The notes under the pieces: model-generated | What the model was told of the DNA's origin: nothing | Database searches by the model: none | The model's input: the letters and a program-made list of their open reading frames with translations, nothing else | Position numbers and translations under genes: made by a program | Assembly (NCBI GenBank): GCA_031400715.1 | Contig: JANNQK010000264.1 | Location: 4,094-68,093, forward strand | Reading direction: 5' to 3' | Source of the DNA: Actinomycetes bacterium | Lineage (GTDB): Bacteria > Actinomycetota > Acidimicrobiia > Acidimicrobiales > Ilumatobacteraceae | DNA: 64,000 nt | Shown: positions 1 through 64,000 of the stretch, one piece after another | Layout of the letters: every line of letters begins with the position of its first letter | How positions within the stretch are numbered: position 1 is the stretch's first letter

Positions 1-1
1 T

Positions 2-448
2 CGTATCGGCGTGCAGGAGCCCGGTGACACGGGATTCCTGCCCGGCGAGCGTGCCGATGCCAAGGTGTTCCGCGACACGAACCGTCGAATGGTCGAAGAG
101 GGCAAGAAGCCCGCCGAAGGCCGGCCGGAGATCATGGGCATCACCAAGGCGTCGCTCGCGACGGAGAGCTGGCTGTCGGCTGCCTCGTTCCAGGAGACCA
201 CCCGGGTGCTCACCGAGGCCGCCATCGACGGCCGCGGCGACAACCTGCTCGGCCTCAAGGAGAACATCATCATCGGCAAGCTCATCCCGGCCGGTTCGGG
301 CATGATGCACTACCGGCAGTTCACGGTCGAAGCACCCGACTACCAACCGATGACGTCGTACTCGAGCGACTTCGACGAGGATCCGGCCGCGTGGCTGAGC
401 AACATCCACGGCACGTACTCGACCGAGGAGCCCGCCGTCGAGGTCTGA
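2..448 (+). CDS. rpoC: DNA-directed RNA polymerase subunit beta-prime, C-terminal end (5' partial)
   Basis: The frame is open from the window edge. The translation [56 protein letters not shown] matches the conserved beta-prime C-terminus. rpsL and rpsG follow, as in most bacteria. Confidence 0.9.
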
Positions 449-463
449 TCGTTCGGTGAACGA

Positions 464-520
464 ACACGAGCGACGTTCGCTTCGGCTTTCCGGCCGGGCG
501 TCGTCGCTCGTGTCGATTTT
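464..520 (+). terminator. Intrinsic-terminator-like hairpin after rpoC
   Basis: 12-bp inverted repeat ACACGAGCGACG (464-475) / CGTCGCTCGTGT (502-513), followed by CGATTTT. Confidence 0.45.
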
Positions 521-574
521 CGGCAACAGCGTGCACACTGTGTGTGTCCGCCAACCACACCAGGAGATGTTGAC

Positions 575-772
575 ATGGGTTTGCTCGACAAGATCAAGGG
601 CTTGACCAAGGGCCGCGAGAAGCAGATCAAGCAGGGCATCGACAAGGTCGCCGATGTCGTCGAGAAGAAGGTTCCCGACCAACACGACGCGAAGATCGGC
701 CAAGCTGCCGACAAGGCGAAGGGGCTCGTCGACAAGCTCGACGGTGACGCCAAGTCGTCGCCCGCCGGGTGA
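575..772 (+). CDS. Small MT0933/Rv0909-like antitoxin-family protein
   Basis: MGLLDKIKGLTKGREKQIKQGIDKVADVVEKKVPDQHDAKIGQAADKAKGLVDKL resembles the MT0933-like (Rv0909) small helical protein family. The internal ATG at 575 of ORF 542..772 was chosen as the start. Confidence 0.6.
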   Translation: MGLLDKIKGLTKGREKQIKQGIDKVADVVEKKVPDQHDAKIGQAADKAKGLVDKLDGDAKSSPAG

Positions 773-1024
773 GGTCCCCTGACCTCTGACCTGTGACCTG
801 TGGAGTCGCACGACGCGCACGACGCCCCATGGGTGCCGTGCGCGTCGACGTTTTCGGGTCGTTCGGTCCCCGACCACTCCGGACGCTTCGACCTGTCCGC
901 CCCGCTCTGGCCCTCTCGCGATCGACGGTTCAAGTCACCTGCTTGACATGCCGATACCCGGGGTGACCGTCCCACTACGGATGGTGCCGTGTCAGGGACG
1001 GGCGCGGGACGAGAGGACAGGGTC

Positions 1025-1171
1025 ATGCGGGCATTTCATCACCACGGTCACGGGTCGGCGGCGCATCACCCGTTCGATCACCACGACGCGCGTCAGCGGG
1101 GTACGGCTCGGGCCACCCCCTGGTTCGTGCTCGCGGCACTGGCGTTCCTGGCGGCCCTGAAGGCGCACTGA
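1025..1171 (+). CDS. Candidate 48-aa His-rich membrane-anchored peptide
   Basis: MRAFHHHGHGSAAHHPFDHHDA followed by the hydrophobic helix WFVLAALAFLAALKA. Third codon positions are mostly G/C, and a GAGAGGA-like RBS lies upstream. No family was recognised. Confidence 0.3.
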   Translation: MRAFHHHGHGSAAHHPFDHHDARQRGTARATPWFVLAALAFLAALKAH

Positions 1172-1398
1172 TCCAACTCGTCGTTCGGGCGTTTCCACCC
1201 GGCGCACCGGCGTGCCGAGCGTCGTCGCACACCTGCGAGAAGTGTGGATCATGTGGGTTCGCGAGCTCGACGTGCACGCGCGGGTTGCCGGTCGTGGATG
1301 CGCACCTCTAACATTGCATGGTCCTGCGTGGAGCTCTCCATGCAGCTGTCACCCGACAGAGTTGTTCTCGCACTGTCACAGTTCGCAAAGGTAGACGC

Positions 1399-1770
1399 GT
1401 GCCCACGATTCAGCAGCTGGTTCGCCAAGGGCGCACCACGAAGTTCTCGAAGACCAAGACGCCGGCCCTCAAGGGGTCGCCACAGCGTCGCGGTGTGTGC
1501 ACCCGCGTGTACACCAACACCCCGAAGAAGCCGAACTCAGCGCTGCGCAAGGTCGCGCGCGTTCGTCTGTCCAGTGGTGTCGAGATCACGGCCTACATCC
1601 CCGGCGAAGGCCACAACCTGCAAGAGCACTCGATCGTGCTCGTGCGTGGTGGTCGCGTGCGCGACCTGCCGGGCGTGCGATACAAGATCATCCGCGGCGC
1701 GCTCGACGCAGCCGGCGTGAAGAACCGCAAGCAGAGCCGCAGCCGTTACGGCGCCAAGATGGCCAAGTAG
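1399..1770 (+). CDS. rpsL: 30S ribosomal protein S12
   Basis: GTG start, then [11 protein letters not shown]...[36 protein letters not shown]...[19 protein letters not shown], which is canonical S12. Confidence 0.95.
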
Positions 1771-1792
1771 TACAGGGAAAAGGAACCGCAAG

Positions 1793-2263
1793 ATGCCTCG
1801 TAAAGGACCCGCTCAGCGCCGAGAGCTGCTGCCCGATCCCCTGTATCGCTCACTGCTCGTGTCGCAGGTGACCAACAAGGTCATGCTGCACGGCAAGCGC
1901 ACCGTCGCCGAGAAGATCGTCTACGACGCGCTCAAGATCGTGGAAGAGAAGACCGGCGCCGAGCCGATCGCCACGCTCAAGCGAGCCATCGACAACATCA
2001 AGCCGCCGCTCGAGGTGAAGAGCCGCCGCGTCGGTGGAGCGAGCTACCAGGTGCCCGTCGAGGTTCGTCCTCGTCGTGCGAGCACGCTGTCGATTCGTTG
2101 GCTGGTCGACTTCAGCCGCAAGCGTCGTGAGAAGACGATGGCCGAGTGCCTCGCCGGCGAGCTGATGGACGCGGCCAATGGCCTCGGTGCTGCGATCAAG
2201 CGTCGCGACGACATGCAGAAGATGGCCGAGAGCAACAAGGCCTTCGCCCACTATCGCTGGTGA
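1793..2263 (+). CDS. rpsG: 30S ribosomal protein S7
   Basis: [18 protein letters not shown]...[28 protein letters not shown]...NKAFAHYRW, which is canonical S7. It starts 22 nt after rpsL. Confidence 0.95.
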
Positions 2264-2299
2264 GTCGCGTCGGTCTCGACCGGCTCTCCACGTTCTGAC

Positions 2300-2335
2300 G
2301 AACCCGCCCGCAAGGGCGGGTTCGGCCGTTTTCGG
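2300..2335 (+). terminator. Intrinsic terminator after rpsG
   Basis: GAACCCGCCC-GCAA-GGGCGGGTTC is a perfect 10-bp stem, followed by GGCCGTTTTCGG. Confidence 0.6.
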
Positions 2336-2388
2336 CATCCGTTCCGATCGGTGGGAACCGATGAGGCCATCGAGGACGTCCAAGGTCC

Positions 2389-4479
2389 ATGAACTGCTCC
2401 TCACACCGTTCGCTCGTCGCCATGGCGATGCTGGCGGCGACCACACTGGTCATCACCGGATGTGTCGCCGACGACCCCGACGCGGCTCCTTCGACGTCGC
2501 AGCCGCCCTCGACCACGGCACCGACTCGGACCGACTCGACGGTTCCAGACGACCAGGATGCACCGGACTCGGGCACGACACCTCCGCGCTCCGCCGGGTT
2601 CGGCCGGTCGCGCCTCACGTTCTTCAGCGACTGCCCAGCGCTGCTCGGGTACCTCCAGGCAGAATCGCTGGAGCGGGTGACGGCGTGGGGGCTGGGTGGC
2701 GGGTATCCGTACTGGAGGGGCGGCCCGATGCCTCTCGCCGCCGACGGGCGGGCAGTCTCCGAAGCCACCGAGGCGCCGGCAGCCTTCGATCAGGCAGCTC
2801 CGGCCACGACCGCCGCAGGCGGCTTCTCCACGACGAACACCCAGGAGGTCGGTGTCGACGAAGGCGACATCGTCGAGACGAACGGCACCGAGGTGTTCGT
2901 TGCGGGGCAAGACGGGGTGCGCATCATCGACGTCGCGAGCGCTCGTGTGCTCGACACGATCGACGTACCGCAAGGAACTCATCAACTGCTACTCGACGGT
3001 GAACGGCTGCTGGTCGTCACGTCGTCGTGGAGCGGTGCCGAGGACACGATCGTGTCGCTGTTCGATGTGACCGATCCATCGGCAGCATCGCTGCTGCGCC
3101 GCAGCCACCTCGAAGGCCGTGCCGTCGCGAGCCGGGCGATCGATGGAACCGCTCGCCTGGTGCTGAGTTCGACCATCGCACTGCGACTGCCGTTCGTGTA
3201 TCCGGACCAGTTCGGCCTCGACGAGGATCGAGCGTTGGAGGAGAACCGGCGCATCATCCGCGACAGCTCGATCGAGCAGTGGATGCCACGCTGGTTCGAG
3301 GAGAATGGCGACGGGTCGTTCGGTGACATGAGCACCTCGCTCGACTGTGCCAACGTCGCGGCCCCGCGCGAGTTCGCCGGGTTGGGCATCTCGTGGATCG
3401 CGACGCTCGACATGCGGGCGGGTACCAGCCCGGTCGGCTCGGCGGGGATCGTGTCGAGCAGCGACATCGTGTACGCGTCGTCGTCGAACATCTACATGGC
3501 CACCCAACCGTGGGACTGGTTCAACTCGGGAACGGACGTCGCGTCACCGTCACAACAGCCACCGACGCTCATCCATCAGTTCGCACTCGGCGTGAACGGA
3601 TCGGCGTCGTGGGTGGCCTCCGGCGAAGTTCCGGGCCGGCTGTTGAACCAGTTCTCGATGGGCGAGTACGAGGGCGATCTGCGTGTCGCCTCCACGCTCG
3701 ACGACTGGACGGGCACCGGTGCGAGCGAGTCGGCCGTCACCGTGCTCAGGCCACAGAACGGTGAGTTGGCGCAGATCGGACAGGCGACGGGTCTGGGCGT
3801 CACCGAGCAGATCTACGCGGTGCGTTTCATGGGGCCGCTCGCCTACGTCGTGACGTTCCGTCAGACCGATCCGCTGTACGTACTCGATCTGTCGGACCCG
3901 GCGAACCCGCGGGTGGCCGGCGAGCTGAAGATCCCTGGCTACTCGGCGTACCTCCATCCGGTCGGTGAGGGGTTGCTGCTCGGCGTGGGCCAGAACGCCG
4001 ACCTGTCGGGCCGAACGACCGGCACCCAGCTGTCGCTGTTCGACGTGAGCGATCCGGCGAACCCCCAGCAACTGTCCACGCTGCAGATCGGCGGTTCCAG
4101 CGAGGCCGAGTGGGACCACAAGGCGTTCCTCTACTGGCCCGAGGACGGCACGATCGTGATCCCGACCTCGCCGCTGTGGGGTCCGTGCGCGGATGGTCTG
4201 GAGTGCGTTGCGAGCCAGCTCAGCGGCCGCAGCGGGGGCGGCGTGATCGTTGCTCAGCTCCAGGGCACACAGCTGGTCGGACGCGGCGTGATCGAGCACG
4301 ACATCAGCGGGAGCACGGGGTGCTGGAACCCCCTGCAGCGCTCGATGATCATCGGCAGCGAGATCGTCACCGTCGGCTTCGATCAGGTGCAGTTCACCGA
4401 TCGGGTCTCGCTCACGAAGCGTGATTCCGCGCGCTGGGGCGACGCCGAGCAGTACGGCTGCTACTACTACACGGAGTGA
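2389..4479 (+). CDS. Secreted lipoprotein with a C-terminal beta-propeller domain (Beta_propel-like)
   Basis: Lipobox LVITGC, then a Pro/Thr-rich linker. The long body resembles the beta-propeller-domain family of secreted proteins (DPLYVLDLSDPANPRVAGELKIPGYSAYLHP...). Confidence 0.6.
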   Translation: MNCSSHRSLVAMAMLAATTLVITGCVADDPDAAPSTSQPPSTTAPTRTDSTVPDDQDAPDSGTTPPRSAGFGRSRLTFFSDCPALLGYLQAESLERVTAWGLGGGYPYWRGGPMPLAADGRAVSEATEAPAAFDQAAPATTAAGGFSTTNTQEVGVDEGDIVETNGTEVFVAGQDGVRIIDVASARVLDTIDVPQGTHQLLLDGERLLVVTSSWSGAEDTIVSLFDVTDPSAASLLRRSHLEGRAVASRAIDGTARLVLSSTIALRLPFVYPDQFGLDEDRALEENRRIIRDSSIEQWMPRWFEENGDGSFGDMSTSLDCANVAAPREFAGLGISWIATLDMRAGTSPVGSAGIVSSSDIVYASSSNIYMATQPWDWFNSGTDVASPSQQPPTLIHQFALGVNGSASWVASGEVPGRLLNQFSMGEYEGDLRVASTLDDWTGTGASESAVTVLRPQNGELAQIGQATGLGVTEQIYAVRFMGPLAYVVTFRQTDPLYVLDLSDPANPRVAGELKIPGYSAYLHPVGEGLLLGVGQNADLSGRTTGTQLSLFDVSDPANPQQLSTLQIGGSSEAEWDHKAFLYWPEDGTIVIPTSPLWGPCADGLECVASQLSGRSGGGVIVAQLQGTQLVGRGVIEHDISGSTGCWNPLQRSMIIGSEIVTVGFDQVQFTDRVSLTKRDSARWGDAEQYGCYYYTE

Positions 4480-5462
4480 TCTCCAACGTTCGTCGCACGC
4501 CTCGCATCGGTCGAGCCTTCGCACTGCTGGTCGTCGTGGCGATCACGGCTGTCGGGTGTAGCGGCAACGACCCGGTGGTCACGTCGGAACGGAGTGTCGT
4601 CAGTGCGACGCTCGCCGACTTGTCGCAGGCCACGGCTCCTCCGTCCACGGCAGCATCGGTGACCACCGCGATGGATGTGGCACCCACCAGCGTTCTGCCA
4701 CCGACCACGCCGATGTCCACGCCAGCGTCGACGAGCGACGTGCCGCCGATCACGGGAGCGCCGACCACGGCCGAGACCCCGCCGCCTTCGGCTCCGGCGT
4801 CCACGACGCCGGCGATCCTCGAAACTCGTCAGATCGGGAGCTCGGTCGAGGGTCGGCCGATCTCAGCGGTTCGTCGCGGCACGCCGGGTGGGCGTGTGGT
4901 GCTGATCATCGGGGTCATCCACGGCGACGAGGCGGCCGGTCTCGCGATCGTCGATCTGCTCGAGCAGTACGAGGTGCCGGCGAACGTGGACCTGTGGCTG
5001 ATCGATTCGATGAATCCCGACGGCGTCGCCACCGGCGACCGGCACAATGCCAACCAGGTCGACCTGAACCGCAACTTCCCCGCGGACTGGGGGCCGATCG
5101 GCGTTCCCGGCGATGGCCAGTACGCAGGTCCGGCCGTGGCGAGCGAGCCCGAGACGCAGGCACTCATCGGGTTCGTCACCGAGATCCGGCCCGACCTGAT
5201 CATCTGGTACCACCAAGATCTCTTTCGCATCAGCCCCGGAAAGGGCCGCGACGGTGCGATCCGTCAGCGCTACGCCGACCTGGTCGGCCTTCCGGTGGTG
5301 TCGATCACCGGCGGCCGCTACACCGGCGTGGCTGCCACGTGGGCACGCCGAACGATCGATCCCGGCGTGGCCTTCATCGTCGAGCTCGGAGCGACCCTCA
5401 CGCCCGAAGAAGCGGACCGCCACGCGCGGGCAGTCCTCATCGTCGCCAGCGAGCCCAACTGA
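4476..5462 (+). CDS. M14-family zinc carboxypeptidase-like lipoprotein
   Basis: Lipobox AVGCSG. HxxE zinc motif in GVIHGDEAAG. NPDG and NQVDLNRNF motifs are typical of M14 and murein-peptide amidase-like enzymes. The GTGA start overlaps the upstream stop. Confidence 0.7.
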   Translation: MISNVRRTPRIGRAFALLVVVAITAVGCSGNDPVVTSERSVVSATLADLSQATAPPSTAASVTTAMDVAPTSVLPPTTPMSTPASTSDVPPITGAPTTAETPPPSAPASTTPAILETRQIGSSVEGRPISAVRRGTPGGRVVLIIGVIHGDEAAGLAIVDLLEQYEVPANVDLWLIDSMNPDGVATGDRHNANQVDLNRNFPADWGPIGVPGDGQYAGPAVASEPETQALIGFVTEIRPDLIIWYHQDLFRISPGKGRDGAIRQRYADLVGLPVVSITGGRYTGVAATWARRTIDPGVAFIVELGATLTPEEADRHARAVLIVASEPN

Positions 5463-5465
5463 CAC

Positions 5466-5573
5466 GTTTGTTCACTTCCGCACCCATGCGGTGCGTTGGT
5501 GCACACACGCGTCCGGGTCGTTCGGCGTTTGTTCACTTCCGCACCCATGCGGTGCGTTGGTGCACACACGCGT
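5466..5573. repeat. Tandem duplication, two 47-nt copies at a 61-bp period, each with hairpin potential
   Basis: GTTTGTTCACTTCCGCACCCATGCGGTGCGTTGGTGCACACACGCGT occurs at 5466-5512 and again at 5527-5573. Each copy contains CGCACC/GGTGCG arms. The repeat lies between convergent genes. Confidence 0.85.
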
Positions 5574-5585
5574 GGTCCGGTGAGG

Positions 5586-6656
5586 TCAGGGTTTGGTGTT
5601 GACGGCGATCAGTTCGCCCGAGTCGTACACCGCCGGCACGCTCGTCCACACGTAGTCGTCGTCGGGTTCGGTGAAGCCGTTCGCCCAGAACGTGATCGAG
5701 TAGGTGATGCGCGCGGTGATCGTCGCCTCGCCTGGACCAGGCGGGGTCCATGTGCAATCACCGTTGACTCCAGGATCGGTCTGATCGGGCAACTCGGGGA
5801 ATGCGGGCAGGGCGCCGCCGCCCGACGCTGCGGCCTCGCCGGGGACGCACGAGACGATGCCCCGGAATGGTGCCGAGGGCTTGTCGGGGTTGGGTGTGAA
5901 CTCCACGACGAAGTCCATCTGCCTGGGTCGGGCGATCAGCAACAGCGTGGCACCGCGGTAGATGATCGATCCGCCGCGCTGGGTACGCCAGGCACCCGGC
6001 TCGATCGCGAGCCAGGTCGGGTAGCGGGTGACCAGACCGCCGTAGGTGTCGACCACCGGGTTCTCGAACACCACCGGTCGATCGAGTTGCAGTGCGTTGC
6101 GCAGCCGGTCGAGCTGTGAACGCACCGCGAACAACGGGTCGACGAGCGGCACCTGCACGATGGTGATCCGGTTGATCTCGTAGTACGCGCGGTCGCAGAA
6201 GACGGTGAAGGTACGCATGCCCTGCTCGAGCGGACCGTTGCTGGGCACCTGCGTGACGTCGGCGGGGAGCTCTCGCGGCGGCAGGTCGAACGCCACGGCG
6301 ATGCCTTCGACGAAGTGGTAGGTGGACGTGACGACCGTGCCGCGTGGAACCCGGTCGCCATTGGACAGCAAGAAGTCGTCGCGGTCCGCGGTGAACGAAC
6401 AGGTGCGCGCTGCGCCGCCGCCGTAACGGGCGAACGCAGAGTCCGAGGGGATCGAGGTGAGCCGTTGGATCCCGCCGTTGGCATCACGCACCGACACGGT
6501 CCGCGCCCCCTGGAGCACCGCCGGAGGCGCAGAGGAGTTGGCGCCCGTTCCAGGAGATGGCGGTAGAACGGGAGTCGGACCAGCGAACAACATCGCTGCG
6601 AGAACCAGCGCTAGAGACACGCTGTGTCCTCTTCCGAGAACGCCTCGACCTTCCAC
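5586..6656 (-). CDS. Hypothetical secreted protein
   Basis: Long GC3-rich ORF with an N-terminal hydrophobic segment (LALVLAAMLFAG). No family was recognised. The start is uncertain because the ORF overlaps the upstream ORF by 46 nt. Confidence 0.5.
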   Translation of the reverse strand: MEGRGVLGRGHSVSLALVLAAMLFAGPTPVLPPSPGTGANSSAPPAVLQGARTVSVRDANGGIQRLTSIPSDSAFARYGGGAARTCSFTADRDDFLLSNGDRVPRGTVVTSTYHFVEGIAVAFDLPPRELPADVTQVPSNGPLEQGMRTFTVFCDRAYYEINRITIVQVPLVDPLFAVRSQLDRLRNALQLDRPVVFENPVVDTYGGLVTRYPTWLAIEPGAWRTQRGGSIIYRGATLLLIARPRQMDFVVEFTPNPDKPSAPFRGIVSCVPGEAAASGGGALPAFPELPDQTDPGVNGDCTWTPPGPGEATITARITYSITFWANGFTEPDDDYVWTSVPAVYDSGELIAVNTKP

Positions 6657-6907
6657 CTTCCGCCAGACAGAAGCATCGTGGCGAGCTGGCCCCGCTGTAC
6701 AGGCTTTGATGTGGGTCTCGCAGGGTCGTCTCGGAGAACAAAGGCCTCGTCCGAGAGAGTGCAGTCGAGCACCACCGCCGAGCCGTCCGACCGACGGTCT
6801 GCCAGCACATAGGGCCGCAGGACGACCCCTATGCCAAGTGAGTCCACGAATCCTCCGGCGCGTGCCTCACGCAGCTTGGCATCAAACTGCGAGCCAGCGT
6901 CGACCAT
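6611..6907 (-). CDS. Hypothetical protein, probably the C-terminal half of a split lipoprotein gene
   Basis: It is in the same frame as ORF 6923..7471. The two are separated only by TAA (6925-6923) plus 5 sense codons. Confidence 0.4.
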   Translation of the reverse strand: MVDAGSQFDAKLREARAGGFVDSLGIGVVLRPYVLADRRSDGSAVVLDCTLSDEAFVLRDDPARPTSKPVQRGQLATMLLSGGRWKVEAFSEEDTACL

Positions 6908-6922
6908 GTACTCCTCGAACCT

Positions 6923-7471
6923 TTACGGGTCCACAATGAGGTCGGTGGTTGCGGCCCTGTAGAACTCGGTGACGGCGTTGGCGTAGGCCTCGAGGATGGG
7001 GATGTCGTCGGGTTGGACGGTGAAGACGCTGGGGTCGTTGGGGTCGGGGTCCCAGGCGATGTGGACGTACAGGCCCTCGGGCAGCAGTTGACGGGTGTCG
7101 CCCCTCGTGTTCACCCCAGGCGCATTCTCGACCTTCGTGCCAAGTGCATCGGAGAACATCGGTCCGGTCACTCCGTTGCTGCCGGCCTCTTCGTCGTCGG
7201 TGTCGGTCGACGTGGGTGCGTCGGCCGCGTCGGTCGCGTCGGGCGCAGCGGTGGGCGACGTCGTCTCCATCGCGGTGGTCGACACGGCCCGTTCGGTCGT
7301 CGGCGTCGCGCCGGTGGCCGGTGGCGCCGGCACGGTGGTGAGGTCGGCAACCTCGTTGCCGCCCGAGCAGGCTGCGATCGTGAAGCCGGCCACCAGCGTG
7401 ATGCCCAGGTGTCGTCGTCGGCGGGGTGGTCGGCGGGATCGGCGCTGCGGTCGTCGGTGGTGCTTGGTCAT
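6923..7471 (-). CDS. Lipoprotein, probably the N-terminal half of a split gene
   Basis: Arg-rich N-region, lipobox IAACSG and a Thr/Pro-rich linker. It ends at a TAA that is in frame with the next ORF. Confidence 0.5.
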   Translation of the reverse strand: MTKHHRRPQRRSRRPPRRRRHLGITLVAGFTIAACSGGNEVADLTTVPAPPATGATPTTERAVSTTAMETTSPTAAPDATDAADAPTSTDTDDEEAGSNGVTGPMFSDALGTKVENAPGVNTRGDTRQLLPEGLYVHIAWDPDPNDPSVFTVQPDDIPILEAYANAVTEFYRAATTDLIVDP

Positions 7472-7721
7472 CCCGCGAGCGCCTCCAACGCGATCCCAGG
7501 GCAGTACGCCGTTGCGAGCAGCCTACTGATCCGCTCTGCTGCCACATGTGCTGCTACATCTGCCGCCAAAGAGCGGCAGCGGCGGCCGACGATCGGAAAG
7601 CCACGTTCTACGCTTGGGCCATGACGTGGTCGTGCCCGAACTGCGATCGACGGTTCGCCTGCGTCGGCCCGGCTCATGAGCGTGCCCCGGCGATCGCTGG
7701 TGGAGTCGTGGGGATCGCGCC

Positions 7722-8402
7722 GTGATCGGCGCCGACGAGATCATCGGTCGTTGTGCGGCCGCGGGCATCGACCTCGCCGCCGTCACCAGCGTCGGCGCCT
7801 ACGACGAACTGGTCGACGAACCGTTCCGGTTGGGCGCCGCGGCAGGCGCCGCGGCAGATGCCACGGTGATCGTCCTGGGCAACACGCGAGCACTGTGGCC
7901 TCATCTCGAGCGCTTCGTCCACGATCACGGCCCACTCGACGATCCGGTCGACACCTACGTGGAGCGCACGGTGCGCGCCGCCACGGCTGATGTCGACGAC
8001 CTGGTCGACATCCGTTTCTCGCACGAGCCACCGCCTCGCCGCATCGCGATCCAACGCCTCGCCGATCGTGCCGGACTCGCCTGGTTGTCGCCGAGCCATC
8101 TGTGCGTGCACCCCGTGAACGGACCATGGATCGCGTTGCGTGCCGCGGTGGTGCTGAGTCGACCGCCCGTTCAGGTGCCGGCCGCAGCCAGCGTCACGTG
8201 CGACTGCACGGCGCACTGCCTGCCTCGACTGCTCGAAGCCGTGGCCGCCGGTGAACCGTCGAGCAAGGACGACATGGTGGCGCAGTGGCAGCTGTGGCTC
8301 GCGATGCGCGACGCGTGTCCGATCGGTCGAGCACATCGCTATGACGACGACCAGATCCGGTATCACTACCTGGGCGAACGGCCGACGAGCTGGCCGCGAT
8401 GA
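7722..8402 (+). CDS. MMACHC-like (cobalamin-processing CblC-like) protein
   Basis: HLCVHPVNGPWIALRAAVVLSRPPVQVP resembles the human MMACHC segment [24 protein letters not shown]. This is a by-eye match only. Confidence 0.5.
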   Translation: MIGADEIIGRCAAAGIDLAAVTSVGAYDELVDEPFRLGAAAGAAADATVIVLGNTRALWPHLERFVHDHGPLDDPVDTYVERTVRAATADVDDLVDIRFSHEPPPRRIAIQRLADRAGLAWLSPSHLCVHPVNGPWIALRAAVVLSRPPVQVPAAASVTCDCTAHCLPRLLEAVAAGEPSSKDDMVAQWQLWLAMRDACPIGRAHRYDDDQIRYHYLGERPTSWPR

Positions 8403-8436
8403 TCTGTGTGGGGCTCGGCCCGCAGCATCGTCCGGC

Positions 8437-9348
8437 TCACACCACCGCTCCGACGATCCAGCCCTCTTCCTCCACGACGGCGCGAGCCACGTCGTCGTCG
8501 AGCACGGGCGCGAACAGGGGCCCCAGCTCGCCGCGATCGTCGAGTGATGCGAGGTGTTCACCCAGCGCGCGCACCTGACCGGCGTCCTTCACGGGGTGGA
8601 GCGCCGGATCGGGTCGCCCGATCGAGCTGGGCCAGATCTCGGCGTGGATGATCATGTTGCGCCGACCTCGCACGGGGTCGGCGGTGAGTCCGGTCTCGAA
8701 CGGCCAGATCGCCGAGCGCGCCCTCAACGACGGATGATGGCGCAGCGCATGCACGACGGGCACGCCCATGAGCGTCTGGCTGCCCGCGCTGCCGGCACCG
8801 GCGAGCTGCCATGCCGACGCTGGGCGCATGCCGGCACTTCGAAGCGCTTGCTCTGCGTGCCGGTGCTCGGCCAGACCATGGTGCGGGAAGCCAGGCGCCT
8901 TGGTGCGAGACAACGAACTCGTGACGTGCGCCGGGGACGTGGTGCCCCAGAACGGACCGGGGCCGTCACTGATCGCTGCGTTGAGCTGGGAGGCCACCTC
9001 GAACCGGTTGTTGGCGTTGTTCGGTCGATCATCGATGTTGACGACGAGGTGCTGCCACGCAGCCGCCCAGGCCGGCTCGCCGGGGAGGCCGGCGGCTTGG
9101 GCGAATCCGCTCGGGTACCCGTACGGCATGTCGAACCCGACGAGGATCCGCTGGTGCGGGTGAACGGTCAGCAGCCCGACGAGGTACTCGCGGGCGTCGG
9201 CCCGGGTGGGGTGGTTGATCGGTTCCTGCATCGCCCCACCGCGCTCGGTGACATGTGTCCAGATCGAGTCCGGACCGCGTTTGGGCGTGGAGTTGGCGCT
9301 CCAGTCGACCACGACATACACGTCGAAGAGCGGCTGACGATCGGTCAT
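8437..9348 (-). CDS. Conserved hypothetical protein
   Basis: GC3-rich 303-aa ORF (MTDRQPLFDVYVVVDWSANSTPKRGPDSIW...). I cannot place it in a family with confidence. Confidence 0.5.
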   Translation of the reverse strand: MTDRQPLFDVYVVVDWSANSTPKRGPDSIWTHVTERGGAMQEPINHPTRADAREYLVGLLTVHPHQRILVGFDMPYGYPSGFAQAAGLPGEPAWAAAWQHLVVNIDDRPNNANNRFEVASQLNAAISDGPGPFWGTTSPAHVTSSLSRTKAPGFPHHGLAEHRHAEQALRSAGMRPASAWQLAGAGSAGSQTLMGVPVVHALRHHPSLRARSAIWPFETGLTADPVRGRRNMIIHAEIWPSSIGRPDPALHPVKDAGQVRALGEHLASLDDRGELGPLFAPVLDDDVARAVVEEEGWIVGAVV

Positions 9349-9571
9349 CACGACAGAGGTATCGGCGGCTCGGGGGATTTCTGTAGCGGTTCGGGGGATG
9401 AGTGACCTCCCCCGGCCGAACCGTGATCGACGCGTGGGCTGCGTGGCCGGCGTGGCCGGCGTGCGGAGCCGGCTCGCGTCACCCCCTGGGATCGAACCAT
9501 GTGACCTGCGTCGGTCTCAAGTGTTCGGCAAGTGGGTCGCCGGACACGGGTGTGTCCGGACAGTGAGCATC

Positions 9572-9790
9572 GTGAACATCTCGACGTCGTCCGCGGCACT
9601 GGCGAACCTCGCCACCGGTCGGCTGCAAGCGGAAGTGGCGACGACGGTGTTGGGCAAGGCGCTCGACAACGAGGTCGCAGCGGCTACATCCTTGATCGAG
9701 GCGCTGTCGGTGTCGGAGCCCGCTGGATTGACGTTCTCCGCGGCTGGCCTGTCGTCGGGCCGATCCCGGACCTTCATCGCCGATCTCTGA
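9572..9790 (+). CDS. YjfB-like small protein (putative motility protein family)
   Basis: VNISTSSAALANLATGRLQAEVATTVLGKALDNEVAAATSLIEAL resembles YjfB-family sequences. It has a GTG start (an alternative GTG lies at 9563). Confidence 0.45.
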   Translation: MNISTSSAALANLATGRLQAEVATTVLGKALDNEVAAATSLIEALSVSEPAGLTFSAAGLSSGRSRTFIADL

Positions 9791-9835
9791 TCCGTCCAGA
9801 TCGGGCCAGATCGGGCCGGATCACGTCGGGCCGGA

Positions 9836-10282
9836 TCACGTCGTCGCGTCGACGATCGCCCGCAGATGTGGCCACGCCGCGGCGAACCCTGCGTGCAGCG
9901 ACCGCTCGGTCACAGCGTCGAGGGCGACCCACTCGACCGCGTCGGTCTCGAAGTTCATCGAACGCCCGAACGGGCCGTCGACTTCGATGACCACGGTGGT
10001 GTACTGCCAGTCGACGGCTGGATCGAAGACGTACTCGCCCAGGACGCGGTGATCCTCGGGCACGTCTCCCACCTCTTCGCTCGCCTCGCGTAGAGCAGCG
10101 TCGTACGGGGTCTCGCCTTCGTCCATCGCTCCGCCGGCCACGCTCCAGGTGCCGCCCTCGTGGGCGAACGCAGAGCGCTTCTGCAGCATCACCTCCGCCT
10201 GGTCGCCGGCCGGTCGCATCACGAACAGCACACCGGCTGCGCCGAACACACCCCAGCGGACGTGGCCGTCGCTGCAACGCAT
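9836..10282 (-). CDS. NUDIX hydrolase
   Basis: Nudix box GGAMDEGETPYDAALREASEEVG. The internal ATG (MRCSDG...) was chosen as the start. Confidence 0.8.
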   Translation of the reverse strand: MRCSDGHVRWGVFGAAGVLFVMRPAGDQAEVMLQKRSAFAHEGGTWSVAGGAMDEGETPYDAALREASEEVGDVPEDHRVLGEYVFDPAVDWQYTTVVIEVDGPFGRSMNFETDAVEWVALDAVTERSLHAGFAAAWPHLRAIVDATT

Positions 10283-10423
10283 GAACCCGTCACCCGATCG
10301 TCGTCCACCGCCCCAGGAACTCACGTGCAGCAGTCTGCACCACGACGCATGGATGGTGCCGGATCGCATCGACCACCGGGCTCGTCCCTGCGTCGGGCCG
10401 CGTGGTGGGCATCGTGCCGGGGT

Positions 10424-12304
10424 TCAGCGGTCGGCTTGCGGCCCCTCGACATCGATGACGGTGACTTCCCCGATCGGGTCGGGGAGCGATCGCGGCCCCT
10501 CGGCCCGTGTGATCGGGAAGGGGATGCAGCCCGGTTGTGCTCCCAGCAGCCGCAAGCCCGACAGATCGCCCGCCTGGTACGTGTCGTAGCCGTTGGCATA
10601 GGCGTACATGAGCTGCGTCGGGTCGGTCACGTGCGACAGTCCGAGCGCGTGGCCCAGTTCGTGGGCCAACGTCCCGGTGAGCATGTCCTCGATGCCCTGG
10701 GATGTGTTGAAGGCCAGATCGCTGCGGACGATGACCGAACCACGCACGATCTGGCCGGGTGCGTAGCTGAAGCCGCCGATCGCCAGCACGCTCCCGGTGA
10801 GCGACGGATGGTCGGCTGATGTCCCCCAGCGCACGGTCAGTTGGCCGTTGGCCGGAGCCGGATTGGTGGTCACCTCGGTGACCACCAAGTCGAGATTGGT
10901 GGCCCGTCGCGCTTGTTCGATCGCGTTCGCGAATGCGGCCCGACCGTGCGGTTGGGCTCCGGCGAAGTTCACCCGCACCTGGATGCTCTGGCAGGGATTC
11001 CAACGGGTGTAGCTGCCATCGGTCGAGACGACGCTGAACTTGTACGACGAGGAGTACACCGGGGTCGTGTCGGGGGTGGTGGCAGGGGTCGATCGCGCTG
11101 CCGTCACGAAGTAACCGGTCGTGTCGATCACCAGATGTGTGCGTGCCTGCGCGTACACGTTCACGCCCATGGCCGATGCCGGGGTGATCGTGCCGGCCGC
11201 CAACACCTGGCGGCTGAGTGCGTTCGACACCGCCGCGTTCGGACGGCTGGTGCCGGTGGGGTAGGCAGTCAGGAAACCGTCGCCGGATGGGTCGACGATC
11301 GTGATGTTCATCGCGACGGAGCCGGCGGTCGCGAGGCTGAACGGGAACCCTGAGGTGTTCAGTGTGGCCGCGGGCCCGATCGGGTCGAGCGCACCGCTCG
11401 CCCCGCGCGTGTCGGCCACCCGCGTCGGTGCGATGGGAACGAACAAGCCTTCGGTGCTCGACGGCGAACCGGCGCCGGTGAAGTAGCCGTTCACGTCGAG
11501 CACCACGTCACCGCCGCGCAACGAGCTGATGTCGAAGCGACCGTTCGTCAGCGGCACGATCGCCGAAGCGGTGGCCGGGGCCTCGGCGAACTCGGTGTTC
11601 ACGACACTGGTGCCGGGCCACGGGGTGCCGGCCGGCCATGCCGCGAACCATCCCGGATCGCCGATCGCCGTGAATGACACGACTGCGGCGGCCGCGGTCG
11701 GGGGCACGCCGACGGCGGTGGCATCGATCGATCGCACCTCGTCCGGGGCGAGCGGGTCGAGGATGTCGCGGGTGTCGAGCAAGCGAGACGGCCCGAGCGG
11801 CACGAGACGTCCGGTCGTGGCTGCCATGGCCGGACGGAAGACGCCGGTGAGGTCGACGACGAGATGGGTTCCCGCCTGTGTGAAGAGCCGGATGTTGCCA
11901 TCGGCGCCGATCGGAGTGATCGCGAAGTTGGCCCGAGTCTGACCGGTGCGGTCGACGTTGAGCGCGCTCGTGTCGGGCCGTGAACCGTCGCCCCACACCG
12001 TCACGAATCCGGCGCCTCGAGCGTCGGTGGCCACGATGGTGATGGACGCGGCGACGGCATCAGCGGGTACCCCCGGCTTCGAACGCACGGGCACCACGAT
12101 CGAACTCCCGGCGAGTGGGGCCGGCGCGCCGCCATCGCGCGTGTCGACGAGACGGATCGGCCCGACGGCAGCGAACGACGTGGTGCTGAGCGCGGCGTCG
12201 GCCGGACCCGACGGGGCAAGCGCAGCCCCTCCGATGCCCAACGCGGCACAGATCAGGATGAGGAGAGGAGTCCGCCGCCGAAGCACGAAACGGCATCGGC
12301 ACAC
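10424..12304 (-). CDS. Secreted protein with four repeated ~120-aa domains and a C-terminal matrixin-type zinc metalloprotease
   Basis: Signal peptide present. Repeated xRLxDTR...GYF/GVF modules. The HELGHALGLSH zinc motif indicates M10/matrixin. Confidence 0.75.
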   Translation of the reverse strand: MCRCRFVLRRRTPLLILICAALGIGGAALAPSGPADAALSTTSFAAVGPIRLVDTRDGGAPAPLAGSSIVVPVRSKPGVPADAVAASITIVATDARGAGFVTVWGDGSRPDTSALNVDRTGQTRANFAITPIGADGNIRLFTQAGTHLVVDLTGVFRPAMAATTGRLVPLGPSRLLDTRDILDPLAPDEVRSIDATAVGVPPTAAAAVVSFTAIGDPGWFAAWPAGTPWPGTSVVNTEFAEAPATASAIVPLTNGRFDISSLRGGDVVLDVNGYFTGAGSPSSTEGLFVPIAPTRVADTRGASGALDPIGPAATLNTSGFPFSLATAGSVAMNITIVDPSGDGFLTAYPTGTSRPNAAVSNALSRQVLAAGTITPASAMGVNVYAQARTHLVIDTTGYFVTAARSTPATTPDTTPVYSSSYKFSVVSTDGSYTRWNPCQSIQVRVNFAGAQPHGRAAFANAIEQARRATNLDLVVTEVTTNPAPANGQLTVRWGTSADHPSLTGSVLAIGGFSYAPGQIVRGSVIVRSDLAFNTSQGIEDMLTGTLAHELGHALGLSHVTDPTQLMYAYANGYDTYQAGDLSGLRLLGAQPGCIPFPITRAEGPRSLPDPIGEVTVIDVEGPQADR

Positions 12305-12410
12305 GTTGCGGCGGTCCTTGAGTCAAGAGAGATCTCGATTCACTCAAGATCCGAACGCGCCGCGTGGCGATCCCGGGAATGGCCCCCGTGGTCGGGGGGT
12401 TGCAGGACGC

Positions 12411-12803
12411 ATGACGATTCCTGACTCTCACATCGACCTCCTCGAGTCGACGGCCCTCGCGCATGTGGCCACCATCGGCCCCGACGGGAAGCCGCAGAAC
12501 AACCCGGTCTGGTTCGGCTGGGACGGTACGAACGTGCTGTTCAGCCAGACGACCGGTCGACAGAAGTACCGGAACCTGAAGGCCGATCCCGACGTGGCGC
12601 TGTCGATCGTCGACTCCGCCAACCCGTACCGTTACCTCGAAGTCCGTGGCACCGTTGCCGAGATCGTCGACGATCCCGGCAACGCGTTCATCAACTCGAT
12701 GGCCAAGAAGTACATCGACCAGGACGTGTACCCGTGGCACCAGCCGGGCGACCACCGCGTGGTCGTGAAGGTGCTCCCCACACATACGACCCAGATGGGC
12801 TGA
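12411..12803 (+). CDS. PPOX-class (pyridoxamine 5'-phosphate oxidase-like), probably F420-dependent, oxidoreductase
   Basis: MTIPDSHIDLLESTALAHVATIGPDGKPQNNPVWFGWDG...YRYLEVRGTVAEIVDD is typical of this family. The upstream part of ORF 11946.. is an antisense shadow of the matrixin gene. Confidence 0.7.
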   Translation: MTIPDSHIDLLESTALAHVATIGPDGKPQNNPVWFGWDGTNVLFSQTTGRQKYRNLKADPDVALSIVDSANPYRYLEVRGTVAEIVDDPGNAFINSMAKKYIDQDVYPWHQPGDHRVVVKVLPTHTTQMG

Positions 12804-12904
12804 CGGGCCGCGGGCGATCCGGATCGCCGGGTCGCCCATGGTCCCGCCGTAGGGTTGACGGCGTGTGTGAGCCCGACGACCGAGACGCGCGGCAACTCCC
12901 CGCC

Positions 12905-13792
12905 GTGAGCAACGGGAACCTCGAGCGGTTCTCCGGGTTCGCCGATCTGTACGACGGGCACCGACCCTCGCCGCCCCTTCGCCTGGGTGCGGTGCTGGCG
13001 TCGTACGCGGGTGTCGGGCATCCATCGGTGGTCGACCTCGGCAGTGGCACGGGTCTCTCCACCCGATGGGCTGGGTCGTGGGCGACGTCGGTGATCGGCG
13101 TGGAGCCCAATGACGACATGCGAACCCAGGCCGAGGCGCGCCCGCTGCCGAACGTGTCGTACAGCGAAGGGGCGAGCCACGACACACGTCTCGAAACCGC
13201 ATCTGCCGACGTCGTGGTCGCGGTGCAAGCCATGCACTGGATGGAGCCGGTGGCCACCTTGGCAGAGGTGACGCGGGTGTTGAGGCCTCACGGTGTCTTC
13301 GCCGTGATCGATGCGGATTGGCCGCCGGTGACCGGAGTGCGGTCAGCAGAGCAGGCGTGGGTCGTGCTGCACGAGCGGATCCGAGTGTTGGAGGCGCGAG
13401 CCGCCCGAGGTGACGAAGGAGCGGCGCTGCGCCGGCCGATCAGCCGAGATGACCCGTCGCTCGTCGACGACGATCTGCATGATCCACATCGGAATCGAGA
13501 GATCCCGGGCGGCGTGCAGAGCTGGTCGAAGACCGAGCACCTGGCACGCATGCGGGCGAGCCGCCGGTTCGTGTTCACTCGTGAGCTCCTGTACGACGAG
13601 CCAGTCCTCGGTGGCGCTGACAGGTTCGGCGCCCTCATGCGCAGCCAGGGCAGCTACCAGGGGCTGCGACGTCGGGGGCTCACCGACGCCGAGATCGGGG
13701 CGACGGCGTTCGACGACGTGGTGACCGATGCATTGGCCGATCACGAGTCGCTGTCGTTCTCATGGCGCGTCCGAATCGGCATCGTGCCCTGA
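12905..13792 (+). CDS. Class I SAM-dependent methyltransferase
   Basis: Motif I VVDLGSGTGLST, then VIGVEPNDDM. The start is uncertain (GTG at 12905 or 12863). Confidence 0.7.
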   Translation: MSNGNLERFSGFADLYDGHRPSPPLRLGAVLASYAGVGHPSVVDLGSGTGLSTRWAGSWATSVIGVEPNDDMRTQAEARPLPNVSYSEGASHDTRLETASADVVVAVQAMHWMEPVATLAEVTRVLRPHGVFAVIDADWPPVTGVRSAEQAWVVLHERIRVLEARAARGDEGAALRRPISRDDPSLVDDDLHDPHRNREIPGGVQSWSKTEHLARMRASRRFVFTRELLYDEPVLGGADRFGALMRSQGSYQGLRRRGLTDAEIGATAFDDVVTDALADHESLSFSWRVRIGIVP

Positions 13793-14188
13793 CACGACGG
13801 CACGATGACCGTGTGTTGACCAGCTGTTGACCCGATCATGGGATGGTTCGCCCACGGATCAGCGATCTCCCATTCGAAGCTATGTGGTTGGGAGAGCACG
13901 TGGTGGGTTCGCCAGGGGTTCGATCGGTTGTCGGCGTTGGATTCGTGGCGAAGTCGGTGCGGTCGATCGTTGATCCGTACCACCTTCGAGGGATGGGCGG
14001 GTCTCTTGATGTGCACGTCGAGGGTGGGGAGGCAGCCCCGCCGAACCACCCTCGCTTGCAACGCAGCCGGTCGACGGTTGCCAGACTGGTCGACCACCCC
14101 CCGGCCGATCTCTGGTCGCCGTCGGTCGGAGGCGTGCGCATGCTGATCCCGCATCCGATCCCCGGATCCGATCTCGACATCTGATGGC

Positions 14189-16270
14189 ATGACAGCGATG
14201 AAGCCACATCCATGGTTCGAGTCCCCCACCGGTGTCGTCGTGATGAGCCATCACGGGAGGGTGAGCAGGAAGGCACGTGAAGGCACCGTTGCTGCGATGG
14301 TGGCCGCCTACGACCTCGGCTATCGCTGGTTCCAGATCGATGTGGTTCCGATCAAGGACGACCTGATCTCGATGCACGCGGTGTTCGGACGACGAATCGG
14401 ATTCCGTGGTCGGACACTCGAGCAGGTGCGGGCCCGCATTCCCTACGTGTCGACGCTGCGCGAGTTGCTCGACCACCCGGGCATGCCCGAGGCGCGGTGG
14501 AACATCGAGGTCAAGACGCGAACCGCCCTGCCGGTGCTGATCAGCGAACTGAAGCACTCGAAGGCGCTGAGTCGGGTGATGGTGTCGGCTCCCGCTCATC
14601 CGGGGATCGTGCGCGAGGTACGCGAGACCTTCGGCTCGCTCGTCGCCGTGTCGGCCCCGCTGATGCACGGCGGCGTGTTCGGCCGAGCGTTCACATCACC
14701 CAGGATCGATCACGACGGCATGCAGGTGTACCGCCCGTTCGGACGTCGAGCGCGCCGTGTGCATGGCACAGGACCGACCCGGGTGCAATCGTGGACGATT
14801 CGCAAACCGGATCATCTGCAGGCGTGCATCGCCGACACGTGCGATCCAGTGGTGAGAGACAGCGATGTGGCCACACGCGAACGCTTGCGGGCGCTCGGCG
14901 TGTGGCCCGAGTTCGACGAGCCCGAGATCCAGCCGCCGCCGGAGATCGAGGTGCCGCCCGAGATCCAGCCGCCGCCGGAGATCGAGGTGCCGCCGGAGAT
15001 CGAGGTGCCGCCGGAGATCCAGCCTCCACCGGAGATCGAGGTGCTGATGCTCGGGGGCGGCGGGTGGCGAGGTGCGTTCGGCTCGATCGGTTCGCTGGCG
15101 TACCTGGCGTCGACCGACCGGTGGCGGCATGTTCGCCACGTCGTCGGGCTGAGCGGAGGCTCGTTCGTCATCGGCGCAATGGGCGCTCACGACGTGGACG
15201 ACGATCGACCGTGGCCCCTGCTCGCTTCGCTCACGAAGGACATGATCGGGCTCAGGTGGTGGATGTACGGGGCGATCGCCGGGCTGGCGTTGCCCGTCGC
15301 TGCAGTCGCGCTGCTGGTGTGGTGGTGGATGCCGATGTTGCTGATGGTTCCGACGATCCTGCTGTACCTCAGCCGGCAGGTCATCAGCGTCGAGTGGCGG
15401 TGGATGATGATGCGCCTGTTCCACGACTCGGGGCCTCGGGAAGAGGGCAAGCGTCGCTACGTGGTCTGCGCCACGGGCCGGTCGTCTGCCAGGCCGCACT
15501 TCTTCGTCACCGGTGACCTCACCGAACTGCAAGCCGACGGATCACGCCGAGGCGAGGACTGGGGACGCGTCGTGCCTGCGGGGTGGACGTGGACCGATGC
15601 GGTCGTGTCGTCGACGGCGTTGCCCTGGGTGAACGGCTACCGCACCGAGACCGATCGTCGGCTCGGGCGCGCCGGACGGGGAGAGGTGCTGATCGACGGC
15701 GGGGTGGTGGGCATCTTCGGCCGGCAGTGGTTCGATCGGGCCCTGCTCGGAAGTTCGGCTGGTGACTCGAAGCGCACGCTCGCGATCGACACCGGGCGCA
15801 AGCTCCGCACGGGTGGTCGGCTGATCGAACGGATCACGAGCCTGTCGACCGTCGGTCTGCTCTCACGATGGGTGCAGATCGCGCTCGACGCCTCGTTCCG
15901 CAAGGAGATCGAGCGCGCCGACCGTGCGGAGAACGAGGCGACCTCTGGCCGGGTGGTGATGAACCTGGTTCGCGTGGCCGAGACCGACGAAGGCGACCAT
16001 CACGAGGACGAGGCCCGGTGGCACGAAGTTGCTCGACGGTTGGAGCATGGCCGGTGCATCGTGCGCCGCTTCGGTCTCACAGGATTGTCGACGCGGAACT
16101 GTCTGACGACCGTGGTGGTCGCGGTGGTGGCCTGCTTGGTGGACATCGAAGGCATCGCAGAGCTCGACGCCGTCGACGACCAGTTGCGCGACATCGACCA
16201 GCGCCTGCACGAGATCGGTGAGCGGCTGGGGGTGGGCCCGAACCTGGCCATGATCTGGGCTGCGCTCTGA
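14189..16270 (+). CDS. Fusion protein: GDPD-like domain, PEIxxP repeat linker, membrane-embedded patatin-like phospholipase
   Basis: N-terminus: SHHGRVSRKAREGTVAAMVAAYDLGYRWFQIDVV is GDPD-like, but HRG/ENT/E.DV appear here as HHG/EGT/Q.DV. Patatin part: GGGGWRG oxyanion motif, GLSGG (GxSxG) and DGG. Hydrophobic helices are inserted (LALPVAAVALLVWWWMPMLLMVPTILLYL). Confidence 0.7.
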   Translation: MTAMKPHPWFESPTGVVVMSHHGRVSRKAREGTVAAMVAAYDLGYRWFQIDVVPIKDDLISMHAVFGRRIGFRGRTLEQVRARIPYVSTLRELLDHPGMPEARWNIEVKTRTALPVLISELKHSKALSRVMVSAPAHPGIVREVRETFGSLVAVSAPLMHGGVFGRAFTSPRIDHDGMQVYRPFGRRARRVHGTGPTRVQSWTIRKPDHLQACIADTCDPVVRDSDVATRERLRALGVWPEFDEPEIQPPPEIEVPPEIQPPPEIEVPPEIEVPPEIQPPPEIEVLMLGGGGWRGAFGSIGSLAYLASTDRWRHVRHVVGLSGGSFVIGAMGAHDVDDDRPWPLLASLTKDMIGLRWWMYGAIAGLALPVAAVALLVWWWMPMLLMVPTILLYLSRQVISVEWRWMMMRLFHDSGPREEGKRRYVVCATGRSSARPHFFVTGDLTELQADGSRRGEDWGRVVPAGWTWTDAVVSSTALPWVNGYRTETDRRLGRAGRGEVLIDGGVVGIFGRQWFDRALLGSSAGDSKRTLAIDTGRKLRTGGRLIERITSLSTVGLLSRWVQIALDASFRKEIERADRAENEATSGRVVMNLVRVAETDEGDHHEDEARWHEVARRLEHGRCIVRRFGLTGLSTRNCLTTVVVAVVACLVDIEGIAELDAVDDQLRDIDQRLHEIGERLGVGPNLAMIWAAL
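14921..15043 (+). repeat. In-frame 18-nt tandem repeat encoding (PPEIEV/PPEIQP), about 7 units
   Basis: The protein reads EPEIQPPPEIEVPPEIQPPPEIEVPPEIEVPPEIQPPPEIEV. The nucleotide units are near-identical. Confidence 0.85.
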
Positions 16271-16310
16271 ACACCGGCCTCCACTGGTCGACCGGCGCGT
16301 GCTCCGCGGC

Positions 16311-19300
16311 TCACGCTCGGAGGAGATCGTCGAGCACGGGCCGCCACAGATGGGGCGCGTCGAGCTTCGTGACGAGCTGGCGGGCGATGCCGAGGTGGCT
16401 GTGTGCACGACTGCGGTCGCCCATCGTGGCGGCAAGCAAGGCGAGGCCCCCGTCAACAGGGCCGTGGGTGCTGACGCCGTTCCAGGTCATCTGCCCGGCG
16501 TACGGCAACAGCCGTTCGTACAACATCTCGGCGAGGTCCGTGTCGGCCGCATGCCAGATGGGCGTGCAGATCATCGACGCGATCGCGGTCCAGGTCGTGT
16601 CCTCCACCAGATCGAGCTTGCGCTCCGACAGCACGTCGATCAGCTCGCGCACTTCCCGGTGGTCATCGCGCGAGTCGGCGACAGCGCACTTGAGCGCGAG
16701 CCACGAGGTGAACTCGGGCTGCGCTCGCGATCGTTCATCGACGAGGTCCCAGAGCTCGCCGAGTCGCCCTTGGGTTTCGCGCACGGGGATCATCAGCGCA
16801 GCGAAGATCGAGATCGACCAGGTCTCCGGGTAGCTCGCCAAGGATGCATCGAGTCCCTCGAGCGCAAGGCGCTCCGCCACCTCGAGGTCGCCGCGCACGA
16901 ACGCATGTGCCGCCTCGGCATGCAGCAGACCGCGGTCGCGTGTCCGGCGTCGGACCTCGGGGGTGATCACGCGCAACCGTTCGATGCTGGAGTCGACCAG
17001 TTCCCGATCGGCGGTCACCAAACCGAGACCGAACCGGACCCAGGCGGCTTCCCAATGGGCCTCGACGTCGGCAAGCCCGGCGAGTTGCTCGGCAGCGTGC
17101 CAGCGAAGCGGCAGGTCATCGGGATGGGCGAGGCCGAGATGCGAGTTCATCATCACCGAGCGGATGAGGTGCTCGTTCTCGCTACGAAGAGCGATGTCGC
17201 GGGCTTCGAGGTACAGGCTGCGCCCCAGCGGTGAATCGGGTGACGATGCCAGCAACGTGGCCGCCGCGGAGAGCAGTTCGGCGCGTGCATGGTCGGGTAG
17301 TTCGAGCGAGAGTGCGTACTCGAGATGTCGACGCGCTCGCTCGTCGACGCTGCCCACGTGTGTGGTGAAGCCGTGGAGGCACAGCTCGGTCACGGTGCGT
17401 ACCAGCAGTTCGTCGGCTTCGTACTCACTGGCGAGCTCGGCGGCGCGAAGCAGTTCGAGATCGCTCTCGGGGCGGTTGGTCCGGCGCAGGCTGGTACCGA
17501 GCAGGCAGCGCAGCTCGGCCTCGACGAGTTGACCGGTCATGTTGAAGCGCGACACGACGGAGAGACCCTGACGGGCCCAGTCGATCGCGCTGTCCCAGTC
17601 GAACAGAGCCGCGACGTCCTGGGCCGCGTCACAACACGAGCGGGCTGCCCGGATCGGGTCGAGATCGGCTGCGGCGATCGCTTGGGGAGCGATGGCCACC
17701 GAACTCGCCGTGCACGTCTGCAGCGCGCGGCACAGCTCGTCGTGCCACGAGACCCGCGAGCCGAGGGGCACCATCGCAGCGAGCGCATCTGCCACGAGTC
17801 CGTGAACGAAGCGGCCGGAGTGTGGCCCGTGGTCGGCGGCCTGCACCGAGGCATCGGCGGTCGCAGCCGTCGTCGACGAGGCGTACTCCAGTTGGATCAG
17901 GCCGTCGTCTTCGGCGCTCGCCAGTTGCTCACCGGTCCGCCTGCGCAACAGGCGAAGGGGTGGCAGGGGGAAGGACTGACCCAGGAGTGCTGCGAGCTGG
18001 AGCAGCTCGCGCGTGGTGCGGGCGAGACCGGCGGTGCGTTCAGCGACGGCTTCCTGCAGCGTCAGCGGTACCTCGGTTCCCATCTCACCACGGCCGAGCA
18101 CATCGAGCAGCAGACCGAGGAACAGAGGGTTGCCGCCCGTCTGGTGGTGCAGGATCGCAGCCAGATTCTCCGTGGCCCGCAGAGGGAGGGTCTGGCGCAG
18201 CAGTTCGCCCACCTCATCGATGTCGAACGGAGGAACCACGGCCATGGCGTCGCCGATGGCATCGTCGATCGTCGGATGCGTGGGCGACCGTGATGTGAGC
18301 AGGAGATGGAGCCCACGACGGCGCACGAGCGAGGAAACGATCTCCGCCGAGATGGCGTCGAGCCACTGGGCATCTTCGACGATCAAGACGGCGCCCGTGC
18401 CGGAGAGTGCCATGTCGATGAGGTCGGTGAGATCGGCGAGCAGGTCGTCGCGAGTGGTGGGAGGCAGCGAGGCCGTTGCCGGTCCACCCATCACGCGGGT
18501 GGCGGCGTTGACCAGTCGTTTCGAGCGCAGCGCTCTCGACGTGCTGTGCGGCACGACCTCGCTGAGCGCCTCGATGATGGTCGCGATGGCCTGCATCGGT
18601 CGGAACGGATCGGCCAGCGCGGCGGTGCGCACCACCGGGATGTTCTTGTCGATGAGCCGCTGGCCGATCAGACGGGTGAGGATCGTCTTGCCCACCCCGG
18701 GGTCGCCCATCAGCAGCACGGGCTCGGTGTCGAGCGTGTCGACGACACGGTCGACCCACGCCGTGCGCGGGAGGCGAGCAGCCGTGAGCGATGACGCCGA
18801 GAGCCGGTCGATCGCCGACAGTGCGATGGGTGCGCCGATCTCATGGCGCAAGATCTGCGACTCCAACTCCGCGACCTCGGGGGCGATGACGGCGCCGATG
18901 TCGGCGATCGCCTCGCTGTGGGTGCGGATCACACGCACTGCTTCGACCTGACGGGTCGCCAGCGCGTAGAGCCGTGCGAGACGCATGGCCACATCGCCGC
19001 GCGATGGATCGTCGGCGAACATCTGCTCGACCAGCGCCACAGATGATGAACCGGTTCGACTGGCCAGCTCGGCATCGGCGAGCTCGAGCACGACCTCGTC
19101 GCGCAGTGCGAGGAGGCGCCAACTCGTCGGATCGACGAGCGCGTTGTCGACGTTGGCGAACGGCAGCGGCCCACGCCACTCCGCCAATGCCAGCGCGTAC
19201 TGGCGTGCTGCGTCGGCGGGTGGCAGGTCTCGGGCGCCGGCGACCAGTTGCTCGAATCGTGTGGAGTCGAGCAGGTCGAGTGGCCCTCGCAACCGATAAC

Positions 19301-19577
19301 CCCCACCGGCGTTCTCGATCGACAACCCGCGATCGAGCGACTTCCGGATGGTGCTCAGCTGGGTCTTCAGACTCCCCCGCGAGCGAGCGGTGTCTTCGCC
19401 CCACAGGCTGTGCAGGATCGTGTGCATCGGCACGACCGCTCCCGCAGCCGCAGCCACGATCGCGAGCAAGTCACGTCGTTGGCTGCTGAGCGTCACCTCG
19501 AGGCCGGACGAGTCGCGGACTGCCACGTCGCCGAGCACGGTGATGGCCGGGCGGACGAGACCGTGGCCGTCGATCAT
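16311..19577 (-). CDS. Large SARP/AfsR-type regulator (wHTH + BTAD + P-loop NTPase + helical repeats)
   Basis: The N-terminus is an OmpR/SARP-type DNA-binding plus BTAD region (LLDSTRFEQLVAGA...ALALAEWRGPL). Walker A is LLMGDPGVGKT. The C-terminus is a long helical, TPR-like region. Confidence 0.75.
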   Translation of the reverse strand: MIDGHGLVRPAITVLGDVAVRDSSGLEVTLSSQRRDLLAIVAAAAGAVVPMHTILHSLWGEDTARSRGSLKTQLSTIRKSLDRGLSIENAGGGYRLRGPLDLLDSTRFEQLVAGARDLPPADAARQYALALAEWRGPLPFANVDNALVDPTSWRLLALRDEVVLELADAELASRTGSSSVALVEQMFADDPSRGDVAMRLARLYALATRQVEAVRVIRTHSEAIADIGAVIAPEVAELESQILRHEIGAPIALSAIDRLSASSLTAARLPRTAWVDRVVDTLDTEPVLLMGDPGVGKTILTRLIGQRLIDKNIPVVRTAALADPFRPMQAIATIIEALSEVVPHSTSRALRSKRLVNAATRVMGGPATASLPPTTRDDLLADLTDLIDMALSGTGAVLIVEDAQWLDAISAEIVSSLVRRRGLHLLLTSRSPTHPTIDDAIGDAMAVVPPFDIDEVGELLRQTLPLRATENLAAILHHQTGGNPLFLGLLLDVLGRGEMGTEVPLTLQEAVAERTAGLARTTRELLQLAALLGQSFPLPPLRLLRRRTGEQLASAEDDGLIQLEYASSTTAATADASVQAADHGPHSGRFVHGLVADALAAMVPLGSRVSWHDELCRALQTCTASSVAIAPQAIAAADLDPIRAARSCCDAAQDVAALFDWDSAIDWARQGLSVVSRFNMTGQLVEAELRCLLGTSLRRTNRPESDLELLRAAELASEYEADELLVRTVTELCLHGFTTHVGSVDERARRHLEYALSLELPDHARAELLSAAATLLASSPDSPLGRSLYLEARDIALRSENEHLIRSVMMNSHLGLAHPDDLPLRWHAAEQLAGLADVEAHWEAAWVRFGLGLVTADRELVDSSIERLRVITPEVRRRTRDRGLLHAEAAHAFVRGDLEVAERLALEGLDASLASYPETWSISIFAALMIPVRETQGRLGELWDLVDERSRAQPEFTSWLALKCAVADSRDDHREVRELIDVLSERKLDLVEDTTWTAIASMICTPIWHAADTDLAEMLYERLLPYAGQMTWNGVSTHGPVDGGLALLAATMGDRSRAHSHLGIARQLVTKLDAPHLWRPVLDDLLRA

Positions 19578-19779
19578 CGCCGCCCACCGTCCACGCGTCC
19601 CATGCGAACGATGCTACGCAGCGTGGCACGGCCTTCGGTATCGCCACATGCGGCCGCGCCGTGGTCGGAGCACTCGTTCTTCGAGCGTTCATCTGCGTGT
19701 CACCGAAGCGATGAAACGGGGAGCGCCAGCCGGACGCGATGAGCCGGGTGGCCCATTGCCCCCGTGCGGGTCGCCGGTG

Positions 19780-21138
19780 ATGATCGCAGGCATGGATCTT
19801 CCGCGGGCGATCGTGCCACCGGATGCAGTGGCGTGCGATGGCACAGCTCCGACAAGCGCGCTCCGACTCGACGGCGATCTGCGGTTGGACGGCGCCTGGG
19901 TGCTCGATCGGTATCTCGATCCGATCACCGGCGTGTCGGCCATCGGTGAACTGCTCGATCGGTCGTGGGGTCGACCCATGGGCCTGGCGACGGCGACGCT
20001 CGGCGTTCGCATGGCCGAGCTCTTGGCCACGCGCAGATGGCCGGACGACCTGGTGGTGGTCGCGGTGCCATCGGCGCGTGAGTCGGCCGGTGTGCTGGCG
20101 CGGGTGGTCGGCCATGTCCTTGAGCGTGAGGTGCACCCTGCACTCGTGTCGCGTCGCTGGCGGGCAGGCGCGTCGTCGACGCGACGATTCGCGGTCAGAT
20201 CACGGCAGGTGAGCGACCACGTGCTGCTGGTCGACGACGTGGTGCGCACCGGTGACACGCTCGCCGCGTGCGCAGAGCTGCTGCGCGCCCGAGGCGCCGT
20301 GGGTGTCTGGGCGGTTGCAGCAGCAGTCGAGCCGGTGCAGGGATCACACCGAGTGGTGCCGGTCCGGCTTCTCGTCGCCACCGGGCGTCGGTCGACGGCG
20401 ATCCGACCCGACGTGAATGCGCTGGTTCCGGTGACCTTCGACGGTCGGTTGCTGGTGACCTCACCGGAGGACGGATCTCACGCGGACACCGCAGGGTCGA
20501 CGCCTCCATCACCGCTGATCATTCCCGGCCCGGACGTGACGTTGTACGACCGGGAGCTGGACGACCGGGAGCTGGACGACCAGGAGTTCGACGACGGGGT
20601 CTCCGCTGACGAGGGGCTGGCCGACGAGGGGCTGGCCGACGAGGAGTTGATGGACGCAGTGGCCGCAGCTTTCGAGGCGGTAGCCGGACTGGAAGCGCTG
20701 CGATCCATCGTGAGCCAGCACTCCGCCGACGAGACCCTCTCGATCGACGACCTGCTGTCCGAACTGCTGCGTGGCGCGGCGCACTCAGGGGGCGTCGACC
20801 ATGATCTGGTGCAGCCGGCAGCGGACCGAGCCGATGCGCCGGTCGAGGACGATGATCCCGTCGAAGACCATGATCCCGTCGTGGACGATGATCCGGTCGA
20901 CGACGTTGGGTCGGTCGAGGACGAAGTCGCCGAACAAGCTGGTCCGGTCGCAGATCATGATCCGGCCGAGGACGACGCGCCTGCGGCCGAACCCGACACT
21001 CGCTACGAGGTGGATCGGTCCGCAGGGGCGGGTGTCGACCCGACGACGGAACCGTCGGGCGAACGAGGAGGCAGACCGGTCGGTGGCTGGCGCGGCAAAC
21101 GCCGTCGTCAGAAGCCGAAGCCGTCGAGTATGCGGTAG
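19780..21138 (+). CDS. ComF/GntX-like phosphoribosyltransferase-fold protein with a long acidic repeat tail
   Basis: PRPP-loop-like HVLLVDDVVRTGDTLAACAELLRARGA. There is no N-terminal Cys4 zinc finger. The C-terminal ~200 aa is Asp/Glu-rich with tandem DRELD and DEGLA units. The start was moved to ATG 19780 to avoid overlapping the SARP gene. Confidence 0.6.
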   Translation: MIAGMDLPRAIVPPDAVACDGTAPTSALRLDGDLRLDGAWVLDRYLDPITGVSAIGELLDRSWGRPMGLATATLGVRMAELLATRRWPDDLVVVAVPSARESAGVLARVVGHVLEREVHPALVSRRWRAGASSTRRFAVRSRQVSDHVLLVDDVVRTGDTLAACAELLRARGAVGVWAVAAAVEPVQGSHRVVPVRLLVATGRRSTAIRPDVNALVPVTFDGRLLVTSPEDGSHADTAGSTPPSPLIIPGPDVTLYDRELDDRELDDQEFDDGVSADEGLADEGLADEELMDAVAAAFEAVAGLEALRSIVSQHSADETLSIDDLLSELLRGAAHSGGVDHDLVQPAADRADAPVEDDDPVEDHDPVVDDDPVDDVGSVEDEVAEQAGPVADHDPAEDDAPAAEPDTRYEVDRSAGAGVDPTTEPSGERGGRPVGGWRGKRRRQKPKPSSMR

Positions 21139-22883
21139 TCGTAGCCCTGCTCCGCCAGGAACCGCTGCCGGTTCGAGGCGAAGGTCTGATCGACGGTGTC
21201 GCGGGTGACGATGGTGTAGAAGTTGGCTTGGCCACCATCGTGCTTGGGTCGCATGATCCGGCCGAGGCGCTGGGCCTCCTCCTGGCGGCTGCCGAACGTA
21301 CCGCTCACCTGGATGGCGACGTTCGCCTCGGGCAGGTCGATCGAGAAGTTCGCCACCTTCGACACCACGAGCACCTTGGTCTCGCCCGTGCGAAAGCTCT
21401 CGAAGCGCGCTTCGCGGAGCTTCTGTGGTGTCTGCCCCGTGATCAGCGGTGCGTCGAGTTCGGCGGCGATCGTCTTCAACTGGTCGACGAACTGGCCGAT
21501 CACCAGCACCCGGTCGCCCTCGTGCCGAGCGACGAGCTCGCGCACCACCTGGGCCTTGCGCGGCGTGCATGCTGCCAGCCGGTATCGCTGTTGAGGGTCG
21601 GCGAGGGCGTACTCCATCCGCGCATCGTCGTGGAGGCCGACGCGGATCTCGGTGCAGATGGCCGGGGCGATCCACCCGTGCAGCTCGAGCTCTTTCCACG
21701 GAACGTCGAACCGCTTCGGACCGATGAGGCCGAACACGTCGGCCTCCTTGCCGTCTTCGCGCACCAAGGTTGCGGTGAGGCCGAGGCGCCGCACGGCCTG
21801 GATGCGCGCCGTGGCACGGAACACCGGCGCCGGGAGAAGGTGCACCTCGTCGTAGATGATGAGGCCCCATTCGGTGCGATCGAACAAGCCGAGATGGGGA
21901 TACAGCGAGTGCAGCACGTCGCTGCCGGCATCGTCGGGGACGGCCGGGTCGGGTGACGTCATCGCCGGGTCGGCGACCACAGCGAACTCGCCGGCGAGAT
22001 CGTCGCCGGCATGGCCGCGCTTCTTCTTGCGGACCGGAGACCAGGTGAGCACCTGATACGTGGCGACCGTGACGGGACGGATGTCCTTCCGGTCGCCCGA
22101 GTACTCGCCCACCTGATCGGCGGTGAGCGATGTCTTGTCGAGGATCTCGCGGATCCATTGCCGAGCCGACGTGATGTTGGTGGCGATGATGAGCGTGTGG
22201 GTTCCGGCCGCGGCCATGGCGGCGAGACCGATGACGGTCTTTCCTGCACCGCACGGCAACACGAGCACGCCGTTGCCGGCGGCGTCGACGCCGTCTTGCC
22301 ACCAGGCGCTCACCGCATCGGCCTGGTACCCGCGGAGTTCGCACGTGAGCTGCGCGTCGGCGAGCACGCTGCCCTCGGTGTAGCCGGCCTCGTCGGCCAC
22401 TGGCCAACCGAGTTGGAGCAAGGCCTGCTTGAGCGCGCCACGATCGCCGAGTCGGACTGCGAAGCGGTTGCCGTCGAGTCGCTCGCCGAGCATCTGGCTG
22501 ACGTGCTTGTCGCGCGCCACTTCGACCAGCAGGGGTACCTCGTGGCTCACGAGAGCGAGACCGCCCGTGTCGAAGTCGCGCACCAGACGCAAGCGGCCGT
22601 AGCGGCCCATCTGGTCGTGCACCTCGGCGAGGACCCCACTGGGGACCGGATACTTCGCCAGGTCGTTCAGGGTGGACGCGACCTCGCCCGCATGCATCCC
22701 GGCCACCGCAGCGTTCCACAGCGACAGCGGGGTGATGCGATACGTGTGGATGTGCTCAGGTGCCTTTTCGAGCTCGCTGAAGCGTTGCAGCGCGGCACGC
22801 GCATCGGCGGCGCGAGGGCTGGCCAACTCGAGCATCACCGTGAGATCGCTCTGCACGATGAGCGGGTTGGTCGGATCGGTCAC
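21108..22883 (-). CDS. ercc3: XPB/Ercc3-type SF2 DNA helicase
   Basis: The N-terminus is MTDPTNPLIVQSDLTVMLE...HIHTYRITPLSLWNA. Helicase motifs present: LPCGAGKT, IYDEVH, GLTAT, and FGSRQEEAQRLGRIMRP at the C-terminus. This matches the actinobacterial XPB (Rv0861c-like). Confidence 0.85.
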   Translation of the reverse strand: MTDPTNPLIVQSDLTVMLELASPRAADARAALQRFSELEKAPEHIHTYRITPLSLWNAAVAGMHAGEVASTLNDLAKYPVPSGVLAEVHDQMGRYGRLRLVRDFDTGGLALVSHEVPLLVEVARDKHVSQMLGERLDGNRFAVRLGDRGALKQALLQLGWPVADEAGYTEGSVLADAQLTCELRGYQADAVSAWWQDGVDAAGNGVLVLPCGAGKTVIGLAAMAAAGTHTLIIATNITSARQWIREILDKTSLTADQVGEYSGDRKDIRPVTVATYQVLTWSPVRKKKRGHAGDDLAGEFAVVADPAMTSPDPAVPDDAGSDVLHSLYPHLGLFDRTEWGLIIYDEVHLLPAPVFRATARIQAVRRLGLTATLVREDGKEADVFGLIGPKRFDVPWKELELHGWIAPAICTEIRVGLHDDARMEYALADPQQRYRLAACTPRKAQVVRELVARHEGDRVLVIGQFVDQLKTIAAELDAPLITGQTPQKLREARFESFRTGETKVLVVSKVANFSIDLPEANVAIQVSGTFGSRQEEAQRLGRIMRPKHDGGQANFYTIVTRDTVDQTFASNRQRFLAEQGYDYRILDGFGF

Positions 22884-24988
22884 CAGTCCTCCATGAGGGC
22901 TTCGAGCTGGGCGACCTGCGGATGGAGCACCTCGGGCACGCTACGGGCCTTCGGTCGAGGTTGCACCCGACTGATCTGGTCACCTGCGGGAGCGGGCTCT
23001 TCGGTGCTGCTGGGAGCGAGCCCCGCCTTGCGCAGGGCCGACATCACCTTGTCGAGCGCGAGGTCGCTGACCGCAACGGTGGGAGCGATGAGGGTGAGTC
23101 GCGCCGAGCGCACCTTCACCGCGGCAGCCAGGCCGAGCACATCGTCCGCGGTGACGACCGTGGCCGCCGTGCGTGCGCTGAGACCGCCGCGCTGGCGCTC
23201 GACGTCGACGAGCATCTGTGCCACCACGGGCGCGATCGGCACCGACGAGTTGTCGGTCAGGAAGTCGAGGACGGACCGAGCGGTCTCTCCGGCGGCCATC
23301 TCGGTGGCGATGCGGGTGCGGTCGAGACGCAAGACGGCGACGCTTCCCTTCGATTCGGCGGTGCACAATCGGTCGAGCCGGGCGCGCACGGCAGGGTCGA
23401 GGGCGGGTGGCGCGATGACCGAGAAGTCGGCCTGCACCACGAAGGTGAGGTCTTGCGCAGGGAGCAGGTCGTGCAGCGAGGCGGGCTCGGTGAGCACCGT
23501 GCGTGCGAGCGCCCCCAGGCCCACAGGTCCGTTCGCAGGGCACAGGCCAAGGGTGATCAGATGCGCACGAAGGTGGTCGAGGTCGACTCGCTCGGCCAGG
23601 AGATGGTTGGCGCGGACCCACGGGACCAGATCGTCGTGCGGCACACCATGGCCATCGGCGAGCGCGAGCAGATCAGCGACGACCTGACGTCGGAGCACCG
23701 ACTCGAGCGATCGGCTCTCACCTGGCGCGTCGAGGCCTTCGAGCCAGGCGTCGACGAGCTGGACCCATTGGTCGGCGATGCCGAGGCGACGCCACTCGCT
23801 GGTGCGTTCGGCACTCACTTCGTACCGGTGGATCCACATCGCGTTGCGTCCGCGGCCGACGAACTCGCTCATCTGGGTGATGAGCCCGAGCCCGAGGGCG
23901 AGGTGGACCAGCGGTCCGACGTGATCGACCGGCCATCCCATCCTCTTGGCGATGTCGCGGAGCGCCTTCACTCCGATGCCGCCGGTCTTGAGGCCCGGGA
24001 TCGGTTCGGCTGCGACCTGGCGGATCAGGGTCTGCAACGTGCTGAGGGCATCGGGATGCATCGGCGCATGGTGGTCGAGCGGCTTGAGCGTGGTGACGGG
24101 CGCGGCCGGCCACTGGGCAAAGGTTCGGCCGTTGACGGCCGTGAGGGTTTCGAGCCAGAGGCCGACGTGGCGCATCTCGCGTTCGACCCACACCAGACCG
24201 ATGTCGATGAGGTGTTGGAGTGCGGCCGATTGGGGTGTGAGCTGGGGGCGAGCGCTGACCGGCCGTTGATCGACCGGGCTGTAGAGGCGGAGTTGCCACC
24301 AGTTGTTGGTGAGCCGGTCGCCGGCGATGCCGCGACCTCCGGCGGCCACGAGCCGGTCGAACATCTCTCGCTCGGGTTGCTGGAAGCTGTCGACGAGCCG
24401 CTCGAGCCGCGTGGCCGTCCCGATGATGTCGCGGAGCGCGTCGATGCGCTGCATCTTGCCGCTCGGGATCTGCTCGAGCCCGAGGTTCTCGAGGTAGTGA
24501 CCGAGATGTTGCTTGGTGATGGTCTGATCGAGCACCATCCGGTCGATCGGCCGGCCCGGTCGGGCGATCATGTCGGCCACCCCTGCCCGAAGCCGCAGTG
24601 CTGCCTCGGGTGTGTGTTCCTCGAGCAGGAACCGGTCGACGAGGGCGGCGACCATCCGATGTCGATCCGGAAGCGCATCGGGGCCGAGCTCCTGGGCGAG
24701 ATCGTGCGCTGCAATCGCGCCTCCACGGCTTGCCAACACCACCAGGAGTTGCGCAGAGGCTGCGTCGAGCAGTTCGATCGTGAGCCGGAGCACATGTGGG
24801 TTGGCGAGCGCACCGGCCAACTGCTTGCGACCAGGGGCGCGGGTGCTTGCGCCGAGCCACACCCGGAGCGGGCCGGTACCGACGCACCACGCAGCCAGGT
24901 GGGGCTGCAGGGCGATGCGTCGGGCGAGCTCGTTGCCCTCGAGCTCGCTGAGCGCCGCCGCGCGGTCGGCCACGACTTCGTCGATCAT
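22880..24988 (-). CDS. XPB-associated conserved protein (Rv0862c-like, helicase-associated)
   Basis: Its stop overlaps the XPB start (GTGA), so the two are probably translationally coupled. This gene order is conserved upstream of actinobacterial ercc3. The internal ATG at 24988 was chosen as the start. Confidence 0.55.
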   Translation of the reverse strand: MIDEVVADRAAALSELEGNELARRIALQPHLAAWCVGTGPLRVWLGASTRAPGRKQLAGALANPHVLRLTIELLDAASAQLLVVLASRGGAIAAHDLAQELGPDALPDRHRMVAALVDRFLLEEHTPEAALRLRAGVADMIARPGRPIDRMVLDQTITKQHLGHYLENLGLEQIPSGKMQRIDALRDIIGTATRLERLVDSFQQPEREMFDRLVAAGGRGIAGDRLTNNWWQLRLYSPVDQRPVSARPQLTPQSAALQHLIDIGLVWVEREMRHVGLWLETLTAVNGRTFAQWPAAPVTTLKPLDHHAPMHPDALSTLQTLIRQVAAEPIPGLKTGGIGVKALRDIAKRMGWPVDHVGPLVHLALGLGLITQMSEFVGRGRNAMWIHRYEVSAERTSEWRRLGIADQWVQLVDAWLEGLDAPGESRSLESVLRRQVVADLLALADGHGVPHDDLVPWVRANHLLAERVDLDHLRAHLITLGLCPANGPVGLGALARTVLTEPASLHDLLPAQDLTFVVQADFSVIAPPALDPAVRARLDRLCTAESKGSVAVLRLDRTRIATEMAAGETARSVLDFLTDNSSVPIAPVVAQMLVDVERQRGGLSARTAATVVTADDVLGLAAAVKVRSARLTLIAPTVAVSDLALDKVMSALRKAGLAPSSTEEPAPAGDQISRVQPRPKARSVPEVLHPQVAQLEALMEDW

Positions 24989-25122
24989 GAGCGGGAACCT
25001 ATCGCCGGGGTGCGATGAGCCGACCGGCCCATTGCCGCAGAGCGTCGACCGTGTTGAGCTGATGTTGACGGTTCGACCATCTCGGTGCGGGTCGTCGACG
25101 ACACGAATGGAGCCGGGCGGCC

Positions 25123-25671
25123 ATGACACAACACCTGATCTCGCCCCCTGTGATGAACATCAGCGGGGTAGCCGGGCTCGACACGTGCTGGGCCCTCGAC
25201 CGGTTCTCCCACCCCCTGCTCGGCCTCACCAGAGCCGGTCTCCTGCTCGGCCGCGCCAAAGTGGGCGGGCTCGGCCCCGCATGCGCCGAGTTGGCGGAGC
25301 GCATGGGCGATGTCGCGAGCCGGCAGCTGCTGCCCGATGACCTCGTGGTCGCTGCGGTGCCGTCGGCGTCGACGCTCAGCCAGCAGATGGCCGTCTGCGT
25401 GGCCGCAGCGATCGAGCGTCCGTTGGAACCGTTGCTGGGTGTGCGCGGCGGTGTGTTCGGCAGGCTCGACGGCTCGGTCCGTGACCGAATCAAAGCCAAG
25501 GTTCGCACGGCACCCGCACACGTGCTCTTGATCGACGATTCGGTTCGTTCGGGTGAGACGTTGAAAGCCTGTGCCGCGATGTTGCGTCAGCGAGGCTCCG
25601 CCCGCGTCTGGGCCGTGGTCGCCGTCGCCATCCTCGACGCGGGCGACCGCGATCCGATCGCGAGCTGGTGA
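25123..25671 (+). CDS. ComF/GntX-like phosphoribosyltransferase-fold protein (short paralog of 19780..21138)
   Basis: HVLLIDDSVRSGETLKACAAMLRQRGSARVWAVVAVAI and DDLVVAAVPSA parallel HVLLVDDVVRTGDTLAACAELLRARGAVGVWAVAAAV and DDLVVVAVPSA in the longer copy. Confidence 0.6.
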   Translation: MTQHLISPPVMNISGVAGLDTCWALDRFSHPLLGLTRAGLLLGRAKVGGLGPACAELAERMGDVASRQLLPDDLVVAAVPSASTLSQQMAVCVAAAIERPLEPLLGVRGGVFGRLDGSVRDRIKAKVRTAPAHVLLIDDSVRSGETLKACAAMLRQRGSARVWAVVAVAILDAGDRDPIASW

Positions 25672-25775
25672 CCGGCGTCCGACCGCTCAGACGAGGATCT
25701 TGATCGGGCGGCCCTCGAAGACCCGCGTCCTCCTCACGCGCCGGTCATGCCCGCGGCATCGTGACGCCGGTGCCG

Positions 25776-26261
25776 TCACACAGAGTGCAGCGGGCGTGGA
25801 CTGGTCGCACGTTCGCGAATGAGCTCGACCGAGGCTGTTCCGTAGATCACCGGGCGCTCCACGAGCCACGCGGAGAAGCGGCGGCGGTGCAACACCGGCA
25901 CCTCGTCGACGCGGGCGAAGAAGCGGTCGTCGTCATCTTCGAGCAGCACCACGGCCATGCACGCGAGATCTCGGTTGCACAGCGTGCTGAGCAGCTGGGA
26001 GACGAGATCGGCGGTCGCCTGAGCGGCAGACGGACTGCGGCGTCGCTCGACTCCGCCCCAGGGACCCTGGCGGCCGGTGTCGGCACGGATGACGGAAGCG
26101 GCACGGGTGACCACCACGTAGAGACCGCCTGGGCCCACCACGATCCGACGGTCGACACCGACGACGTCCACCTCATGCCACCCGAAGGGCAGGCCGTCAG
26201 CGCTCGAGTCATCGAGCAGGTGGTCGGCCACAGGGTCGGAGGGCCGCAGCGGGTTCGTCAT
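25776..26261 (-). CDS. NERD-like domain protein (paralog A)
   Basis: LPFGWHEVDVVGVDRRIVVGPGGLYVVVTR resembles the NERD core (IDH.viGp.GvfviD.K), but the Lys position is Arg. It is a paralog of 29119..29616. Confidence 0.5.
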   Translation of the reverse strand: MTNPLRPSDPVADHLLDDSSADGLPFGWHEVDVVGVDRRIVVGPGGLYVVVTRAASVIRADTGRQGPWGGVERRRSPSAAQATADLVSQLLSTLCNRDLACMAVVLLEDDDDRFFARVDEVPVLHRRRFSAWLVERPVIYGTASVELIRERATSPRPLHSV

Positions 26262-26269
26262 GGTGGTGT

Positions 26270-26304
26270 CATCGGTTCGTCAAGGCTTCGTCTGGAGCGA
26301 AACC
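26270..26304 (-). promoter_or_regulatory. Conserved 35-nt leader, copy A, 5' of NERD-like A
   Basis: 32/35 identical, ungapped, to 29614-29648. In gene orientation it reads GGTTTCGCTCCAGACGAAGCCTTGACGAACCGATG and contains a TTCG-CTCCAGA-CGAA hairpin. Confidence 0.6.
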
Positions 26305-26350
26305 TTGCCGCGACCCGCAGAGGCCCTGCCTGCGGGTGCGAGTGCATGGT

Positions 26351-27745
26351 TCAGGTGATGGCGAGCACGGCCGCGCCGATCCGTTCGGCGGCGACGGCGA
26401 GCGTCGAGGGCTCGTCCTTGCCGAACGCGAGCCGAAGGTGGCCAGATGCCGGTTCGGTGAGCTCGTACAACGAACCCTCGGACACTCGGACGCCTCGGGC
26501 GGCACACTCGCGAGCGAGTGTGGGTGCGTCGAGACCGGCTGGTAGCTCGACCCACAGTGCCACACCGCCGCGCGGTGGCGTACAGGTGAGGGTGGGTGCG
26601 TGGGTGGCGAGGGAGCGCACCAGGGTGTCGCGGCGTTCGCCGAGGGCGGCGCGCAAGGCGATCAGGTGGCGTTGCCAGCCGGCGGCGAGGAGCAACTCGG
26701 CTGCGGTGGCCTGCAGCAGCGGGGCGACGAAGAAGTCGGCGGCCAGCCGGGCGCTGACCAGCCGGGGGAGTGCCGGGCCACGAGCGACGACGGCGGCGAT
26801 TCGCAGACCGGGAGCGCTCGCCTTGCTGAGGGATCGGATCGAGATGACGTGACCGTGTCGATCATCGGAGATGAGCGGAGGACCCGTCGGACCGTCGAGG
26901 TCGAGATCTCGCACCCAGTCGTCCTCGACGACGAAGCAGCCGAACTCGTCGGCGATGGCGAGCACCTCGGCACGCCGCTCGCGCGAGAGCACCGAGCCGG
27001 TCGGATTGGAGTGACGCGGTTGGAGGACCACCAATCGGGCGCCGCTGCGAGCGAGCACCTCGGCGAGAGCATCAGGGGTGACGCCGTCGTGGTCGGCGGG
27101 CACCGGCGTCGGCACGAGACCGCTGAGGGTTGCCGCGACGAGAACCCCTGGGTAGCACGGGTCCTCGACGACGACCGGGTCGCCGGGTCGTGCCAGCACG
27201 CGGAACACGCTGTCGAGAGCTGCCTGAGCGCCGGGGGTGATCAACACGTCAGCCGAGGTGAAGGGCGACCCGAGCTCGGCAGCGAACACCTCGCGCAGCA
27301 ACGGGATGCCTTGTGGCGGGCATCGGTCCCACGCATCGGTGCGGCGCGCACACCGTGCAGCTGCCTTGGCCAGCAACCCGTGCGCCTGCAACGTGGGGTC
27401 GGGGAACGCGTTGTCGAGCGCGATGGTGTCGGCCGTGCGTGGATGGGACAAGTGTTCCAGTCCCTCGCGCACGACAGGCGAGCGGCCGAGCACGACCGTC
27501 TGCCAGGCATGGTCGGCGGTGTGTGTCGCCGTGAGCGTCGGCCGCGCGACGAAGGTGCCATCGCCGGGCCGGGTGACCGCTCGTCCCTCCATGACGAGTT
27601 GCCGGACCACGCGCTGCACCGTGACGGGGCTCACCGAGAAGCGCTGTTGCAACTCACGCACGCTCGGCAGGCGTGCCCCCGGGCGAGCGTGCGCGCACGC
27701 GTTGCGGAGATACGCCTCAACGGTGTTATTCTGATGTGTGACCAT
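26351..27745 (-). CDS. MocR/PdxR-type regulator (GntR HTH fused to a PLP aminotransferase-like domain)
   Basis: The N-terminus LPSVRELQQRFSVSPVTVQRVVRQLVMEG is a GntR HTH. The remainder is a long aminotransferase class I/II-like body. Confidence 0.8.
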   Translation of the reverse strand: MVTHQNNTVEAYLRNACAHARPGARLPSVRELQQRFSVSPVTVQRVVRQLVMEGRAVTRPGDGTFVARPTLTATHTADHAWQTVVLGRSPVVREGLEHLSHPRTADTIALDNAFPDPTLQAHGLLAKAAARCARRTDAWDRCPPQGIPLLREVFAAELGSPFTSADVLITPGAQAALDSVFRVLARPGDPVVVEDPCYPGVLVAATLSGLVPTPVPADHDGVTPDALAEVLARSGARLVVLQPRHSNPTGSVLSRERRAEVLAIADEFGCFVVEDDWVRDLDLDGPTGPPLISDDRHGHVISIRSLSKASAPGLRIAAVVARGPALPRLVSARLAADFFVAPLLQATAAELLLAAGWQRHLIALRAALGERRDTLVRSLATHAPTLTCTPPRGGVALWVELPAGLDAPTLARECAARGVRVSEGSLYELTEPASGHLRLAFGKDEPSTLAVAAERIGAAVLAIT

Positions 27746-28631
27746 TCAGGATAACGCTACTCAACTCGAACGAGAAGCGCGCGGCCTCGTGCTCGGCTTC
27801 GTCGGGGTGGCCTGTTTCAGCGCATCGCTCCCGTTCACCCGAGTGGCCGTTCGTGAGTTCGGGGTCGTGTTCCCGTCGTTCGGGCGGGCGGTGATCGCGG
27901 CGGGTCTCGCCGCAGTCGTCCTGCGCATCACTCGCACACCACGACCCGGTCGGCACCTGAACGCCCGGTTGGCGATGGTGGTCGGAGGCGTGGTCGTAGG
28001 GTTTCCGGCGTTCACCGGCTTGGCGCTCCAGCACGCTCCCGCAGGTCATGGATCGGTGGTCATCGGCCTGTTGCCTGCGGCGACCGCTGGCTGGTCGGTG
28101 GCGCGAACGGGTGCGCGTCCGTCGCCGCGGTACTGGGCGTTCGCCGCACTCGGCGCGGGAGCGATCCTGGTGCTCACGGTCGCACGGGGTACGGTCGATG
28201 TGGCGCTCGGTGACCTGTACCTGTTGGGCGCCATCGCCTCGGCCGCAGTCGGCTACACCGAAGGTGCCGTCGTGAGCCGGGAGATCGGCGGATGGCAGAC
28301 GATCAGCTGGGCGGTCCTGTTCGGTCTGCCGTTGACCGTGCCGCTGACGCTGTTGGGGCTCGGTCCGGTGGGCCTCGACGAACCCGTGACGGCGTGGATC
28401 AGTCTCGGCTACCTCGGCGCGGTGTCGATGTTCCTCGGGTTCTTCGCCTGGTACGCAGGCCTGGCGCTCGGCGGGATCGCGCGCGTCAGCCAGATCCAGT
28501 TGCTGCAACCGATGCTGTCGTTGGTGTGGGCCACACTGTTCCTCCACGAACACCTCGATGCGCTGATCGTCGTGGTCGCCGCGGTGGTGCTGGCATCGGT
28601 GGCCGGCTCCCGCCGTTCGGCGATCGCCTGA
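27738..28631 (+). CDS. DMT-superfamily (EamA-like) transporter
   Basis: About ten hydrophobic helices in two EamA-like halves. It is divergent from the MocR gene, which is a common pairing. Confidence 0.75.
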   Translation: MTIQDNATQLEREARGLVLGFVGVACFSASLPFTRVAVREFGVVFPSFGRAVIAAGLAAVVLRITRTPRPGRHLNARLAMVVGGVVVGFPAFTGLALQHAPAGHGSVVIGLLPAATAGWSVARTGARPSPRYWAFAALGAGAILVLTVARGTVDVALGDLYLLGAIASAAVGYTEGAVVSREIGGWQTISWAVLFGLPLTVPLTLLGLGPVGLDEPVTAWISLGYLGAVSMFLGFFAWYAGLALGGIARVSQIQLLQPMLSLVWATLFLHEHLDALIVVVAAVVLASVAGSRRSAIA

Positions 28632-28655
28632 GCGCAGTCTGCGAAAGGGACACCC

Positions 28656-29057
28656 ATGCCACGCCACGCGATCACCGCCCCTGGAGCGTCGGCCGTCGGG
28701 CCGTACTCGCATGCCGCCGAACAACACGGGTTCGTGTACCTGAGTGGCCAGACGCCGGTGCTCCCCGGCACGACCACCCTGGCGAGCGGCGGCATCGGCG
28801 ATCAGACCCGTCAGTGCTTCGCGAACCTCGGTTCGGTGCTGACCGCCGCCGGGCTGACGTTCGCCGACGTCGTGAAGTGCAACGTGTTCCTGACCGACAT
28901 GTCCGACTTCGCCGCGATGAACTCGGTGTACGCCGAGGTGTTCGGCGAGCCGTATCCGGCGCGCACCACCATCGGGGTCGCGGCCCTGCCACTCGGGGCA
29001 TCGGTCGAGATCGAGATGATCGCGGCTCGATCGCTTGTCGAGCCAGCCGCTCTGTAG
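28656..29057 (+). CDS. ridA: RidA/YjgF-family reactive-intermediate deaminase
   Basis: GPYSHAAEQHGFVYLSGQ...DVVKCNVFLTDMSDFAAMNSVYAEVFGEPYPARTTIGVAALPLGASVEIEM is canonical RidA. Confidence 0.9.
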   Translation: MPRHAITAPGASAVGPYSHAAEQHGFVYLSGQTPVLPGTTTLASGGIGDQTRQCFANLGSVLTAAGLTFADVVKCNVFLTDMSDFAAMNSVYAEVFGEPYPARTTIGVAALPLGASVEIEMIAARSLVEPAAL

Positions 29058-29118
29058 GTCAGGTGCCGGCGCGGGCTCTCGACGCGTGGTGCGCCCGCAC
29101 AGGCACCAACGGCGAGGG

Positions 29119-29616
29119 TCAGACCGTCTGGAGAGTCGGTGTCGGGACGACGTGTTCGATGATCAGGGCGATCGCCTCGGCATCGAGTTCGGTCGGCAGG
29201 TTGCTGAGCCAACGATCGAGCATGTGCTGATGCACGACGTCGACACCGTCGAACCGCGGCGCGATCTCGGCCTCGGCGCCGACGAGTACCACCACCGGGG
29301 TGACGATCACGTTCGTCCTGCACGCCCAACTCAGCAGCTGTGAGGCGAGCTCGGCCGTCGCGCGGGCCGAGCTCATCTGATCGCGATGGTCGTGCGTCCA
29401 GGCCCGGCCCGCTTGAAGACCGAGGGGCATGGTGCCGTGATGTCGCACGTCGAGGACGAAGACGCCGCCTGGGCCGAGCACGACGGGCCGATCGATGCCG
29501 GGGACATGCAGCTGATGCCAGCCACCCGGCAGGAGATCGGTGACAAGAGCAGATTGGCCGGCGACTTCTTCGATGAGTCGGGACAGAGGGGTCGTGAACG
29601 TCATGGTCATGTTCAT
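29119..29616 (-). CDS. NERD-like domain protein (paralog B)
   Basis: LPGGWHQLHVPGIDRPVVLGPGGVFVLDVRHHG. There are three in-frame ATGs (29616, 29610, 29604). The longer track ORF extending to 29757 would translate the conserved leader. Confidence 0.5.
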   Translation of the reverse strand: MNMTMTFTTPLSRLIEEVAGQSALVTDLLPGGWHQLHVPGIDRPVVLGPGGVFVLDVRHHGTMPLGLQAGRAWTHDHRDQMSSARATAELASQLLSWACRTNVIVTPVVVLVGAEAEIAPRFDGVDVVHQHMLDRWLSNLPTELDAEAIALIIEHVVPTPTLQTV

Positions 29617-29648
29617 CGGTTCGTCAAGCTTTCGTCTGGAGCGAAATC
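29614..29648 (-). promoter_or_regulatory. Conserved 35-nt leader, copy B, 5' of NERD-like B
   Basis: In gene orientation it reads GATTTCGCTCCAGACGAAAGCTTGACGAACCGATG. It matches copy A at 32/35 positions. Confidence 0.6.
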
Positions 29649-30041
29649 TCGGATTCGAGCACCACGGATGCGGCGCAGGTGGGGACGACGGGTGCGCTCC
29701 GCCGCGCACTCGTCGTCCCGACGCAGACGGGGGGAGCAACCTGCGTCGATGGTGCACCGTGTTCGGTGGCGACCTTGTGGGCCCGACAGGTCACGTCCGT
29801 CGAACACCACGATCATGACGGTAGGCCCGCCGTCGAAACCACGGGCGACGGCGAGCCAGCCGCGAGATGAACGCTTCGTGACCCTTCGGGGCGACATGGA
29901 CGGGCGGAACGTACGCGGTCGTCGGTCACCGTCGGCGAGATTCGCTGTGGGTCGACGTTGGCACACGGACGCGGAACAGCGATGCTGTCGGGCCCGCTCG
30001 CGCGGGGTGACCGTGGTGCAGACGAGCGATTGAAGGATCCC

Positions 30042-30659
30042 GTGGCGAACAAGCAGGCGACCAAGACCCCCAGGTTCGAGCCGATGCAGTACTGGCGCAA
30101 GCTGTGCTGGGTGACGCCACAGATCGTCCTCAGCGGCGATCTGCCCGAGGGTGCCGCCAAGGGCCGAGGGCTCGATCAGTGGATCGCGGCCGGGGTCACG
30201 CACATCATCGACACTCGGCTCGAGCACAGCGACGAGAAGTTCGTCGCCGCCCACGCACCCGACGTGGGCTACACCTGGGTCGGCGTCGACGATCACGGTG
30301 GCCGTCAGCCCGACAGTTGGTTCGCGGAGGGCGTTGCTGCGGCCACCACCGCGCTCGCCGAACCCGATGGGAAGGTGATGATCCACTGCCACATGGGAGT
30401 GAACCGCGGACCGTCGATGGGGTTTGCAGCGATGTTGGCAACGGGCATCGATCCGTTGACCGCGCTCGACACGATCCGTGAGAGCCGGCCCATCGCTGCG
30501 GTGATGTATGCCGAGGATGCGGTCGCGTGGTTCCATCGTTGGCGCGGCTCGGATGCCTGGGTGGCCGAGAACCAGACGAAGGCGGTTCGCGACTGGCTGA
30601 ACGCCAACCCGATCGACACCGACTGGATCAGCAGTCGCCTCTGGCACAAGGGCGGCTGA
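30042..30659 (+). CDS. Dual-specificity/tyrosine protein phosphatase-like protein
   Basis: CX5R P-loop in HCHMGVNRG. GTG start with GAAGGA 6 nt upstream (an alternative ATG lies at 30084). Confidence 0.65.
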   Translation: MANKQATKTPRFEPMQYWRKLCWVTPQIVLSGDLPEGAAKGRGLDQWIAAGVTHIIDTRLEHSDEKFVAAHAPDVGYTWVGVDDHGGRQPDSWFAEGVAAATTALAEPDGKVMIHCHMGVNRGPSMGFAAMLATGIDPLTALDTIRESRPIAAVMYAEDAVAWFHRWRGSDAWVAENQTKAVRDWLNANPIDTDWISSRLWHKGG

Positions 30660-30878
30660 GCACGGCGGCCGCAGGCTCGCGGCGGTCGCTCGACAACGCC
30701 GCAGGGATCGAGCGGCGGACGAGTGCACCGCGTCGGGTCGCTGCGTGTGGGTTCGCGAGGCCTGGTTGCAGGGCGCTGCAATCAGGGAATGAGTCCGATG
30801 ACTCATTGTCCGATGCCCGGCTTCTTGACACGATCGGACCTAGCTCAGTGCACAGGTGGGCGAGGCGGAGGAAACGGC

Positions 30879-32021
30879 GTGAGCAAGAGTGGCGGAATCG
30901 GCGCGAAGTCGACGTGGGTTGCAGCAGGCATGTTGGTCGCGTCCGTGCTCGGGGCCGGAGGGATGCTCACGGCGTCTGCAGCGGTCTCGACGGGTGCTCG
31001 TGCGGTGTTCATGCCGATCCAGCCGTGCCGGCTGATGGACACACGGCCCGAACCGAGCACCGTGGGTGAACGGACCACTCCCATCGGGAACCGCGACACG
31101 TACACGGTCACGGCCCATGGAGCCGCGGGGAACTGCGTGCTCCCCGGGGACGCCACCGCCCTCGTGATGAACGTCATCGCGATCGACCCCTCTGACACCG
31201 GCTATGTGACGGTGTTCCCCGGAGGTGAGGCACGGCCGTTCACATCGAGCCTGAACTTCGTGGCCGGCCAGGCGCCGGTCCCCAACTCGGTCACCAGCAA
31301 GCTCGCAGCCGACGGCCGCGTGAGCTTCTACAACCACGTGGGCACGGTCCACCTCGTCGTCGACGTCGTCGGGTACTTCGCCGATCACAACCACGATGAT
31401 CGGTACTACACCAAGGCCGAGACCGACCAGAGGATCGCGAGCAGCGGCCGGGTCGGTCCTGCCGGTCCTGCCGGTCCGACCGGGCCGACCGGTCCTGCCG
31501 GACCCACCGGTCCTGCCGGTGCCGCGGGCGGTCCTGCAGGTCCCGCCGGTCCTGCCGGTCCCGCCGGTTCTGCCGGTCCCGCTGGTCCTGCCGGTCCCGC
31601 TGGTCCTGCCGGTACGAGCGGCATCGCCCTGATCACCTTCACCAACCCGGCGCAGATCGACTCGGCGACATCAGGCGCATTCGTCGACATCCCGGGAGCA
31701 ACGATCACGATCCCGACGTCGCTGGCAGCTCGAAAAGCTGTCGTCACGCTCTGGGTCAGCGCGACGTGTGCGGGTGCCAACGTCACCAAGCTCATCCGGT
31801 TGGTCAACGGTGCGGAACCTGCGTCCAGCGCCCCGATGGCCCCGCTTGCCGGCAGTGCCAACACGGCGACGTCGGAGCAGGCGTCCAGCGTCGTGCGCCC
31901 GGTGGCGTTGGCGGCGAATCAGTCGACGACCCTCACTGCACAGATCCGCACCGACGGCACTTCCACGTGCTCCGTGGCCCCGGGCGGCTTGAGCCTGTCG
32001 GCGATCGTCGTACCGAACTGA
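30879..32021 (+). CDS. Secreted collagen-like (G-X-Y repeat) protein
   Basis: Signal/TM segment present. The N-terminal domain is homologous to the repeated domain of the matrixin protein (RLMDTR...VVDVVGYF). A run of [13 protein letters not shown]... triplets follows, then a C-terminal globular domain. Confidence 0.7.
31446..31622 (+). repeat. Collagen-like G-X-Y coding repeat
   Basis: About 58 residues of Gly-Pro-Ala/Thr triplets, with one register break (GAAGGPAG). Confidence 0.85.
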
Positions 32022-32142
32022 TCGGGCCCGAGTCTCCTCGTCCGGCGATCTGGGCCAACCCGGACGAGGGCCGCAACGTGTCATCGCGTGGCCGGTCGTG
32101 TCCCGACTGGCCGCGCCGACCGTCGAGTCCTAGGGTGAGGGA

Positions 32143-32415
32143 GTGGACGTGGACGACGAGGAGCGGCTGTCGGACGAGGAGCTGACCTCGCTGGCGCTGG
32201 CGGCCGATCCGGACGCGCCGATCCCGGACGACGCCGTGCCGTTCGGTCGACGCGACGGTGGCGCGCTGCTCCCTGACTGGTACATGCCCGTGCCGGCGAC
32301 CCTGGTGAGATCGACCAGCAAGCGCGCCGCTGTCGGGGTGATCGTGCTCTCGCTCTTGGCATTGAACGCGGCCGGCCTGTGCGTCACCTATGGCGTGGTC
32401 GAGATCGCCTGGTAG
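32143..32415 (+). CDS. Small membrane protein (acidic N-terminus, one TM helix)
   Basis: GTG start preceded by GAGGGAG. GC3-rich. The C-terminal helix is AAVGVIVLSLLALNAAGLCV. Confidence 0.4.
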   Translation: MDVDDEERLSDEELTSLALAADPDAPIPDDAVPFGRRDGGALLPDWYMPVPATLVRSTSKRAAVGVIVLSLLALNAAGLCVTYGVVEIAW

Positions 32416-32489
32416 ATGCTCGCCCGAGGTTGCCAGTGGTGGGGGTCGGGAGCCAGCTGGGCCGCCTTCCTCGCCAGCTCTCCGTCAGT

Positions 32490-32657
32490 GCGCCGCTCGG
32501 GTACGGCGACCCAGTGACGACAGTGGTGAGCTTCGGACCATCGTCGTCGTCGAACAAGTTCGTCACCACGTACTTCCGTCGGACCTTCAACGCCGACATG
32601 GTGTTCGACGCGTCGCTGACCGGCACCGGCAACACCGGTCCACTGCCGACGCGCTGA
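32490..32657 (+). pseudogene. Fragment of a secreted-protein N-terminal module (PLGYGD...TTYFRRTF type)
   Basis: APLGYGDPVTTVVSFGPSSSSNKFVTTYFRRTFNA resembles a module found at the N-terminus of many large secreted enzymes. Here it has no credible start, no signal peptide and no downstream domain. Confidence 0.35.
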
Positions 32658-32756
32658 CCGGTTCCCCGCCGAGATGTGGCGATCGTGAACGCGTTCTGAA
32701 CACTTGCGATCAACCGATGAAGACACGGCCTCTCGGCTGGCCGGACGGCGTGAGGG

Positions 32757-33350
32757 ATGGTCACATTGACGTCGATGACGAGCAACATGCCCTTGGACCA
32801 CGCACGTTCGTACCGTGCCCGAGATCGATCGATCAGCCGTCATGTCGGCTCATCGACCACCACGTGCAGTGTCGACGCCATCGACGCCCACCCGAAGGGG
32901 ACGTCGTGGTTCGACGATGAAGTTCGCGCGCTCCTCGCCCCAGATGCCATCGCCGTGAGGTTCGTCGAGGCGAACAACCTCGACTCACTGGCAGATCGGG
33001 TCGGAGAGGCAACGGATCGCATCACCGATGAACAGGGACACGAACCTGCGGAGGTGCTGGTGGTCTCCTTCAGCACCGATGTACGAGACCGGCTGCGGCA
33101 TGAGATCGGCTACGTGGGCTGGGCGCACTCGAACGATCGGGCGATCATCTGCGAGAACGTGGACACGGTCGATGATCTGGAGTTCGACCACGTCGTGCTC
33201 GCGGCGGCGAGCGATTCCATGAGCGATGTGTCGCTCCATGTGAGCCTGAGTCGTGCTCGCACCAGCGTGACGGTGATCGGTCCCCGAGGTCTGGCCGGTC
33301 GCCTTGGGTTGGCGACTGAGGCGCTCCGGCCGGCGTCGGGTCAGAGGTAG
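32757..33350 (+). pseudogene. Remnant of a UvrD/AAA-type helicase C-terminal domain
   Basis: VDTVDDLEFDHVVLAA...LHVSLSRARTSVTVIG parallels the helicase C-terminal motif (T.H..KG.EFD.Vil...lYVA.TRAr..l.v.g) with the Lys-Gly replaced. No ATPase core lies upstream. Confidence 0.4.
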
Positions 33351-33829
33351 CCGGGCTGGTCGGGCTGGGGGAGCTCGTAGCCGGGATCCTTCGACTCCTC
33401 GAAGAACGGCTTGCCGCCGTGGGCCTCGACGATCTGTGGTCCGAAGTGATCCGATGCCATGGCGACGGTGCGGCAGAGCTGCGAGAACTCCGCCACATCG
33501 GTGTTCAACGCGAGCGACTCTCCCACGAACATCACCTGTTGTCCCATCCACATCGTGCGAACGAACGACAGGCTGCCGTTGATCTCGTTCAGCGACTCCA
33601 GCAACTCTGGCTTCCTCTCGACGTCTTTCGCCACGACCGAGAACACGCGGATGACCGGCACTTCGTCTCCATCGACGCGGGCGAAGAAGCCGGCGTTCTC
33701 GATCTTGATGAAGTACTCGCCGCTGTCGGCAGGCGCAGCCTTCTCGATGCCGGTGATGCGCTCGATCAGCGTCTCGAGGTGCGAGCGAGCGATGTCGTTG
33801 TTGAGACCCACGAGCGAGGATGCTGGCAC
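33341..33829 (-). CDS. YbjN-domain (T3SS-chaperone-like) protein
   Basis: GEYFIKIENAGFFARVDGDEVPVIRVFSVVAKDVERKPELLESLNEINGSLSFVR is typical of the actinobacterial YbjN family. Confidence 0.7.
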   Translation of the reverse strand: MPASSLVGLNNDIARSHLETLIERITGIEKAAPADSGEYFIKIENAGFFARVDGDEVPVIRVFSVVAKDVERKPELLESLNEINGSLSFVRTMWMGQQVMFVGESLALNTDVAEFSQLCRTVAMASDHFGPQIVEAHGGKPFFEESKDPGYELPQPDQPGYL

Positions 33830-33878
33830 AGTCAGCGCCCGGTCGGGGCTACCGGTGGCGATGCCTCGGTGACGACCT

Positions 33879-34904
33879 TCAGCCGATGGAGGACAGTTCG
33901 AGGACTCGACCGGTCAGATGCTCGCTCACCAACAGTCGGCCGTCGTACACCAGCAACGAGTGCGGACCTTCGAGGCCGTCGACGACGATCGTCGTCGCAC
34001 CGCCCGTCAACGGGACGCGCACGATCTGACCGGTGACGAACAACGCCACGTACGCGTCGTCACCGAACACGGCAACGCCCGTCGGAGTGGATCGCGGGTC
34101 GAAGGTCGCGAGCGGGGATGCCACGCGGGGACACGTCTCGTCGCCGGCGCAATCGGGCCAGCCGAGGTTCGTCGGACCTGGCATGCCGATCACGTTCACC
34201 TCCTCCACCGGCTGCGGATCGACGTTGTCTCCGATGTCGGTGGTGATCACCCGTCCGTCGGGCAACATGGCGTGCGCGTAGGCGTTCTTCACCCCGATCG
34301 CGACCTCCGCGCTCGTGTCCGACACAGGGTCGAACGCCCAGAGCACACCGCTGCCCTTCACCACCTCTCCGTCGGCGATCGATCCACTCGTCTCGTACAG
34401 GATGCGTCCGTCACCGATCGCCGTGAGCGTGCCTTCGCTCCGACCGTTGAACGGCAGGTTGTCGAGCATCACCTCCACGGGACCTGCGGAGCCGTCGCCA
34501 TCCCACGTTGCCTTCACGAGACCTCGACGCACCATCACCCACAACTCGTCGTCCAACCACGCCACACCGGTCGGCTTGTCGAGGTTGCGGAGGATCACCT
34601 CGCGCGACCCAGTCGTCGGGTCGAACACGACCACCTCACCCGCTTGCTCGTCCTCCGAGCCCGCCAGCTGTGCGACCAGGATCGAATCGCCCGGTCCGCC
34701 GGTCATCTGAGTGGGGAACTCGAATCCATCGGCGATCACGGTCGTGCGTCCCAGGGAAACGGCGCCGCCCACCTCGTCGACGGCGTCCGATCCGTCAGAG
34801 CCGCAGGCGACGATCAGTGCCGGCACGACGGCCAGTGCGGCGATCGAGGACAGGGGACGCGGACGCATCTGCCCAGGTTCGCCGATCTGCGCCGTCGACG
34901 CCAC
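33879..34904 (-). CDS. Beta-propeller lipoprotein, PQQ-dependent sugar (sorbosone/glucose) dehydrogenase-like
   Basis: Lipobox IVACGS. EEVNVIGMPGPTNLGWPDC resembles the E.n.i..G.NyGWP motif of the GSDH family. Confidence 0.5.
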   Translation of the reverse strand: MASTAQIGEPGQMRPRPLSSIAALAVVPALIVACGSDGSDAVDEVGGAVSLGRTTVIADGFEFPTQMTGGPGDSILVAQLAGSEDEQAGEVVVFDPTTGSREVILRNLDKPTGVAWLDDELWVMVRRGLVKATWDGDGSAGPVEVMLDNLPFNGRSEGTLTAIGDGRILYETSGSIADGEVVKGSGVLWAFDPVSDTSAEVAIGVKNAYAHAMLPDGRVITTDIGDNVDPQPVEEVNVIGMPGPTNLGWPDCAGDETCPRVASPLATFDPRSTPTGVAVFGDDAYVALFVTGQIVRVPLTGGATTIVVDGLEGPHSLLVYDGRLLVSEHLTGRVLELSSIG

Positions 34905-34947
34905 TCACCGGTGCGGCCAGGAGCGCCGTACGACGACGCCGAACGAG

Positions 34948-35754
34948 TCAGCGCTCGACGAACAGCTGCGTTCGGTACGGTCCGACCTGCCATGCCGCCG
35001 GGCTGAACGGCCGCCATTCGTCGGCCGGCAGACGCAGTCGGTCGGCCATGATGCCCAGCACGGCCGGGTTGTAGCCCAGGCCGCAGTGGCTGCCGTACAC
35101 CTCGAGGTTCTCCGACCTGGGGCCCGGCACGTCCACGCACGACCGCCACGGCACGACGCCGTCGCCCTTGGTGAACACTGCAGTCGATCGCACGGCAGGA
35201 ACACCCTCGTACGGCTCTCGGCGGAAATCGGCCGAGTGTGGGCGGCGCAGACCGTGGATCGACGCCGTACGGTCGAACCACCGCCCGACGTTCGTCTCCT
35301 CGGTGCGGGTGAGACGGAACGGGCTGCCGAGCGTGATCACGTGGCGCACCTTGTCGGGAAAGCGTGCGGCGAGCGCGCGCGAGTAGAGCCCGCCCAAGCT
35401 CCACCCGACGAGCGTGACGGGTTGGCCGCCGTAGCGGTGATGGATCTCCTCGAACCGGTTGATCATGCCGTCGACGATCCGCTGCGACGGACCGAGGTTC
35501 TGCCCGAGGTGCCATCCGTGCACCGAGTAGTCGAGACGAGCGAGCACGTAGCGCAGGGCCGCCGTCGACTGATCGGATGCGGTGAATCCCGGGAGCACCA
35601 TCACCGGTCGACCGTCACCCGTGGGGAGTCGCGTGAGCAGCGGGGTGAGTGCCGCGAACGCCAACAACTCACTCGTCGCTCGCGCCGGCTCGGTTGCGAA
35701 GGTGAGCACCGACGGGTTTCGAAACTGCGCCCGTGACGTCGACGTGGACCCCAT
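34948..35754 (-). CDS. Alpha/beta hydrolase
   Basis: Nucleophile elbow GWSLGG within LVGWSLGGLYSRALAARFPDKVRHVITLGSP. Confidence 0.7.
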   Translation of the reverse strand: MGSTSTSRAQFRNPSVLTFATEPARATSELLAFAALTPLLTRLPTGDGRPVMVLPGFTASDQSTAALRYVLARLDYSVHGWHLGQNLGPSQRIVDGMINRFEEIHHRYGGQPVTLVGWSLGGLYSRALAARFPDKVRHVITLGSPFRLTRTEETNVGRWFDRTASIHGLRRPHSADFRREPYEGVPAVRSTAVFTKGDGVVPWRSCVDVPGPRSENLEVYGSHCGLGYNPAVLGIMADRLRLPADEWRPFSPAAWQVGPYRTQLFVER

Positions 35755-35854
35755 CTGGAGAGTCTCTCACCCGAACCGACGAACGGCACGGTCGGCCCGC
35801 CGCTCCCCTCGAATCATCGGTCAAGAAACCGTCTGGATCTGCCGATGAGTGGTC

Positions 35855-36514
35855 ATGGCGGCGGAGAGGAGATCGATGGTCGGCGGCGAGGACGGCAACA
35901 TCGACAACACCACTCACCCTCATGGGTCGGCGGTCTCGCAGACGACGCGCGAGGAACTCGGGCGCGCCGGCATCGAACGACGCTCCAACCCGAGTTGGCG
36001 CAGGGGCGCCGATGGCGACCCTCTGCTCGCGGCCGAGCTGGAGGGCTGTGTCGGAGACGACGCGATCGTGCTCCACTGCCGCATGGCGCCCACCGCTCGC
36101 GGAACGATCGATCACCTCGTCGTCGCGGCGTCAGGGGTGTGGATCGTGGATGCCAAGAGCTACTGGGGAGTCGCCGAGCGTCGCGACGTCGGCAACTGGC
36201 GGACGGTCGATCATCGCCTGTACGTGAACGGCCGTGACGAGACCGCGGCGGTGGACAACGTCACCTGGCAGGCGGCGGTCGTTCGGGCGACGCTCGACTC
36301 GATCGACTGCACCGATGTGCCGGTGCATCCGGTGTTGCTCTTCGTCGGGTCTGGAGGTCGATGGTTCGTGCAGCCCATCGAGATCCGTGGGGTGCGTGCG
36401 ATGTGGACCAAGCAGCTCACCGAGCTCGTCTCGGCACGCGGCACGATCGACGCAGAAGGTCGTCGCTCCATCGCAGCTCAACTCGATGCGGCGCTGCCCG
36501 CTGCGTCGTTCTGA
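35855..36514 (+). CDS. NERD-domain protein (paralog C, D-x-K retained)
   Basis: RGTIDHLVVAASGVWIVDAKSYWG and RLYVNGRD. An alternative in-frame GTG lies at 35849. Confidence 0.7.
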   Translation: MAAERRSMVGGEDGNIDNTTHPHGSAVSQTTREELGRAGIERRSNPSWRRGADGDPLLAAELEGCVGDDAIVLHCRMAPTARGTIDHLVVAASGVWIVDAKSYWGVAERRDVGNWRTVDHRLYVNGRDETAAVDNVTWQAAVVRATLDSIDCTDVPVHPVLLFVGSGGRWFVQPIEIRGVRAMWTKQLTELVSARGTIDAEGRRSIAAQLDAALPAASF

Positions 36515-38421
36515 TACTCGGGAGCGAAGCACTTCCCCAGCACGTCGGCGATGTCGAGCGGCTCGCCGTCGGCCAGCACGGCGAGCACCTGCTGGGTCAA
36601 CGACGCAGGCACCGGGAGGTAGCCGAAGTACGACACGAGGTCCTTGCCGACCGGCAGCAGACGAGCCACGACATGTGAGCCCTTCGGAAGGCGCATGCCG
36701 CGCAGAGCGGCGATCCGCACCTCCTCGTCCGACGTGACATCGGTGAGGGCGAGGAAGTCGGCGTCATGCTCGTCGACGCGAAACAGCGAGCGGTCGGCCA
36801 GCAACCACAACGCAGCCAGCTCGCGTTCGTCCTTGGGCAGCAACGACTTGCGCCGGTCGATGAAGCGGCGGAAGCCCCCCAACTCCTCGAGCGCCAGGTC
36901 GTAGATCAGTTCGCTGTCGATCACCTGCGACAGCAGTTCCGCGCCTCCGCCGGCGGCATCGACCAGCGCCATCGCCAACTCCGCGTGCTCGTGCGCCAGA
37001 TGCTCGCCCACGAAGCGGCACCCTTTGCGGTACAGCCACGCGGCGCGATCGCGCAGCGGGAACTGCTCGTTGCCGAGGTGGCACGCCTTGTACTTGCGGC
37101 CCGACCCGCAGGGGCAGGGATCGTTGCGACCCGCCGACGCCCGCGGCCTCGTGAGGAACGGCTCGATCTCGCCCCACACCACTCCGCCGACCCGCACATC
37201 GCTCGGCGGCACGTTGCCGGCACGCAGCAGGCGCGCCGCCTCGTGAGCGTCGCCCCGATCCGCCGCGATCCCGGCCAGCATCGCATGTGCCCGCGGGTGC
37301 GGATCGTGGACGACGGCACGCTCCAGGGCTGCGATCGCCTCGTCGGTGCGATCGAGGATCTCCCAACACTCTGCCGCAACCACCTCGGGCCCGCTGCAGC
37401 CAGGACCATCCGCCACGTGATCCAACAACGCTGCGCTGAACTTCAGCAGGTCGAGCGGGGTGCGTCCGTGCTCGATCGCCTCGTGCACGAACACCCGGCA
37501 CACGTCGTCGCTGTTCAACGCCATCGCGAGGACGAATGCGTTGTCCTGCTGTTCCCCAGCGGCGCCCAATGCCTCGGCGTGGCCGTCGGTCACCGATGAG
37601 CAGGCGCCCAACAGCATCATCACCGAGGTCGTGTCGTCGCTCGACAACTCGTGATGGGCGTGCAGTTCGTGGAAGCGGCGAGCTGCTGCCACGTCGTTCC
37701 AGTCGGTGCCGATCGGACCCACCCAGTCGCCCTGGTGCTCGAGTCCGGCCCCGGCGAGCAGGAAGGGCATGGGTGGGATCACGACCGAGCGGAACACATC
37801 ACCGTGGTCGGCAAAGGCTCGCACGAAGACCATTCCATGCTCGGCGATCAGCAAGGGATCGGCGTCATCGTCGACGATCGGATCATCGATCATCTCGGCC
37901 TCGGCGTCGAAAGCAGCGTGGAAGGCCGTCGCCAGACCAGGGTCGACCGTCGCGCTTCCGGTTGCCGGCACGATCGACACGCCTTCCCGTCGGAACTCGA
38001 GGATCGACGAGCGACCGGCGAGATCACCCAGCCATCCAGCGGGACCCGTGAGGCAGACCCCCTGCGCCGTGAGTTCGTGTCGGACAACGCCGGTCGAGGT
38101 ACCAGCTGCATCCAGCAGGGACATCTCGTCCCAATGCCACCACGTGATCACCTCGACGCCGTGGTCGAGCGCGAGCGAATCGCCACCATCCACCGGCACC
38201 TCCACCCACCAGCGCGAACCGTGGAGTGCCGAGGGCAGGTTCACCCACCGGTCGCCGACCGGGACGTTGTCGTCGGCCAGCAACTCGAACAAGAGGTCGT
38301 TCGGATCCGCGCCCAGATCGAGGCCGGCGTCACGCAATGCGTCGAGCAACTCTTCTGGAGTGTGCGGACGCTCGCGCAACAGGGCATGTGCCCGTTCGCT
38401 GATGGACTCGAGGCTCGACAT
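36478..38421 (-). CDS. SEC-C motif-containing protein (~647 aa)
   Basis: An internal CPCGSGRKYKACH metal-binding motif. The start was set at MSSLES (38421; alternatives at 38499 and 38514). The upstream 270 aa of track ORF 36478..39231 is antisense to a better gene. Confidence 0.65.
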   Translation of the reverse strand: MSSLESISERAHALLRERPHTPEELLDALRDAGLDLGADPNDLLFELLADDNVPVGDRWVNLPSALHGSRWWVEVPVDGGDSLALDHGVEVITWWHWDEMSLLDAAGTSTGVVRHELTAQGVCLTGPAGWLGDLAGRSSILEFRREGVSIVPATGSATVDPGLATAFHAAFDAEAEMIDDPIVDDDADPLLIAEHGMVFVRAFADHGDVFRSVVIPPMPFLLAGAGLEHQGDWVGPIGTDWNDVAAARRFHELHAHHELSSDDTTSVMMLLGACSSVTDGHAEALGAAGEQQDNAFVLAMALNSDDVCRVFVHEAIEHGRTPLDLLKFSAALLDHVADGPGCSGPEVVAAECWEILDRTDEAIAALERAVVHDPHPRAHAMLAGIAADRGDAHEAARLLRAGNVPPSDVRVGGVVWGEIEPFLTRPRASAGRNDPCPCGSGRKYKACHLGNEQFPLRDRAAWLYRKGCRFVGEHLAHEHAELAMALVDAAGGGAELLSQVIDSELIYDLALEELGGFRRFIDRRKSLLPKDERELAALWLLADRSLFRVDEHDADFLALTDVTSDEEVRIAALRGMRLPKGSHVVARLLPVGKDLVSYFGYLPVPASLTQQVLAVLADGEPLDIADVLGKCFAPEYQNDAAGSAASS

Positions 38422-38661
38422 GGTGGGCACGGCACCAGTGTGCCAGTCGGTCGTCGGGCCCGCCGTCGAAAGCGTCGAGGGAGCACGGCGAGCCGTCATC
38501 GGAGCTCGCTCCATCGGCGGTCGGATGTGGTCACGGGTGGCGAGCGGTGGTGCGATCTGAAATCGGGTCCTGGTCGCATCTGGATCGGATCGGTGGAGAA
38601 CAGGCATCGAGGTGGGAGACTGGTGATCCCAGATGGCTTCGGCCGAGGAGAGTTTCGGACC

Positions 38662-39252
38662 ATGACGCCTGATCAGTTCAAGAAGTGGTGCCCAGGTCTG
38701 TGGCACGTCGCCCCCGGTGGCACGTGGGAGATCATCCGCGAAGAGGGTTTCAAGACGGCCGCCCAACTGCAGGCCGTGACCGTGCCCGCAGGAGACGGCG
38801 ATGGCGAGGCGGTCGTCATCGAGACCACGCAGGGCTCGTATGTCCGCAAGCGCCGCGACCCGTCGTCGTACATGGGCGACGACGACGCGGTGAGCACCTG
38901 GGTGTCGATGCTCGATTCTCGCGTCTACCTCTTCGCGAACCGCGTGCCGATGGACAAGCTGCTGGCCAAGCAGTTGGCCCGCGACAACGGTGCTCAGGAC
39001 ATTCTGATCATCTCGACTCAGCGCCTCCTCGATGCGAAGCGGCCGAGCATCGAGCTCAGCTCGCAGAACTCGAGCGCCGTCGCCCGTGTGCCCGGCCCCG
39101 AGAAGCTTGCGGAGATGTTCCTGCCGTTGTCGCGTTTCGCCGACAAGCGCCCTGCCGAGGTGACCGTGCTCGACGGTTTCGACGCCAAGGGCATCGTGAT
39201 CAGGGCCGAGCGCCACTACGCCGACGGCCACTACGACGTCCTACCGGTCTGA
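38662..39252 (+). CDS. DUF7002-like small protein with a possible H-Y-E ADP-ribosyltransferase-like signature
   Basis: ATG preceded by GAGGAG. The sequence contains LWHVAPGGTWEIIREEGFKTAAQL, LDSRVYLFAN, IELSSQNSSA and AEVTVLDG. The order resembles what I recall of DUF7002/DarT-like proteins. This is a by-eye call only. Confidence 0.45.
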   Translation: MTPDQFKKWCPGLWHVAPGGTWEIIREEGFKTAAQLQAVTVPAGDGDGEAVVIETTQGSYVRKRRDPSSYMGDDDAVSTWVSMLDSRVYLFANRVPMDKLLAKQLARDNGAQDILIISTQRLLDAKRPSIELSSQNSSAVARVPGPEKLAEMFLPLSRFADKRPAEVTVLDGFDAKGIVIRAERHYADGHYDVLPV

Positions 39253-39303
39253 TCTTCCGCGGAGCAGCCTTCAAGGTCGGCGATTTGCTGCCGATGAACG
39301 TGC

Positions 39304-40128
39304 ATGACGTTGAAGCAGATGCCGCTGCTGTTCACCGGTGTGTGCAGGGAGTGCTCGGCCGAACTCGCTGCCAAGACCATGGCTTTCTACGACAACGTCC
39401 AGAAGACCGTCGTCTGCGAAGGATGCCATGGTCCGGCCCTGGGGGATGAAGCGGCGGCGTTCTCGTTGAATGATGCACCGCCGCTTGGGGCGCTGCACGG
39501 CCAAACCGAGTTTCCGCCACCTGTCGCCGGCACGGCGGCGGTGGGAGTCGATGTGCCGGGATCGATGGATGGGCGTCGGCGTTCCCGCTCGTCGCCGGCC
39601 AAGCGCAGAGGTACGGAGTCGGTTGGGGACGATCTCGCACACGTCGTCGGCAGCCTTCTCGAACAGGCGTTTGGCGAGCCGATCGTCGTGCTCCACGCAC
39701 GTCAGGCGCCGGGGGCACGGGGAGTGATCGATCACATCGTGCTCGCTCCGTCCGGAGTGTGGTTGATCGCCGCCGCAGCTCGTGGCAAGGCGGAGCATCG
39801 CCAGGTGGGCACTCGTCGAACACCCGAGTTCCGCTTGTACGTGAACGGCGCCGATCAGAACGAACGACTGGCCGACTTCGCGTGGCAGGTCAATGCCCTT
39901 CGTGCCGTGCTCGACCCGATCCACTTGGGTGATTCCCCGATCCATCCCGCGGTGGTGCCGGCGGCCGAGGATCAGGGCCGGTTCGCGAAACCGTTCGACA
40001 TCGACGGCGTGAGGGTGATGTGGGGCAAGCACCTCACCGAGGCGATCGCCCGATCCGGACCGCTCGATGAGGCAGCGTTGCGAGCCATCACCATCCAGTT
40101 CAACCTGAAGCTCGCGACCAGACGCTGA
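39304..40128 (+). CDS. Zinc-ribbon + NERD-domain protein (paralog D, D-x-K lost)
   Basis: N-terminal CRECS...CEGCH zinc ribbon. The NERD core is RGVIDHIVLAPSGVWLIAAAARGK, with AAA at the position where paralog C has DAK. RLYVNGAD is present. Confidence 0.7.
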   Translation: MTLKQMPLLFTGVCRECSAELAAKTMAFYDNVQKTVVCEGCHGPALGDEAAAFSLNDAPPLGALHGQTEFPPPVAGTAAVGVDVPGSMDGRRRSRSSPAKRRGTESVGDDLAHVVGSLLEQAFGEPIVVLHARQAPGARGVIDHIVLAPSGVWLIAAAARGKAEHRQVGTRRTPEFRLYVNGADQNERLADFAWQVNALRAVLDPIHLGDSPIHPAVVPAAEDQGRFAKPFDIDGVRVMWGKHLTEAIARSGPLDEAALRAITIQFNLKLATRR

Positions 40129-40308
40129 GTCTGGCGTCCTGGCGTTCACCGAGCGTCGCAGAGTTCAGGAGACGTTCACCCACGATTCACCGCCGTCGGC
40201 AGTCGGAGCGGATCGAATCGAACCGGCAGCTCGTCGTTCGATCGGCGATGCACGCTGGGTCGGCGAGCGCTGGGTCACGGCGGCTCGGATTCGGGGAGGG
40301 AAGTACGG

Positions 40309-41229
40309 ATGAGTGGGTCTTGGGCAAACGATCCCTGGAATCGGTACCCATACCGATGGCGTGATGACGTCGGCTGGACCGAGCACGTGTCGGACGGGCC
40401 CAACGAGTACCTCGACCCTCCCGGCGACGTTCAGACCCGTGCGGCAGCGCGGCCGGAGTCGTTGAACACCGACCGGTTGCCACCCTGGTACACGGTGAAG
40501 CGCTACTGGCTGTACGTCGTCGTGGGTCTCGTCGTCCTGATCGCGCTCGTGCGCTCGTGCGGCGGCGATGACGCAGCCGAAGATCCAACCGCCTCGACGG
40601 TGCCGGCCGCTCCGGTCACCGATGCCCTGGTGCCACCGACCGAACCTGCCCCCGCATCCAGCGCGCCACCGAGCTCGGCCGCGGGCAGCGACGTGGCTGC
40701 AGCCGAAGCGCCTGCTGATCTCGTGGCGATGCTTCCTCGTCTCGAGGACCTGCCGACCGGTTGGGCTGTCGATCCGCCGACAGCCGACGGTGCCGACGAT
40801 GGTGCCAGCACCGACTGCTTCGCGGCAGCTTTCGATGCCGCCGACGCTGCGGTGCCGCCGGCTGGAGCCGACGTCGCATCGGCGGACACCTCCTTCTCAC
40901 AGTCGGCGTCGGGGCCGTTCATGTCGTTCTCGGTCGGCCGCGACGATGCGGATCTCGTGGCGCTCGGTGCGGCCGTCAAAGCATGCAGCGGTGTCACCGA
41001 TGCCGATGGCACGACTCATCAGATCTCCGATCTGACCTTTGCCAGCCTGCCCGCCGACTCGCTCGTCGTGCGCGACGACATCACCAACGTCGCCGGCACT
41101 GGCGTGGTGGTCATCGCGATCACCAAGGCGAACGGGGTGCTCGTCGGGAGCGCCGCCGTCACCATCGGATCCGAGCCCGACATCGCTCTGCTCGAGCAAC
41201 TGACCGCCTTGGTGGTCGGTCGCGTGTGA
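40309..41229 (+). CDS. DUF2510-domain membrane protein (array member 1)
   Basis: The N-terminus is WANDPWNRYPYRWRDDVGWTEHVSDG, followed by a TM helix, a Pro/Ala-rich linker and a globular C-terminus. Confidence 0.6.
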   Translation: MSGSWANDPWNRYPYRWRDDVGWTEHVSDGPNEYLDPPGDVQTRAAARPESLNTDRLPPWYTVKRYWLYVVVGLVVLIALVRSCGGDDAAEDPTASTVPAAPVTDALVPPTEPAPASSAPPSSAAGSDVAAAEAPADLVAMLPRLEDLPTGWAVDPPTADGADDGASTDCFAAAFDAADAAVPPAGADVASADTSFSQSASGPFMSFSVGRDDADLVALGAAVKACSGVTDADGTTHQISDLTFASLPADSLVVRDDITNVAGTGVVVIAITKANGVLVGSAAVTIGSEPDIALLEQLTALVVGRV

Positions 41230-41421
41230 GCCCCGATCCGGCGTCGAGCGCATTCGACGGCCGTCCGATTTCTTGACGATCCATCGTTGCGTGTCCACGC
41301 CGACCGGCAGGGTGTGCAGCTCGCGAGTGTTCAGGCGTTGTTCACCGTCCGTTCGTCGTGGTGTGCCGTGTTGCCGCGCTGCAATGGCGGAGCACGACCA
41401 GTGAACGCAAGGGAGGAACGG

Positions 41422-42360
41422 GTGAGTGGAGCATGGGCGAACGACCCCTGGGGTCGTTTCCTGTTTCGCTGGCATGACGGCACGACCTGGTCCGAACACG
41501 TCTCCGATGGACGTCAGAACGGGGTCGACCCTCCTGGCCCCACGGCATCGGCGAGGTTCACTCCGCCTGACGCGGCCGCCCGGCCGAGCAGCGATGAGAT
41601 CATCGAACGGCTCGTACAGACCGCACGTGAGGCGATCGATGCCCGAGCCCCGATGTCGCGCGCGGCGGCCCCGCCTCCGACCCCGACTCCGAACCCGTCA
41701 CCGACCCCGACTCCGAACCCGGCACCGCCTCCGTCCCCGAACCCGGCACCGACCTGGGAGCCGATGGCGACGGTGCGACCTCCTGCTCCGCCAGCACCGC
41801 CGTCGACGGCTGCGCCAGCCGTGTCCTCGGTGCAGCCGACCGTGGTGTCGGCGTCGGTCTCGGCTGCGTCATCGGGTCGGACTCGTCCGCCGTGGGGCTG
41901 GATCGTGGCCGGAGTGGCGGTACCCGTTGCGTTGTGGTGCCTCTACAACGCCCGTGACAACGATGAGTCGGTCTCCTCGGGAGAAGCACCGATCGAATCC
42001 GCCGCGCCGACGACCACGACCACCATCGCTCCGCCGGTGGGCACCATTGCCGTTGCCAGTGTGCCGCCCGGAGTCACCACCACGCTCACACCGCCCACTC
42101 CCGACCCCACACTGATCGAACGATGCGTGGAGTTCGCACCGTTCGCCGCCTACATCGGTGACCCGGAGATGGTCGCGTTCTGGACAGCGGCTGGCTTCGA
42201 CGTCAGCACCCTTCGCGCCAACTGCACTGCACTCGCTCCGGAGGAGCTCGACCGGCTGTCACGTCGCAAGACCGACATGGACCTGTTCATGAACGGGGGC
42301 GTGGTCACCACGCTGGGGACGATTCCTGCAGTCCCCGCGTCGGTCGCCTCGCCACCCTGA
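41422..42360 (+). CDS. DUF2510-domain membrane protein (array member 2)
   Basis: GTG start preceded by GGGAGGA. WANDPWGRFLFRWHDGTTWSEHVSDG, a PTPNP repeats linker, a TM helix, and a C-terminal two-Cys module. Confidence 0.6.
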   Translation: MSGAWANDPWGRFLFRWHDGTTWSEHVSDGRQNGVDPPGPTASARFTPPDAAARPSSDEIIERLVQTAREAIDARAPMSRAAAPPPTPTPNPSPTPTPNPAPPPSPNPAPTWEPMATVRPPAPPAPPSTAAPAVSSVQPTVVSASVSAASSGRTRPPWGWIVAGVAVPVALWCLYNARDNDESVSSGEAPIESAAPTTTTTIAPPVGTIAVASVPPGVTTTLTPPTPDPTLIERCVEFAPFAAYIGDPEMVAFWTAAGFDVSTLRANCTALAPEELDRLSRRKTDMDLFMNGGVVTTLGTIPAVPASVASPP

Positions 42361-42517
42361 CCCAATCGTCGCGTCGAGTCGCGCCACCACGCACCAACGT
42401 GCAACCCTCCACCACTCCAGACACCCCGAGACACCCGAGACACCCGAGACACCCGACCCAACACGACAACGATGCCGCCCACCTTCTCCGCCACGGTGAG
42501 GACGTCAGGAGCGACAC

Positions 42518-43552
42518 ATGAACGACGACAGCAGCGGCGCCTGGGCGCCAGATCCGTGGGGACGCTACCCACGTCGATGGCACACGGGCGCCCACTGGAC
42601 CAGCCACGTCACCGACGGCCATTCCGTGCTCGCCGATCCACCAGGCCAGCGTCGCGAGCGCGGCACGCTACCGCCTCCACCGCCACAGGCACGCCCGGTC
42701 GACCCTCGATTCGGCGTCGGGTCGAACAGTCGATCGACGGCTGAACCGGACGTGAGGGTGTCTGTCGGCGTCGACCGTCAGCCCTCCCGCGTCCCGGTGA
42801 TCGACCGGGTCTCGACGCGTCAGCGGACCATGCGCTTGTCGTTGGTCGCGAGCGTGGTGGTCATGCCTGTGGTCGGTCTGATCCTGCACGATGCCCGCGA
42901 CCGCAGCCGCGTGGGCGCCCTGGTGCCGGCCGCCCGCGTGGAGTCGACGGTCACGAGCTCTCCCTCGTCGACGTCGCCGGCTGCGCCGCCCTCGTCGATG
43001 CTGCCGGAGAACACGACCACCACGATCAGCACGACGCCACAAGCAACGCTCGACCCGCAACTCGTCGACGACTGTGTCGCCTTCGTCCCGTTCGGTGCCT
43101 ACATCGGTGATCCGCAGATGGTCCAGCTGTGGATCGCAGCTGGGATGGACGTGGCTGCGCTCACCGAGCGATGCGAGCGGATGGAACTCGTCGACCTCCT
43201 CGAGATCGCACGGCGACGTGCGGCGGGCGAGGAGTTCATGAACGGCGGAACAGCACCGGCTGCGGCGCTGACGCCGACATCCCCGACGGCGACCCGTGTC
43301 GGTCCGCCGGATCGCCCCGCTGCCTCGACGACATCGACGACAACGCCGCCGACAACGACAACGACGACAACCACGCCGACGACGACAACGACGACGACGC
43401 CCACGACGACGACGACGCCGACGACGACGACGACAACGACGACGACGCCGACGACGACGACGACGACGACGCCCACGACCACGACGGAGCCACCGGCGCC
43501 GCCCGGCGACCCGGATGCTGTGCAGCAGCCCGACCCTGATCTCGCGGCCTGA
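42518..43552 (+). CDS. DUF2510-domain membrane protein (array member 3) with a poly-Thr/Pro tail
   Basis: WAPDPWGRYPRRWHTGAHWTSHVTDG. It has the same C-terminal two-Cys module as member 2, then a (T)nP low-complexity tract. Confidence 0.6.
   Translation: MNDDSSGAWAPDPWGRYPRRWHTGAHWTSHVTDGHSVLADPPGQRRERGTLPPPPPQARPVDPRFGVGSNSRSTAEPDVRVSVGVDRQPSRVPVIDRVSTRQRTMRLSLVASVVVMPVVGLILHDARDRSRVGALVPAARVESTVTSSPSSTSPAAPPSSMLPENTTTTISTTPQATLDPQLVDDCVAFVPFGAYIGDPQMVQLWIAAGMDVAALTERCERMELVDLLEIARRRAAGEEFMNGGTAPAAALTPTSPTATRVGPPDRPAASTTSTTTPPTTTTTTTTPTTTTTTTPTTTTTPTTTTTTTTTPTTTTTTTPTTTTEPPAPPGDPDAVQQPDPDLAA
43325..43485 (+). repeat. ACG/ACA-rich low-complexity coding tract (poly-Thr interrupted by Pro)
   Basis: It encodes TTTPPTTTTTTTTPTTTTTTTPTTTTTPTTTTTTTTTPTTTTTTTPTTTT. 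Confidence 0.85.
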
Positions 43553-43689
43553 CCGACGAGACTGCACGGATGCCTCCTCGCCCCCTCGGTGTACGCCGTC
43601 GCCCTGTCAGGTTCGTCCCAGATGCTCGATCGGCTCGCACTCACGCTGGGATTGCGAACCGCCCTCAGGCCGGCATCGTGAGGGGCGGC

Positions 43690-44328
43690 ATGATCGTGGT
43701 GGGTCTCGTCACGACGCTCGCCGCGTGCACCGGTGGTGACGACACGACGGCGACCAACGATTCGATCGTGCTTCCGGAGAGAGTTCCGGCGACCAGCGTG
43801 TCGGCTGGCCCGGCGGCGACGATCGCCACGTCTTCCATCGCCGACGGAGGGGCGCCAGTCACGGATGCGACGCCATTGGTGACCCCGATCGAGCTCGACC
43901 CATGCCTCGTCGGGAGCTGGACGGCATCGGTCGACACCATCGGGCTGCTGGTTGCCGCGGCGATCCTGCCGGTGAGCGATCTCACCATTGTGGATGGTGG
44001 GTTCGAGGTGATCCTGTCGGCGGATGGCGGGGCGGTCGGCGACGCCGACTTCACGGCAGCGTTCAGCATCGGTGAGTCTCCGGCTCAGGCAGATGTGGCG
44101 TGGTCGGGTTCGGGCACCTGGAGTACGTTCGATGGTGTCGTCACGCTCTCGCTCGACCAGCAGGCGGGTGGCCTGACCGAGGTGCGACTCGATGGTGCCG
44201 TGCAAGCCGGCAGCCAACTCGAGGTCGACCTTCCGCTCTCGGGCGGGACCTACGAGTGCACCGAGACGCGGCTCGAGGTCTCGGCTCGAACAGGCGGGAC
44301 CAGCGTCCCGCTGGTGCTCGATCGCTGA
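43690..44328 (+). CDS. Hypothetical lipoprotein
   Basis: MIVVGLVTTLAACTGG lipobox. GC3-rich. No family was recognised. Confidence 0.5.
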   Translation: MIVVGLVTTLAACTGGDDTTATNDSIVLPERVPATSVSAGPAATIATSSIADGGAPVTDATPLVTPIELDPCLVGSWTASVDTIGLLVAAAILPVSDLTIVDGGFEVILSADGGAVGDADFTAAFSIGESPAQADVAWSGSGTWSTFDGVVTLSLDQQAGGLTEVRLDGAVQAGSQLEVDLPLSGGTYECTETRLEVSARTGGTSVPLVLDR

Positions 44329-44369
44329 CCCGGCGCACGCCGGACACGGACCGACGATCGCTCGTCCTC

Positions 44370-45434
44370 ATGGAACGATCACACCTCTCGGGCACGATCA
44401 CGATCATGCGAACCCATCTGAGCGCGTCGGTCGCAACCTCGACAGCAGTCATGATCGTCCTTGCGTCGGCATGCAGCTCCGACCGAGCCACACGCGACAC
44501 CGGTGTCCCGCCGAGCGCCGCGGCGTCGACATCCACTGCGGCACCGACGACCACTGCGGCACCGACGACCACTGCGTACTCGGTCGTCACACTCGAGGGT
44601 TCGGTCACCGACCAGGCCCGCGATCGTCGGGTGCCATACCTCGTGTATGCGCCCGTCGGCCTGTCGGGTCCCGTCCCTGTGATCCTCGTCAGCCACGGTG
44701 GGATGGGCAACGAACGGGGACATCTGAGTGCGCCGCACCTGGGCAGCACGTTCGCCGCTGGCGGTTTCGTTGCCATTCACGTCGGACACCTGCCGTCGTC
44801 GGCCACCGCTGGCCAGCTCACCGACCGGCCTGCTGATGTGACGTTCCTGGTGGATCAACTCGAGGCCGGTGCGATCGCGATGCCATCGGAGTTCACGGGC
44901 ACGATCGATCTCACGCGTGTCGGCCACACGGGTCACTCCTTCGGTGCGTACACGTCGCATGCGGTCGGCGGAGCCACGTATGCCCGCACCTACCGTGACG
45001 AACGAATCGACGCGATCGCACCTCTCTCGCCGCAGGGCCCCGACCAGTTCGGTGCCTTCGACAACGGACCTGCGGACAGCACGTGGACCACCGTGACCAT
45101 CCCGGCGTACAACCTCATCGGCGGTGCCGAGACCGACGCGAATGCGGTCGACACCATCGTCCGGCCAGGGTGGCGCCTCGTGCCGTTCGAGCGCTATCCG
45201 GGCACGAGCGACACGTTCCGAACCGTGATCGACGGTCAGGAACATGGCGACATGTGGCGGGACGGCAGCGCCGAGGTCAAGGCGTTCATCGCCGAAGAGA
45301 TCCTCGAGTTCATGCAGGTCTACGTCGCCGGCAGCACGATCGACCCATGTGGCATCGGCGTGGGTGCGATCGACTTCGCATCCGTGGAGCGGCATCCAGC
45401 ATCGAGCGGATCGCTCGTACTCGCCTGTGGGTGA
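44370..45434 (+). CDS. Alpha/beta-hydrolase lipoprotein (PAF-acetylhydrolase/dienelactone-hydrolase-like)
   Basis: Lipobox LASACS. GHSFG nucleophile elbow within VGHTGHSFGAYTS. An alternative start lies at 44406. Confidence 0.6.
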   Translation: MERSHLSGTITIMRTHLSASVATSTAVMIVLASACSSDRATRDTGVPPSAAASTSTAAPTTTAAPTTTAYSVVTLEGSVTDQARDRRVPYLVYAPVGLSGPVPVILVSHGGMGNERGHLSAPHLGSTFAAGGFVAIHVGHLPSSATAGQLTDRPADVTFLVDQLEAGAIAMPSEFTGTIDLTRVGHTGHSFGAYTSHAVGGATYARTYRDERIDAIAPLSPQGPDQFGAFDNGPADSTWTTVTIPAYNLIGGAETDANAVDTIVRPGWRLVPFERYPGTSDTFRTVIDGQEHGDMWRDGSAEVKAFIAEEILEFMQVYVAGSTIDPCGIGVGAIDFASVERHPASSGSLVLACG

Positions 45435-45568
45435 CGAGGCTGTGTCGTCAGATACGGTCGACGGCGATGTCGGACTCCCTCCGAACCAACCGCCACACGA
45501 GGAGCGACACCCGCATCGTGGGTGCCTCCGGCCACGGCGTCGGTCCCGCGGCAGGGTGGTGAACTCGA

Positions 45569-46462
45569 ATGCGTGTTCACTTCAGCTCGGCGTACTGCGA
45601 CACGCAGGTCGCGTTCGACACGACTCGTAAGGCAGCGGCGATCGCTCGGTCGCTCGTCGACAAGCCCATCCGTCGTGTTCGACTGGTGGAACCGGAACCG
45701 GCGACTCGCGACCACTTGCTGACGGTGCACGACGCTGCGTACGTCGATGCGATCCTCACGGGAACCCCACGCGAGCTTGCCCTCTCCAACGACCTGCCGG
45801 GGTGGGATGAAGGTCTGGCCCGTGCGGTGTGCGCCAGCACCGGTGGCGTTCGTGCTGCCGCGCTCTACGCCCTCGAGCATCACACCGTGGCGGGTTCGCT
45901 GTCGAGCGGACTGCACCATGCCCGTCACGCATCGGGGTGGGGATACTGCACGGTGAACGGCTTGGCCGTCGCGGCCCGAGCTGCCCTCGACGCAGGCGCC
46001 AGGAGGGTGTTGATCCTCGACCTCGACGCACACTGCGGCGGCGGTACGGCCGATCTGATTCTGCGCCTGAACGGTGTCGAACAGGTGGACGTGTCGGTCG
46101 ACCCGTTCGACTACTACGGCCATCACGAACGCGCTCGGCTGGTGCTCACCGACGGTCCTCGATATCTCCAGACCGTGGAGCGGTCGCTCGATGGGATCGA
46201 GCAACCTGCCGCCATCGACGTCGTGCTGTACAACGCCGGCATGGACCCGCACGAGAGGTGTGACGGTGGGGCTGCGGGCATCAGCGCGCTCACGCTCGAC
46301 CGTCGCGAGCGGATGGTCTTCGCATGGCTGGCGCGCCACCGGCTGCCGGTGGCATGGGTCCTCGCCGGCGGCTATACGAACCAACTGTCGATGGACGAGC
46401 TCGTGAACCTGCATCGCTTCACCATCGGTGCGGCGGCCCGGAGCGCGGCAGAGTTGCACTGA
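45569..46462 (+). CDS. Histone deacetylase-family (arginase/deacetylase fold) amidohydrolase
   Basis: GLHHARHASGWGYCTVNG, RVLILDLDAHCGGGT, and YNAGMDPHERCDGG...AGGY. Confidence 0.75.
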   Translation: MRVHFSSAYCDTQVAFDTTRKAAAIARSLVDKPIRRVRLVEPEPATRDHLLTVHDAAYVDAILTGTPRELALSNDLPGWDEGLARAVCASTGGVRAAALYALEHHTVAGSLSSGLHHARHASGWGYCTVNGLAVAARAALDAGARRVLILDLDAHCGGGTADLILRLNGVEQVDVSVDPFDYYGHHERARLVLTDGPRYLQTVERSLDGIEQPAAIDVVLYNAGMDPHERCDGGAAGISALTLDRRERMVFAWLARHRLPVAWVLAGGYTNQLSMDELVNLHRFTIGAAARSAAELH

Positions 46463-46503
46463 TCTGAACTCAAGCCCGATCGAGGGCGTGCCGATAACCG
46501 CGC

Positions 46504-47043
46504 ATGACTCGATCCAGATCGATCGCTGCGGCGGCTGTCGGCGCACTCGCATTGACCGGATGTGGCGTCATGCCCGGCTTCTACTCCGCTGGGGCAGAGG
46601 ACGACGCGTTGGTCGGCGACTGCGTCGACTTCGTCCAGATGGCGGCATTCTCGGGCGACGAAGCCTCGCGGCGCGTCTGGGACGAGGTTGGTCAGGACGA
46701 GTCGGCACTGCGAGATCGGTGCCGCGACTTGCTCGACTCCGATCGTGGCCAGTTGGAGGACTACGCCGAGCGGAAGCGGATCTTCGTGCGCGACATGAGT
46801 GCGAGCGACACTCGACGCGCCAATGTGATCGACGATGTCACCGGTGGATCGAACTGCAACACGAACTACTCCGGCGTCTGTCTCCCGCTCGACGCGGACG
46901 TGGATTGCCTGCCGGGAGACGGAGACGGCCCGTGGTTCCTCGAAAAGACGGTGTTGGTCCAGGGAATCGACGAGTTCGAACTCGATGACGACGGCGACGG
47001 CCTGGGCTGTGAACCGAACCCGGGCGGAGCGGCGGGCATCTGA
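46504..47043 (+). CDS. Lipoprotein with a two-Cys module and a C-terminal Excalibur-like calcium-binding motif
   Basis: Lipobox ALTGCG. The CVDFVQMAAFSGDE...LRDRCRDL module is also seen in DUF2510 array members 2 and 3. DDDGDGLGCE is Excalibur-like. Confidence 0.55.
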   Translation: MTRSRSIAAAAVGALALTGCGVMPGFYSAGAEDDALVGDCVDFVQMAAFSGDEASRRVWDEVGQDESALRDRCRDLLDSDRGQLEDYAERKRIFVRDMSASDTRRANVIDDVTGGSNCNTNYSGVCLPLDADVDCLPGDGDGPWFLEKTVLVQGIDEFELDDDGDGLGCEPNPGGAAGI

Positions 47044-47539
47044 CTCGGCGCACCCGTTCTGGAACGACCGACGAGTCGGTGCCTGAACCCCGGGTGTGAT
47101 GGCAGGGTCCACCACAGCCCTGCCACCAACCCGTTTTCTTTGGGGGGTTCGTAGCGCCGGATGGTTCCGCCGAACATCCGGCGCTACGCCGTTCATGATG
47201 CGTGAACCTTCCCGATGACGCCATAGGCCGTTGGGACCACTTCTCGCTCGGTGGCGCATCGGTCGACGAGAGCTCCGGCGCCGACGTGGCACCTGTGGTG
47301 CACATGAGATCCCGATCGGGCACCACCCAGCGTGGTGACGGTGCCCGAAGACGGTTCCAGTTCTCACCCTGGCCGTCGATCTGCTCGCTCCGTCCTGCGG
47401 GCGACCGTCATGGAACCGCAATGGAACGAGTCGAAACGTGGCCGATCGACCTCCGATCTGGCGGATGTGACACACGTCGTGCACCGAACGTCATGAAATT
47501 GCAAAACATGACGCGTCCGGAGTGTCCGGTTGTATTACC

Positions 47540-47694
47540 GTTCTCACGTCCCACGGAACGTGGGAGCGAGTCATGTCGGCAACGGATCGTCGCGGTCGAC
47601 ATGTCCTCGTTGGTCGGAATCCTCGCGACGTCAGTCGTCGCACGTCGGGGAATCGGACCGGGTGCGCAGTCGGTGGGCGGGACAGGAGACGGTG
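47540..47694 (+). promoter_or_regulatory. Structured 5' leader of the HupE/UreJ gene (candidate riboswitch, class unresolved)
   Basis: Consecutive hairpins: TCCCACG-GAA-CGTGGGA (47549-47565), and CATGTCG...CGACATG (47572-47603). GGGGAATCGG and ACAGGAGAC elements resemble parts of cobalamin-riboswitch consensus blocks, and the latter overlaps the RBS. Confidence 0.25.
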
Positions 47695-48213
47695 ATGTTG
47701 GGACAAGTGGTGCAGGAGCTCGGAGGGTGGTGGAGCGGCGTGCTCCACCCCTTCGATGGTGCGCACCTGGTGCCCATGCTCATCGTCGGCGTCCTCGCCG
47801 GGGTGGCCTCCACGCAAGGGCGCGAGCCGTGGGTGGGGCCGTTCGCCTACGTCCTGGGCAGCCTGGCCGGCATCCTCGCGGCCGCGATCGGGGTGGGGGT
47901 GCCGTTCCTCGACGGAGCGATCATCGCCGGCCTCGTCGTCGGAGTGGGGTTGATGTTCGCCCCGCCTCCCCGCATCAGCGCTGTGCTCCCACTCGCCGCC
48001 GTGCTCGGTGGCGCGCTGAACGGGCTGTCGTACCGAGACGGTGCCACCTCCACCACCGACCCGGTGTTGTACGTGCTCGGATTCGTGTTCAGCACCGTTC
48101 TGTTGCAGGCCTTCGGTGCGATCACCGGTTCGGTGGTCGGTCGATCGGTGGCGGCGCGTCGCACGGTCGCGGTCTGCGCCGCTGCTGCCGCTGTCGTCGT
48201 CCTCGCCGTCTGA
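47695..48213 (+). CDS. HupE/UreJ-family (Ni/Co) transporter
   Basis: GVLHPFDGAHLVPMLIVGVLAG matches the HP..G.DH...M...G signature. There are six hydrophobic helices. ATG preceded by AGGAG. Confidence 0.7.
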   Translation: MLGQVVQELGGWWSGVLHPFDGAHLVPMLIVGVLAGVASTQGREPWVGPFAYVLGSLAGILAAAIGVGVPFLDGAIIAGLVVGVGLMFAPPPRISAVLPLAAVLGGALNGLSYRDGATSTTDPVLYVLGFVFSTVLLQAFGAITGSVVGRSVAARRTVAVCAAAAAVVVLAV

Positions 48214-48242
48214 CCTCCTCGGCCTCAGGCGCCTCCGGGGCA

Positions 48243-48278
48243 TCAGGGACCTCAGGGACCTCAGGGACCTCAGGGACC
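48243..48278. repeat. 9-bp tandem repeat, 4 copies (TCAGGGACC)
   Basis: Four perfect copies, 30 nt after the HupE/UreJ stop. Confidence 0.9.
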
Positions 48279-48397
48279 TGATGACGCGTCGATGCGAGAC
48301 GTTTCGCACTCAATGTCATCCACATCGACCGGCGCTCCGTACTCCTCGTCGAACCCCCCGGAACCGCACAGGCGGTCGTAGCTCACAAGGAGCCCCC

Positions 48398-49054
48398 ATG
48401 AAGCGTCGTCTCATCACCGCAGCCGTCACGATGTCGGCAGCCCTCGCATTCTCGATCGCCGGCACCGCCAGTGCCGACGAGACCAAGACCATCGTCGAGA
48501 ACGCAAGCGCTGACGAGCAGTTCTCGACCCTCGTCGCCGCCCTCACTGCAGCCGAGCTCACCGGCCCGTTCGACGCCTGCGACGATGCCAAGACGACAGT
48601 GCTGGCCCCGACGAACGCTGCGTTCGAAGCGGCGTTCGCTGCTCTCGGCGTGACCGCGGCCGACGTGCTCGCCGACAAGGAACTGCTCACCACGATCCTC
48701 ACGTACCACGTCGTGTCCGGTGAGGTTCCCGCCGCCACCGTCGTGACGCTCGACAAGGCGACAACGCTGCAGGGTGAGGACATCAAGATCACCGTCGACG
48801 GCGACAAGGTGATGCTGAACGACACCGTCAACGTCGTGGCCACCGATGTGAAGTCCTGCAACGGCATCATCCACGTGATCGATGGCGTCCTGCTGCCCCC
48901 GAGCGTTGTCGCCAGCCTCGCTGCCCAGACCACGGCGATGCCCAACACCGGTGCTGACTCCGGCACGCTCGCCCTCTTCGCTGCAGGCCTGATCGGCGCC
49001 GGCGCACTCGGCATGGTCGGCGCACGCCGCCGCGCCGCTCGCGTCGAGGTCTGA
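48398..49054 (+). CDS. Fasciclin (FAS1) domain protein with a sortase-type C-terminal sorting signal
   Basis: Signal peptide present. TVLAPTNAAFEAA...LTYHVV...NGIIHVIDGVLLPP is a FAS1 domain. The C-terminus has MPNTG, a hydrophobic helix and an RRRAAR tail. Confidence 0.8.
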   Translation: MKRRLITAAVTMSAALAFSIAGTASADETKTIVENASADEQFSTLVAALTAAELTGPFDACDDAKTTVLAPTNAAFEAAFAALGVTAADVLADKELLTTILTYHVVSGEVPAATVVTLDKATTLQGEDIKITVDGDKVMLNDTVNVVATDVKSCNGIIHVIDGVLLPPSVVASLAAQTTAMPNTGADSGTLALFAAGLIGAGALGMVGARRRAARVEV

Positions 49055-49243
49055 CGCATCTCCGGCCGTCACCCCTCGGGCGGCCGGCAGCTCGTCACCA
49101 CGCGGCGCCCCACATCGACTTCGATGTGGGGCGCTGTCGCGTGCCGCCGGAGTTCGCACCCCGACCGGCCGGGCATCCCTCGGATCGTGCCATGGCGCAG
49201 GATCGAGCTGTACGCGGCATCGACGATCGATGAGACTGTCGCG

Positions 49244-51247
49244 ATGACACAGCTCGTCCCGGAGATCGACCGACAGGTCGAGGCACAGATCGAGGCACAG
49301 ATCGAGGTTCAGATCGGCACGGCGGCGGAGGTTCGCCACACCACATGCACCCTCGACTGCCCCGATACGTGTTCGCTCGCGGTGACGGTCACCCGCGACG
49401 CGAACGGCGGTGAGCGCATCACCGACATCGACGCAGCGCCGGGCAACGCCCTCACCGACGGTTGGATCTGCGCCAAAGTCAAGAAACACATGCATCGCGT
49501 GTACGCACCCGAGCGCGTGTTGACGCCGATGATCCGCACCGGCCCGAAAGGGGCCGCCGAGTTCCGCGATGCCTCGTGGGACGAGGCTCTGTCGATCGTC
49601 GCCGCTCGCGTCACGGAGGCGATCGGGGCCGCGGGGCCTGATGCTGTGGTGGCGTTCACCTACAACTCCTCTGCGGGAGCGGTGGAGCGACACAGCATGA
49701 CCGAGGCCCTCTTCGCCGCGCTCGGCTCGACGATCGTCGAGCACACCATCTGCGCGCACACCGTCGGTGCGGCGTGGGAGAGCGTCTATGGCGACATGGG
49801 TTCTGCCGACCCGCTCGATGTGGTGAACGCCCAACTGGTGATCATCTGGGGCGCCAATCCCACCGTCTCCAACACCCACCTCCCACCCCTCGTTCAACGA
49901 GCCGTCGAGCGCGGGGCCAAGGTGGTGGTCATCGATCCGCGACGGACCGCGATGGCCAAGCGGGCCGACCTGCACCTCGCCATCCGACCGGGCACCGACA
50001 CTGCCCTCGCGTCTGCGATCGCGAACCACTGGCGCACGAACGGGTACGTCGATCGTGCGTTCATCGATGCCCACGCAACAGGCGCAGAGGAGCTGTTGGC
50101 ACACAGCGAGGAGTGGTCGCTGGAACGAGCTGCCGACGTGACGGGTCTCACCGCTGCCGACATCGCCACCCTGGCCGACTGGTGGGGCACCACGCGCCCA
50201 TCGATGCTGCGCCTCGGCTGGGGTCAGGAGCGCAACGCGAACGGCGGAGCAGCCTGCCGTGCAATCCTTGCGCTGCCCGTGTTGGGCGGTCACTTCGGCA
50301 TGCCCGGCAGCGGCGTCGTCGGCTCCACCGGAACCTCCGAGATCCGAGCGGAGCAGCGCTGGCCGACCTTCGATCGGCTCGACCGGCGGTCCCTGCCGCT
50401 GCATCAGGTGGGAGCGTGGATGGCCCCGGGTTCGACCGACCCGTGCACGGTGCTCTTCGTGCAGGGCGCGAACCCAGTCGTGATGTGCCCCGACCAGAAG
50501 GCTGTCGTCGACGCGTTCTCGCGTGACGACGTGTTCACCGTGGTCCACGAGCAGGTGCTCACGGACACCGCCCGCTACGCGGACGTGGTGCTGCCGGCCA
50601 CCACGGCGTTCGAGATCGCTGACGTCACCTCCGGATACGGCACCTACTCGGTGCAGCCGGTGCGGCCGGTGATCGACCGTGTGGGACAGAGTCGCTCGAA
50701 CGACGAGACCGGCCTTGCGTTGGCCCGCGCCTTGGGCTTCGACTGGGAGCCACCGTCGATCGACGTCGTGGTCGACGACCCGGGCCCGCGCGTGGTCGAC
50801 GAACCGTGTCGACAGTTCGTCGACACCATGCCCCACGGTGGTCGAGCGCGGCTGGTCGATCCCGACCATGGCCTGCCTCGATACGTGCCCGTGCACTCGT
50901 CGCACCCGCTCAGGTTGATCAGTCCTGCGTCGTCGAAACTGGTGAACTCGATGTTCGGCGAGTTCCAGAGCCCGTCACCTGCCATCGTGTTGCACACCGC
51001 GGATGCCCGCTCACGCGGTTTGGTCGCCGGCCAACAGGTACGGGTGTTCAACGACCTGGGCTCGATCGTGGTGCCGCTCGAGGTGCACGACGACACTCGG
51101 CCCGGGGTGGCCGTCATGAGCAAGGGCGTGTGGCTGCGTCACCACGGCGACGGCTGGGGTGTGAACGCGCTCACCCCCGCCACGGGCGACTCCCTGGTGA
51201 ACGGAGCCTGCTTCAACGATGCCTCGGTCGAGGTCGAATCCGTCTGA
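49244..51247 (+). CDS. Molybdopterin (bis-MGD) oxidoreductase
   Basis: N-terminal Fe-S motif CTLDCPDTCSL. A long molybdopterin oxidoreductase body follows, with a C-terminal molybdopterin dinucleotide-binding region. Confidence 0.8.
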   Translation: MTQLVPEIDRQVEAQIEAQIEVQIGTAAEVRHTTCTLDCPDTCSLAVTVTRDANGGERITDIDAAPGNALTDGWICAKVKKHMHRVYAPERVLTPMIRTGPKGAAEFRDASWDEALSIVAARVTEAIGAAGPDAVVAFTYNSSAGAVERHSMTEALFAALGSTIVEHTICAHTVGAAWESVYGDMGSADPLDVVNAQLVIIWGANPTVSNTHLPPLVQRAVERGAKVVVIDPRRTAMAKRADLHLAIRPGTDTALASAIANHWRTNGYVDRAFIDAHATGAEELLAHSEEWSLERAADVTGLTAADIATLADWWGTTRPSMLRLGWGQERNANGGAACRAILALPVLGGHFGMPGSGVVGSTGTSEIRAEQRWPTFDRLDRRSLPLHQVGAWMAPGSTDPCTVLFVQGANPVVMCPDQKAVVDAFSRDDVFTVVHEQVLTDTARYADVVLPATTAFEIADVTSGYGTYSVQPVRPVIDRVGQSRSNDETGLALARALGFDWEPPSIDVVVDDPGPRVVDEPCRQFVDTMPHGGRARLVDPDHGLPRYVPVHSSHPLRLISPASSKLVNSMFGEFQSPSPAIVLHTADARSRGLVAGQQVRVFNDLGSIVVPLEVHDDTRPGVAVMSKGVWLRHHGDGWGVNALTPATGDSLVNGACFNDASVEVESV

Positions 51248-51324
51248 CCCCTTGATCTCGTCGTGCAATCGGCTCGCTGAGCCAGGGGTTTCGCAACCAG
51301 AACCAACGGGCGTAGCGTCGCGTC

Positions 51325-51846
51325 ATGGCGACCCTCGTGCTCACGGTGATCGGCGACGACCGATCAGGTCTTGTCTCTGCACTCTCGGGCGTGATCGCGG
51401 CCCACGGCGGCAGCTGGGAACGCAGCCAGATGGCGCGCCTCGCCGGCAAGTTCGCCGGCATCGTGCTCGTCACGGTGCCCGACAGCCGCGCCGACGAACT
51501 GATCCGGCAGTTGCAACCGCTGCGGTCCGATGGGCTGCTCGATGTCACCGCTGAACGCAGTCACGATGCCGACAGCCCGTCGAGCGCGACGAGGCTGTCG
51601 CTCGAGCTGGTCGGCGCCGACCGACCTGGCATCGTGCACGACATCTCCCGCGTCCTCGCCACTCGAGGCGTGAGCATCGAGGAACTGCGAACCGCGACCC
51701 GTGAGGCGCCGATGACCGGCGGCATGCTGTTCGAGGCACGCGCCACGCTCCTCGCACCGTCGGGCGTTCCGATCGGCGACCTGCGCGAGGTGCTCGAACA
51801 ACTCGCCAACGAGCTGATGGTCGACATCGAGCTCACCCCCGACTGA
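51325..51846 (+). CDS. GcvR-like tandem ACT-domain protein
   Basis: LTVIGDDRSGLVSALSGVIAAHGGSW and LELVGADRPGIVHDISRVLATRGVSIEEL form two ACT-like halves. Confidence 0.7.
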   Translation: MATLVLTVIGDDRSGLVSALSGVIAAHGGSWERSQMARLAGKFAGIVLVTVPDSRADELIRQLQPLRSDGLLDVTAERSHDADSPSSATRLSLELVGADRPGIVHDISRVLATRGVSIEELRTATREAPMTGGMLFEARATLLAPSGVPIGDLREVLEQLANELMVDIELTPD

Positions 51847-51908
51847 GCACGTGCGGTGGTTGTCGACACCGCTGCGGGGTGTGAGCGCGACATCGTACGA
51901 TCGGCGCA

Positions 51909-52175
51909 ATGTGCCGCAACATCACCACGCTGCGCGGGCTCGATCCGGGGGCGACTCCGGTGGAGATCGAAGCCGCCGCCCGTCAGTACGTCCGCAAGGT
52001 GAGCGGGGTGCAGAGCACGTCGGTCGCCACCATCGAGGCCTTCGAGCGGGCCGTCCGGGTGATCGCCGACGCGACCACTCAGCTGCTCGTCGAGCTGCCA
52101 CCGCGCAAGCAACCACCGCCCACGGTGCCGCCGCTGCGACGCATCGCGATCAGGCAGGCCGCCACCGCGACGTGA
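51909..52175 (+). CDS. DUF2277-family protein
   Basis: MCRNITTLRGLDPGATPVEIEAAARQYVRKVSG is the characteristic DUF2277 N-terminus. Confidence 0.65.
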   Translation: MCRNITTLRGLDPGATPVEIEAAARQYVRKVSGVQSTSVATIEAFERAVRVIADATTQLLVELPPRKQPPPTVPPLRRIAIRQAATAT

Positions 52176-52179
52176 CGGC

Positions 52180-52812
52180 TCAGATGTCGACGACCACCAG
52201 GCGCGGCGGGGTGTAGTGCAGCCTGCGGAGGCCGAACTTCACCATCGGCGCCATCACCAACACCCACACGAACGTGCCGACGCCGAACGCGCCGCCCGCA
52301 ATCGCACCGATCACGACGGGCAGTCCATCGCTGATCCATCGGGCAGGCACCACGTCCATCCCTCGCGCCACCAAGCCGAGCATCAGCACCTCCGTCGGCC
52401 CAGGGCCGAGCTCGGTGGGGATCACCAGGCAGATCGCCACGGCGATGATGAGCAGCCCGCCGACGAACAGGGGGATGCGTGACGCGAGGAGCTCCTGTTC
52501 GGGGATGAGGTCGAGCACGAGGTTGACGAGTGGACCGATCACCAACGTGCCGGCGATGCAGGCCCACCCGAGCCGAGCTCCCATGGCTCGGCCGACACCG
52601 AAGAACACGATCGAGTTGACGATGAAGCAGACCCCGAACGACCATCCGGCCCACTCGCTGAGCCCGGTGTTCAACACGTCGAACGGCGATGCGCCGAGCT
52701 CCGCTCGAAGGATCATCGGGATGCCCACACCCACCGCTGCCCATGATGCGAACAACCGGGTGAGGCGGCTCGGGGTCGACAGCCGGTGCTGGCTGGAGTC
52801 GTCGGGGCGCAC
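52180..52812 (-). CDS. YczE/YitT-like integral membrane protein
   Basis: It has a GTG start at 52812. GASPFDVLNTGLSEWAGWSFG and multiple TM helices. The upstream 345 aa of track ORF 52180..53847 is an antisense shadow of the DegT gene. Confidence 0.5.
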   Translation of the reverse strand: MRPDDSSQHRLSTPSRLTRLFASWAAVGVGIPMILRAELGASPFDVLNTGLSEWAGWSFGVCFIVNSIVFFGVGRAMGARLGWACIAGTLVIGPLVNLVLDLIPEQELLASRIPLFVGGLLIIAVAICLVIPTELGPGPTEVLMLGLVARGMDVVPARWISDGLPVVIGAIAGGAFGVGTFVWVLVMAPMVKFGLRRLHYTPPRLVVVDI

Positions 52813-52859
52813 GCTGGTCGACGGTATCGGTGTGTGACCGAACCTCCACGAGCGCGGTG

Positions 52860-54086
52860 TCAGGCTGCGAGGATCGCTGCGGCGTGTCGTTGGATCCGCT
52901 CGACCGCAGCGGCGATCTGCAACGTCGCCGACTCGTCTGCCAGCAGCGCACGGTGCTGGAGCCACACGGTGCTCGCCGCGACGTGGTCGGCGTGAGGGAC
53001 GTGGAGCGAGGTCCAATCCTGGGCGGACGGCACCTCGCGCAGGCGCGGCCCGAGATTGCCGGTCCGGAACACGGCGAGATTCTCCAGCGCCGGGTAGCTC
53101 ACGCCCATCGGCGCCCGCTCGGCAACGAGCGCGGCTTCGAATCGAGGCAGTGGCATCCCCGCGAACGCCGCAGCGTCGTAGTGGAAGACGAAGCAGTAGT
53201 AGCCCTGACTGTCCATGCGGGGGTCGCGGGTCGGCGTGCGTATGCCGTCGATCTGATCGAGCGCAGCGCTCAAGGCGTTCGCACGCAGATTCCGGACCGC
53301 GTGCTGTTCGGGAAAGCGGGCGAGTTGAGCGCGCAGGATCGCCCCCTGCCACTCCGTCATCCTCAGGTTCGAGCCGTACGTGGCGTGGTGGTAGAACCAC
53401 TCGCCCTTCACCCGACCACAGTCGGCGTAGGCCCACGCCGCATCGCGCAGTGCCTCGTCGTTGCAGATGAGCGCCCCGCCCTCTCCGGCGGTCATGAGCT
53501 TCGATCGCTGCATCGAGAAGCTGCCGAAATCGCCCCAGCTCCCCACCCCGCGACCGCGCCAGGTGGTGCCGTGGGCGTGGGCGCAGTCTTCGACCAACCG
53601 GAGGTCTCGTCGCGCGCACAGGTCGGTCAGGGCATCGAGATCGGCCGCTGCTCCGGCCACGTGCACGGCGACGATGGCCCGCGTGCGAGGCGTGATCGCT
53701 GCCTCGGCGGCGGCGACATCGATGCAGAGCGTGTCTGGATCGATGTCGACCAGCACCGGCATGGCATTGACCGCGAGCACTGCCGACGCTGACGCGACGA
53801 ACGTCATCGCCGGAACGATCACTTCGTCGCCCTGGCCGATGTCGCATGCGGCCAGAGCGGCTTCGAGGGTGTGCGTGCCATTGGTGAGCGCGAGCCCGAA
53901 GCGCGCGCCCTGGTACGCGGCGAACTCGGCTGCGAACGTCGCCGCCTGGTCACCGTTGCCCTGCCACCAGCCGCCCGCGTCGAGCACTCCCAGCAGCAAC
54001 TCGCGTTCGCTGTCGTCCCACACCGGCCAGCGGGGGTACTGCGGACACAGTGGGGTGCCTCCCAGCACGGCTGGCTGATCGTTCAC
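52860..54086 (-). CDS. DegT/DnrJ/EryC1/StrS-family PLP-dependent sugar aminotransferase
   Basis: Family-typical blocks: PAVLGGTP...WP.WD, EFAAYQGARFGLALTNGTHTLEAAL, and SFSMQRSKLMTAGEGG with the PLP lysine. GTG start with GGAGGA 5 nt upstream. Confidence 0.8.
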   Translation of the reverse strand: MNDQPAVLGGTPLCPQYPRWPVWDDSERELLLGVLDAGGWWQGNGDQAATFAAEFAAYQGARFGLALTNGTHTLEAALAACDIGQGDEVIVPAMTFVASASAVLAVNAMPVLVDIDPDTLCIDVAAAEAAITPRTRAIVAVHVAGAAADLDALTDLCARRDLRLVEDCAHAHGTTWRGRGVGSWGDFGSFSMQRSKLMTAGEGGALICNDEALRDAAWAYADCGRVKGEWFYHHATYGSNLRMTEWQGAILRAQLARFPEQHAVRNLRANALSAALDQIDGIRTPTRDPRMDSQGYYCFVFHYDAAAFAGMPLPRFEAALVAERAPMGVSYPALENLAVFRTGNLGPRLREVPSAQDWTSLHVPHADHVAASTVWLQHRALLADESATLQIAAAVERIQRHAAAILAA

Positions 54087-54099
54087 GTTGGTCCTCCGT

Positions 54100-54975
54100 T
54101 CACGACGCTCCTCCATCTCCGACTCGCTGTCCCCATCGTCGGAGCACCTGCTCCAGACCTCCGAAGGTGACCACTCGGAACTCCTCGGCTGCTGCAACGC
54201 CGTACTCGGCCCCGATGCGGGTGGCGCCGGCTCGCAGCAGTGGCTCCATCAGCGGCTGCGGGTCACCCGACACGACGACCTGTTCGGCAATCGGCAGCCT
54301 CCAGCCACCGGTGTCGGCCTGCAGCACCAATTGGCGGGCGTAGTTCCGGAGCATGGTGCGATGTGCACAGCCCGCAGCGATCTTCCGGTCGAGCGTGGCC
54401 GAGACGTCGATCACATCGGTCACGTCCATCACCCGTCGGCCGAAGTACCAACGTTCGAACGCGCCGTGCGGCCGCAGACCTTCGTCGAGGTGGTCCGGAT
54501 GATGGAGGTCGAACTGGCTGGTCCAGAAGGCCTCATCGGCGGCCCGCGCCACTTGCACGTGGTCTTGGTTGTCCTCGCCGAACATGCTGAACGGATCGAA
54601 GGTCACCAGCGCATACGGGCGGTGGGTGCGAACCTGACGGATGATCTGCTCCCGCAGCGTCACCTCGCTCACGTCGGCGAGAACGTCCGTCGCGTATCCG
54701 AGTTCCACGATGTGTGCGACGCCGAGCACGTCGCAGGCCCGTCGGAACTCGGCGGCGTTCGCCTCGATCGTCTCCTCCTCTGTCAATCCGATCGAGTCCC
54801 AGCGGTCATCGGTGACCCGCACGACCACCACCCGCCAACCCGCATCCGACCATGCGGCCACCGTGCCGCCCAGGAACAAGGCGACGTCGTCGGCATGTGC
54901 GACCACCACCAGCACCACTCTGCCCTCACCCGCCGGCCCTCCGGTGCTCGGGTGAACGGGTCTGATCGTCGCCAC
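54100..54975 (-). CDS. PIG-L/LmbE-family deacetylase
   Basis: VVVAHADDVALFLGGT matches the AHPDD-type zinc motif. FDPFSMFGEDNQDH is also present. Confidence 0.75.
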   Translation of the reverse strand: MATIRPVHPSTGGPAGEGRVVLVVVAHADDVALFLGGTVAAWSDAGWRVVVVRVTDDRWDSIGLTEEETIEANAAEFRRACDVLGVAHIVELGYATDVLADVSEVTLREQIIRQVRTHRPYALVTFDPFSMFGEDNQDHVQVARAADEAFWTSQFDLHHPDHLDEGLRPHGAFERWYFGRRVMDVTDVIDVSATLDRKIAAGCAHRTMLRNYARQLVLQADTGGWRLPIAEQVVVSGDPQPLMEPLLRAGATRIGAEYGVAAAEEFRVVTFGGLEQVLRRWGQRVGDGGAS

Positions 54976-54997
54976 GGAGCGATCGTATGCTCACTCC

Positions 54998-56053
54998 ATG
55001 CACGAGCTGGGGGCGGAGGGAATCGGCTCGCCGTTCCCATACGAAGAGGTGGATGCGGTGGAGGCGCTCCACGGTCTGGGCACGCCACTCGTGGTGTGCG
55101 CCAACGATCCGCCGTGGAGTCGACTCGCTCCCGCGCTGCCCACACCGGTTGCCATGGTCGAGTCGTGGAACATGGATCTCCTCCATCTCGAGCAGACCGT
55201 GACCTCGCTGCGTGAGGCCCATCCACCGGACGCGCTCGCCGCGTCGACGGTCGTGGGCATCGGCGGGGGAACGGCGCTCGACACCGCCAAGTTCGTCGCG
55301 TGGCAGCTCGGGTTGCCGCTGGTGCAGGTGCCGTCGATCACGTCGGTCGATGCTGGTTTCACCGATGCCATCGGCGTGCGAGACGGGGGCAACGTTCGCT
55401 ACATCGCCAACATCGTCCCGCAACTCGTGGTTCTCGATCTTGCCCTCGTGCTCAGCGCTCCTGCGCATCTCAATCGGGCAGGGATCGGTGACATCTTGTC
55501 GTGCCACACGGGACTCTTCGATTGGCGTCTCGCCTCCGATGCCGGTCACGGCGCTGCATGGAACGACCGTCTGGCCGCGCTGGGCACCACGTTGCTCGAC
55601 GAGCTCGAGGCTGTCGCCGATGAGGTCGGAGCGGTCACGGAAGCAGGGGTGCGATGGATCGCGAGTGCCTACCGGCGTATCGGTGCCGCCTGCGCCTGGG
55701 CCGGGCACAGCAGATTCGAAGAGGGCAGTGAGCACTTCTGGGCGTACTCGTACGAGCACCGAACCGGGGCCCATCCGGTGCATGGCGAGATCATCGCCTG
55801 TGCGGTGTGCGCGCTCGCTCACGTGCAGGGCAACGACCCCGAACGGGCACGAGACATCGTCGTTCGGTCCATGGCCCGCGCTCATCCCGACGACATCGCC
55901 GTCGCGGAGGCCGACTTCCGCGTCTGTCTCGCCGGGCTGTCCGCATTCGCCCGCGAGCGGGAGCTCGATGTGTCGGTGGTCGATCTGCGTCCGATCACCG
56001 AACGTCAGGTCGACGCGGCGTGGGCCTTCGCGTCGAGCCTTCCGCGGCGCTGA
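54998..56053 (+). CDS. Iron-containing ADH / glycerol-1-phosphate dehydrogenase / DHQS-like superfamily enzyme
   Basis: VVGIGGGTALDTAKFVA nucleotide-binding motif, and VPSITSVDAGFTDAIGV. Confidence 0.7.
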   Translation: MHELGAEGIGSPFPYEEVDAVEALHGLGTPLVVCANDPPWSRLAPALPTPVAMVESWNMDLLHLEQTVTSLREAHPPDALAASTVVGIGGGTALDTAKFVAWQLGLPLVQVPSITSVDAGFTDAIGVRDGGNVRYIANIVPQLVVLDLALVLSAPAHLNRAGIGDILSCHTGLFDWRLASDAGHGAAWNDRLAALGTTLLDELEAVADEVGAVTEAGVRWIASAYRRIGAACAWAGHSRFEEGSEHFWAYSYEHRTGAHPVHGEIIACAVCALAHVQGNDPERARDIVVRSMARAHPDDIAVAEADFRVCLAGLSAFARERELDVSVVDLRPITERQVDAAWAFASSLPRR

Positions 56054-56111
56054 GCGATCGATCCGAGTGCGACGTGCCCACCCGGGGTGGCAGCCGGCAC
56101 TCCGATGAACC

Positions 56112-56168
56112 GTGTGGGACTCGGGTTGGAGTGTGGGACTCGGGTCGAGGTGTGGGACTCGGGTCAGG
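56112..56168. repeat. 19-bp tandem repeat, 3 copies (GTGTGGGACTCGGGT + 4 nt)
   Basis: Copies start at 56112, 56131 and 56150. The third overlaps the stop of the minus-strand lipoprotein gene. Confidence 0.9.
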
Positions 56169-56904
56169 TGGTGAGGGCCGCGGTGTACAGGTCACCGAGA
56201 TCGGCGACGTCGGTGATCTGATCGACCGGAGGGCCGTCGATCGTGATCTCGTCGAACTCGAGCACGTCGAACACCACGGGCCGTGTCTGCGATGCGTTGT
56301 CGCTCTCGAACCGCACGAGTCGGCCGTCGTCGGCGGCCAGCCAGTAGACGGCCCGCTCCCCGTATCGAAGCACCACCACCTCCACACCGCGCAGCGTGTC
56401 GTTGCGCAGGAACGCCGATCCGGGCTCCTGCTCGATCAGCAGGGGGTTGTCGCGCTGTTCGGCAGCCAATCCCGTCACCAGTGCCAACGCCTGATCGAGT
56501 TGGCGGCCCACCGGGTCGGGGTCACGAACCACCCACGGGACCGCTGGCTGTCCCGCCTGCTCGAGCAGTGGTGCCAGGTCGTTGCGTGCCTCCAGCACTG
56601 CGTCATCGGACCAGAACACCTCGCGAACGCCTTGCTCCACGTTGCGCGTGCTCACCTGTGCATGTCCGCGGTGCTCGCTCCAGTCGACCTCACCTTGCAG
56701 GTTGATCGTGGCGCCGTCGCCCACCTGCACCGCGAGCTGGAAGCTGGCGCCGCCGCGTTCCACGTTCTGGAACAGCACGTTGGCGAGCATCGCCGACTCC
56801 TCCGAGGTGAGGGGTCGCTCGGTCGGTTCGACTGCGTCGCCGCCGCAGGCAGCCAGAGCGAGAGCGCACAGGGTGATCGCAGCCCATGGTCGAGCGCCCC
56901 TCAT
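56164..56904 (-). CDS. Hypothetical lipoprotein
   Basis: MRGARPWAAITLCALALAACGG lipobox. GC3-rich. No family was recognised. Confidence 0.5.
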   Translation of the reverse strand: MRGARPWAAITLCALALAACGGDAVEPTERPLTSEESAMLANVLFQNVERGGASFQLAVQVGDGATINLQGEVDWSEHRGHAQVSTRNVEQGVREVFWSDDAVLEARNDLAPLLEQAGQPAVPWVVRDPDPVGRQLDQALALVTGLAAEQRDNPLLIEQEPGSAFLRNDTLRGVEVVVLRYGERAVYWLAADDGRLVRFESDNASQTRPVVFDVLEFDEITIDGPPVDQITDVADLGDLYTAALTT

Positions 56905-56929
56905 CGCGCGGGTCTCCATCGATCGGGTC

Positions 56930-58288
56930 TCATCGCTCGGGCACCCGGATCGAGGCGAGATCGACCGCGGGCGGGATCGGGGAGGCCGATGTCCAGGGAG
57001 CCGTCGCAGCGTCCGGCATCGATGGTTGTGCCGAGGGCGCCGGTACGTCGCGGTAGTCGATGCCCTCTGGAGGCGGTGGCTGCTCCCAGACCACCGCCGC
57101 GACCGGGGTTCGCGAGCCAGGGCATGGGAGGAGCGCTTCGATCGCTTCCGGCAACGACGTCGTGAAGGTGTTGCCGGCAAAGCAGTTCGCTGCGGAATGA
57201 TCGATCGACGGGTCGGGTAGGTAGAGCAGGTCGAGCGAGTTGTCCTCGAGCACGTTGCCTTCGATGCTGTTTCGTTCGGGTGTGTAGATGCCGAGGCGGA
57301 CGACGCCGATCCCGTACGAGCTGTGCCCACTGACGCGGTTGCGCAGCACGGTGTTCGCAGTGCCGCCGCCGATGGCGATACCACCCCCGAAGAAACCGTT
57401 CGCGATCGCTGGCGTCGCAGCCTCGGCATTGTCGACCACGAGGTTGCCGGCGATCACCGTTTCGACCTGAGGCGCGAGCAGTTCGGCCTGCTGGGAGTTC
57501 GGCGTCATCCCCAGGCGGTTGTGAGCGAACACCGAGTCGATCACGTAGACGCCGCCCGAGGCGTTGGTGCCGTAGTAGCCGATCGCGTTGTACTCCGCCA
57601 CGGAGTCGCGCACCACCACATCGCACGGCTTGCACTGCCCGACATAGATCCCCGAGTCGGGATGGCCGCTGACGTACACCCGCTCGATCAACCCACCGCG
57701 CGACGCAAACGCATACACGCCGTACAGCCCGTTGTTGTGGGCCGTGACCCAGCTGACCCGGTAGCCATCGAGCGTGTTGCCTCCGCTGCCGTACGCCGTG
57801 TCCGGATCGCGTGATCCGTCGGCCTCGGTCGAGCCGTTGAAGAGCACGCCGTTCTGTTGGTACCGGCGAACGGTCAGGTTCTCGACGCCGACTCCGTCGG
57901 CAGTGACGGCGACGCCGTTCGGCAAGCGGTCCTGCCCATCGAGCACCACCAGGTTCCGATCGGTACCGCGCAGGACGATTCCGTCGGTCTCGACGACCAC
58001 GGCCTCGTGGTACTCGCCAGGCGAGATCAGCACCAGATCGCCGGGTCGCGCCTCGTCGACGGCCGCTTGGATGGTGGCGTACTGCTGGGGCACCCGGCGT
58101 ACCGAGACCTGGTCGTTCTTGTCGTTCCCGCACGAGGTGAGGCCACCGGCGAGCACCGCAGCGATCAGGGCGACACCGATCGGACGGCACCGATGCCGCA
58201 GGACAGCGGAGTCTCTGAGCAGGGATGTCACTCCGGATCTCAAGAATTTCTCACCTTCTGCGTCGAACTTGACGATATCAGGAGGCAT
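56930..58288 (-). CDS. Right-handed parallel beta-helix (NosD/pectate-lyase-fold) lipoprotein
   Basis: Lipobox LTSCGN. YATIQAAVDEARPGDLVLISPGEYHEAV, followed by many N-x-V/I beta-helix rungs. Confidence 0.65.
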   Translation of the reverse strand: MPPDIVKFDAEGEKFLRSGVTSLLRDSAVLRHRCRPIGVALIAAVLAGGLTSCGNDKNDQVSVRRVPQQYATIQAAVDEARPGDLVLISPGEYHEAVVVETDGIVLRGTDRNLVVLDGQDRLPNGVAVTADGVGVENLTVRRYQQNGVLFNGSTEADGSRDPDTAYGSGGNTLDGYRVSWVTAHNNGLYGVYAFASRGGLIERVYVSGHPDSGIYVGQCKPCDVVVRDSVAEYNAIGYYGTNASGGVYVIDSVFAHNRLGMTPNSQQAELLAPQVETVIAGNLVVDNAEAATPAIANGFFGGGIAIGGGTANTVLRNRVSGHSSYGIGVVRLGIYTPERNSIEGNVLEDNSLDLLYLPDPSIDHSAANCFAGNTFTTSLPEAIEALLPCPGSRTPVAAVVWEQPPPPEGIDYRDVPAPSAQPSMPDAATAPWTSASPIPPAVDLASIRVPER

Positions 58289-58334
58289 TTCGCGCCGGAT
58301 CGATGCTGCGCCAGGGCAGCGCCGGAGCGAACGG

Positions 58335-61300
58335 GTGGAATCGATCGTGAACGAAGCTGAACCCAAGGTCGAACGCGCGTGGTGGACCGTCGCTGCGATC
58401 TCGGTCGGTCTGGCCTACCTCGGGTGGCGTTCGGTCGCCACCCTCGACGGCGTGCCGGCATGGTTGGGCTGGCCGGTGCTCGGCATCGAGGCGTTGGGGG
58501 TGCTCGGGGTGATCATCCTCCTGCTCGGCCTGGCTCGACAACCGCTGCACACAGACGGCACCGCTCACGCGACCGCGAAGGCAGATGTCATCGTTCGAGT
58601 CGAGGCCGAGCCACTCGGCCGGATCGCTGCCACCCTCGCCGGCCTCCGCCGTGCGGAGAACGTCGCGTCCACCACGATCCTCACCTTCAGCGAGCGCGAA
58701 GACGTGCGTCACCTGGCCGCAGAGCACGGCATCGAGGTGTACTACGTCGATCCCGAGGTCGACGCGACCGGACTGCAGATGGCCCTTCGGGTCGGCAAGA
58801 GTCCGTTCCTCGTCATCCTCGATGCCGGCGATGTGCCGATGCCGAACATGGCCGACGTGCTCGTCCGCCACGCCTACGACGGCCGCATCGCCGGCGTGCG
58901 CGGCGCGGTCGACAGCTGGGCCACCGATTCGGCAGAGCACGACTCGCGCGGGAATCATCTCCTCCGCTTCGAACGCGAGGTGCTCTACCCGGCTGCCGGT
59001 CGTGCCGCCGTGTTGCATGGTTCTGGCGTGCTGTTGCGCCGATGGGCGATCGAGCATGTCGGTGTGCCGAAGGGTCCCCGCCGCACGGTCGAGCTGCGCT
59101 TGTCGATGCGCCTCCGCAAGGCCGGCCTCGAAGTCGTCGCCCCGGCCGATCCGGTGCTCGTCTCCGTCTACGCCGCCAACACCGCGGCAGCGGTCGCACT
59201 CGAGCGTCGCCGCGACACCGCCGCTGCCGTGCGGATGCTGCGATCCACCGATGGGCCGCTCTTGGCCCGGGGCCTCCAGTGGCGCGATCGCATCGCCTTG
59301 CTGGCCACGTTCGTGCGACCGTTGTCCGGCATCCGTCGGGCGTTGTTCGTCACCGCGATCGTCGCATCGTTGCTCAGTGGCGAGTTGCCGATGCGTGGAC
59401 CGGTGTTGGGATTCGTCGTTCTGTGGCTGCCGTGGATGCTGCTGCAGTCGATCGCACTGCGCGTGGCGTCGCTCGGACGGCTCGATTGGGGAGACAGCGC
59501 CCGTTGGTCGTTCAGCACGATGGGCTCGTCGGTCGCGGCACTGTTCGGCGCTGGCGATCCCGTGATCGGTGCAGGGCGGAACCAACCTCGGCACGGAGCC
59601 TTCAGGGAGTTCACGTCGAACCGGCCGATCACCGCGACCCTCGCCGGTCTGGCCGTTGTGGTGCCGTTCGTCGCGATCAGCGATCGCTTCACCGGGTGGT
59701 TGCCGCCGATGCCGATCGCCGAGCGGGCGGCGCTGCTCGCCGTCACGATGTGGGCGATCGCAGTGATGCTCGACGTGATGCGCTGTCTGAACGGTGCTCG
59801 ACAGCTCCGGAGGGCGCCTCGCATCGCCACCGAGTTCCCCGGCAGCGTCGGTGACCTCGGAGCGACCATCATCGATCTCACGCCCTACGGCGCCGGCGCG
59901 ATCACCGATGAACCGGTCGACGTCGGCCAGGAGGTGCATGTCTGCTTCGATGTCCCGAGCGCGCAGGATCGCACATCCGTCGTCGCAGTCGGTGTTGTCC
60001 GGAGCGTGCGCACCACCCCGCACGGCACGGTCAGCGGCATCGAGTTCGTCTCGATGGACGACGCGTCGAGCGATGCGCTCTTCGAGTACTGCGAGGTCAT
60101 CCACTCCCAGGACCACTTCGCAACCAGATCACGAAGCCGAGCCGAGCGACGCGCCCAGCCGCAGATCCCGCGGGTCATGGTCCCATCGCGGCGCATGGGT
60201 GTGCGCCTCTCGGCAGCACTCGTGCTCCTCGGTGTCGTCGTGGCCACGGCTCCACCGTTTCGCTCCATCGAGGCTGCCCCCGTCGCTGCCGGCGGCGCGA
60301 TCACCGTGACGATGTTCCAGGACCACAACGCGAACGGGATCCGGAACCTGGCCGCCGACACCACGAATCCCGCGCTCGACACCGGCGTGCCCGGAGCGAC
60401 GGTGACCGCCACCTGTCTCACCGACGACGGTGGAGACACCACGGCCGGCACGGGCGACGGAGAGACCTACTCGTCGGCCGTCACCGCGGTCGACGCAGGC
60501 GGAGGGGTGTACGACCTGACGAACCTTCCGGGGACCCCCTGTCGCATCGAAGTGACTGCGCTTCCCGCAGGGTTCGAGCCGGGACCGCTCGGTGTGGACA
60601 ACGGAGGCCTCGTTCAGTTCGCAGGTGCGGGTGCAGCGGTGAGCATCGGGGTGAACCGCCCGGACGAGTTCTGCCAGGACAACCCGACGCTCGTCACCAG
60701 CTGCATGACCTTCGGCGATCCCGCGTATGGCGCCGGTGCAGACTTCGCGACGATCAAGTCGTTCTCGTACAACGCCAGCGGCTCGCTGTGGGGTGGACCT
60801 GTCCCGACGGAGACGCCCGTCACCCTGGCGACGAACAAGGAGATCGGCAGCGTGTTCGGGCTCGAGTACCAGCGCGCCGCGCGAACGCTGTACCTCGCCG
60901 CGTACACGAAGGTCTACGCCGGATTCGGGCCCGGTGGTCCGGGGGCGATCTACCAGATCGATCCGAGCACCGGCGGGGCGACCATGTTCGCCACGATCCC
61001 GAACGCGGGCAGCCTGCCCGCCAGGGCCGGGTATGCGCCGAACCCGAACTCGGTGTCGGGTGATTGGTTGCAGGACGGCCAGTACTGGAACGCCGTCGGA
61101 ACGACCTCGCTCGGCGATCTCCAGCTCTCGCCCGACGGTTCGACGCTGTGGGTCGTGAACCTGGCGGATCGCCAGCTCTACCCAGTCGACACCGCGACGG
61201 CAACGGTCGGCACTCCTGTGGCCATCCCGCTCGCCGTCGGTGCCGTGGGCGCGTGCGCCGCTCCCGATGTTCGACCTTTCGGACTCGGCCGCCTCGATGG

Positions 61301-64000
61301 CCAACTGCTGGTCGGCTCGGTGTGCAGCGGCCCATCGACGAGCGACCTGCGGATGTACGTGTACGGGTTCGATCCGATCGCCAGGTCGTTCACGACAACA
61401 CCGCTGTTCGAATCATCCCTCGTCTACACCCGCGGCCGGCCCGGCAACAGCTGTGGTCCCAACGGCGCACTCGGCAACTGGAATCCCTGGACCACGCGCA
61501 ACGTGTTCGACGGTTCGAGCACGCCGGTGTACTGCGCCTACACACAGCCGATGCTCTCCGACATCGAGGTCGACGACGACGGTGCGCTGATCCTGGGCAT
61601 CCGCGATCGTTTCGGCGATCAGGCGGGCGAGGACGTGCCGGCCGGAACCAACGGCGGTGGCGGCGAGGGTGTCTCCGGTGGCGAACTGCTTCGTGCGTGC
61701 CGGTCGGGCAGCACCTGGGTGCTCGAGAGCAACGGCGTGTGCGGCGGACGAACGTCGTTGGCGGTCGGCAACACCCAAGGGCCCGGTGGCAAGGAGTTCT
61801 ACAGCGACGGGTTCGCCACTGCCACGGGCACGGGTAGCAATCATCAGGAGGTCTCGATCGGCGGCTTGGCGAAGGTGCCGGGCTTCACGACGGTTGCGCA
61901 CACCGTGTTCGACCCCAGCACGACCAACGGCTCCGACTGGCGCGCCGGTGGCATCCGTCGTAACAGCAACCAGAACGGTCTCGTCAGCGGCTTCTTCCAG
62001 TTGTTCGACAAGTGCGACAGCTCGGGTCTCGCGTGCCCGGTGGGCCGCACGAAGACGCTCACGTTCGGCAAGGTGAACGGACTCGGCGATCTGGTCGCGC
62101 TCTGCGACATGGCGCCGGTCGAGGTGGGCAACCGCGTCTGGGCCGACGAGAACGGCAACGGCGTGCAGGATCCGGGTGAACCAGCAGTTCCCGGCGTGCC
62201 GGTGAGCCTCCAGATCGGCTCGTCGACCTACACGGTCGTCACGGATGGCAATGGGGCGTATCGCTTCTCCAGCGATGGTCGGTTCAGCGACGCGCTCGGC
62301 GTGGACTTCGGTGTGCCGCAGATGACCGAGGGCGCTACCGCAACGATCAGCTTCCCACCGACCGTCACCATCGGCGGCACCCTGCGCCCGATCACGAGGC
62401 GGGATGCAGCCGGCTCGAACGACGCCATCGACTCCGACGCAGACGAAGGCACCGGACAGCTGACGATCGCCGTCGGCGGCGCCGGCGACAACGATCACAC
62501 CTACGACGCCGGCTACGCGTCGCGCTACTCCGTCGGCGACTTCGTGTGGGACGACCGCAACAACGACGGCACCTTCCAAGTGGGCGAACCCGGGATCGAC
62601 GGGGTCACCGTCCGACTCATGGCCGATGGCGACGACAACGGCATTCCGGACGGGCCTGCGCTCGCATCGCAGTCGACGTCGAGCGGTGGGTACTACCGCT
62701 TCACCGATCTCGCCACCGGCACGTACGTGGTGGAGGTCGAAACACCGAGCGGATTCAGGTCGAGCACCGGTCAGAATGCCTCGGCCACCGGTCCGTACGA
62801 AGGGGCCGCCACACCCGACCCGGACACCGTCGCGATCGATGGCGACGACAACGGCACTGCCACCGATCCGAGCGGAACCATCGTTCGGTCGGCGTCGGTC
62901 TCACTCGGTTCGTTCGAGCCCATCGGAGAGCCTGCCACGCCCGGCCATCCAGACGCCGCAGAGGATCGGCGCGCCAACGCGACGGTCGACTTCGGCTTCT
63001 TCCGCCCGCTCTCGATCGGCAACCTGGTCTGGGACGATGCCGACGACAGCGGTACCTTCGACAGCGGCGAGACAGGTATCCCAGGCGTGACCGTTCTGCT
63101 CCGCCAGGGCAACACGGTGCTCGACTCGACGACCACCGATGTGGACGGTCGCTACCTCTTCGCGTTGTTGTCGAGCGGTCAGTACGAGGTGGAGGTGGTC
63201 GCCCCGAGCGGATACCTGACCTCCACCGGTCGCAACGGGGCCGGCGACTCGGAGCCGGGGCCTGACGCCGATCTCGACAACGACGACGACGACGACAACG
63301 GCACGAACGTGTTCGGCGGCATTCGGACCGCGACCCTCGACCTCACCACGACGGCAGAACCCACCGCGGACGATGACACGTCGCCTGTCGGGGTCACCGA
63401 TCCAGCCGCAGACGCCGATGCGAACTACACCGTCGACTTCGGGCTGTGGCGACCTGTCAGCATCGGCAACCTGGTGTGGTCCGATGTCGATGACGACGGG
63501 ATGTACGACATCGGCGAGCCCGGCGTGCCGGGCGTCCCCGTCCGCCTCTTCGCGGCCGACGGTACGACCGAGATCGAGATCGGCCCCGACGGTGTTCTCG
63601 ACACCAGCGACGATGCGCCTGGCGGCATGATGAGCGATGCCAACGGGCGGTATCGGTTCACCAACCTGCGCCCCGCGACGTACCGCGTGCAGGTTGCCGT
63701 GCCCTCCGGATGGCGCACCTCGTCGGTCGCCGACAGCGGCGATGCCAACGACGACACCGACAACGACAACAACGGCGGCCCCCGAGCCACCGGCAACGCA
63801 CTCGCGGGCCACGTGGAACTGTCGGTCGGCACCGAACCGGTCGCCGACGGCGACGGCGACGCAAGCTCGAATCTCACGGTCGATGTCGGTCTGTTCCAAC
63901 CGAATCCGTCGATGGCGCTCCTGAAGGCCACCAACGGGTGCGACGCCGACACCCCCACGGGAGCGATCGGGCCATCTGGCGGCTGCCCTCCCGGCGACGG
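58335..64000 (+). CDS. Giant fusion ORF (3' partial): 2 TM + GT2-like domain + TM bundle + PilZ + TM + surface protein with SdrD-B-like repeats
   Basis: Manual codon-by-codon translation of the frame with codon starts divisible by 3 found no stop from 57765 to the window end (the last stop is TAG at 57762-57764). The ORF is absent from the track, probably because it has no stop. Candidate GTG starts are at 58335 (GGAG 8 nt upstream) or 58347. Confidence 0.8.
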   Translation, partial: MESIVNEAEPKVERAWWTVAAISVGLAYLGWRSVATLDGVPAWLGWPVLGIEALGVLGVIILLLGLARQPLHTDGTAHATAKADVIVRVEAEPLGRIAATLAGLRRAENVASTTILTFSEREDVRHLAAEHGIEVYYVDPEVDATGLQMALRVGKSPFLVILDAGDVPMPNMADVLVRHAYDGRIAGVRGAVDSWATDSAEHDSRGNHLLRFEREVLYPAAGRAAVLHGSGVLLRRWAIEHVGVPKGPRRTVELRLSMRLRKAGLEVVAPADPVLVSVYAANTAAAVALERRRDTAAAVRMLRSTDGPLLARGLQWRDRIALLATFVRPLSGIRRALFVTAIVASLLSGELPMRGPVLGFVVLWLPWMLLQSIALRVASLGRLDWGDSARWSFSTMGSSVAALFGAGDPVIGAGRNQPRHGAFREFTSNRPITATLAGLAVVVPFVAISDRFTGWLPPMPIAERAALLAVTMWAIAVMLDVMRCLNGARQLRRAPRIATEFPGSVGDLGATIIDLTPYGAGAITDEPVDVGQEVHVCFDVPSAQDRTSVVAVGVVRSVRTTPHGTVSGIEFVSMDDASSDALFEYCEVIHSQDHFATRSRSRAERRAQPQIPRVMVPSRRMGVRLSAALVLLGVVVATAPPFRSIEAAPVAAGGAITVTMFQDHNANGIRNLAADTTNPALDTGVPGATVTATCLTDDGGDTTAGTGDGETYSSAVTAVDAGGGVYDLTNLPGTPCRIEVTALPAGFEPGPLGVDNGGLVQFAGAGAAVSIGVNRPDEFCQDNPTLVTSCMTFGDPAYGAGADFATIKSFSYNASGSLWGGPVPTETPVTLATNKEIGSVFGLEYQRAARTLYLAAYTKVYAGFGPGGPGAIYQIDPSTGGATMFATIPNAGSLPARAGYAPNPNSVSGDWLQDGQYWNAVGTTSLGDLQLSPDGSTLWVVNLADRQLYPVDTATATVGTPVAIPLAVGAVGACAAPDVRPFGLGRLDGQLLVGSVCSGPSTSDLRMYVYGFDPIARSFTTTPLFESSLVYTRGRPGNSCGPNGALGNWNPWTTRNVFDGSSTPVYCAYTQPMLSDIEVDDDGALILGIRDRFGDQAGEDVPAGTNGGGGEGVSGGELLRACRSGSTWVLESNGVCGGRTSLAVGNTQGPGGKEFYSDGFATATGTGSNHQEVSIGGLAKVPGFTTVAHTVFDPSTTNGSDWRAGGIRRNSNQNGLVSGFFQLFDKCDSSGLACPVGRTKTLTFGKVNGLGDLVALCDMAPVEVGNRVWADENGNGVQDPGEPAVPGVPVSLQIGSSTYTVVTDGNGAYRFSSDGRFSDALGVDFGVPQMTEGATATISFPPTVTIGGTLRPITRRDAAGSNDAIDSDADEGTGQLTIAVGGAGDNDHTYDAGYASRYSVGDFVWDDRNNDGTFQVGEPGIDGVTVRLMADGDDNGIPDGPALASQSTSSGGYYRFTDLATGTYVVEVETPSGFRSSTGQNASATGPYEGAATPDPDTVAIDGDDNGTATDPSGTIVRSASVSLGSFEPIGEPATPGHPDAAEDRRANATVDFGFFRPLSIGNLVWDDADDSGTFDSGETGIPGVTVLLRQGNTVLDSTTTDVDGRYLFALLSSGQYEVEVVAPSGYLTSTGRNGAGDSEPGPDADLDNDDDDDNGTNVFGGIRTATLDLTTTAEPTADDDTSPVGVTDPAADADANYTVDFGLWRPVSIGNLVWSDVDDDGMYDIGEPGVPGVPVRLFAADGTTEIEIGPDGVLDTSDDAPGGMMSDANGRYRFTNLRPATYRVQVAVPSGWRTSSVADSGDANDDTDNDNNGGPRATGNALAGHVELSVGTEPVADGDGDASSNLTVDVGLFQPNPSMALLKATNGCDADTPTGAIGPSGGCPPGD
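59797..60100 (+). other. PilZ domain region within the giant ORF
   Basis: RQLRR (RxxxR, 59799-59813), then DLTPYG (D-x-S/T-x-x-G, 59874-59891), then VVRSVRTTPHGTVSGIEFVSMDD. Confidence 0.6.
62113..64000 (+). repeat. Protein-level SdrD-B/Cna-B-type repeats within the giant ORF
   Basis: VGNRVWADENGNGVQDPGEPAVPGVPV; VGDFVWDDRNNDGTFQVGEPGIDGVTV; IGNLVWDDADDSGTFDSGETGIPGVTV; IGNLVWSDVDDDGMYDIGEPGVPGVPV. Each is followed by G.Y.F..L..G.Y.V. Confidence 0.7.

Follow-up and report, generated by a model that had tools for sequence, protein, structure and literature searches.

The window, a stretch of 64,000 nucleotides of Ilumatobacteraceae DNA, carries four neighbouring genes that were described, on first reading, as a candidate conflict or defence module. 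The question is whether these genes act together, or merely stand together. The locus is a chromosomal neighbourhood of an ordinary kind, made up of known families, and comparison with related loci leads us to regard the four genes as probably a lineage-specific juxtaposition of independent genes, and not a defence or toxin–antitoxin system.

Gene order and the two NERD proteins

The features are collected in Table 1. The four open reading frames, their order, strands and overlap were all found where the preliminary description had placed them, and its domain calls for the four proteins (NERD, SEC-C, DUF7002 and zinc-ribbon NERD) are correct. All four frames have a coding-type GC3 of 0.76–0.87. 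NERD1 overlaps the 3′ end of the SEC-C gene by 37 nt (36478–36514).

Table 1. Coordinates of the features of the locus within the window
Feature	Position	Strand	Remarks
NERD1	35876..36514 (221-aa form from GTG at 35849)	+	Pfam NERD
SEC-C protein	36478..38421	-	647 aa; SEC-C motif and weak TPR
Divergent gap	38422-38661		240 bp, between the SEC-C and DUF7002 genes
DUF7002 leader, conserved	38587..38661	+	alignments A6 and A7
DUF7002 gene	38662..39252	+	196 aa; PF22531
NERD2	39304..40128	+	begins 51 nt past the DUF7002 gene

NERD1 matches the Pfam NERD profile (PF08378) with an E-value of 1.7e-9 and 38.6 bits, which passes the gathering cut-off of 22.1 bits. Its length is 212 aa in public gene calls, and 221 aa if the upstream GTG is used. 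The catalytic D...(D/E)-x-K is complete, with IDH...VWIVDAK (in the context VWIVDAKSY). Judged by its sequence, NERD1 appears to be a bare NERD domain, a stand-alone protein of the PD-(D/E)xK nuclease fold, and it would be an active metal-dependent PD-(D/E)xK endonuclease that works alone.

NERD1 and NERD2 are clearly paralogs, which share 42% identity over 177 aa (E 4e-44). NERD2 is composed of an N-terminal C4 zinc ribbon, a low-complexity linker and then the NERD domain, which scores 20.6 bits, slightly under the gathering cut-off. The ribbon is a CxxC...CxxC arrangement of C14, C17, C38 and C41, encoded at about 39343–39426. The active site is degenerate: IDH...VWLIAAA (VWLIAAAAR) occupies the position of VWIVDAKSY in NERD1, with the Asp and Lys of D-A-K replaced by A156 and A158 (A156-A157-A158). 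The NERD2 orthologs show D-A-A (L097) and D-T-M (P0242) at this site. The lysine is gone from the NERD2 clade, and D-x-K is kept in most of the zinc-ribbon NERD family among the aligned relatives, which confirm D-x-K as the norm of this family. The architecture itself is widespread: at E<=1e-3 there are 998 representatives, and many match over the full length. NERD2 is still under constraint, since its dN/dS is 0.28–0.29 (0.40–0.44 for NERD1). It would be a zinc-ribbon-tethered NERD protein that has lost catalysis, and may be retained for a role that does not involve cleavage, for instance the binding of nucleic acids.

The SEC-C protein and the DUF7002 protein

The 647-aa protein is a short form of an actinobacterial TPR/SEC-C family, for which 269 homologs were found. 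Pfam places the SEC-C motif at residues 432–449 (E 6.2e-10) and a weak TPR signal at residues 350–405. The AF2 model (pLDDT 93, pTM 0.85) matches only TPR and small β-barrel structures in the PDB, with no recognisable catalytic domain. The zinc knuckle, CxC-x8-C(H/C), is nearly the same as that in the SecA C-terminal tail, YecA and YchJ, and the motif profile matches SecA and YchJ peptides with E-values of 6e-10 to 3e-9. However, the motif in the SEC-C protein is internal, lying between the TPR array and a C-terminal half of helices and β-barrel that is unrelated to SecA, YecA and YchJ. The protein would be a non-enzymatic TPR/zinc-knuckle adaptor.

Long members of the family (~840 aa) carry PF09722 at the C-terminal end, with scores of 27.6 and 28.5 bits, both above the Pfam cut-off of 24.5 bits. 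This domain is shared with the Xre/MbcA/ParS antitoxins, which pair with RES or ParT toxins of the ADP-ribosyltransferase (ART) fold, and in known antitoxins it binds ART-fold toxins. The Xre/MbcA/ParS antitoxins are ~150 aa long, whereas members of the SEC-C family have 650–880 aa with TPR and SEC-C modules and no conserved toxin neighbour. PF09722, with the ~200-aa C-terminal extension, is missing from the SEC-C protein of the window (Pfam; alignment A1) and from the whole short-form clade, and is confined to distant long homologs. The family is a widespread actinobacterial one, with long forms that have an antitoxin-type toxin-binding end and short forms that lack it. By analogy with the antitoxins, the PF09722 tail of the long forms and the gene of predicted ART fold beside the SEC-C gene of the window make a suggestive coincidence.

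The DUF7002 protein matches PF22531 with an E-value of 5.5e-17 and 62.4 bits (gathering cut-off, 27 bits) over profile positions 2–166 of 195, and has a deletion of ~17 aa compared with the usual 209-aa form. We found 273 homologs. Three residues, His15, Tyr89 and Glu166, are invariant in the 57-sequence alignment A3, and in the AF2 model (pLDDT 83, pTM 0.80) they lie on the predicted strands 13–18, 87–91 and 166–170. The best Foldseek matches of the model in the PDB are all ADP-ribosyltransferases, at TM values of only 0.32–0.44: DarT1 (8baq) leads with an E-value of 1.4e-3, a probability of 1.0 and a TM of 0.42, the top matches also include PltA, cholera toxin A1, TreX, Mtb DarT and KptA, and Thermus DarT is matched as well. 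In the viral library, the named matches include DarT, RNA 2′-phosphotransferase, PARP and rifampin ART. On the predicted model, DUF7002 does look like an ADP-ribosyltransferase fold, and the earlier label of 'ART-like' is borne out at the fold level by these top matches. The library searched holds no literature on DUF7002; here the family is placed, at the level of the predicted fold, among the ADP-ribosyltransferases, with His, Tyr and Glu invariant.

We compared DUF7002 with two systems of this fold. DarT1 of the DarTG systems (DarT1/DarT2) is the closest structural match, the sizes are similar at about 200 aa, and the invariant His, Tyr and Glu come in the same order as the ARTD-type H-Y-E motif of DarT2 (PMC11543638). 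As a DarT by sequence, DUF7002 was rejected: Pfam (DUF4433) and PADLOC gave no DarT match at E<=1, and a profile search of PDB sequences returned no DarT. DarTG includes a DarG macrodomain or NADAR antitoxin, whereas the neighbours of DUF7002 are SEC-C and NERD2, with no such antidote. Also unlike DarT, DUF7002 holds a syntenic position in relatives and evolves under strong purifying selection (dN/dS 0.02–0.19); it was not found in phage records, and the plasmid collection yields a single weak match, at 28% identity. Tpt1/KptA has the ART fold predicted for DUF7002 and, like DUF7002, is a lone gene without an antitoxin. The KptA structures 9ldc, 9lda and 9ldg align to the model over ~168 columns with an rmsd of 3.8–4.4 (E 0.28–0.66, TM 0.32–0.33), and viral 2′-phosphotransferases also match it, with no match between Tpt1/KptA and DUF7002 in sequence. 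DUF7002 would be an NAD+-using ADP-ribosyltransferase of the H-Y-E (ARTD-like) type that modifies an endogenous target and needs no adjacent antidote.

The DUF7002 leader contains a GGC-UUCG-GCC hairpin adjoining the GGAGAG ribosome-binding site, and the remainder of the divergent gap (38422–38586) is little conserved. The leader core from ~38613 is also retained in L001, L004 and L101, which have a gene other than SEC-C upstream; to judge from the alignments, the conserved leader travels with DUF7002 and not with SEC-C. Rfam has no match to the leader, and no σ70-like promoter was found. DUF7002 may be expressed from this leader of its own.

Gene neighbourhoods among relatives

The neighbourhoods compared are those on short metagenomic contigs, with open reading frames taken from all six frames, and not those of complete genomes. 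The complete four-gene order was found elsewhere in only one MAG, ~96% identical; the order NERD1, SEC-C, DUF7002, NERD2 is that of the window and L094. At ~78% identity to the window in SEC-C there are two other lineages, each of which has lost a different NERD gene and has a Usp gene adjoining SEC-C. The order is Usp, SEC-C, DUF7002, NERD2 in L097, without NERD1, and NERD1, Usp, SEC-C, DUF7002 in L006-009 and L100, without NERD2. Over the relatives, NERD1 occurs in L094-096 and L006-009 but not in L097, and NERD2 occurs in L094, L096 and L097 but not in L006-009, L100 or L010.

In all relatives down to ~78% SEC-C identity, SEC-C and DUF7002 lie side by side in divergent orientation, and since this adjacency is kept so far, a functional link between the two within the genus is possible. 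At 67–72% identity they no longer adjoin: no SEC-C or NERD gene lies within 8 kb of DUF7002, whose neighbours are YbjN or others, and SEC-C is in an unrelated context (L098). Further away, none of the 33 distant SEC-C loci has a NERD or DUF7002 gene within 8 kb, nor do they share a conserved neighbour, and 57 of the 59 metagenomic DUF7002 loci have neither SEC-C nor NERD nearby. No adjacent family of open reading frames (>=35 aa) occurs in more than seven of the 53 DUF7002 loci analysed. Thus, neither the DUF7002 nor the SEC-C family has a conserved adjacent partner gene of the kind found in a type II toxin–antitoxin pair. DUF7002 appears to be a lone and strongly constrained gene, which suggests that it serves an NAD-dependent modification endogenous to Acidimicrobiia and is not a toxin.

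The proposal of one conflict or defence module therefore fails on co-occurrence: the four-gene set is kept only in close relatives, its members are lost singly, SEC-C and DUF7002 part at ~70% identity, and distant members of either family do not have the other cluster genes nearby. Piecemeal loss, unlinking at 67–72% identity and the lack of conserved partners argue that the four genes are not one system. Constraint is also uneven, with dN/dS values of 0.02–0.19 for DUF7002 and 0.14–0.17 for SEC-C against 0.28–0.44 for the two NERD genes. The setting is probably a fluid stretch of an Acidimicrobiia chromosome, in which SEC-C and DUF7002 belong to the conserved backbone of the genus and the two NERD genes (plus Usp in relatives) are dispensable accessories, gained or lost singly.

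Alternative readings of the locus

The alternative that survives best is a two-gene pair, in which the ART-fold enzyme is checked or targeted by the TPR/SEC-C scaffold, as ParS, MbcA and Xre restrain their toxins, and the NERD genes are bystanders. The divergent adjacency, the PF09722 tails above the cut-off in long SEC-C members and the predicted fold of DUF7002 speak for it. However, the tail is missing from the very clade to which the window protein belongs, the two genes unlink at 67–72% identity, none of the 33 distant SEC-C loci is near DUF7002, DUF7002 stands without SEC-C nearby at 57 of 59 loci, and the conserved leader is DUF7002's alone. We consider the pair unlikely. An elaborated version seems quite improbable: a domesticated toxin–regulator pair, in which a DarT-like H-Y-E DUF7002, retained by Acidimicrobiia as a chromosomal enzyme free of any antidote, has come in this genus under the control of the SEC-C scaffold, with its wider family built around an ART-binding domain of the ParS/MbcA type, and in which the catalytically dead zinc-ribbon NERD is co-transcribed as an accessory that targets nucleic acids.

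Rather than the pair, independent genes remain our preferred reading, and for the NERD genes this raises the matter of defence functions of their own. Defence islands reportedly often contain NERD proteins, and ZwsA of Pseudomonas aeruginosa is a proven stand-alone anti-RNA-phage endonuclease/RNase that cannot defend without K582, the lysine of its E-x-K motif (bioRxiv 10.64898/2026.04.06.716636). ZwsA and NERD1 both have a NERD domain in which D...(D/E)xK is intact. ZwsA is large (VHS, DUF647, NERD, S4), whereas NERD1 consists of the NERD domain alone, and NERD2 of a zinc ribbon and a NERD domain that has neither Asp nor Lys. Both NERD genes evolve faster than their neighbours and are patchily present, which would fit accessory or conflict-type genes that act on their own. 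NERD1, NERD2 or both could then be stand-alone defence-type nucleases or regulators in a variable spot, with SEC-C and DUF7002 as housekeeping genes, a refinement of the preferred reading that limits conflict functions to the NERD genes; the ZwsA precedent and a PHROG match (phrog_38277, a phage family without an assigned function, 5.5e-10) also favour this. Against it, PADLOC-DB v2 gave no component match for NERD1 or NERD2 (nor for DUF7002), and NERD2 lacks the catalytic residues; we hold it to be decidedly doubtful.

A lineage-restricted defence or abortive-infection module of the whole cluster (DUF7002 as NAD effector, NERD1 as nuclease effector, NERD2 as dead-nuclease sensor or decoy and SEC-C as scaffold) would draw on the domain mix typical of conflict systems, the faster evolution of both NERD genes, the defence literature on NERD proteins and the variability of the region, but is very unlikely, given components that go missing singly and not jointly, no PADLOC component matches, no mobile-element context, and a DUF7002 so strongly purified, syntenic and widely lone that it is unlike a defence effector. 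Such a mix of nuclease, dead nuclease, ART fold and large scaffold can come from mere chromosomal neighbours, which is exposed only by comparing neighbourhoods across genomes. The sole PADLOC-DB v2 matches in the four proteins are those of the 20-residue SEC-C motif to the PDC-S12 and E2 models. No mobile-element or known defence genes, tRNA or integrase were found around the cluster, and the flanking genes are ordinary: YbjN-like, hydrolase, HDAC, HupE, molybdopterin oxidoreductase and XPB helicase.

Gene order at the locus and among relatives

The preliminary description had placed four open reading frames in a candidate conflict or defence module, and we found all of them at the positions it gave (see table): a NERD-domain gene (NERD1), a gene for a TPR/SEC-C protein, a DUF7002 (PF22531) gene and a zinc-ribbon NERD gene (NERD2). 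Their third-position GC is of the coding type (0.76–0.87, in a window of ~67% GC). Homologs carry names that assign the window to Acidimicrobiia, with MAGs of Acidimicrobiales or Ilumatobacteraceae as its kin. The 37-nt convergent overlap of NERD1 with the SEC-C gene, the 240-bp divergent gap and the 51 nt between DUF7002 and NERD2 are each exact, and the domain calls are right, including the paralogy of NERD2 to NERD1. In the alignment, D-x-K is kept in NERD1 (VWIVDAKSY) and replaced by AAA at the aligned site of NERD2 (VWLIAAAAR).

Features of the window
Feature	Position	Strand	Characteristics
AfsR/SARP-like regulator, 1088 aa	16311–19577	−	Trans_reg_C, BTAD, AAA_16/NACHT-like ATPase domains
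XPB/ERCC3-type helicase (591 aa) and 749-aa protein	21108–25129	−	Helicase immediately downstream of 749-aa protein; both with Helicase_C_3 domain
NERD1	35849 or 35876 to 36514	+	Pfam NERD, 38.6 bits
SEC-C protein, 647 aa	36478–38421	−	SEC-C motif, residues 432–449; weak TPR signal
DUF7002 leader	38587–38661 (core 38613–38661)		TGGGAGACTGG...CCCAGATGGCTTCGGCCGAGGAGAG, strongly conserved
DUF7002, 196 aa	38662–39252	+	DUF7002 profile, 62.4 bits
NERD2	39304–40128	+	Pfam NERD, 20.6 bits, slightly below cut-off
Pro/Thr/Ala-rich tandem gene 1	40309–41229	+	N-terminal WANDPWGRY/DUF2510-like motif
Pro/Thr/Ala-rich tandem gene 2	41287–42360	+	Same motif
Pro/Thr/Ala-rich tandem gene 3	42518–43552	+	Same motif; long (T)nP runs

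We compared gene contexts for homologs of falling similarity to the window. The four genes are in identical order in loci L094–L096 of GCA_031423075.1, where the SEC-C protein is 96% identical to that of the window. Locus L097 (SEC-C 79%) has a hydrolase, a universal stress protein (Usp), SEC-C, DUF7002 and a NERD2-like gene (276 aa) without NERD1. Loci L006–L009 and L100 (DUF7002 83%, SEC-C ~78%) have the hydrolase, NERD1, Usp, SEC-C and DUF7002 without NERD2, and an unrelated 328-aa gene on the opposite strand comes after DUF7002. Of three lineages about equally far from the window, two thus have NERD1, two have NERD2 and two have Usp, so that independent loss or gain of single genes on a syntenic backbone, rather than co-inheritance of a system, is the simplest reading. 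The Usp gene (147 aa) occupies the NERD1/SEC-C junction in L006–L009, L097 and L100, which represent two related lineages; it is absent from this junction in the window, where NERD1 and SEC-C overlap. In L010 (DUF7002 83%), DUF7002 is followed by a 233-aa gene, rejected as a NERD2 ortholog for lack of similarity, and then by the HDAC, HupE and molybdopterin genes found downstream in the window.

Farther from the window, the association dissolves. At 67–70% identity (L001–L004), DUF7002 adjoins YbjN-like or other genes, with neither SEC-C nor NERD within 8 kb, and the metagenome that contains L004 also has a SEC-C ortholog (72%), which lies in an unrelated context (L098). A contig scan with the SEC-C alignment, which keyed on the CGSGRKYK motif alone, returned 80 loci; 47 of these (L047–L093) encode unrelated SEC-C-motif proteins and were discarded. 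The 33 true family loci (L014–L046) come from Acidimicrobiia, Mycobacterium, Rhodococcus and Pseudonocardia; neither NERD nor DUF7002 genes lie within 8 kb of them, and no neighbour is conserved among them. SEC-C or NERD occurs near DUF7002 in only 2 of 59 metagenomic DUF7002 loci, the closest relatives, and any ORF family (≥35 aa, within 900 bp) is common to at most 7 of 53 DUF7002 loci. Co-occurrence as a module is therefore not borne out: the set is shared only by close relatives, and its members are lost singly. Since this is not how a single unit behaves, the best explanation is that the four genes probably form a lineage-specific neighbourhood of independent genes. All parts of the locus belong to previously known families, of which these are new members.

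A defence assignment, which the preliminary description had proposed to check with PADLOC, did not emerge from that scan: NERD1, DUF7002 and NERD2 had zero matches, and the SEC-C protein matched the 20-residue SEC-C motif only. NCBIfam and PHROGs scans of the four proteins gave motif-level SEC-C matches and phage families of unknown function, with nothing functional.

The SEC-C protein and the NERD paralogs

The model of the SEC-C protein is very confident (pLDDT 93), and its structure matches are confined to TPR arrays and a small cold-shock/eIF5A-like β-barrel. No catalytic domain is recognisable, and 'scaffold', the term first applied to this protein, is a fair description. The family comprises 269 matches in proteins of 650–880 aa, and its long forms carry at the C-terminus an extension of ~200 aa with PF09722, the Xre/MbcA/ParS toxin-binding domain (27.6 and 28.5 bits, cut-off 24.5). 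The domain lies in the C-terminal ~60 residues of the distant homologs P0080, P0053, P0041 and P0127 (~840 aa), and no toxin gene is conserved beside these long members. This antitoxin-type domain makes the main residual alternative, that SEC-C and DUF7002 are a genus-restricted functional pair, slightly more intriguing; however, the extension is absent from the window protein and its entire clade, down to 52% identity, and we consider such a pair unlikely. A recent truncation by the overlapping NERD1 gene is rejected as the origin of the short form, because that form is found in homologs down to 52% identity and in L097, which lacks NERD1.

NERD1 and NERD2 are 42% identical over 177 aa (E = 4e-44), and the zinc ribbon of NERD2 is formed by C14/C17...C38/C41. 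This architecture is widespread (998 representatives at E ≤ 1e-3, many end-to-end with NERD2), and most of these relatives keep D-x-K. A small NERD2 clade is without the lysine, with D-A-A in L097, D-T-M in the homolog P0242 and A-A-A in the window. Because the equivalent lysine is essential in the NERD-domain anti-phage RNase ZwsA (bioRxiv 10.64898/2026.04.06.716636), NERD2 is very probably non-catalytic. It is not a decaying pseudogene: three lineages keep an intact reading frame, with dN/dS of 0.28–0.29. The corresponding values are 0.40–0.44 for NERD1 and 0.14–0.17 for the SEC-C protein; the NERD genes show 55–64% amino-acid identity where SEC-C shows 78% and DUF7002 84–91%. Such faster divergence would fit accessory or conflict-type genes working alone. 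In L001–L003, an orphan 83-aa ORF (locus positions 2847–3095, minus strand) between NUDIX/NrtR and PemK toxin genes shares 46% identity with the N-terminal zinc ribbon of NERD2, with no NERD domain after the ribbon; this ORF is either a stand-alone ribbon or what is left of a zinc-ribbon NERD gene.

DUF7002 and its leader

We found 273 DUF7002 homologs, mostly single-domain proteins of ~209 aa from Acidimicrobiales; a literature search on the family found no papers. H15, Y89, E166, R87, S118, Q112, R181, E183 and R184 are invariant in a 57-sequence alignment. A profile search against PDB sequences gave nothing meaningful, and fold comparison was used instead. The AlphaFold2 model is good except for a disordered insert (pLDDT 83, pTM 0.80), and in a Foldseek comparison with the PDB, ADP-ribosyltransferases (ARTs) alone rank ahead of noise. 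The match to DarT1 (8baq) has E = 1.4e-3, probability 1.0 and TM 0.42; others are EcPltA, cholera toxin A1, TreX, M. tuberculosis DarT, Thermus DarT and KptA. Named matches in a viral library are DarT, RNA 2'-phosphotransferase, PARP and rifampin ART. The predicted strands 13–18, 87–91 and 166–170 carry H15, Y89 and E166, in the same His...Tyr...Glu order as the ARTD-class [H-Y-E] motif of DarT2 (PMC11543638). The earlier guess of an ART-like protein is thus supported at the fold level; since the TM-scores are modest and no DarT sequence model matches (Pfam, PADLOC, PDB-sequence profile), the predicted assignment stops short of the DarT family.

Several features argue against a toxin role. No macrodomain or NADAR gene, nor a conserved partner of any kind, adjoins DUF7002; dN/dS is low (0.02–0.19); the gene is syntenic among relatives; and phage records gave zero matches and a plasmid collection one weak match (28% identity).

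The 240-bp gap had been described as a divergent control region. Its length stands, and the reading as a shared control region is rejected, as the conserved part is only the ~50–75 nt directly upstream of the DUF7002 start, where a GGC-UUCG-GCC hairpin abuts the ribosome-binding site. This leader is kept at 67–70% protein identity in relatives with upstream neighbours other than SEC-C; therefore, the gap is mostly the 5' region of DUF7002 itself. No sigma-70-like promoter or terminator was found in the gap, and an Rfam search of gap and leader matched no family. A possible role for the leader is that of a cis-regulatory element in the 5' UTR.

Chromosomal surroundings

The genes flanking the locus are those of an ordinary chromosome and encode a YbjN-like chaperone, a beta-propeller-like protein, an alpha/beta hydrolase, three DUF2510-like Pro/Thr-rich proteins, HDAC, HupE, a molybdopterin oxidoreductase, a GntR-aminotransferase, EamA and an XPB-type helicase pair. 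The reading as a mobile island was rejected: tRNA genes and a compositional break are absent, and the flanking proteins scanned include no integrase or transposase. The three tandem genes resemble a set of paralogs whose products are secreted or membrane-anchored, at a site where relatives carry different genes. The 591-aa helicase and the 749-aa protein may be an XPB–Bax1-like pair, and the 1088-aa regulator has a STAND-type architecture.

Follow-up and report, generated by a model that had tools for sequence, protein, structure and literature searches.

Bipartite gene at the end of the window

At the right-hand end of the window (the whole 64,000-nucleotide stretch of DNA analyzed here) lies a long plus-strand open reading frame, preceded by two genes for predicted lipoproteins on the opposite strand. 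The features of this region are as follows.

56164..56933 (start approximate), minus strand: lipoprotein of ~250 aa with no Pfam match (lipobox LAAC), downstream of the β-helix gene
56930..58288 (start approximate), minus strand: divergent gene for a right-handed β-helix lipoprotein, NosD / Pel9A-like (Pfam Beta_helix and NosD; lipobox LTSC)
58335..64000, plus strand: first 1888 codons (~71%) of the gene for the bipartite protein (stop-free frame, continuous GC3, 96% identity to the ortholog L013)
58359..58532, plus strand: transmembrane (TM) helices 1-2, aa 9-66 (AlphaFold helices 9-35 and 42-66, pLDDT above 90; aligned to BcsA TM helices)
58581..59243, plus strand: GT-A-like (GT2-like) cytoplasmic domain, aa 83-303 (Pfam, BcsA alignment, motif columns, dN/dS)
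59280..59777, plus strand: interface helices and TM helices 3-6, aa 316-481, equivalent of the BcsA channel-forming region (Foldseek; AlphaFold helices 316-348, 357-378, 387-402, 422-453 and 461-481)
59808..60128, plus strand: PilZ domain, aa 492-598, with RRAPR and DLTPYG (Pfam PF07238, motif conservation, β-barrel and helix in the model)
60129..60188, plus strand: basic cytoplasmic linker SRSRAERRAQPQIPRVMVPS (read from the sequence)
60189..60254, plus strand: TM helix 7, signal-peptide-like in layout (AlphaFold helix 621-638; conserved in long and short members)
60255..60275, plus strand: c-region with candidate signal peptidase I site PFRSIEA/AP, cut after aa 647 (ortholog conservation)
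60282..60674, plus strand: first extracellular domain, aa 650-780, with the SdrD_B-like start motif ITVTMFQDHNANG
60687..62099, plus strand: Cys-containing β-propeller, aa 785-1255 (470 aa), with no Pfam model (AlphaFold, Foldseek, homologs)
62100..63998, plus strand: four SdrD_B repeats (Pfam SdrD_B, E = 5e-75, four stretches)

In the plus-strand frame whose codon starts are divisible by 3, a TAG at 57762-57764 was followed by 2078 sense codons up to the end of the window, leaving 57765-64000 free of stops on translation, as the first-pass annotation had reported. Given a GC content of 0.676 and the 0.022 stops per codon calculated from base composition, the chance of such a run is ~8e-21. 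GC3 of the frame stayed at 0.78-0.91 without a break from ~58350 to 64000, including 60000-60300, and upstream of ~58300 the same frame was a mere shadow of the minus-strand gene. The coding start was placed at GTG 58335, where the 96%-identical ortholog also begins (MESIVNEAEP). None of the plus-strand ORFs listed over 58.3-64 kb has a start position divisible by 3, and the fusion frame is absent from the ORF track because the ORF tool omits ORFs that run off the source; this bears out the earlier reading that the listed entries lie in other frames and that the real frame was dropped for want of a stop within the window. The window covers the protein up to its last ~785 aa, and the LPXTG end is therefore known from orthologs. 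The whole gene is predicted to span ~8 kb and to encode ~2673 aa, with its stop expected ~2.36 kb past the window end and followed by fusA, which lies directly downstream of the gene in the orthologous locus L025.

Conservation as a single gene

Aligned without gaps to L013, a complete ORF of 2673 aa, the window protein matched its first 1888 aa at 96% identity. Whether orthologous loci carry one gene or two had been raised as a question, and the answer was a single uninterrupted ORF of 2646-2674 aa at 7/7 complete loci; one of these ORFs (P0010) recurs on six contigs, the longest of 358 kb. The junction between the PilZ end and the surface part, previously described as lacking an intervening stop, was stop-free and conserved in ten independent assemblies, and purifying selection was seen in all domains (dN/dS well below 1). 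No stop, indel or split orthologs were found, and PilZ and SdrD_B domains were both detected by Pfam, all as the first-pass annotation would have it. The single-gene fusion is genuine and conserved, and the architecture occurs in lake Acidimicrobiia (Ilumatobacteraceae-type MAGs).

A membrane module with the predicted fold of BcsA and an altered active site

The structure predicted for the N-terminal module (AlphaFold, pLDDT 86, pTM 0.85) consists of two TM helices, a GT-A-like domain, four helices, a PilZ barrel with a helix, and a further helix at aa 621-638. Together with Pfam, this agrees with the order of parts first read from the frame, namely two TM helices, a GT2-like domain, a multi-TM block, PilZ, a basic linker, a helix and an outside part. 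BcsA was the best Foldseek match of the module (E = 8e-27, TM 0.62-0.64, ~690 aligned columns), and a PDB profile search matched E. coli BcsA at E = 3e-14. In the predicted structure, the first ~640 aa were shown to share the fold of the cellulose synthase BcsA.

The proposal of a BcsA-like GT2 held for this fold but not for the catalytic signature or the Pfam GT2 gathering score (Glyco_tranf_2_3, 23.3 bits, under the gathering score of 27). The curated BcsA family scores were also not reached (NCBIfam PRK11498 / TIGR03030, 46.7 bits against a cut-off of 992 and 33.7 against 699). At the active site, LTFS / ATGLQ / DAGD / TVE / RRRDT replaces LDDG / AGNIN / DADH / xED / RxRWA, changing the processive-synthase signature from DDG to TFS, DxD to DAG, KAGN to TGLQ, TED to TVE and QxxRW to RRRDT. 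The second Asp of DxD and the Trp are missing in 101/109 family members, Gly takes the place of this Asp in 102/109, and the clade of the window protein has additionally lost the Asp of DDG. Six canonical relatives in the same alignment, none with an ectodomain, keep LDDG / DADH / xED / RxRWA, and because they align with canonical motifs the motif register is valid. A canonical cellulose synthase was ruled out since the window protein failed the test for the catalytic signature D, DxD, (T)ED, QxxRW, and because canonical donor-binding and catalytic residues are replaced, BcsA-like c-di-GMP-gated polymerization is not simply transferable to this protein. No protein similar to BcsB was found among the window ORFs scanned (part of all ORFs) or in the orthologous loci. 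The GT-like domain has lost the processive-synthase signature, yet no region is more constrained (dN/dS 0.07-0.23); it is most likely not dead but retains a non-canonical function, related to sugars or to binding.

The PilZ domain scored 24.9 bits against a PF07238 cut-off of 22.5 and was modeled by AlphaFold as a β-barrel (aa 497-574) followed by a helix (aa 576-598). Its c-di-GMP motifs are RRAPR, which fits RxxxR, and DLTPYG, which fits the [D/N]xSxxG type with Thr at the Ser position. Across the family, R496 and G519 are each conserved in 109/109 members, R492 in 106/109 and D514 in 105/109 (D/N514 in 109/109), with S/T516 in 90/109. By analogy with BcsA, the PilZ domain may bind c-di-GMP and govern the membrane module.

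Junction between the cytoplasmic and exported parts

The linker is the sole region under relaxed selection, with dN/dS up to 0.96. Helix 7 (dN/dS 0.07-0.26) has an RRMGVR n-region, a hydrophobic core of 15 residues and ATAP, and takes the position that the Sec signal peptide holds in free-standing homologs of the ectodomain. The signal-peptide-like segment is internal here (aa 619-647), the true N-terminus being a polytopic membrane module with no cleavable signal peptide. The topology proposed at first reading, with PilZ in the cytoplasm, one TM pass and an outside domain, can be argued more strongly because the strongly basic linker precedes the helix and because the helix is native to the family, short forms included. 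These 690-aa forms retain helix 7 and are followed by fusA, which rules out that helix 7 is the captured signal peptide of a formerly separate gene in this strain alone.

The candidate signal peptidase site is conserved in 10/10 long-form orthologs, with A at -1, an aliphatic residue or Thr at -3, and AP after the cut. We infer from this pattern that cleavage may occur at IEA/AP, which would give APVAAGGAITVTMFQDHNANGIR as the predicted N-terminus. A signal peptidase cut after IEA/AP and an intact membrane-to-wall tether appear about equally likely.

Ectodomain and sortase signal

The ectodomain of ~2000 aa is made up of a ~130-aa segment, the β-propeller, a stalk of SdrD_B and DUF7507 repeats, and LPVTG, its end being taken from orthologs. 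An SdrD-B-like domain had been assigned directly after the helix; the resemblance of aa 650-780 to SdrD_B is confined to the start motif, shared with the mature N-termini of free-standing homologs, and Pfam did not detect the domain there and gave no matches within 60255-62100. The large Cys-containing central domain of the first-pass annotation is present and could be refined to a β-propeller, modeled by AlphaFold as all-β (pLDDT 80.6, pTM 0.89). Foldseek matched it to TolB, YVTN, Kelch and strictosidine synthase propellers at TM 0.35-0.43, and as these matches are all generic a specific function was not assigned. Fifty propeller homologs were found in free-standing SdrD_B, DUF11 or vWA proteins, and the propeller is likely a binding head.

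SdrD_B start motifs lie at 62124, 62532, 63015 and 63462; the four stretches given by Pfam match the earlier count of at least four SdrD-B-like repeats. Domain maps of the orthologs L013 and P0010 add three more SdrD_B, three DUF7507 and LPVTG beyond the window, so that full-length orthologs have seven SdrD_B in total. The C-terminus of all seven complete orthologs (7/7) consists of LPVTG, then a hydrophobic helix, then RARRPRTL; this sortase signal lies outside the window, and LPXTG is carried by L001, L008-L010, L013-L015 and L025 as well as P0011, P0023 and L023. This signal suggests that the far end of the protein is joined to peptidoglycan by sortase.

Family and gene neighborhood

The family search returned 163 clusters or representatives at E<1e-30. 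The names given by cluster look-ups are all metagenomic ‘hypothetical’ or misleading automatic ones, for example ‘protocatechuate 3,4-dioxygenase beta subunit/cellulose...’, and a second word-indexed profile search, meant to enlarge the named family, gave essentially the same seven proteins again. Extracellular extensions of >80 aa, built of SdrD_B or CarboxypepD_reg repeats, were present in 79/108 full modules. Most extended members end in a plain TM helix and basic tail instead of LPXTG, and wall anchoring therefore appears clade-specific. Short forms keep both terminal helices, and because the loop between these is a mere 25 aa, the core function should be independent of the ectodomain. Judging from this search, the fusion is a member of a large family with interchangeable ectodomains and no one-off.

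The β-helix lipoprotein gene is present at L001, L008-L010, L013-L015 and L025 and absent at all short-form loci, and both lipoprotein genes adjoin long forms only. Among the window ORFs covered by two Pfam scans, and in a scan for GGDEF and LPXTG motifs, no sortase, GGDEF/diguanylate cyclase or EPS genes were found. A Rosetta-stone tie between the fused propeller and the PF09826 propeller beside rpsG was rejected (hhalign probability 0.2%; nothing significant by blastp).

Proposed function and alternatives

We propose, with moderate confidence, that this single gene encodes a bipartite envelope protein in which a BcsA-fold/PilZ module and an exported adhesin-like ectodomain form a c-di-GMP-linked envelope/adhesion module. 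Helix 7, with its resemblance to a Sec signal, would carry the remaining chain out of the cell, and sortase would couple the C-terminal end to peptidoglycan. On the cytoplasmic side, PilZ would take c-di-GMP and thereby control the membrane module in the fashion of BcsA. The c-di-GMP status would then be coupled to an adhesin or matrix-binding structure that is anchored to the wall and produced alongside the PilZ module, at one place and in a 1:1 ratio. We suggest only tentatively that Gram-positive Actinomycetota have here a c-di-GMP effector of a new class: a repurposed BcsA-like module, without the polymerase signature but with PilZ and a tightly constrained GT-like domain, that remains in one covalent chain with its sortase-anchored adhesin of ~2000 aa. 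A single polypeptide would in that case reach from the second messenger in the cytoplasm through the membrane to peptidoglycan. The direct target of c-di-GMP control would be how the adhesin is displayed, released or tensioned or, alternatively, a new kind of glycosyl transfer to the wall or to the chain as it passes, and the short forms would have arisen by loss of the ectodomain.

It is possible, if doubtful, that the protein works as a c-di-GMP-activated exopolysaccharide synthase of the BcsA type, with the ectodomain built in as a BcsB-like guide or tether on the polymer's way through the thick wall. No structure matched better than BcsA (~690 aligned columns), the PilZ motifs are intact and the strongest constraint falls on the GT-like domain, yet within that domain QxxRW is RRRDT, KAGN is TGLQ, the DxD second Asp is Gly in those 102/109 members, and the clade is without the DDG Asp. 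The divergent β-helix lipoprotein, of a fold typical of polysaccharide lyases and epimerases, travels with the long form, and fused synthase-partner polypeptides are known, for example AcsAB (PMC4877109); the ectodomain here, however, has no similarity to BcsB, and the six canonical relatives hold all the motifs yet have no ectodomain.

The opposite view of the same domain, also unlikely in our estimate, is that of a non-catalytic pseudo-synthase acting purely as a transmembrane c-di-GMP receptor, in which binding to PilZ would shift the helix bundle and so control adhesin display, cleavage or release. This would be single-chain inside-out signaling, with a logic analogous to LapD/LapG/LapA. 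Replacement of all canonical catalytic motifs beside nearly invariant PilZ motifs is consistent with such a receptor, but tighter constraint on the GT-like domain than on PilZ would be unusual for a mere scaffold. A constrained helix covalently joins receptor to adhesin, although a stalk of independent β-sandwich repeats conducts conformational signals poorly and the coupling would be lost if signal peptidase cuts after helix 7. While the same architecture recurs with many different ectodomains, the short forms, with their 25-aa loop, have nothing outside to control.

An improbable explanation is that there are two products, an internal start near ATG 60177 or 60195 giving an ordinary secreted adhesin that has a signal peptide of its own and the upstream part being only a long leader or a separate protein. 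The sequence from Met 60177 resembles a textbook Sec signal peptide, and in each ortholog the three codons preceding P(P/S)RR include at least one ATG or GTG. The Met codons themselves vary, however (orthologs have I, V, L or A), nothing like a Shine-Dalgarno sequence lies ahead of them, and at such GC content chance alone would be expected to place a GTG among three Val codons. Ortholog comparison thus lent no support to a conserved internal start or ribosome-binding site at 60177/60195. Helix 7 is, moreover, an integral and conserved piece of the short forms, and full-length translation must still give the fusion because no stop closes the upstream protein.

That an assembly or sequencing error joined two neighboring genes, or that the gene is a decaying pseudogene, is barely credible: the region is split into four called genes at the related MAG locus L001, but fusA is fragmented there too, the L001 frame jumps are collinear with the window protein, the L015 ORF is intact at 2674 aa with a 45-aa C-terminal tail identical to that of L001, nine assemblies besides L001 read through the junction, and dN/dS is far under 1 in every domain. 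A missed stop or frameshift at 60.1-60.3 kb was ruled out by the ten read-through assemblies, the split in L001 reflecting indel artifacts. Where a contig ends or a MAG is error-prone, genes of this kind are lost or broken up by gene callers and ORF tracks.

Significance and comparison with known systems

For Gram-negative bacteria there is a good understanding of how c-di-GMP controls adhesion (BcsA, LapD/LapA); for Gram-positives it is poor, above all for the uncultured Acidimicrobiia that are abundant in lakes. Here a synthase-shaped PilZ receptor and a giant surface protein predicted to be anchored to the wall are physically one molecule, in a family of >100 sequence clusters, and this offers a testable candidate for the means by which planktonic lake actinobacteria might link a second messenger to attachment at surfaces or to matrix retention. 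A BcsA-fold protein that has no QxxRW-type signature, and in which the GT-like domain is nonetheless most constrained, would point either to new chemistry or to a conserved non-catalytic role as a pseudo-enzyme. The first-pass annotation had named no known synthase-like c-di-GMP receptor covalently fused to adhesin-type repeats, and our literature searches likewise found no published description of such a fusion; the architecture is common in this bacterial group and apparently undescribed.

BcsA (PDB 4P00, 9B8V, 9FNN), the closest match in sequence as well as in structure, has the same fold and domain order, from TM helices through the GT-A domain and the interface/TM region to a C-terminal PilZ with RxxxR and DxSxxG. 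Identity is just 16-18%, however, the DDG, KAGN, DxD, TED and QxxRW positions are replaced, and the window protein adds a TM helix after PilZ that leads outside, an ectodomain of ~2000 aa and, in orthologs, an LPXTG end. In AcsAB of Komagataeibacter/Gluconacetobacter, BcsA and BcsB are fused into one polypeptide, which undergoes proteolytic processing (PMC4877109). Like the window protein, AcsAB unites a PilZ-bearing synthase-type protein and an extracytoplasmic partner in one chain through a signal-like hydrophobic segment. The partner here is an adhesin-type propeller and SdrD_B region with a sortase signal, in a Gram-positive organism, and not BcsB: Pfam and Foldseek matched the ectodomain to SdrD_B-type and propeller proteins and gave no similarity to BcsB.

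Sdr/MSCRAMM LPXTG proteins have a like stalk of tandem, Ig-like SdrD_B repeats, and the orthologs share their LPXTG, hydrophobic helix and basic tail. In contrast to them, the window protein has a propeller and is devoid of an N-terminal cleavable signal peptide, an A-region and Ser-Asp repeats; the SD-repeat region is absent from the translation, and NCBIfam MSCRAMM_SdrD scored 159.9 bits against a cut-off of 2500. In the LapD-LapG-LapA system of Pseudomonas, separate genes specify the GGDEF-EAL receptor, the periplasmic protease and the T1SS adhesin, and the envelope is Gram-negative. The likeness to it is one of logic only, cytoplasmic c-di-GMP being tied to a giant surface repeat adhesin, whereas the proteins are unrelated and receptor and adhesin are here a single polypeptide. 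Free-standing proteins that combine a propeller with SdrD_B, DUF11 or vWA domains (P0157, P0165, P0184, P0185 and others) have propellers 30-52% identical to that of the window protein, carry the same motif at the mature N-terminus, and likewise end in a TM anchor or LPXTG; where they have an ordinary Sec signal peptide, the window protein has a 640-aa BcsA-like/PilZ module.

A single gene encodes the PilZ module and the surface protein

Translation of the plus strand confirmed the stop-free frame described in the first-pass annotation: after TAG at 57762, 2078 sense codons continued through the end of the window at 64000. A random frame at GC 0.676 would carry ~0.022 stops per codon, and the chance of an equally long open run is ~8e-21. 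GC3 stayed at 0.78-0.91 without a break from ~58350 through the 60000-60300 junction and on to 64000, while 5' of ~58300 the frame was open merely as the shadow of a minus-strand gene. The start codon, GTG 58335 (MESIVNEAEP...), is common to the window gene and its closest ortholog. As annotated earlier, every listed plus-strand ORF over 58.3-64 kb lies in another frame (0 in that of the giant gene); the gene was indeed unlisted for want of an in-window stop, since the ORF tool, as stated, omits ORFs running off the source.

The junction between the PilZ end and the surface part was already read through by the closest homologs. Scanning species-representative genomes yielded 17 loci. Of these, 16 belong to MAGs that bear the label Acidimicrobiia, Ilumatobacteraceae or Actinomycetota, and several of the MAGs come from lakes; the remaining locus, a Cellulomonas isolate, was the weakest hit (24% identity). 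When the frame was walked in each locus, L008, L009, L010, L013, L014, L015 and L025 each held one uninterrupted ORF of 2646-2674 aa, and in L011 and L012 the frame was still open at the contig ends. Aligned to the 2673-aa ORF of L013, the window protein covered its first 1888 aa at 96% identity without gaps, and the L025 protein (P0010) was present on six contigs, the largest of 358 kb. No stop was found in the ten orthologs aligned at the junction (...R-V-(M/V/I)-V-P-(P/S)-R-R-x-G-V-R-L-(S/A)-A...L-L-G-V-x-V-A-T-A-P-P-x-x-(S/T)-x-(E/Q)-A-A-P...), as had been claimed for the window. Given these single ORFs and the stop-free junction, the fusion of PilZ module and ectodomain is real and conserved, and the earlier question of one gene or two is answered as one in the seven complete loci.

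In L001 (GCA_041394585.1, Ilumatobacteraceae MAG, 10001-20805) the region was split into four genes, collinear with the window protein and annotated as separate 'GT2 family' and 'SdrD B-like' proteins. We rejected this split as an artefact of many frame-breaking indels on the MAG contig, which also cut fusA into five small fragments; L015 has a 45-aa C-terminal tail identical to that of L001 and an intact ORF. On a 79%-identical JGI contig (L002, P0001, at about 2170-2278) the protein diverged from all orthologs after aa ~724 and stopped at 748 aa, close to where the contig terminates; the likely cause is a frameshift or a chimeric end of the contig, and not a genuine short form.

A BcsA-like module precedes a propeller and SdrD_B repeats

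With 60 family sequences as input, AlphaFold gave a confident model of aa 1-712 (pLDDT 86.3, pTM 0.85) that reproduced the N-terminal order proposed earlier. The features of the protein are:

N-terminal: two TM helices
aa 83-303: GT-A-like domain
aa 316-481: helices
aa 497-598: PilZ barrel plus helix
between PilZ and helix 621-638: basic linker, modelled at low confidence
aa 621-638: hydrophobic helix (helix 7)
aa 785-1255 (window 60687-62099): Cys-containing central domain, a beta-propeller by AlphaFold and structural matches

The best structural matches were BcsA, the cellulose synthase catalytic subunit, of E. coli and Rhodobacter (E 8e-27 to 2e-22, TM 0.62-0.64, about 690-730 columns at 16-18% identity), followed by plant CesA and hyaluronan synthases; against the PDB, positions 11-535 of the family profile matched E. 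coli BcsA with E 3e-14. Of the domains suggested for an HMM search, Pfam detected SdrD_B and PilZ (aa 492-586, 24.9 bits, cut-off 22.5), but GT2 models matched the giant protein only below threshold (23.3 vs 27); NCBIfam BcsA matches were weak and far under cut-off.

The SdrD-B-like domain placed directly after the helix corresponds to aa 650-780, a segment with an SdrD_B-like start, but HMM support for it was not found. The large central domain, also predicted, was modelled confidently as all-beta (pLDDT 80.6, pTM 0.89), and its structural matches were generic beta-propellers only (TM 0.35-0.43). Four SdrD_B stretches follow within the window (Pfam E 5e-75), in agreement with the at least four repeats counted before. 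Full-length orthologs carry seven SdrD_B and three DUF7507 repeats, and their C-termini read ...LPVTGG-(hydrophobic helix)-RARRPRTL, which is a canonical sorting signal for sortase. These results establish a propeller and SdrD_B ectodomain in the window protein and an LPXTG end in its orthologs.

No Pfam model covers the 470-aa propeller, an extracellular domain that recurs in at least 50 proteins. Its 50 homologs (P0156-P0205), mostly free-standing proteins of 600-820 aa with named sources in Actinomycetota, Chloroflexota, Planctomycetes and Bacteroidota, combine it with SdrD_B, CarboxypepD_reg, DUF11 or vWA domains.

Helix 7 is laid out like a signal peptide

Relatives of 676-695 aa (46-50% identity) retain helix 7, followed by a ~25-aa loop, a second helix with a basic tail and a stop; the gene 3' of them is fusA, not an adhesin. 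Because these short relatives retain helix 7 and have fusA downstream, the helix is native to the family. It is also laid out like a Sec signal peptide: the n-region is basic, the hydrophobic core spans 15 residues, ATAPP breaks the helix, and position -1 is small (Ala in each of the ten long-form orthologs, those with a large ectodomain). Free-standing ectodomain homologs carry ordinary signal peptides ending right before the same mature motif (P0157, ...GVARA/SGSTAGTVTGVAFRDYNANG vs window, ...FRSIEA/APVAAGGAITVTMFQDHNANG) and have at their C-termini either a TM helix with a basic tail or LPXTG.

Cleavage of the chain after IEA/AP and an intact membrane-to-wall tether are about equally likely. 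The signal-peptide layout favours cleavage, as does the precedent for cutting a fused synthase chain, the proteolytically processed BcsA-BcsB polypeptide AcsAB (PMC4877109), whereas retention of both terminal helices in the short forms, a hint of docking on the module, favours the tether. A conserved internal start at ATG 60177 or 60195 is not supported, as these Met codons vary among orthologs and no Shine-Dalgarno-like sequence lies 5' of them.

Family distribution and genomic context

A profile search over 1.84 billion representatives returned 1298 matches (666 at E<1e-10, 163 at E<1e-30), with the module always N-terminal. Among 108 of the listed representatives, those reaching the post-PilZ helix, the chain extends beyond it by >80 aa in 79, >200 aa in 63, >500 aa in 19 and >1000 aa in 7. 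Extensions consist of arrays of SdrD_B or CarboxypepD_reg repeats; most of them terminate in a hydrophobic helix with a basic tail, and a few in canonical LPXTG (P0010, P0011, P0023, L023). The members looked up were all metagenomic, their proteins unnamed or misnamed. Adjacent paralogs of 1903 and 2077 aa on a 2.63-Mb Acidimicrobiia MAG contig (P0096/P0112, MFN8035208.1/MFN8035207.1) have about nine CarboxypepD_reg repeats each in place of SdrD_B; this pair shows that family members have duplicated in tandem and swapped ectodomains.

The neighbouring window features are:

1399-1770: rpsL, start of window
1793-2263: rpsG, start of window
2407-4470: PF09826 beta-propeller protein, start of window
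52183-52767 (-): DUF6198
56164-58288 (-): divergent two-gene operon, beta-helix lipoprotein (NosD/Pel9A-like) and ~250-aa lipoprotein

Short-form loci have the order rpsL-rpsG-PF09826-DUF6198-[GT2/PilZ]-fusA within about 5 kb; in long-form loci fusA follows the giant gene. The locus thus parts the str-operon neighbours rpsL-rpsG and fusA (window 1399-4470 and 52183-64000; loci L003-L007, L016-L022 and L025 compared). Because the gap is ~5 kb in short-form relatives vs >60 kb in the window, the stretch from rpsG to fusA may be a variable island. In the window the gap is filled with unrelated genes, among them peptidases, a SARP/AAA regulator, XPB-like helicases and a molybdopterin oxidoreductase. 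Genes at 16311-19613 (-), 21108-25159 (-) and 36478-39240 (-), unrelated to the finding, comprise a large SARP-type (Trans_reg_C-BTAD-AAA) regulator, an XPB/ERCC3-like helicase pair and a 920-aa SEC-C-motif protein.

The lipoprotein operon lies directly upstream of the giant gene wherever a long-form locus has sufficient flank, and is absent from all short-form loci. Lipoboxes are LTSC in the beta-helix lipoprotein and LAAC in the ~250-aa one, which has no family assignment. Among the window ORFs scanned there was neither a sortase nor a GGDEF gene nor a polysaccharide cluster. A DegT-type aminotransferase (-), PIG-L deacetylase (-) and DHQ-synthase/Fe-ADH-like protein (+) at 52860-56053 are suggestive of amino-sugar or aminocyclitol chemistry; none of the three had a match in the related loci fetched, and the trio is probably outside the giant-gene system.

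The synthase signature is replaced under constraint

BcsA motifs were mapped via a profile alignment and a 109-member family alignment, in which six canonical relatives, short proteins of 640-753 aa, served as register control.

BcsA motifs in six canonical relatives and the window protein
DDG: relatives LDDG; window LTFS
KAGN: relatives AGNIN; window ATGLQ
DxD: relatives DADH; window DAGD
TED: relatives xED; window TVE
QxxRW: relatives RxRWA; window RRRDT

Both the second DxD Asp and the Trp are missing in 101 of 109 members, and the second DxD position is Gly in 102. PilZ residues, by contrast, hardly vary (R492 106/109, R496 109/109, D514 105/109, G519 109/109). Among orthologs the GT-like domain is the most constrained region (dN/dS 0.07-0.23), compared with PilZ (0.19-0.56), propeller (0.09-0.32), repeats (0.13-0.39) and helix 7 plus c-region (0.07-0.26); the basic linker alone is relaxed (up to 0.96). 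The module combines the fold of BcsA and an intact PilZ with a synthase signature that has been replaced. Because the motifs are replaced yet dN/dS is lowest there, assignment to processive BcsA-type synthases failed and the GT-like domain is not decaying. Continued sugar transfer by the module as a synthase, which its strong constraint and the beta-helix partner lipoprotein would favour, is less likely than not; a pseudo-enzyme acting as pure receptor, favoured by the loss of catalytic motifs, is about equally probable.

Proposed function and relation to known systems

The analysis establishes a single conserved gene with a signal-peptide-like seventh helix. PilZ may bind c-di-GMP, and the ectodomain would be exported via helix 7 and attached to the wall by sortase; the protein could in this way link c-di-GMP status with an adhesin or matrix-binding structure at the surface. 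No description of the PilZ-module/SdrD_B/LPXTG architecture was found in full-text literature of incomplete coverage, a PilZ census and a Bcs review included; this agrees, as absence of evidence only, with the first-pass statement that no synthase-like receptor fused to an adhesin was known. Both halves of the giant protein are of known kinds; what is new is that they are covalently joined in a conserved way, that the catalytic signature is replaced, and that an internal signal-like helix occurs together with a C-terminal sortase signal.
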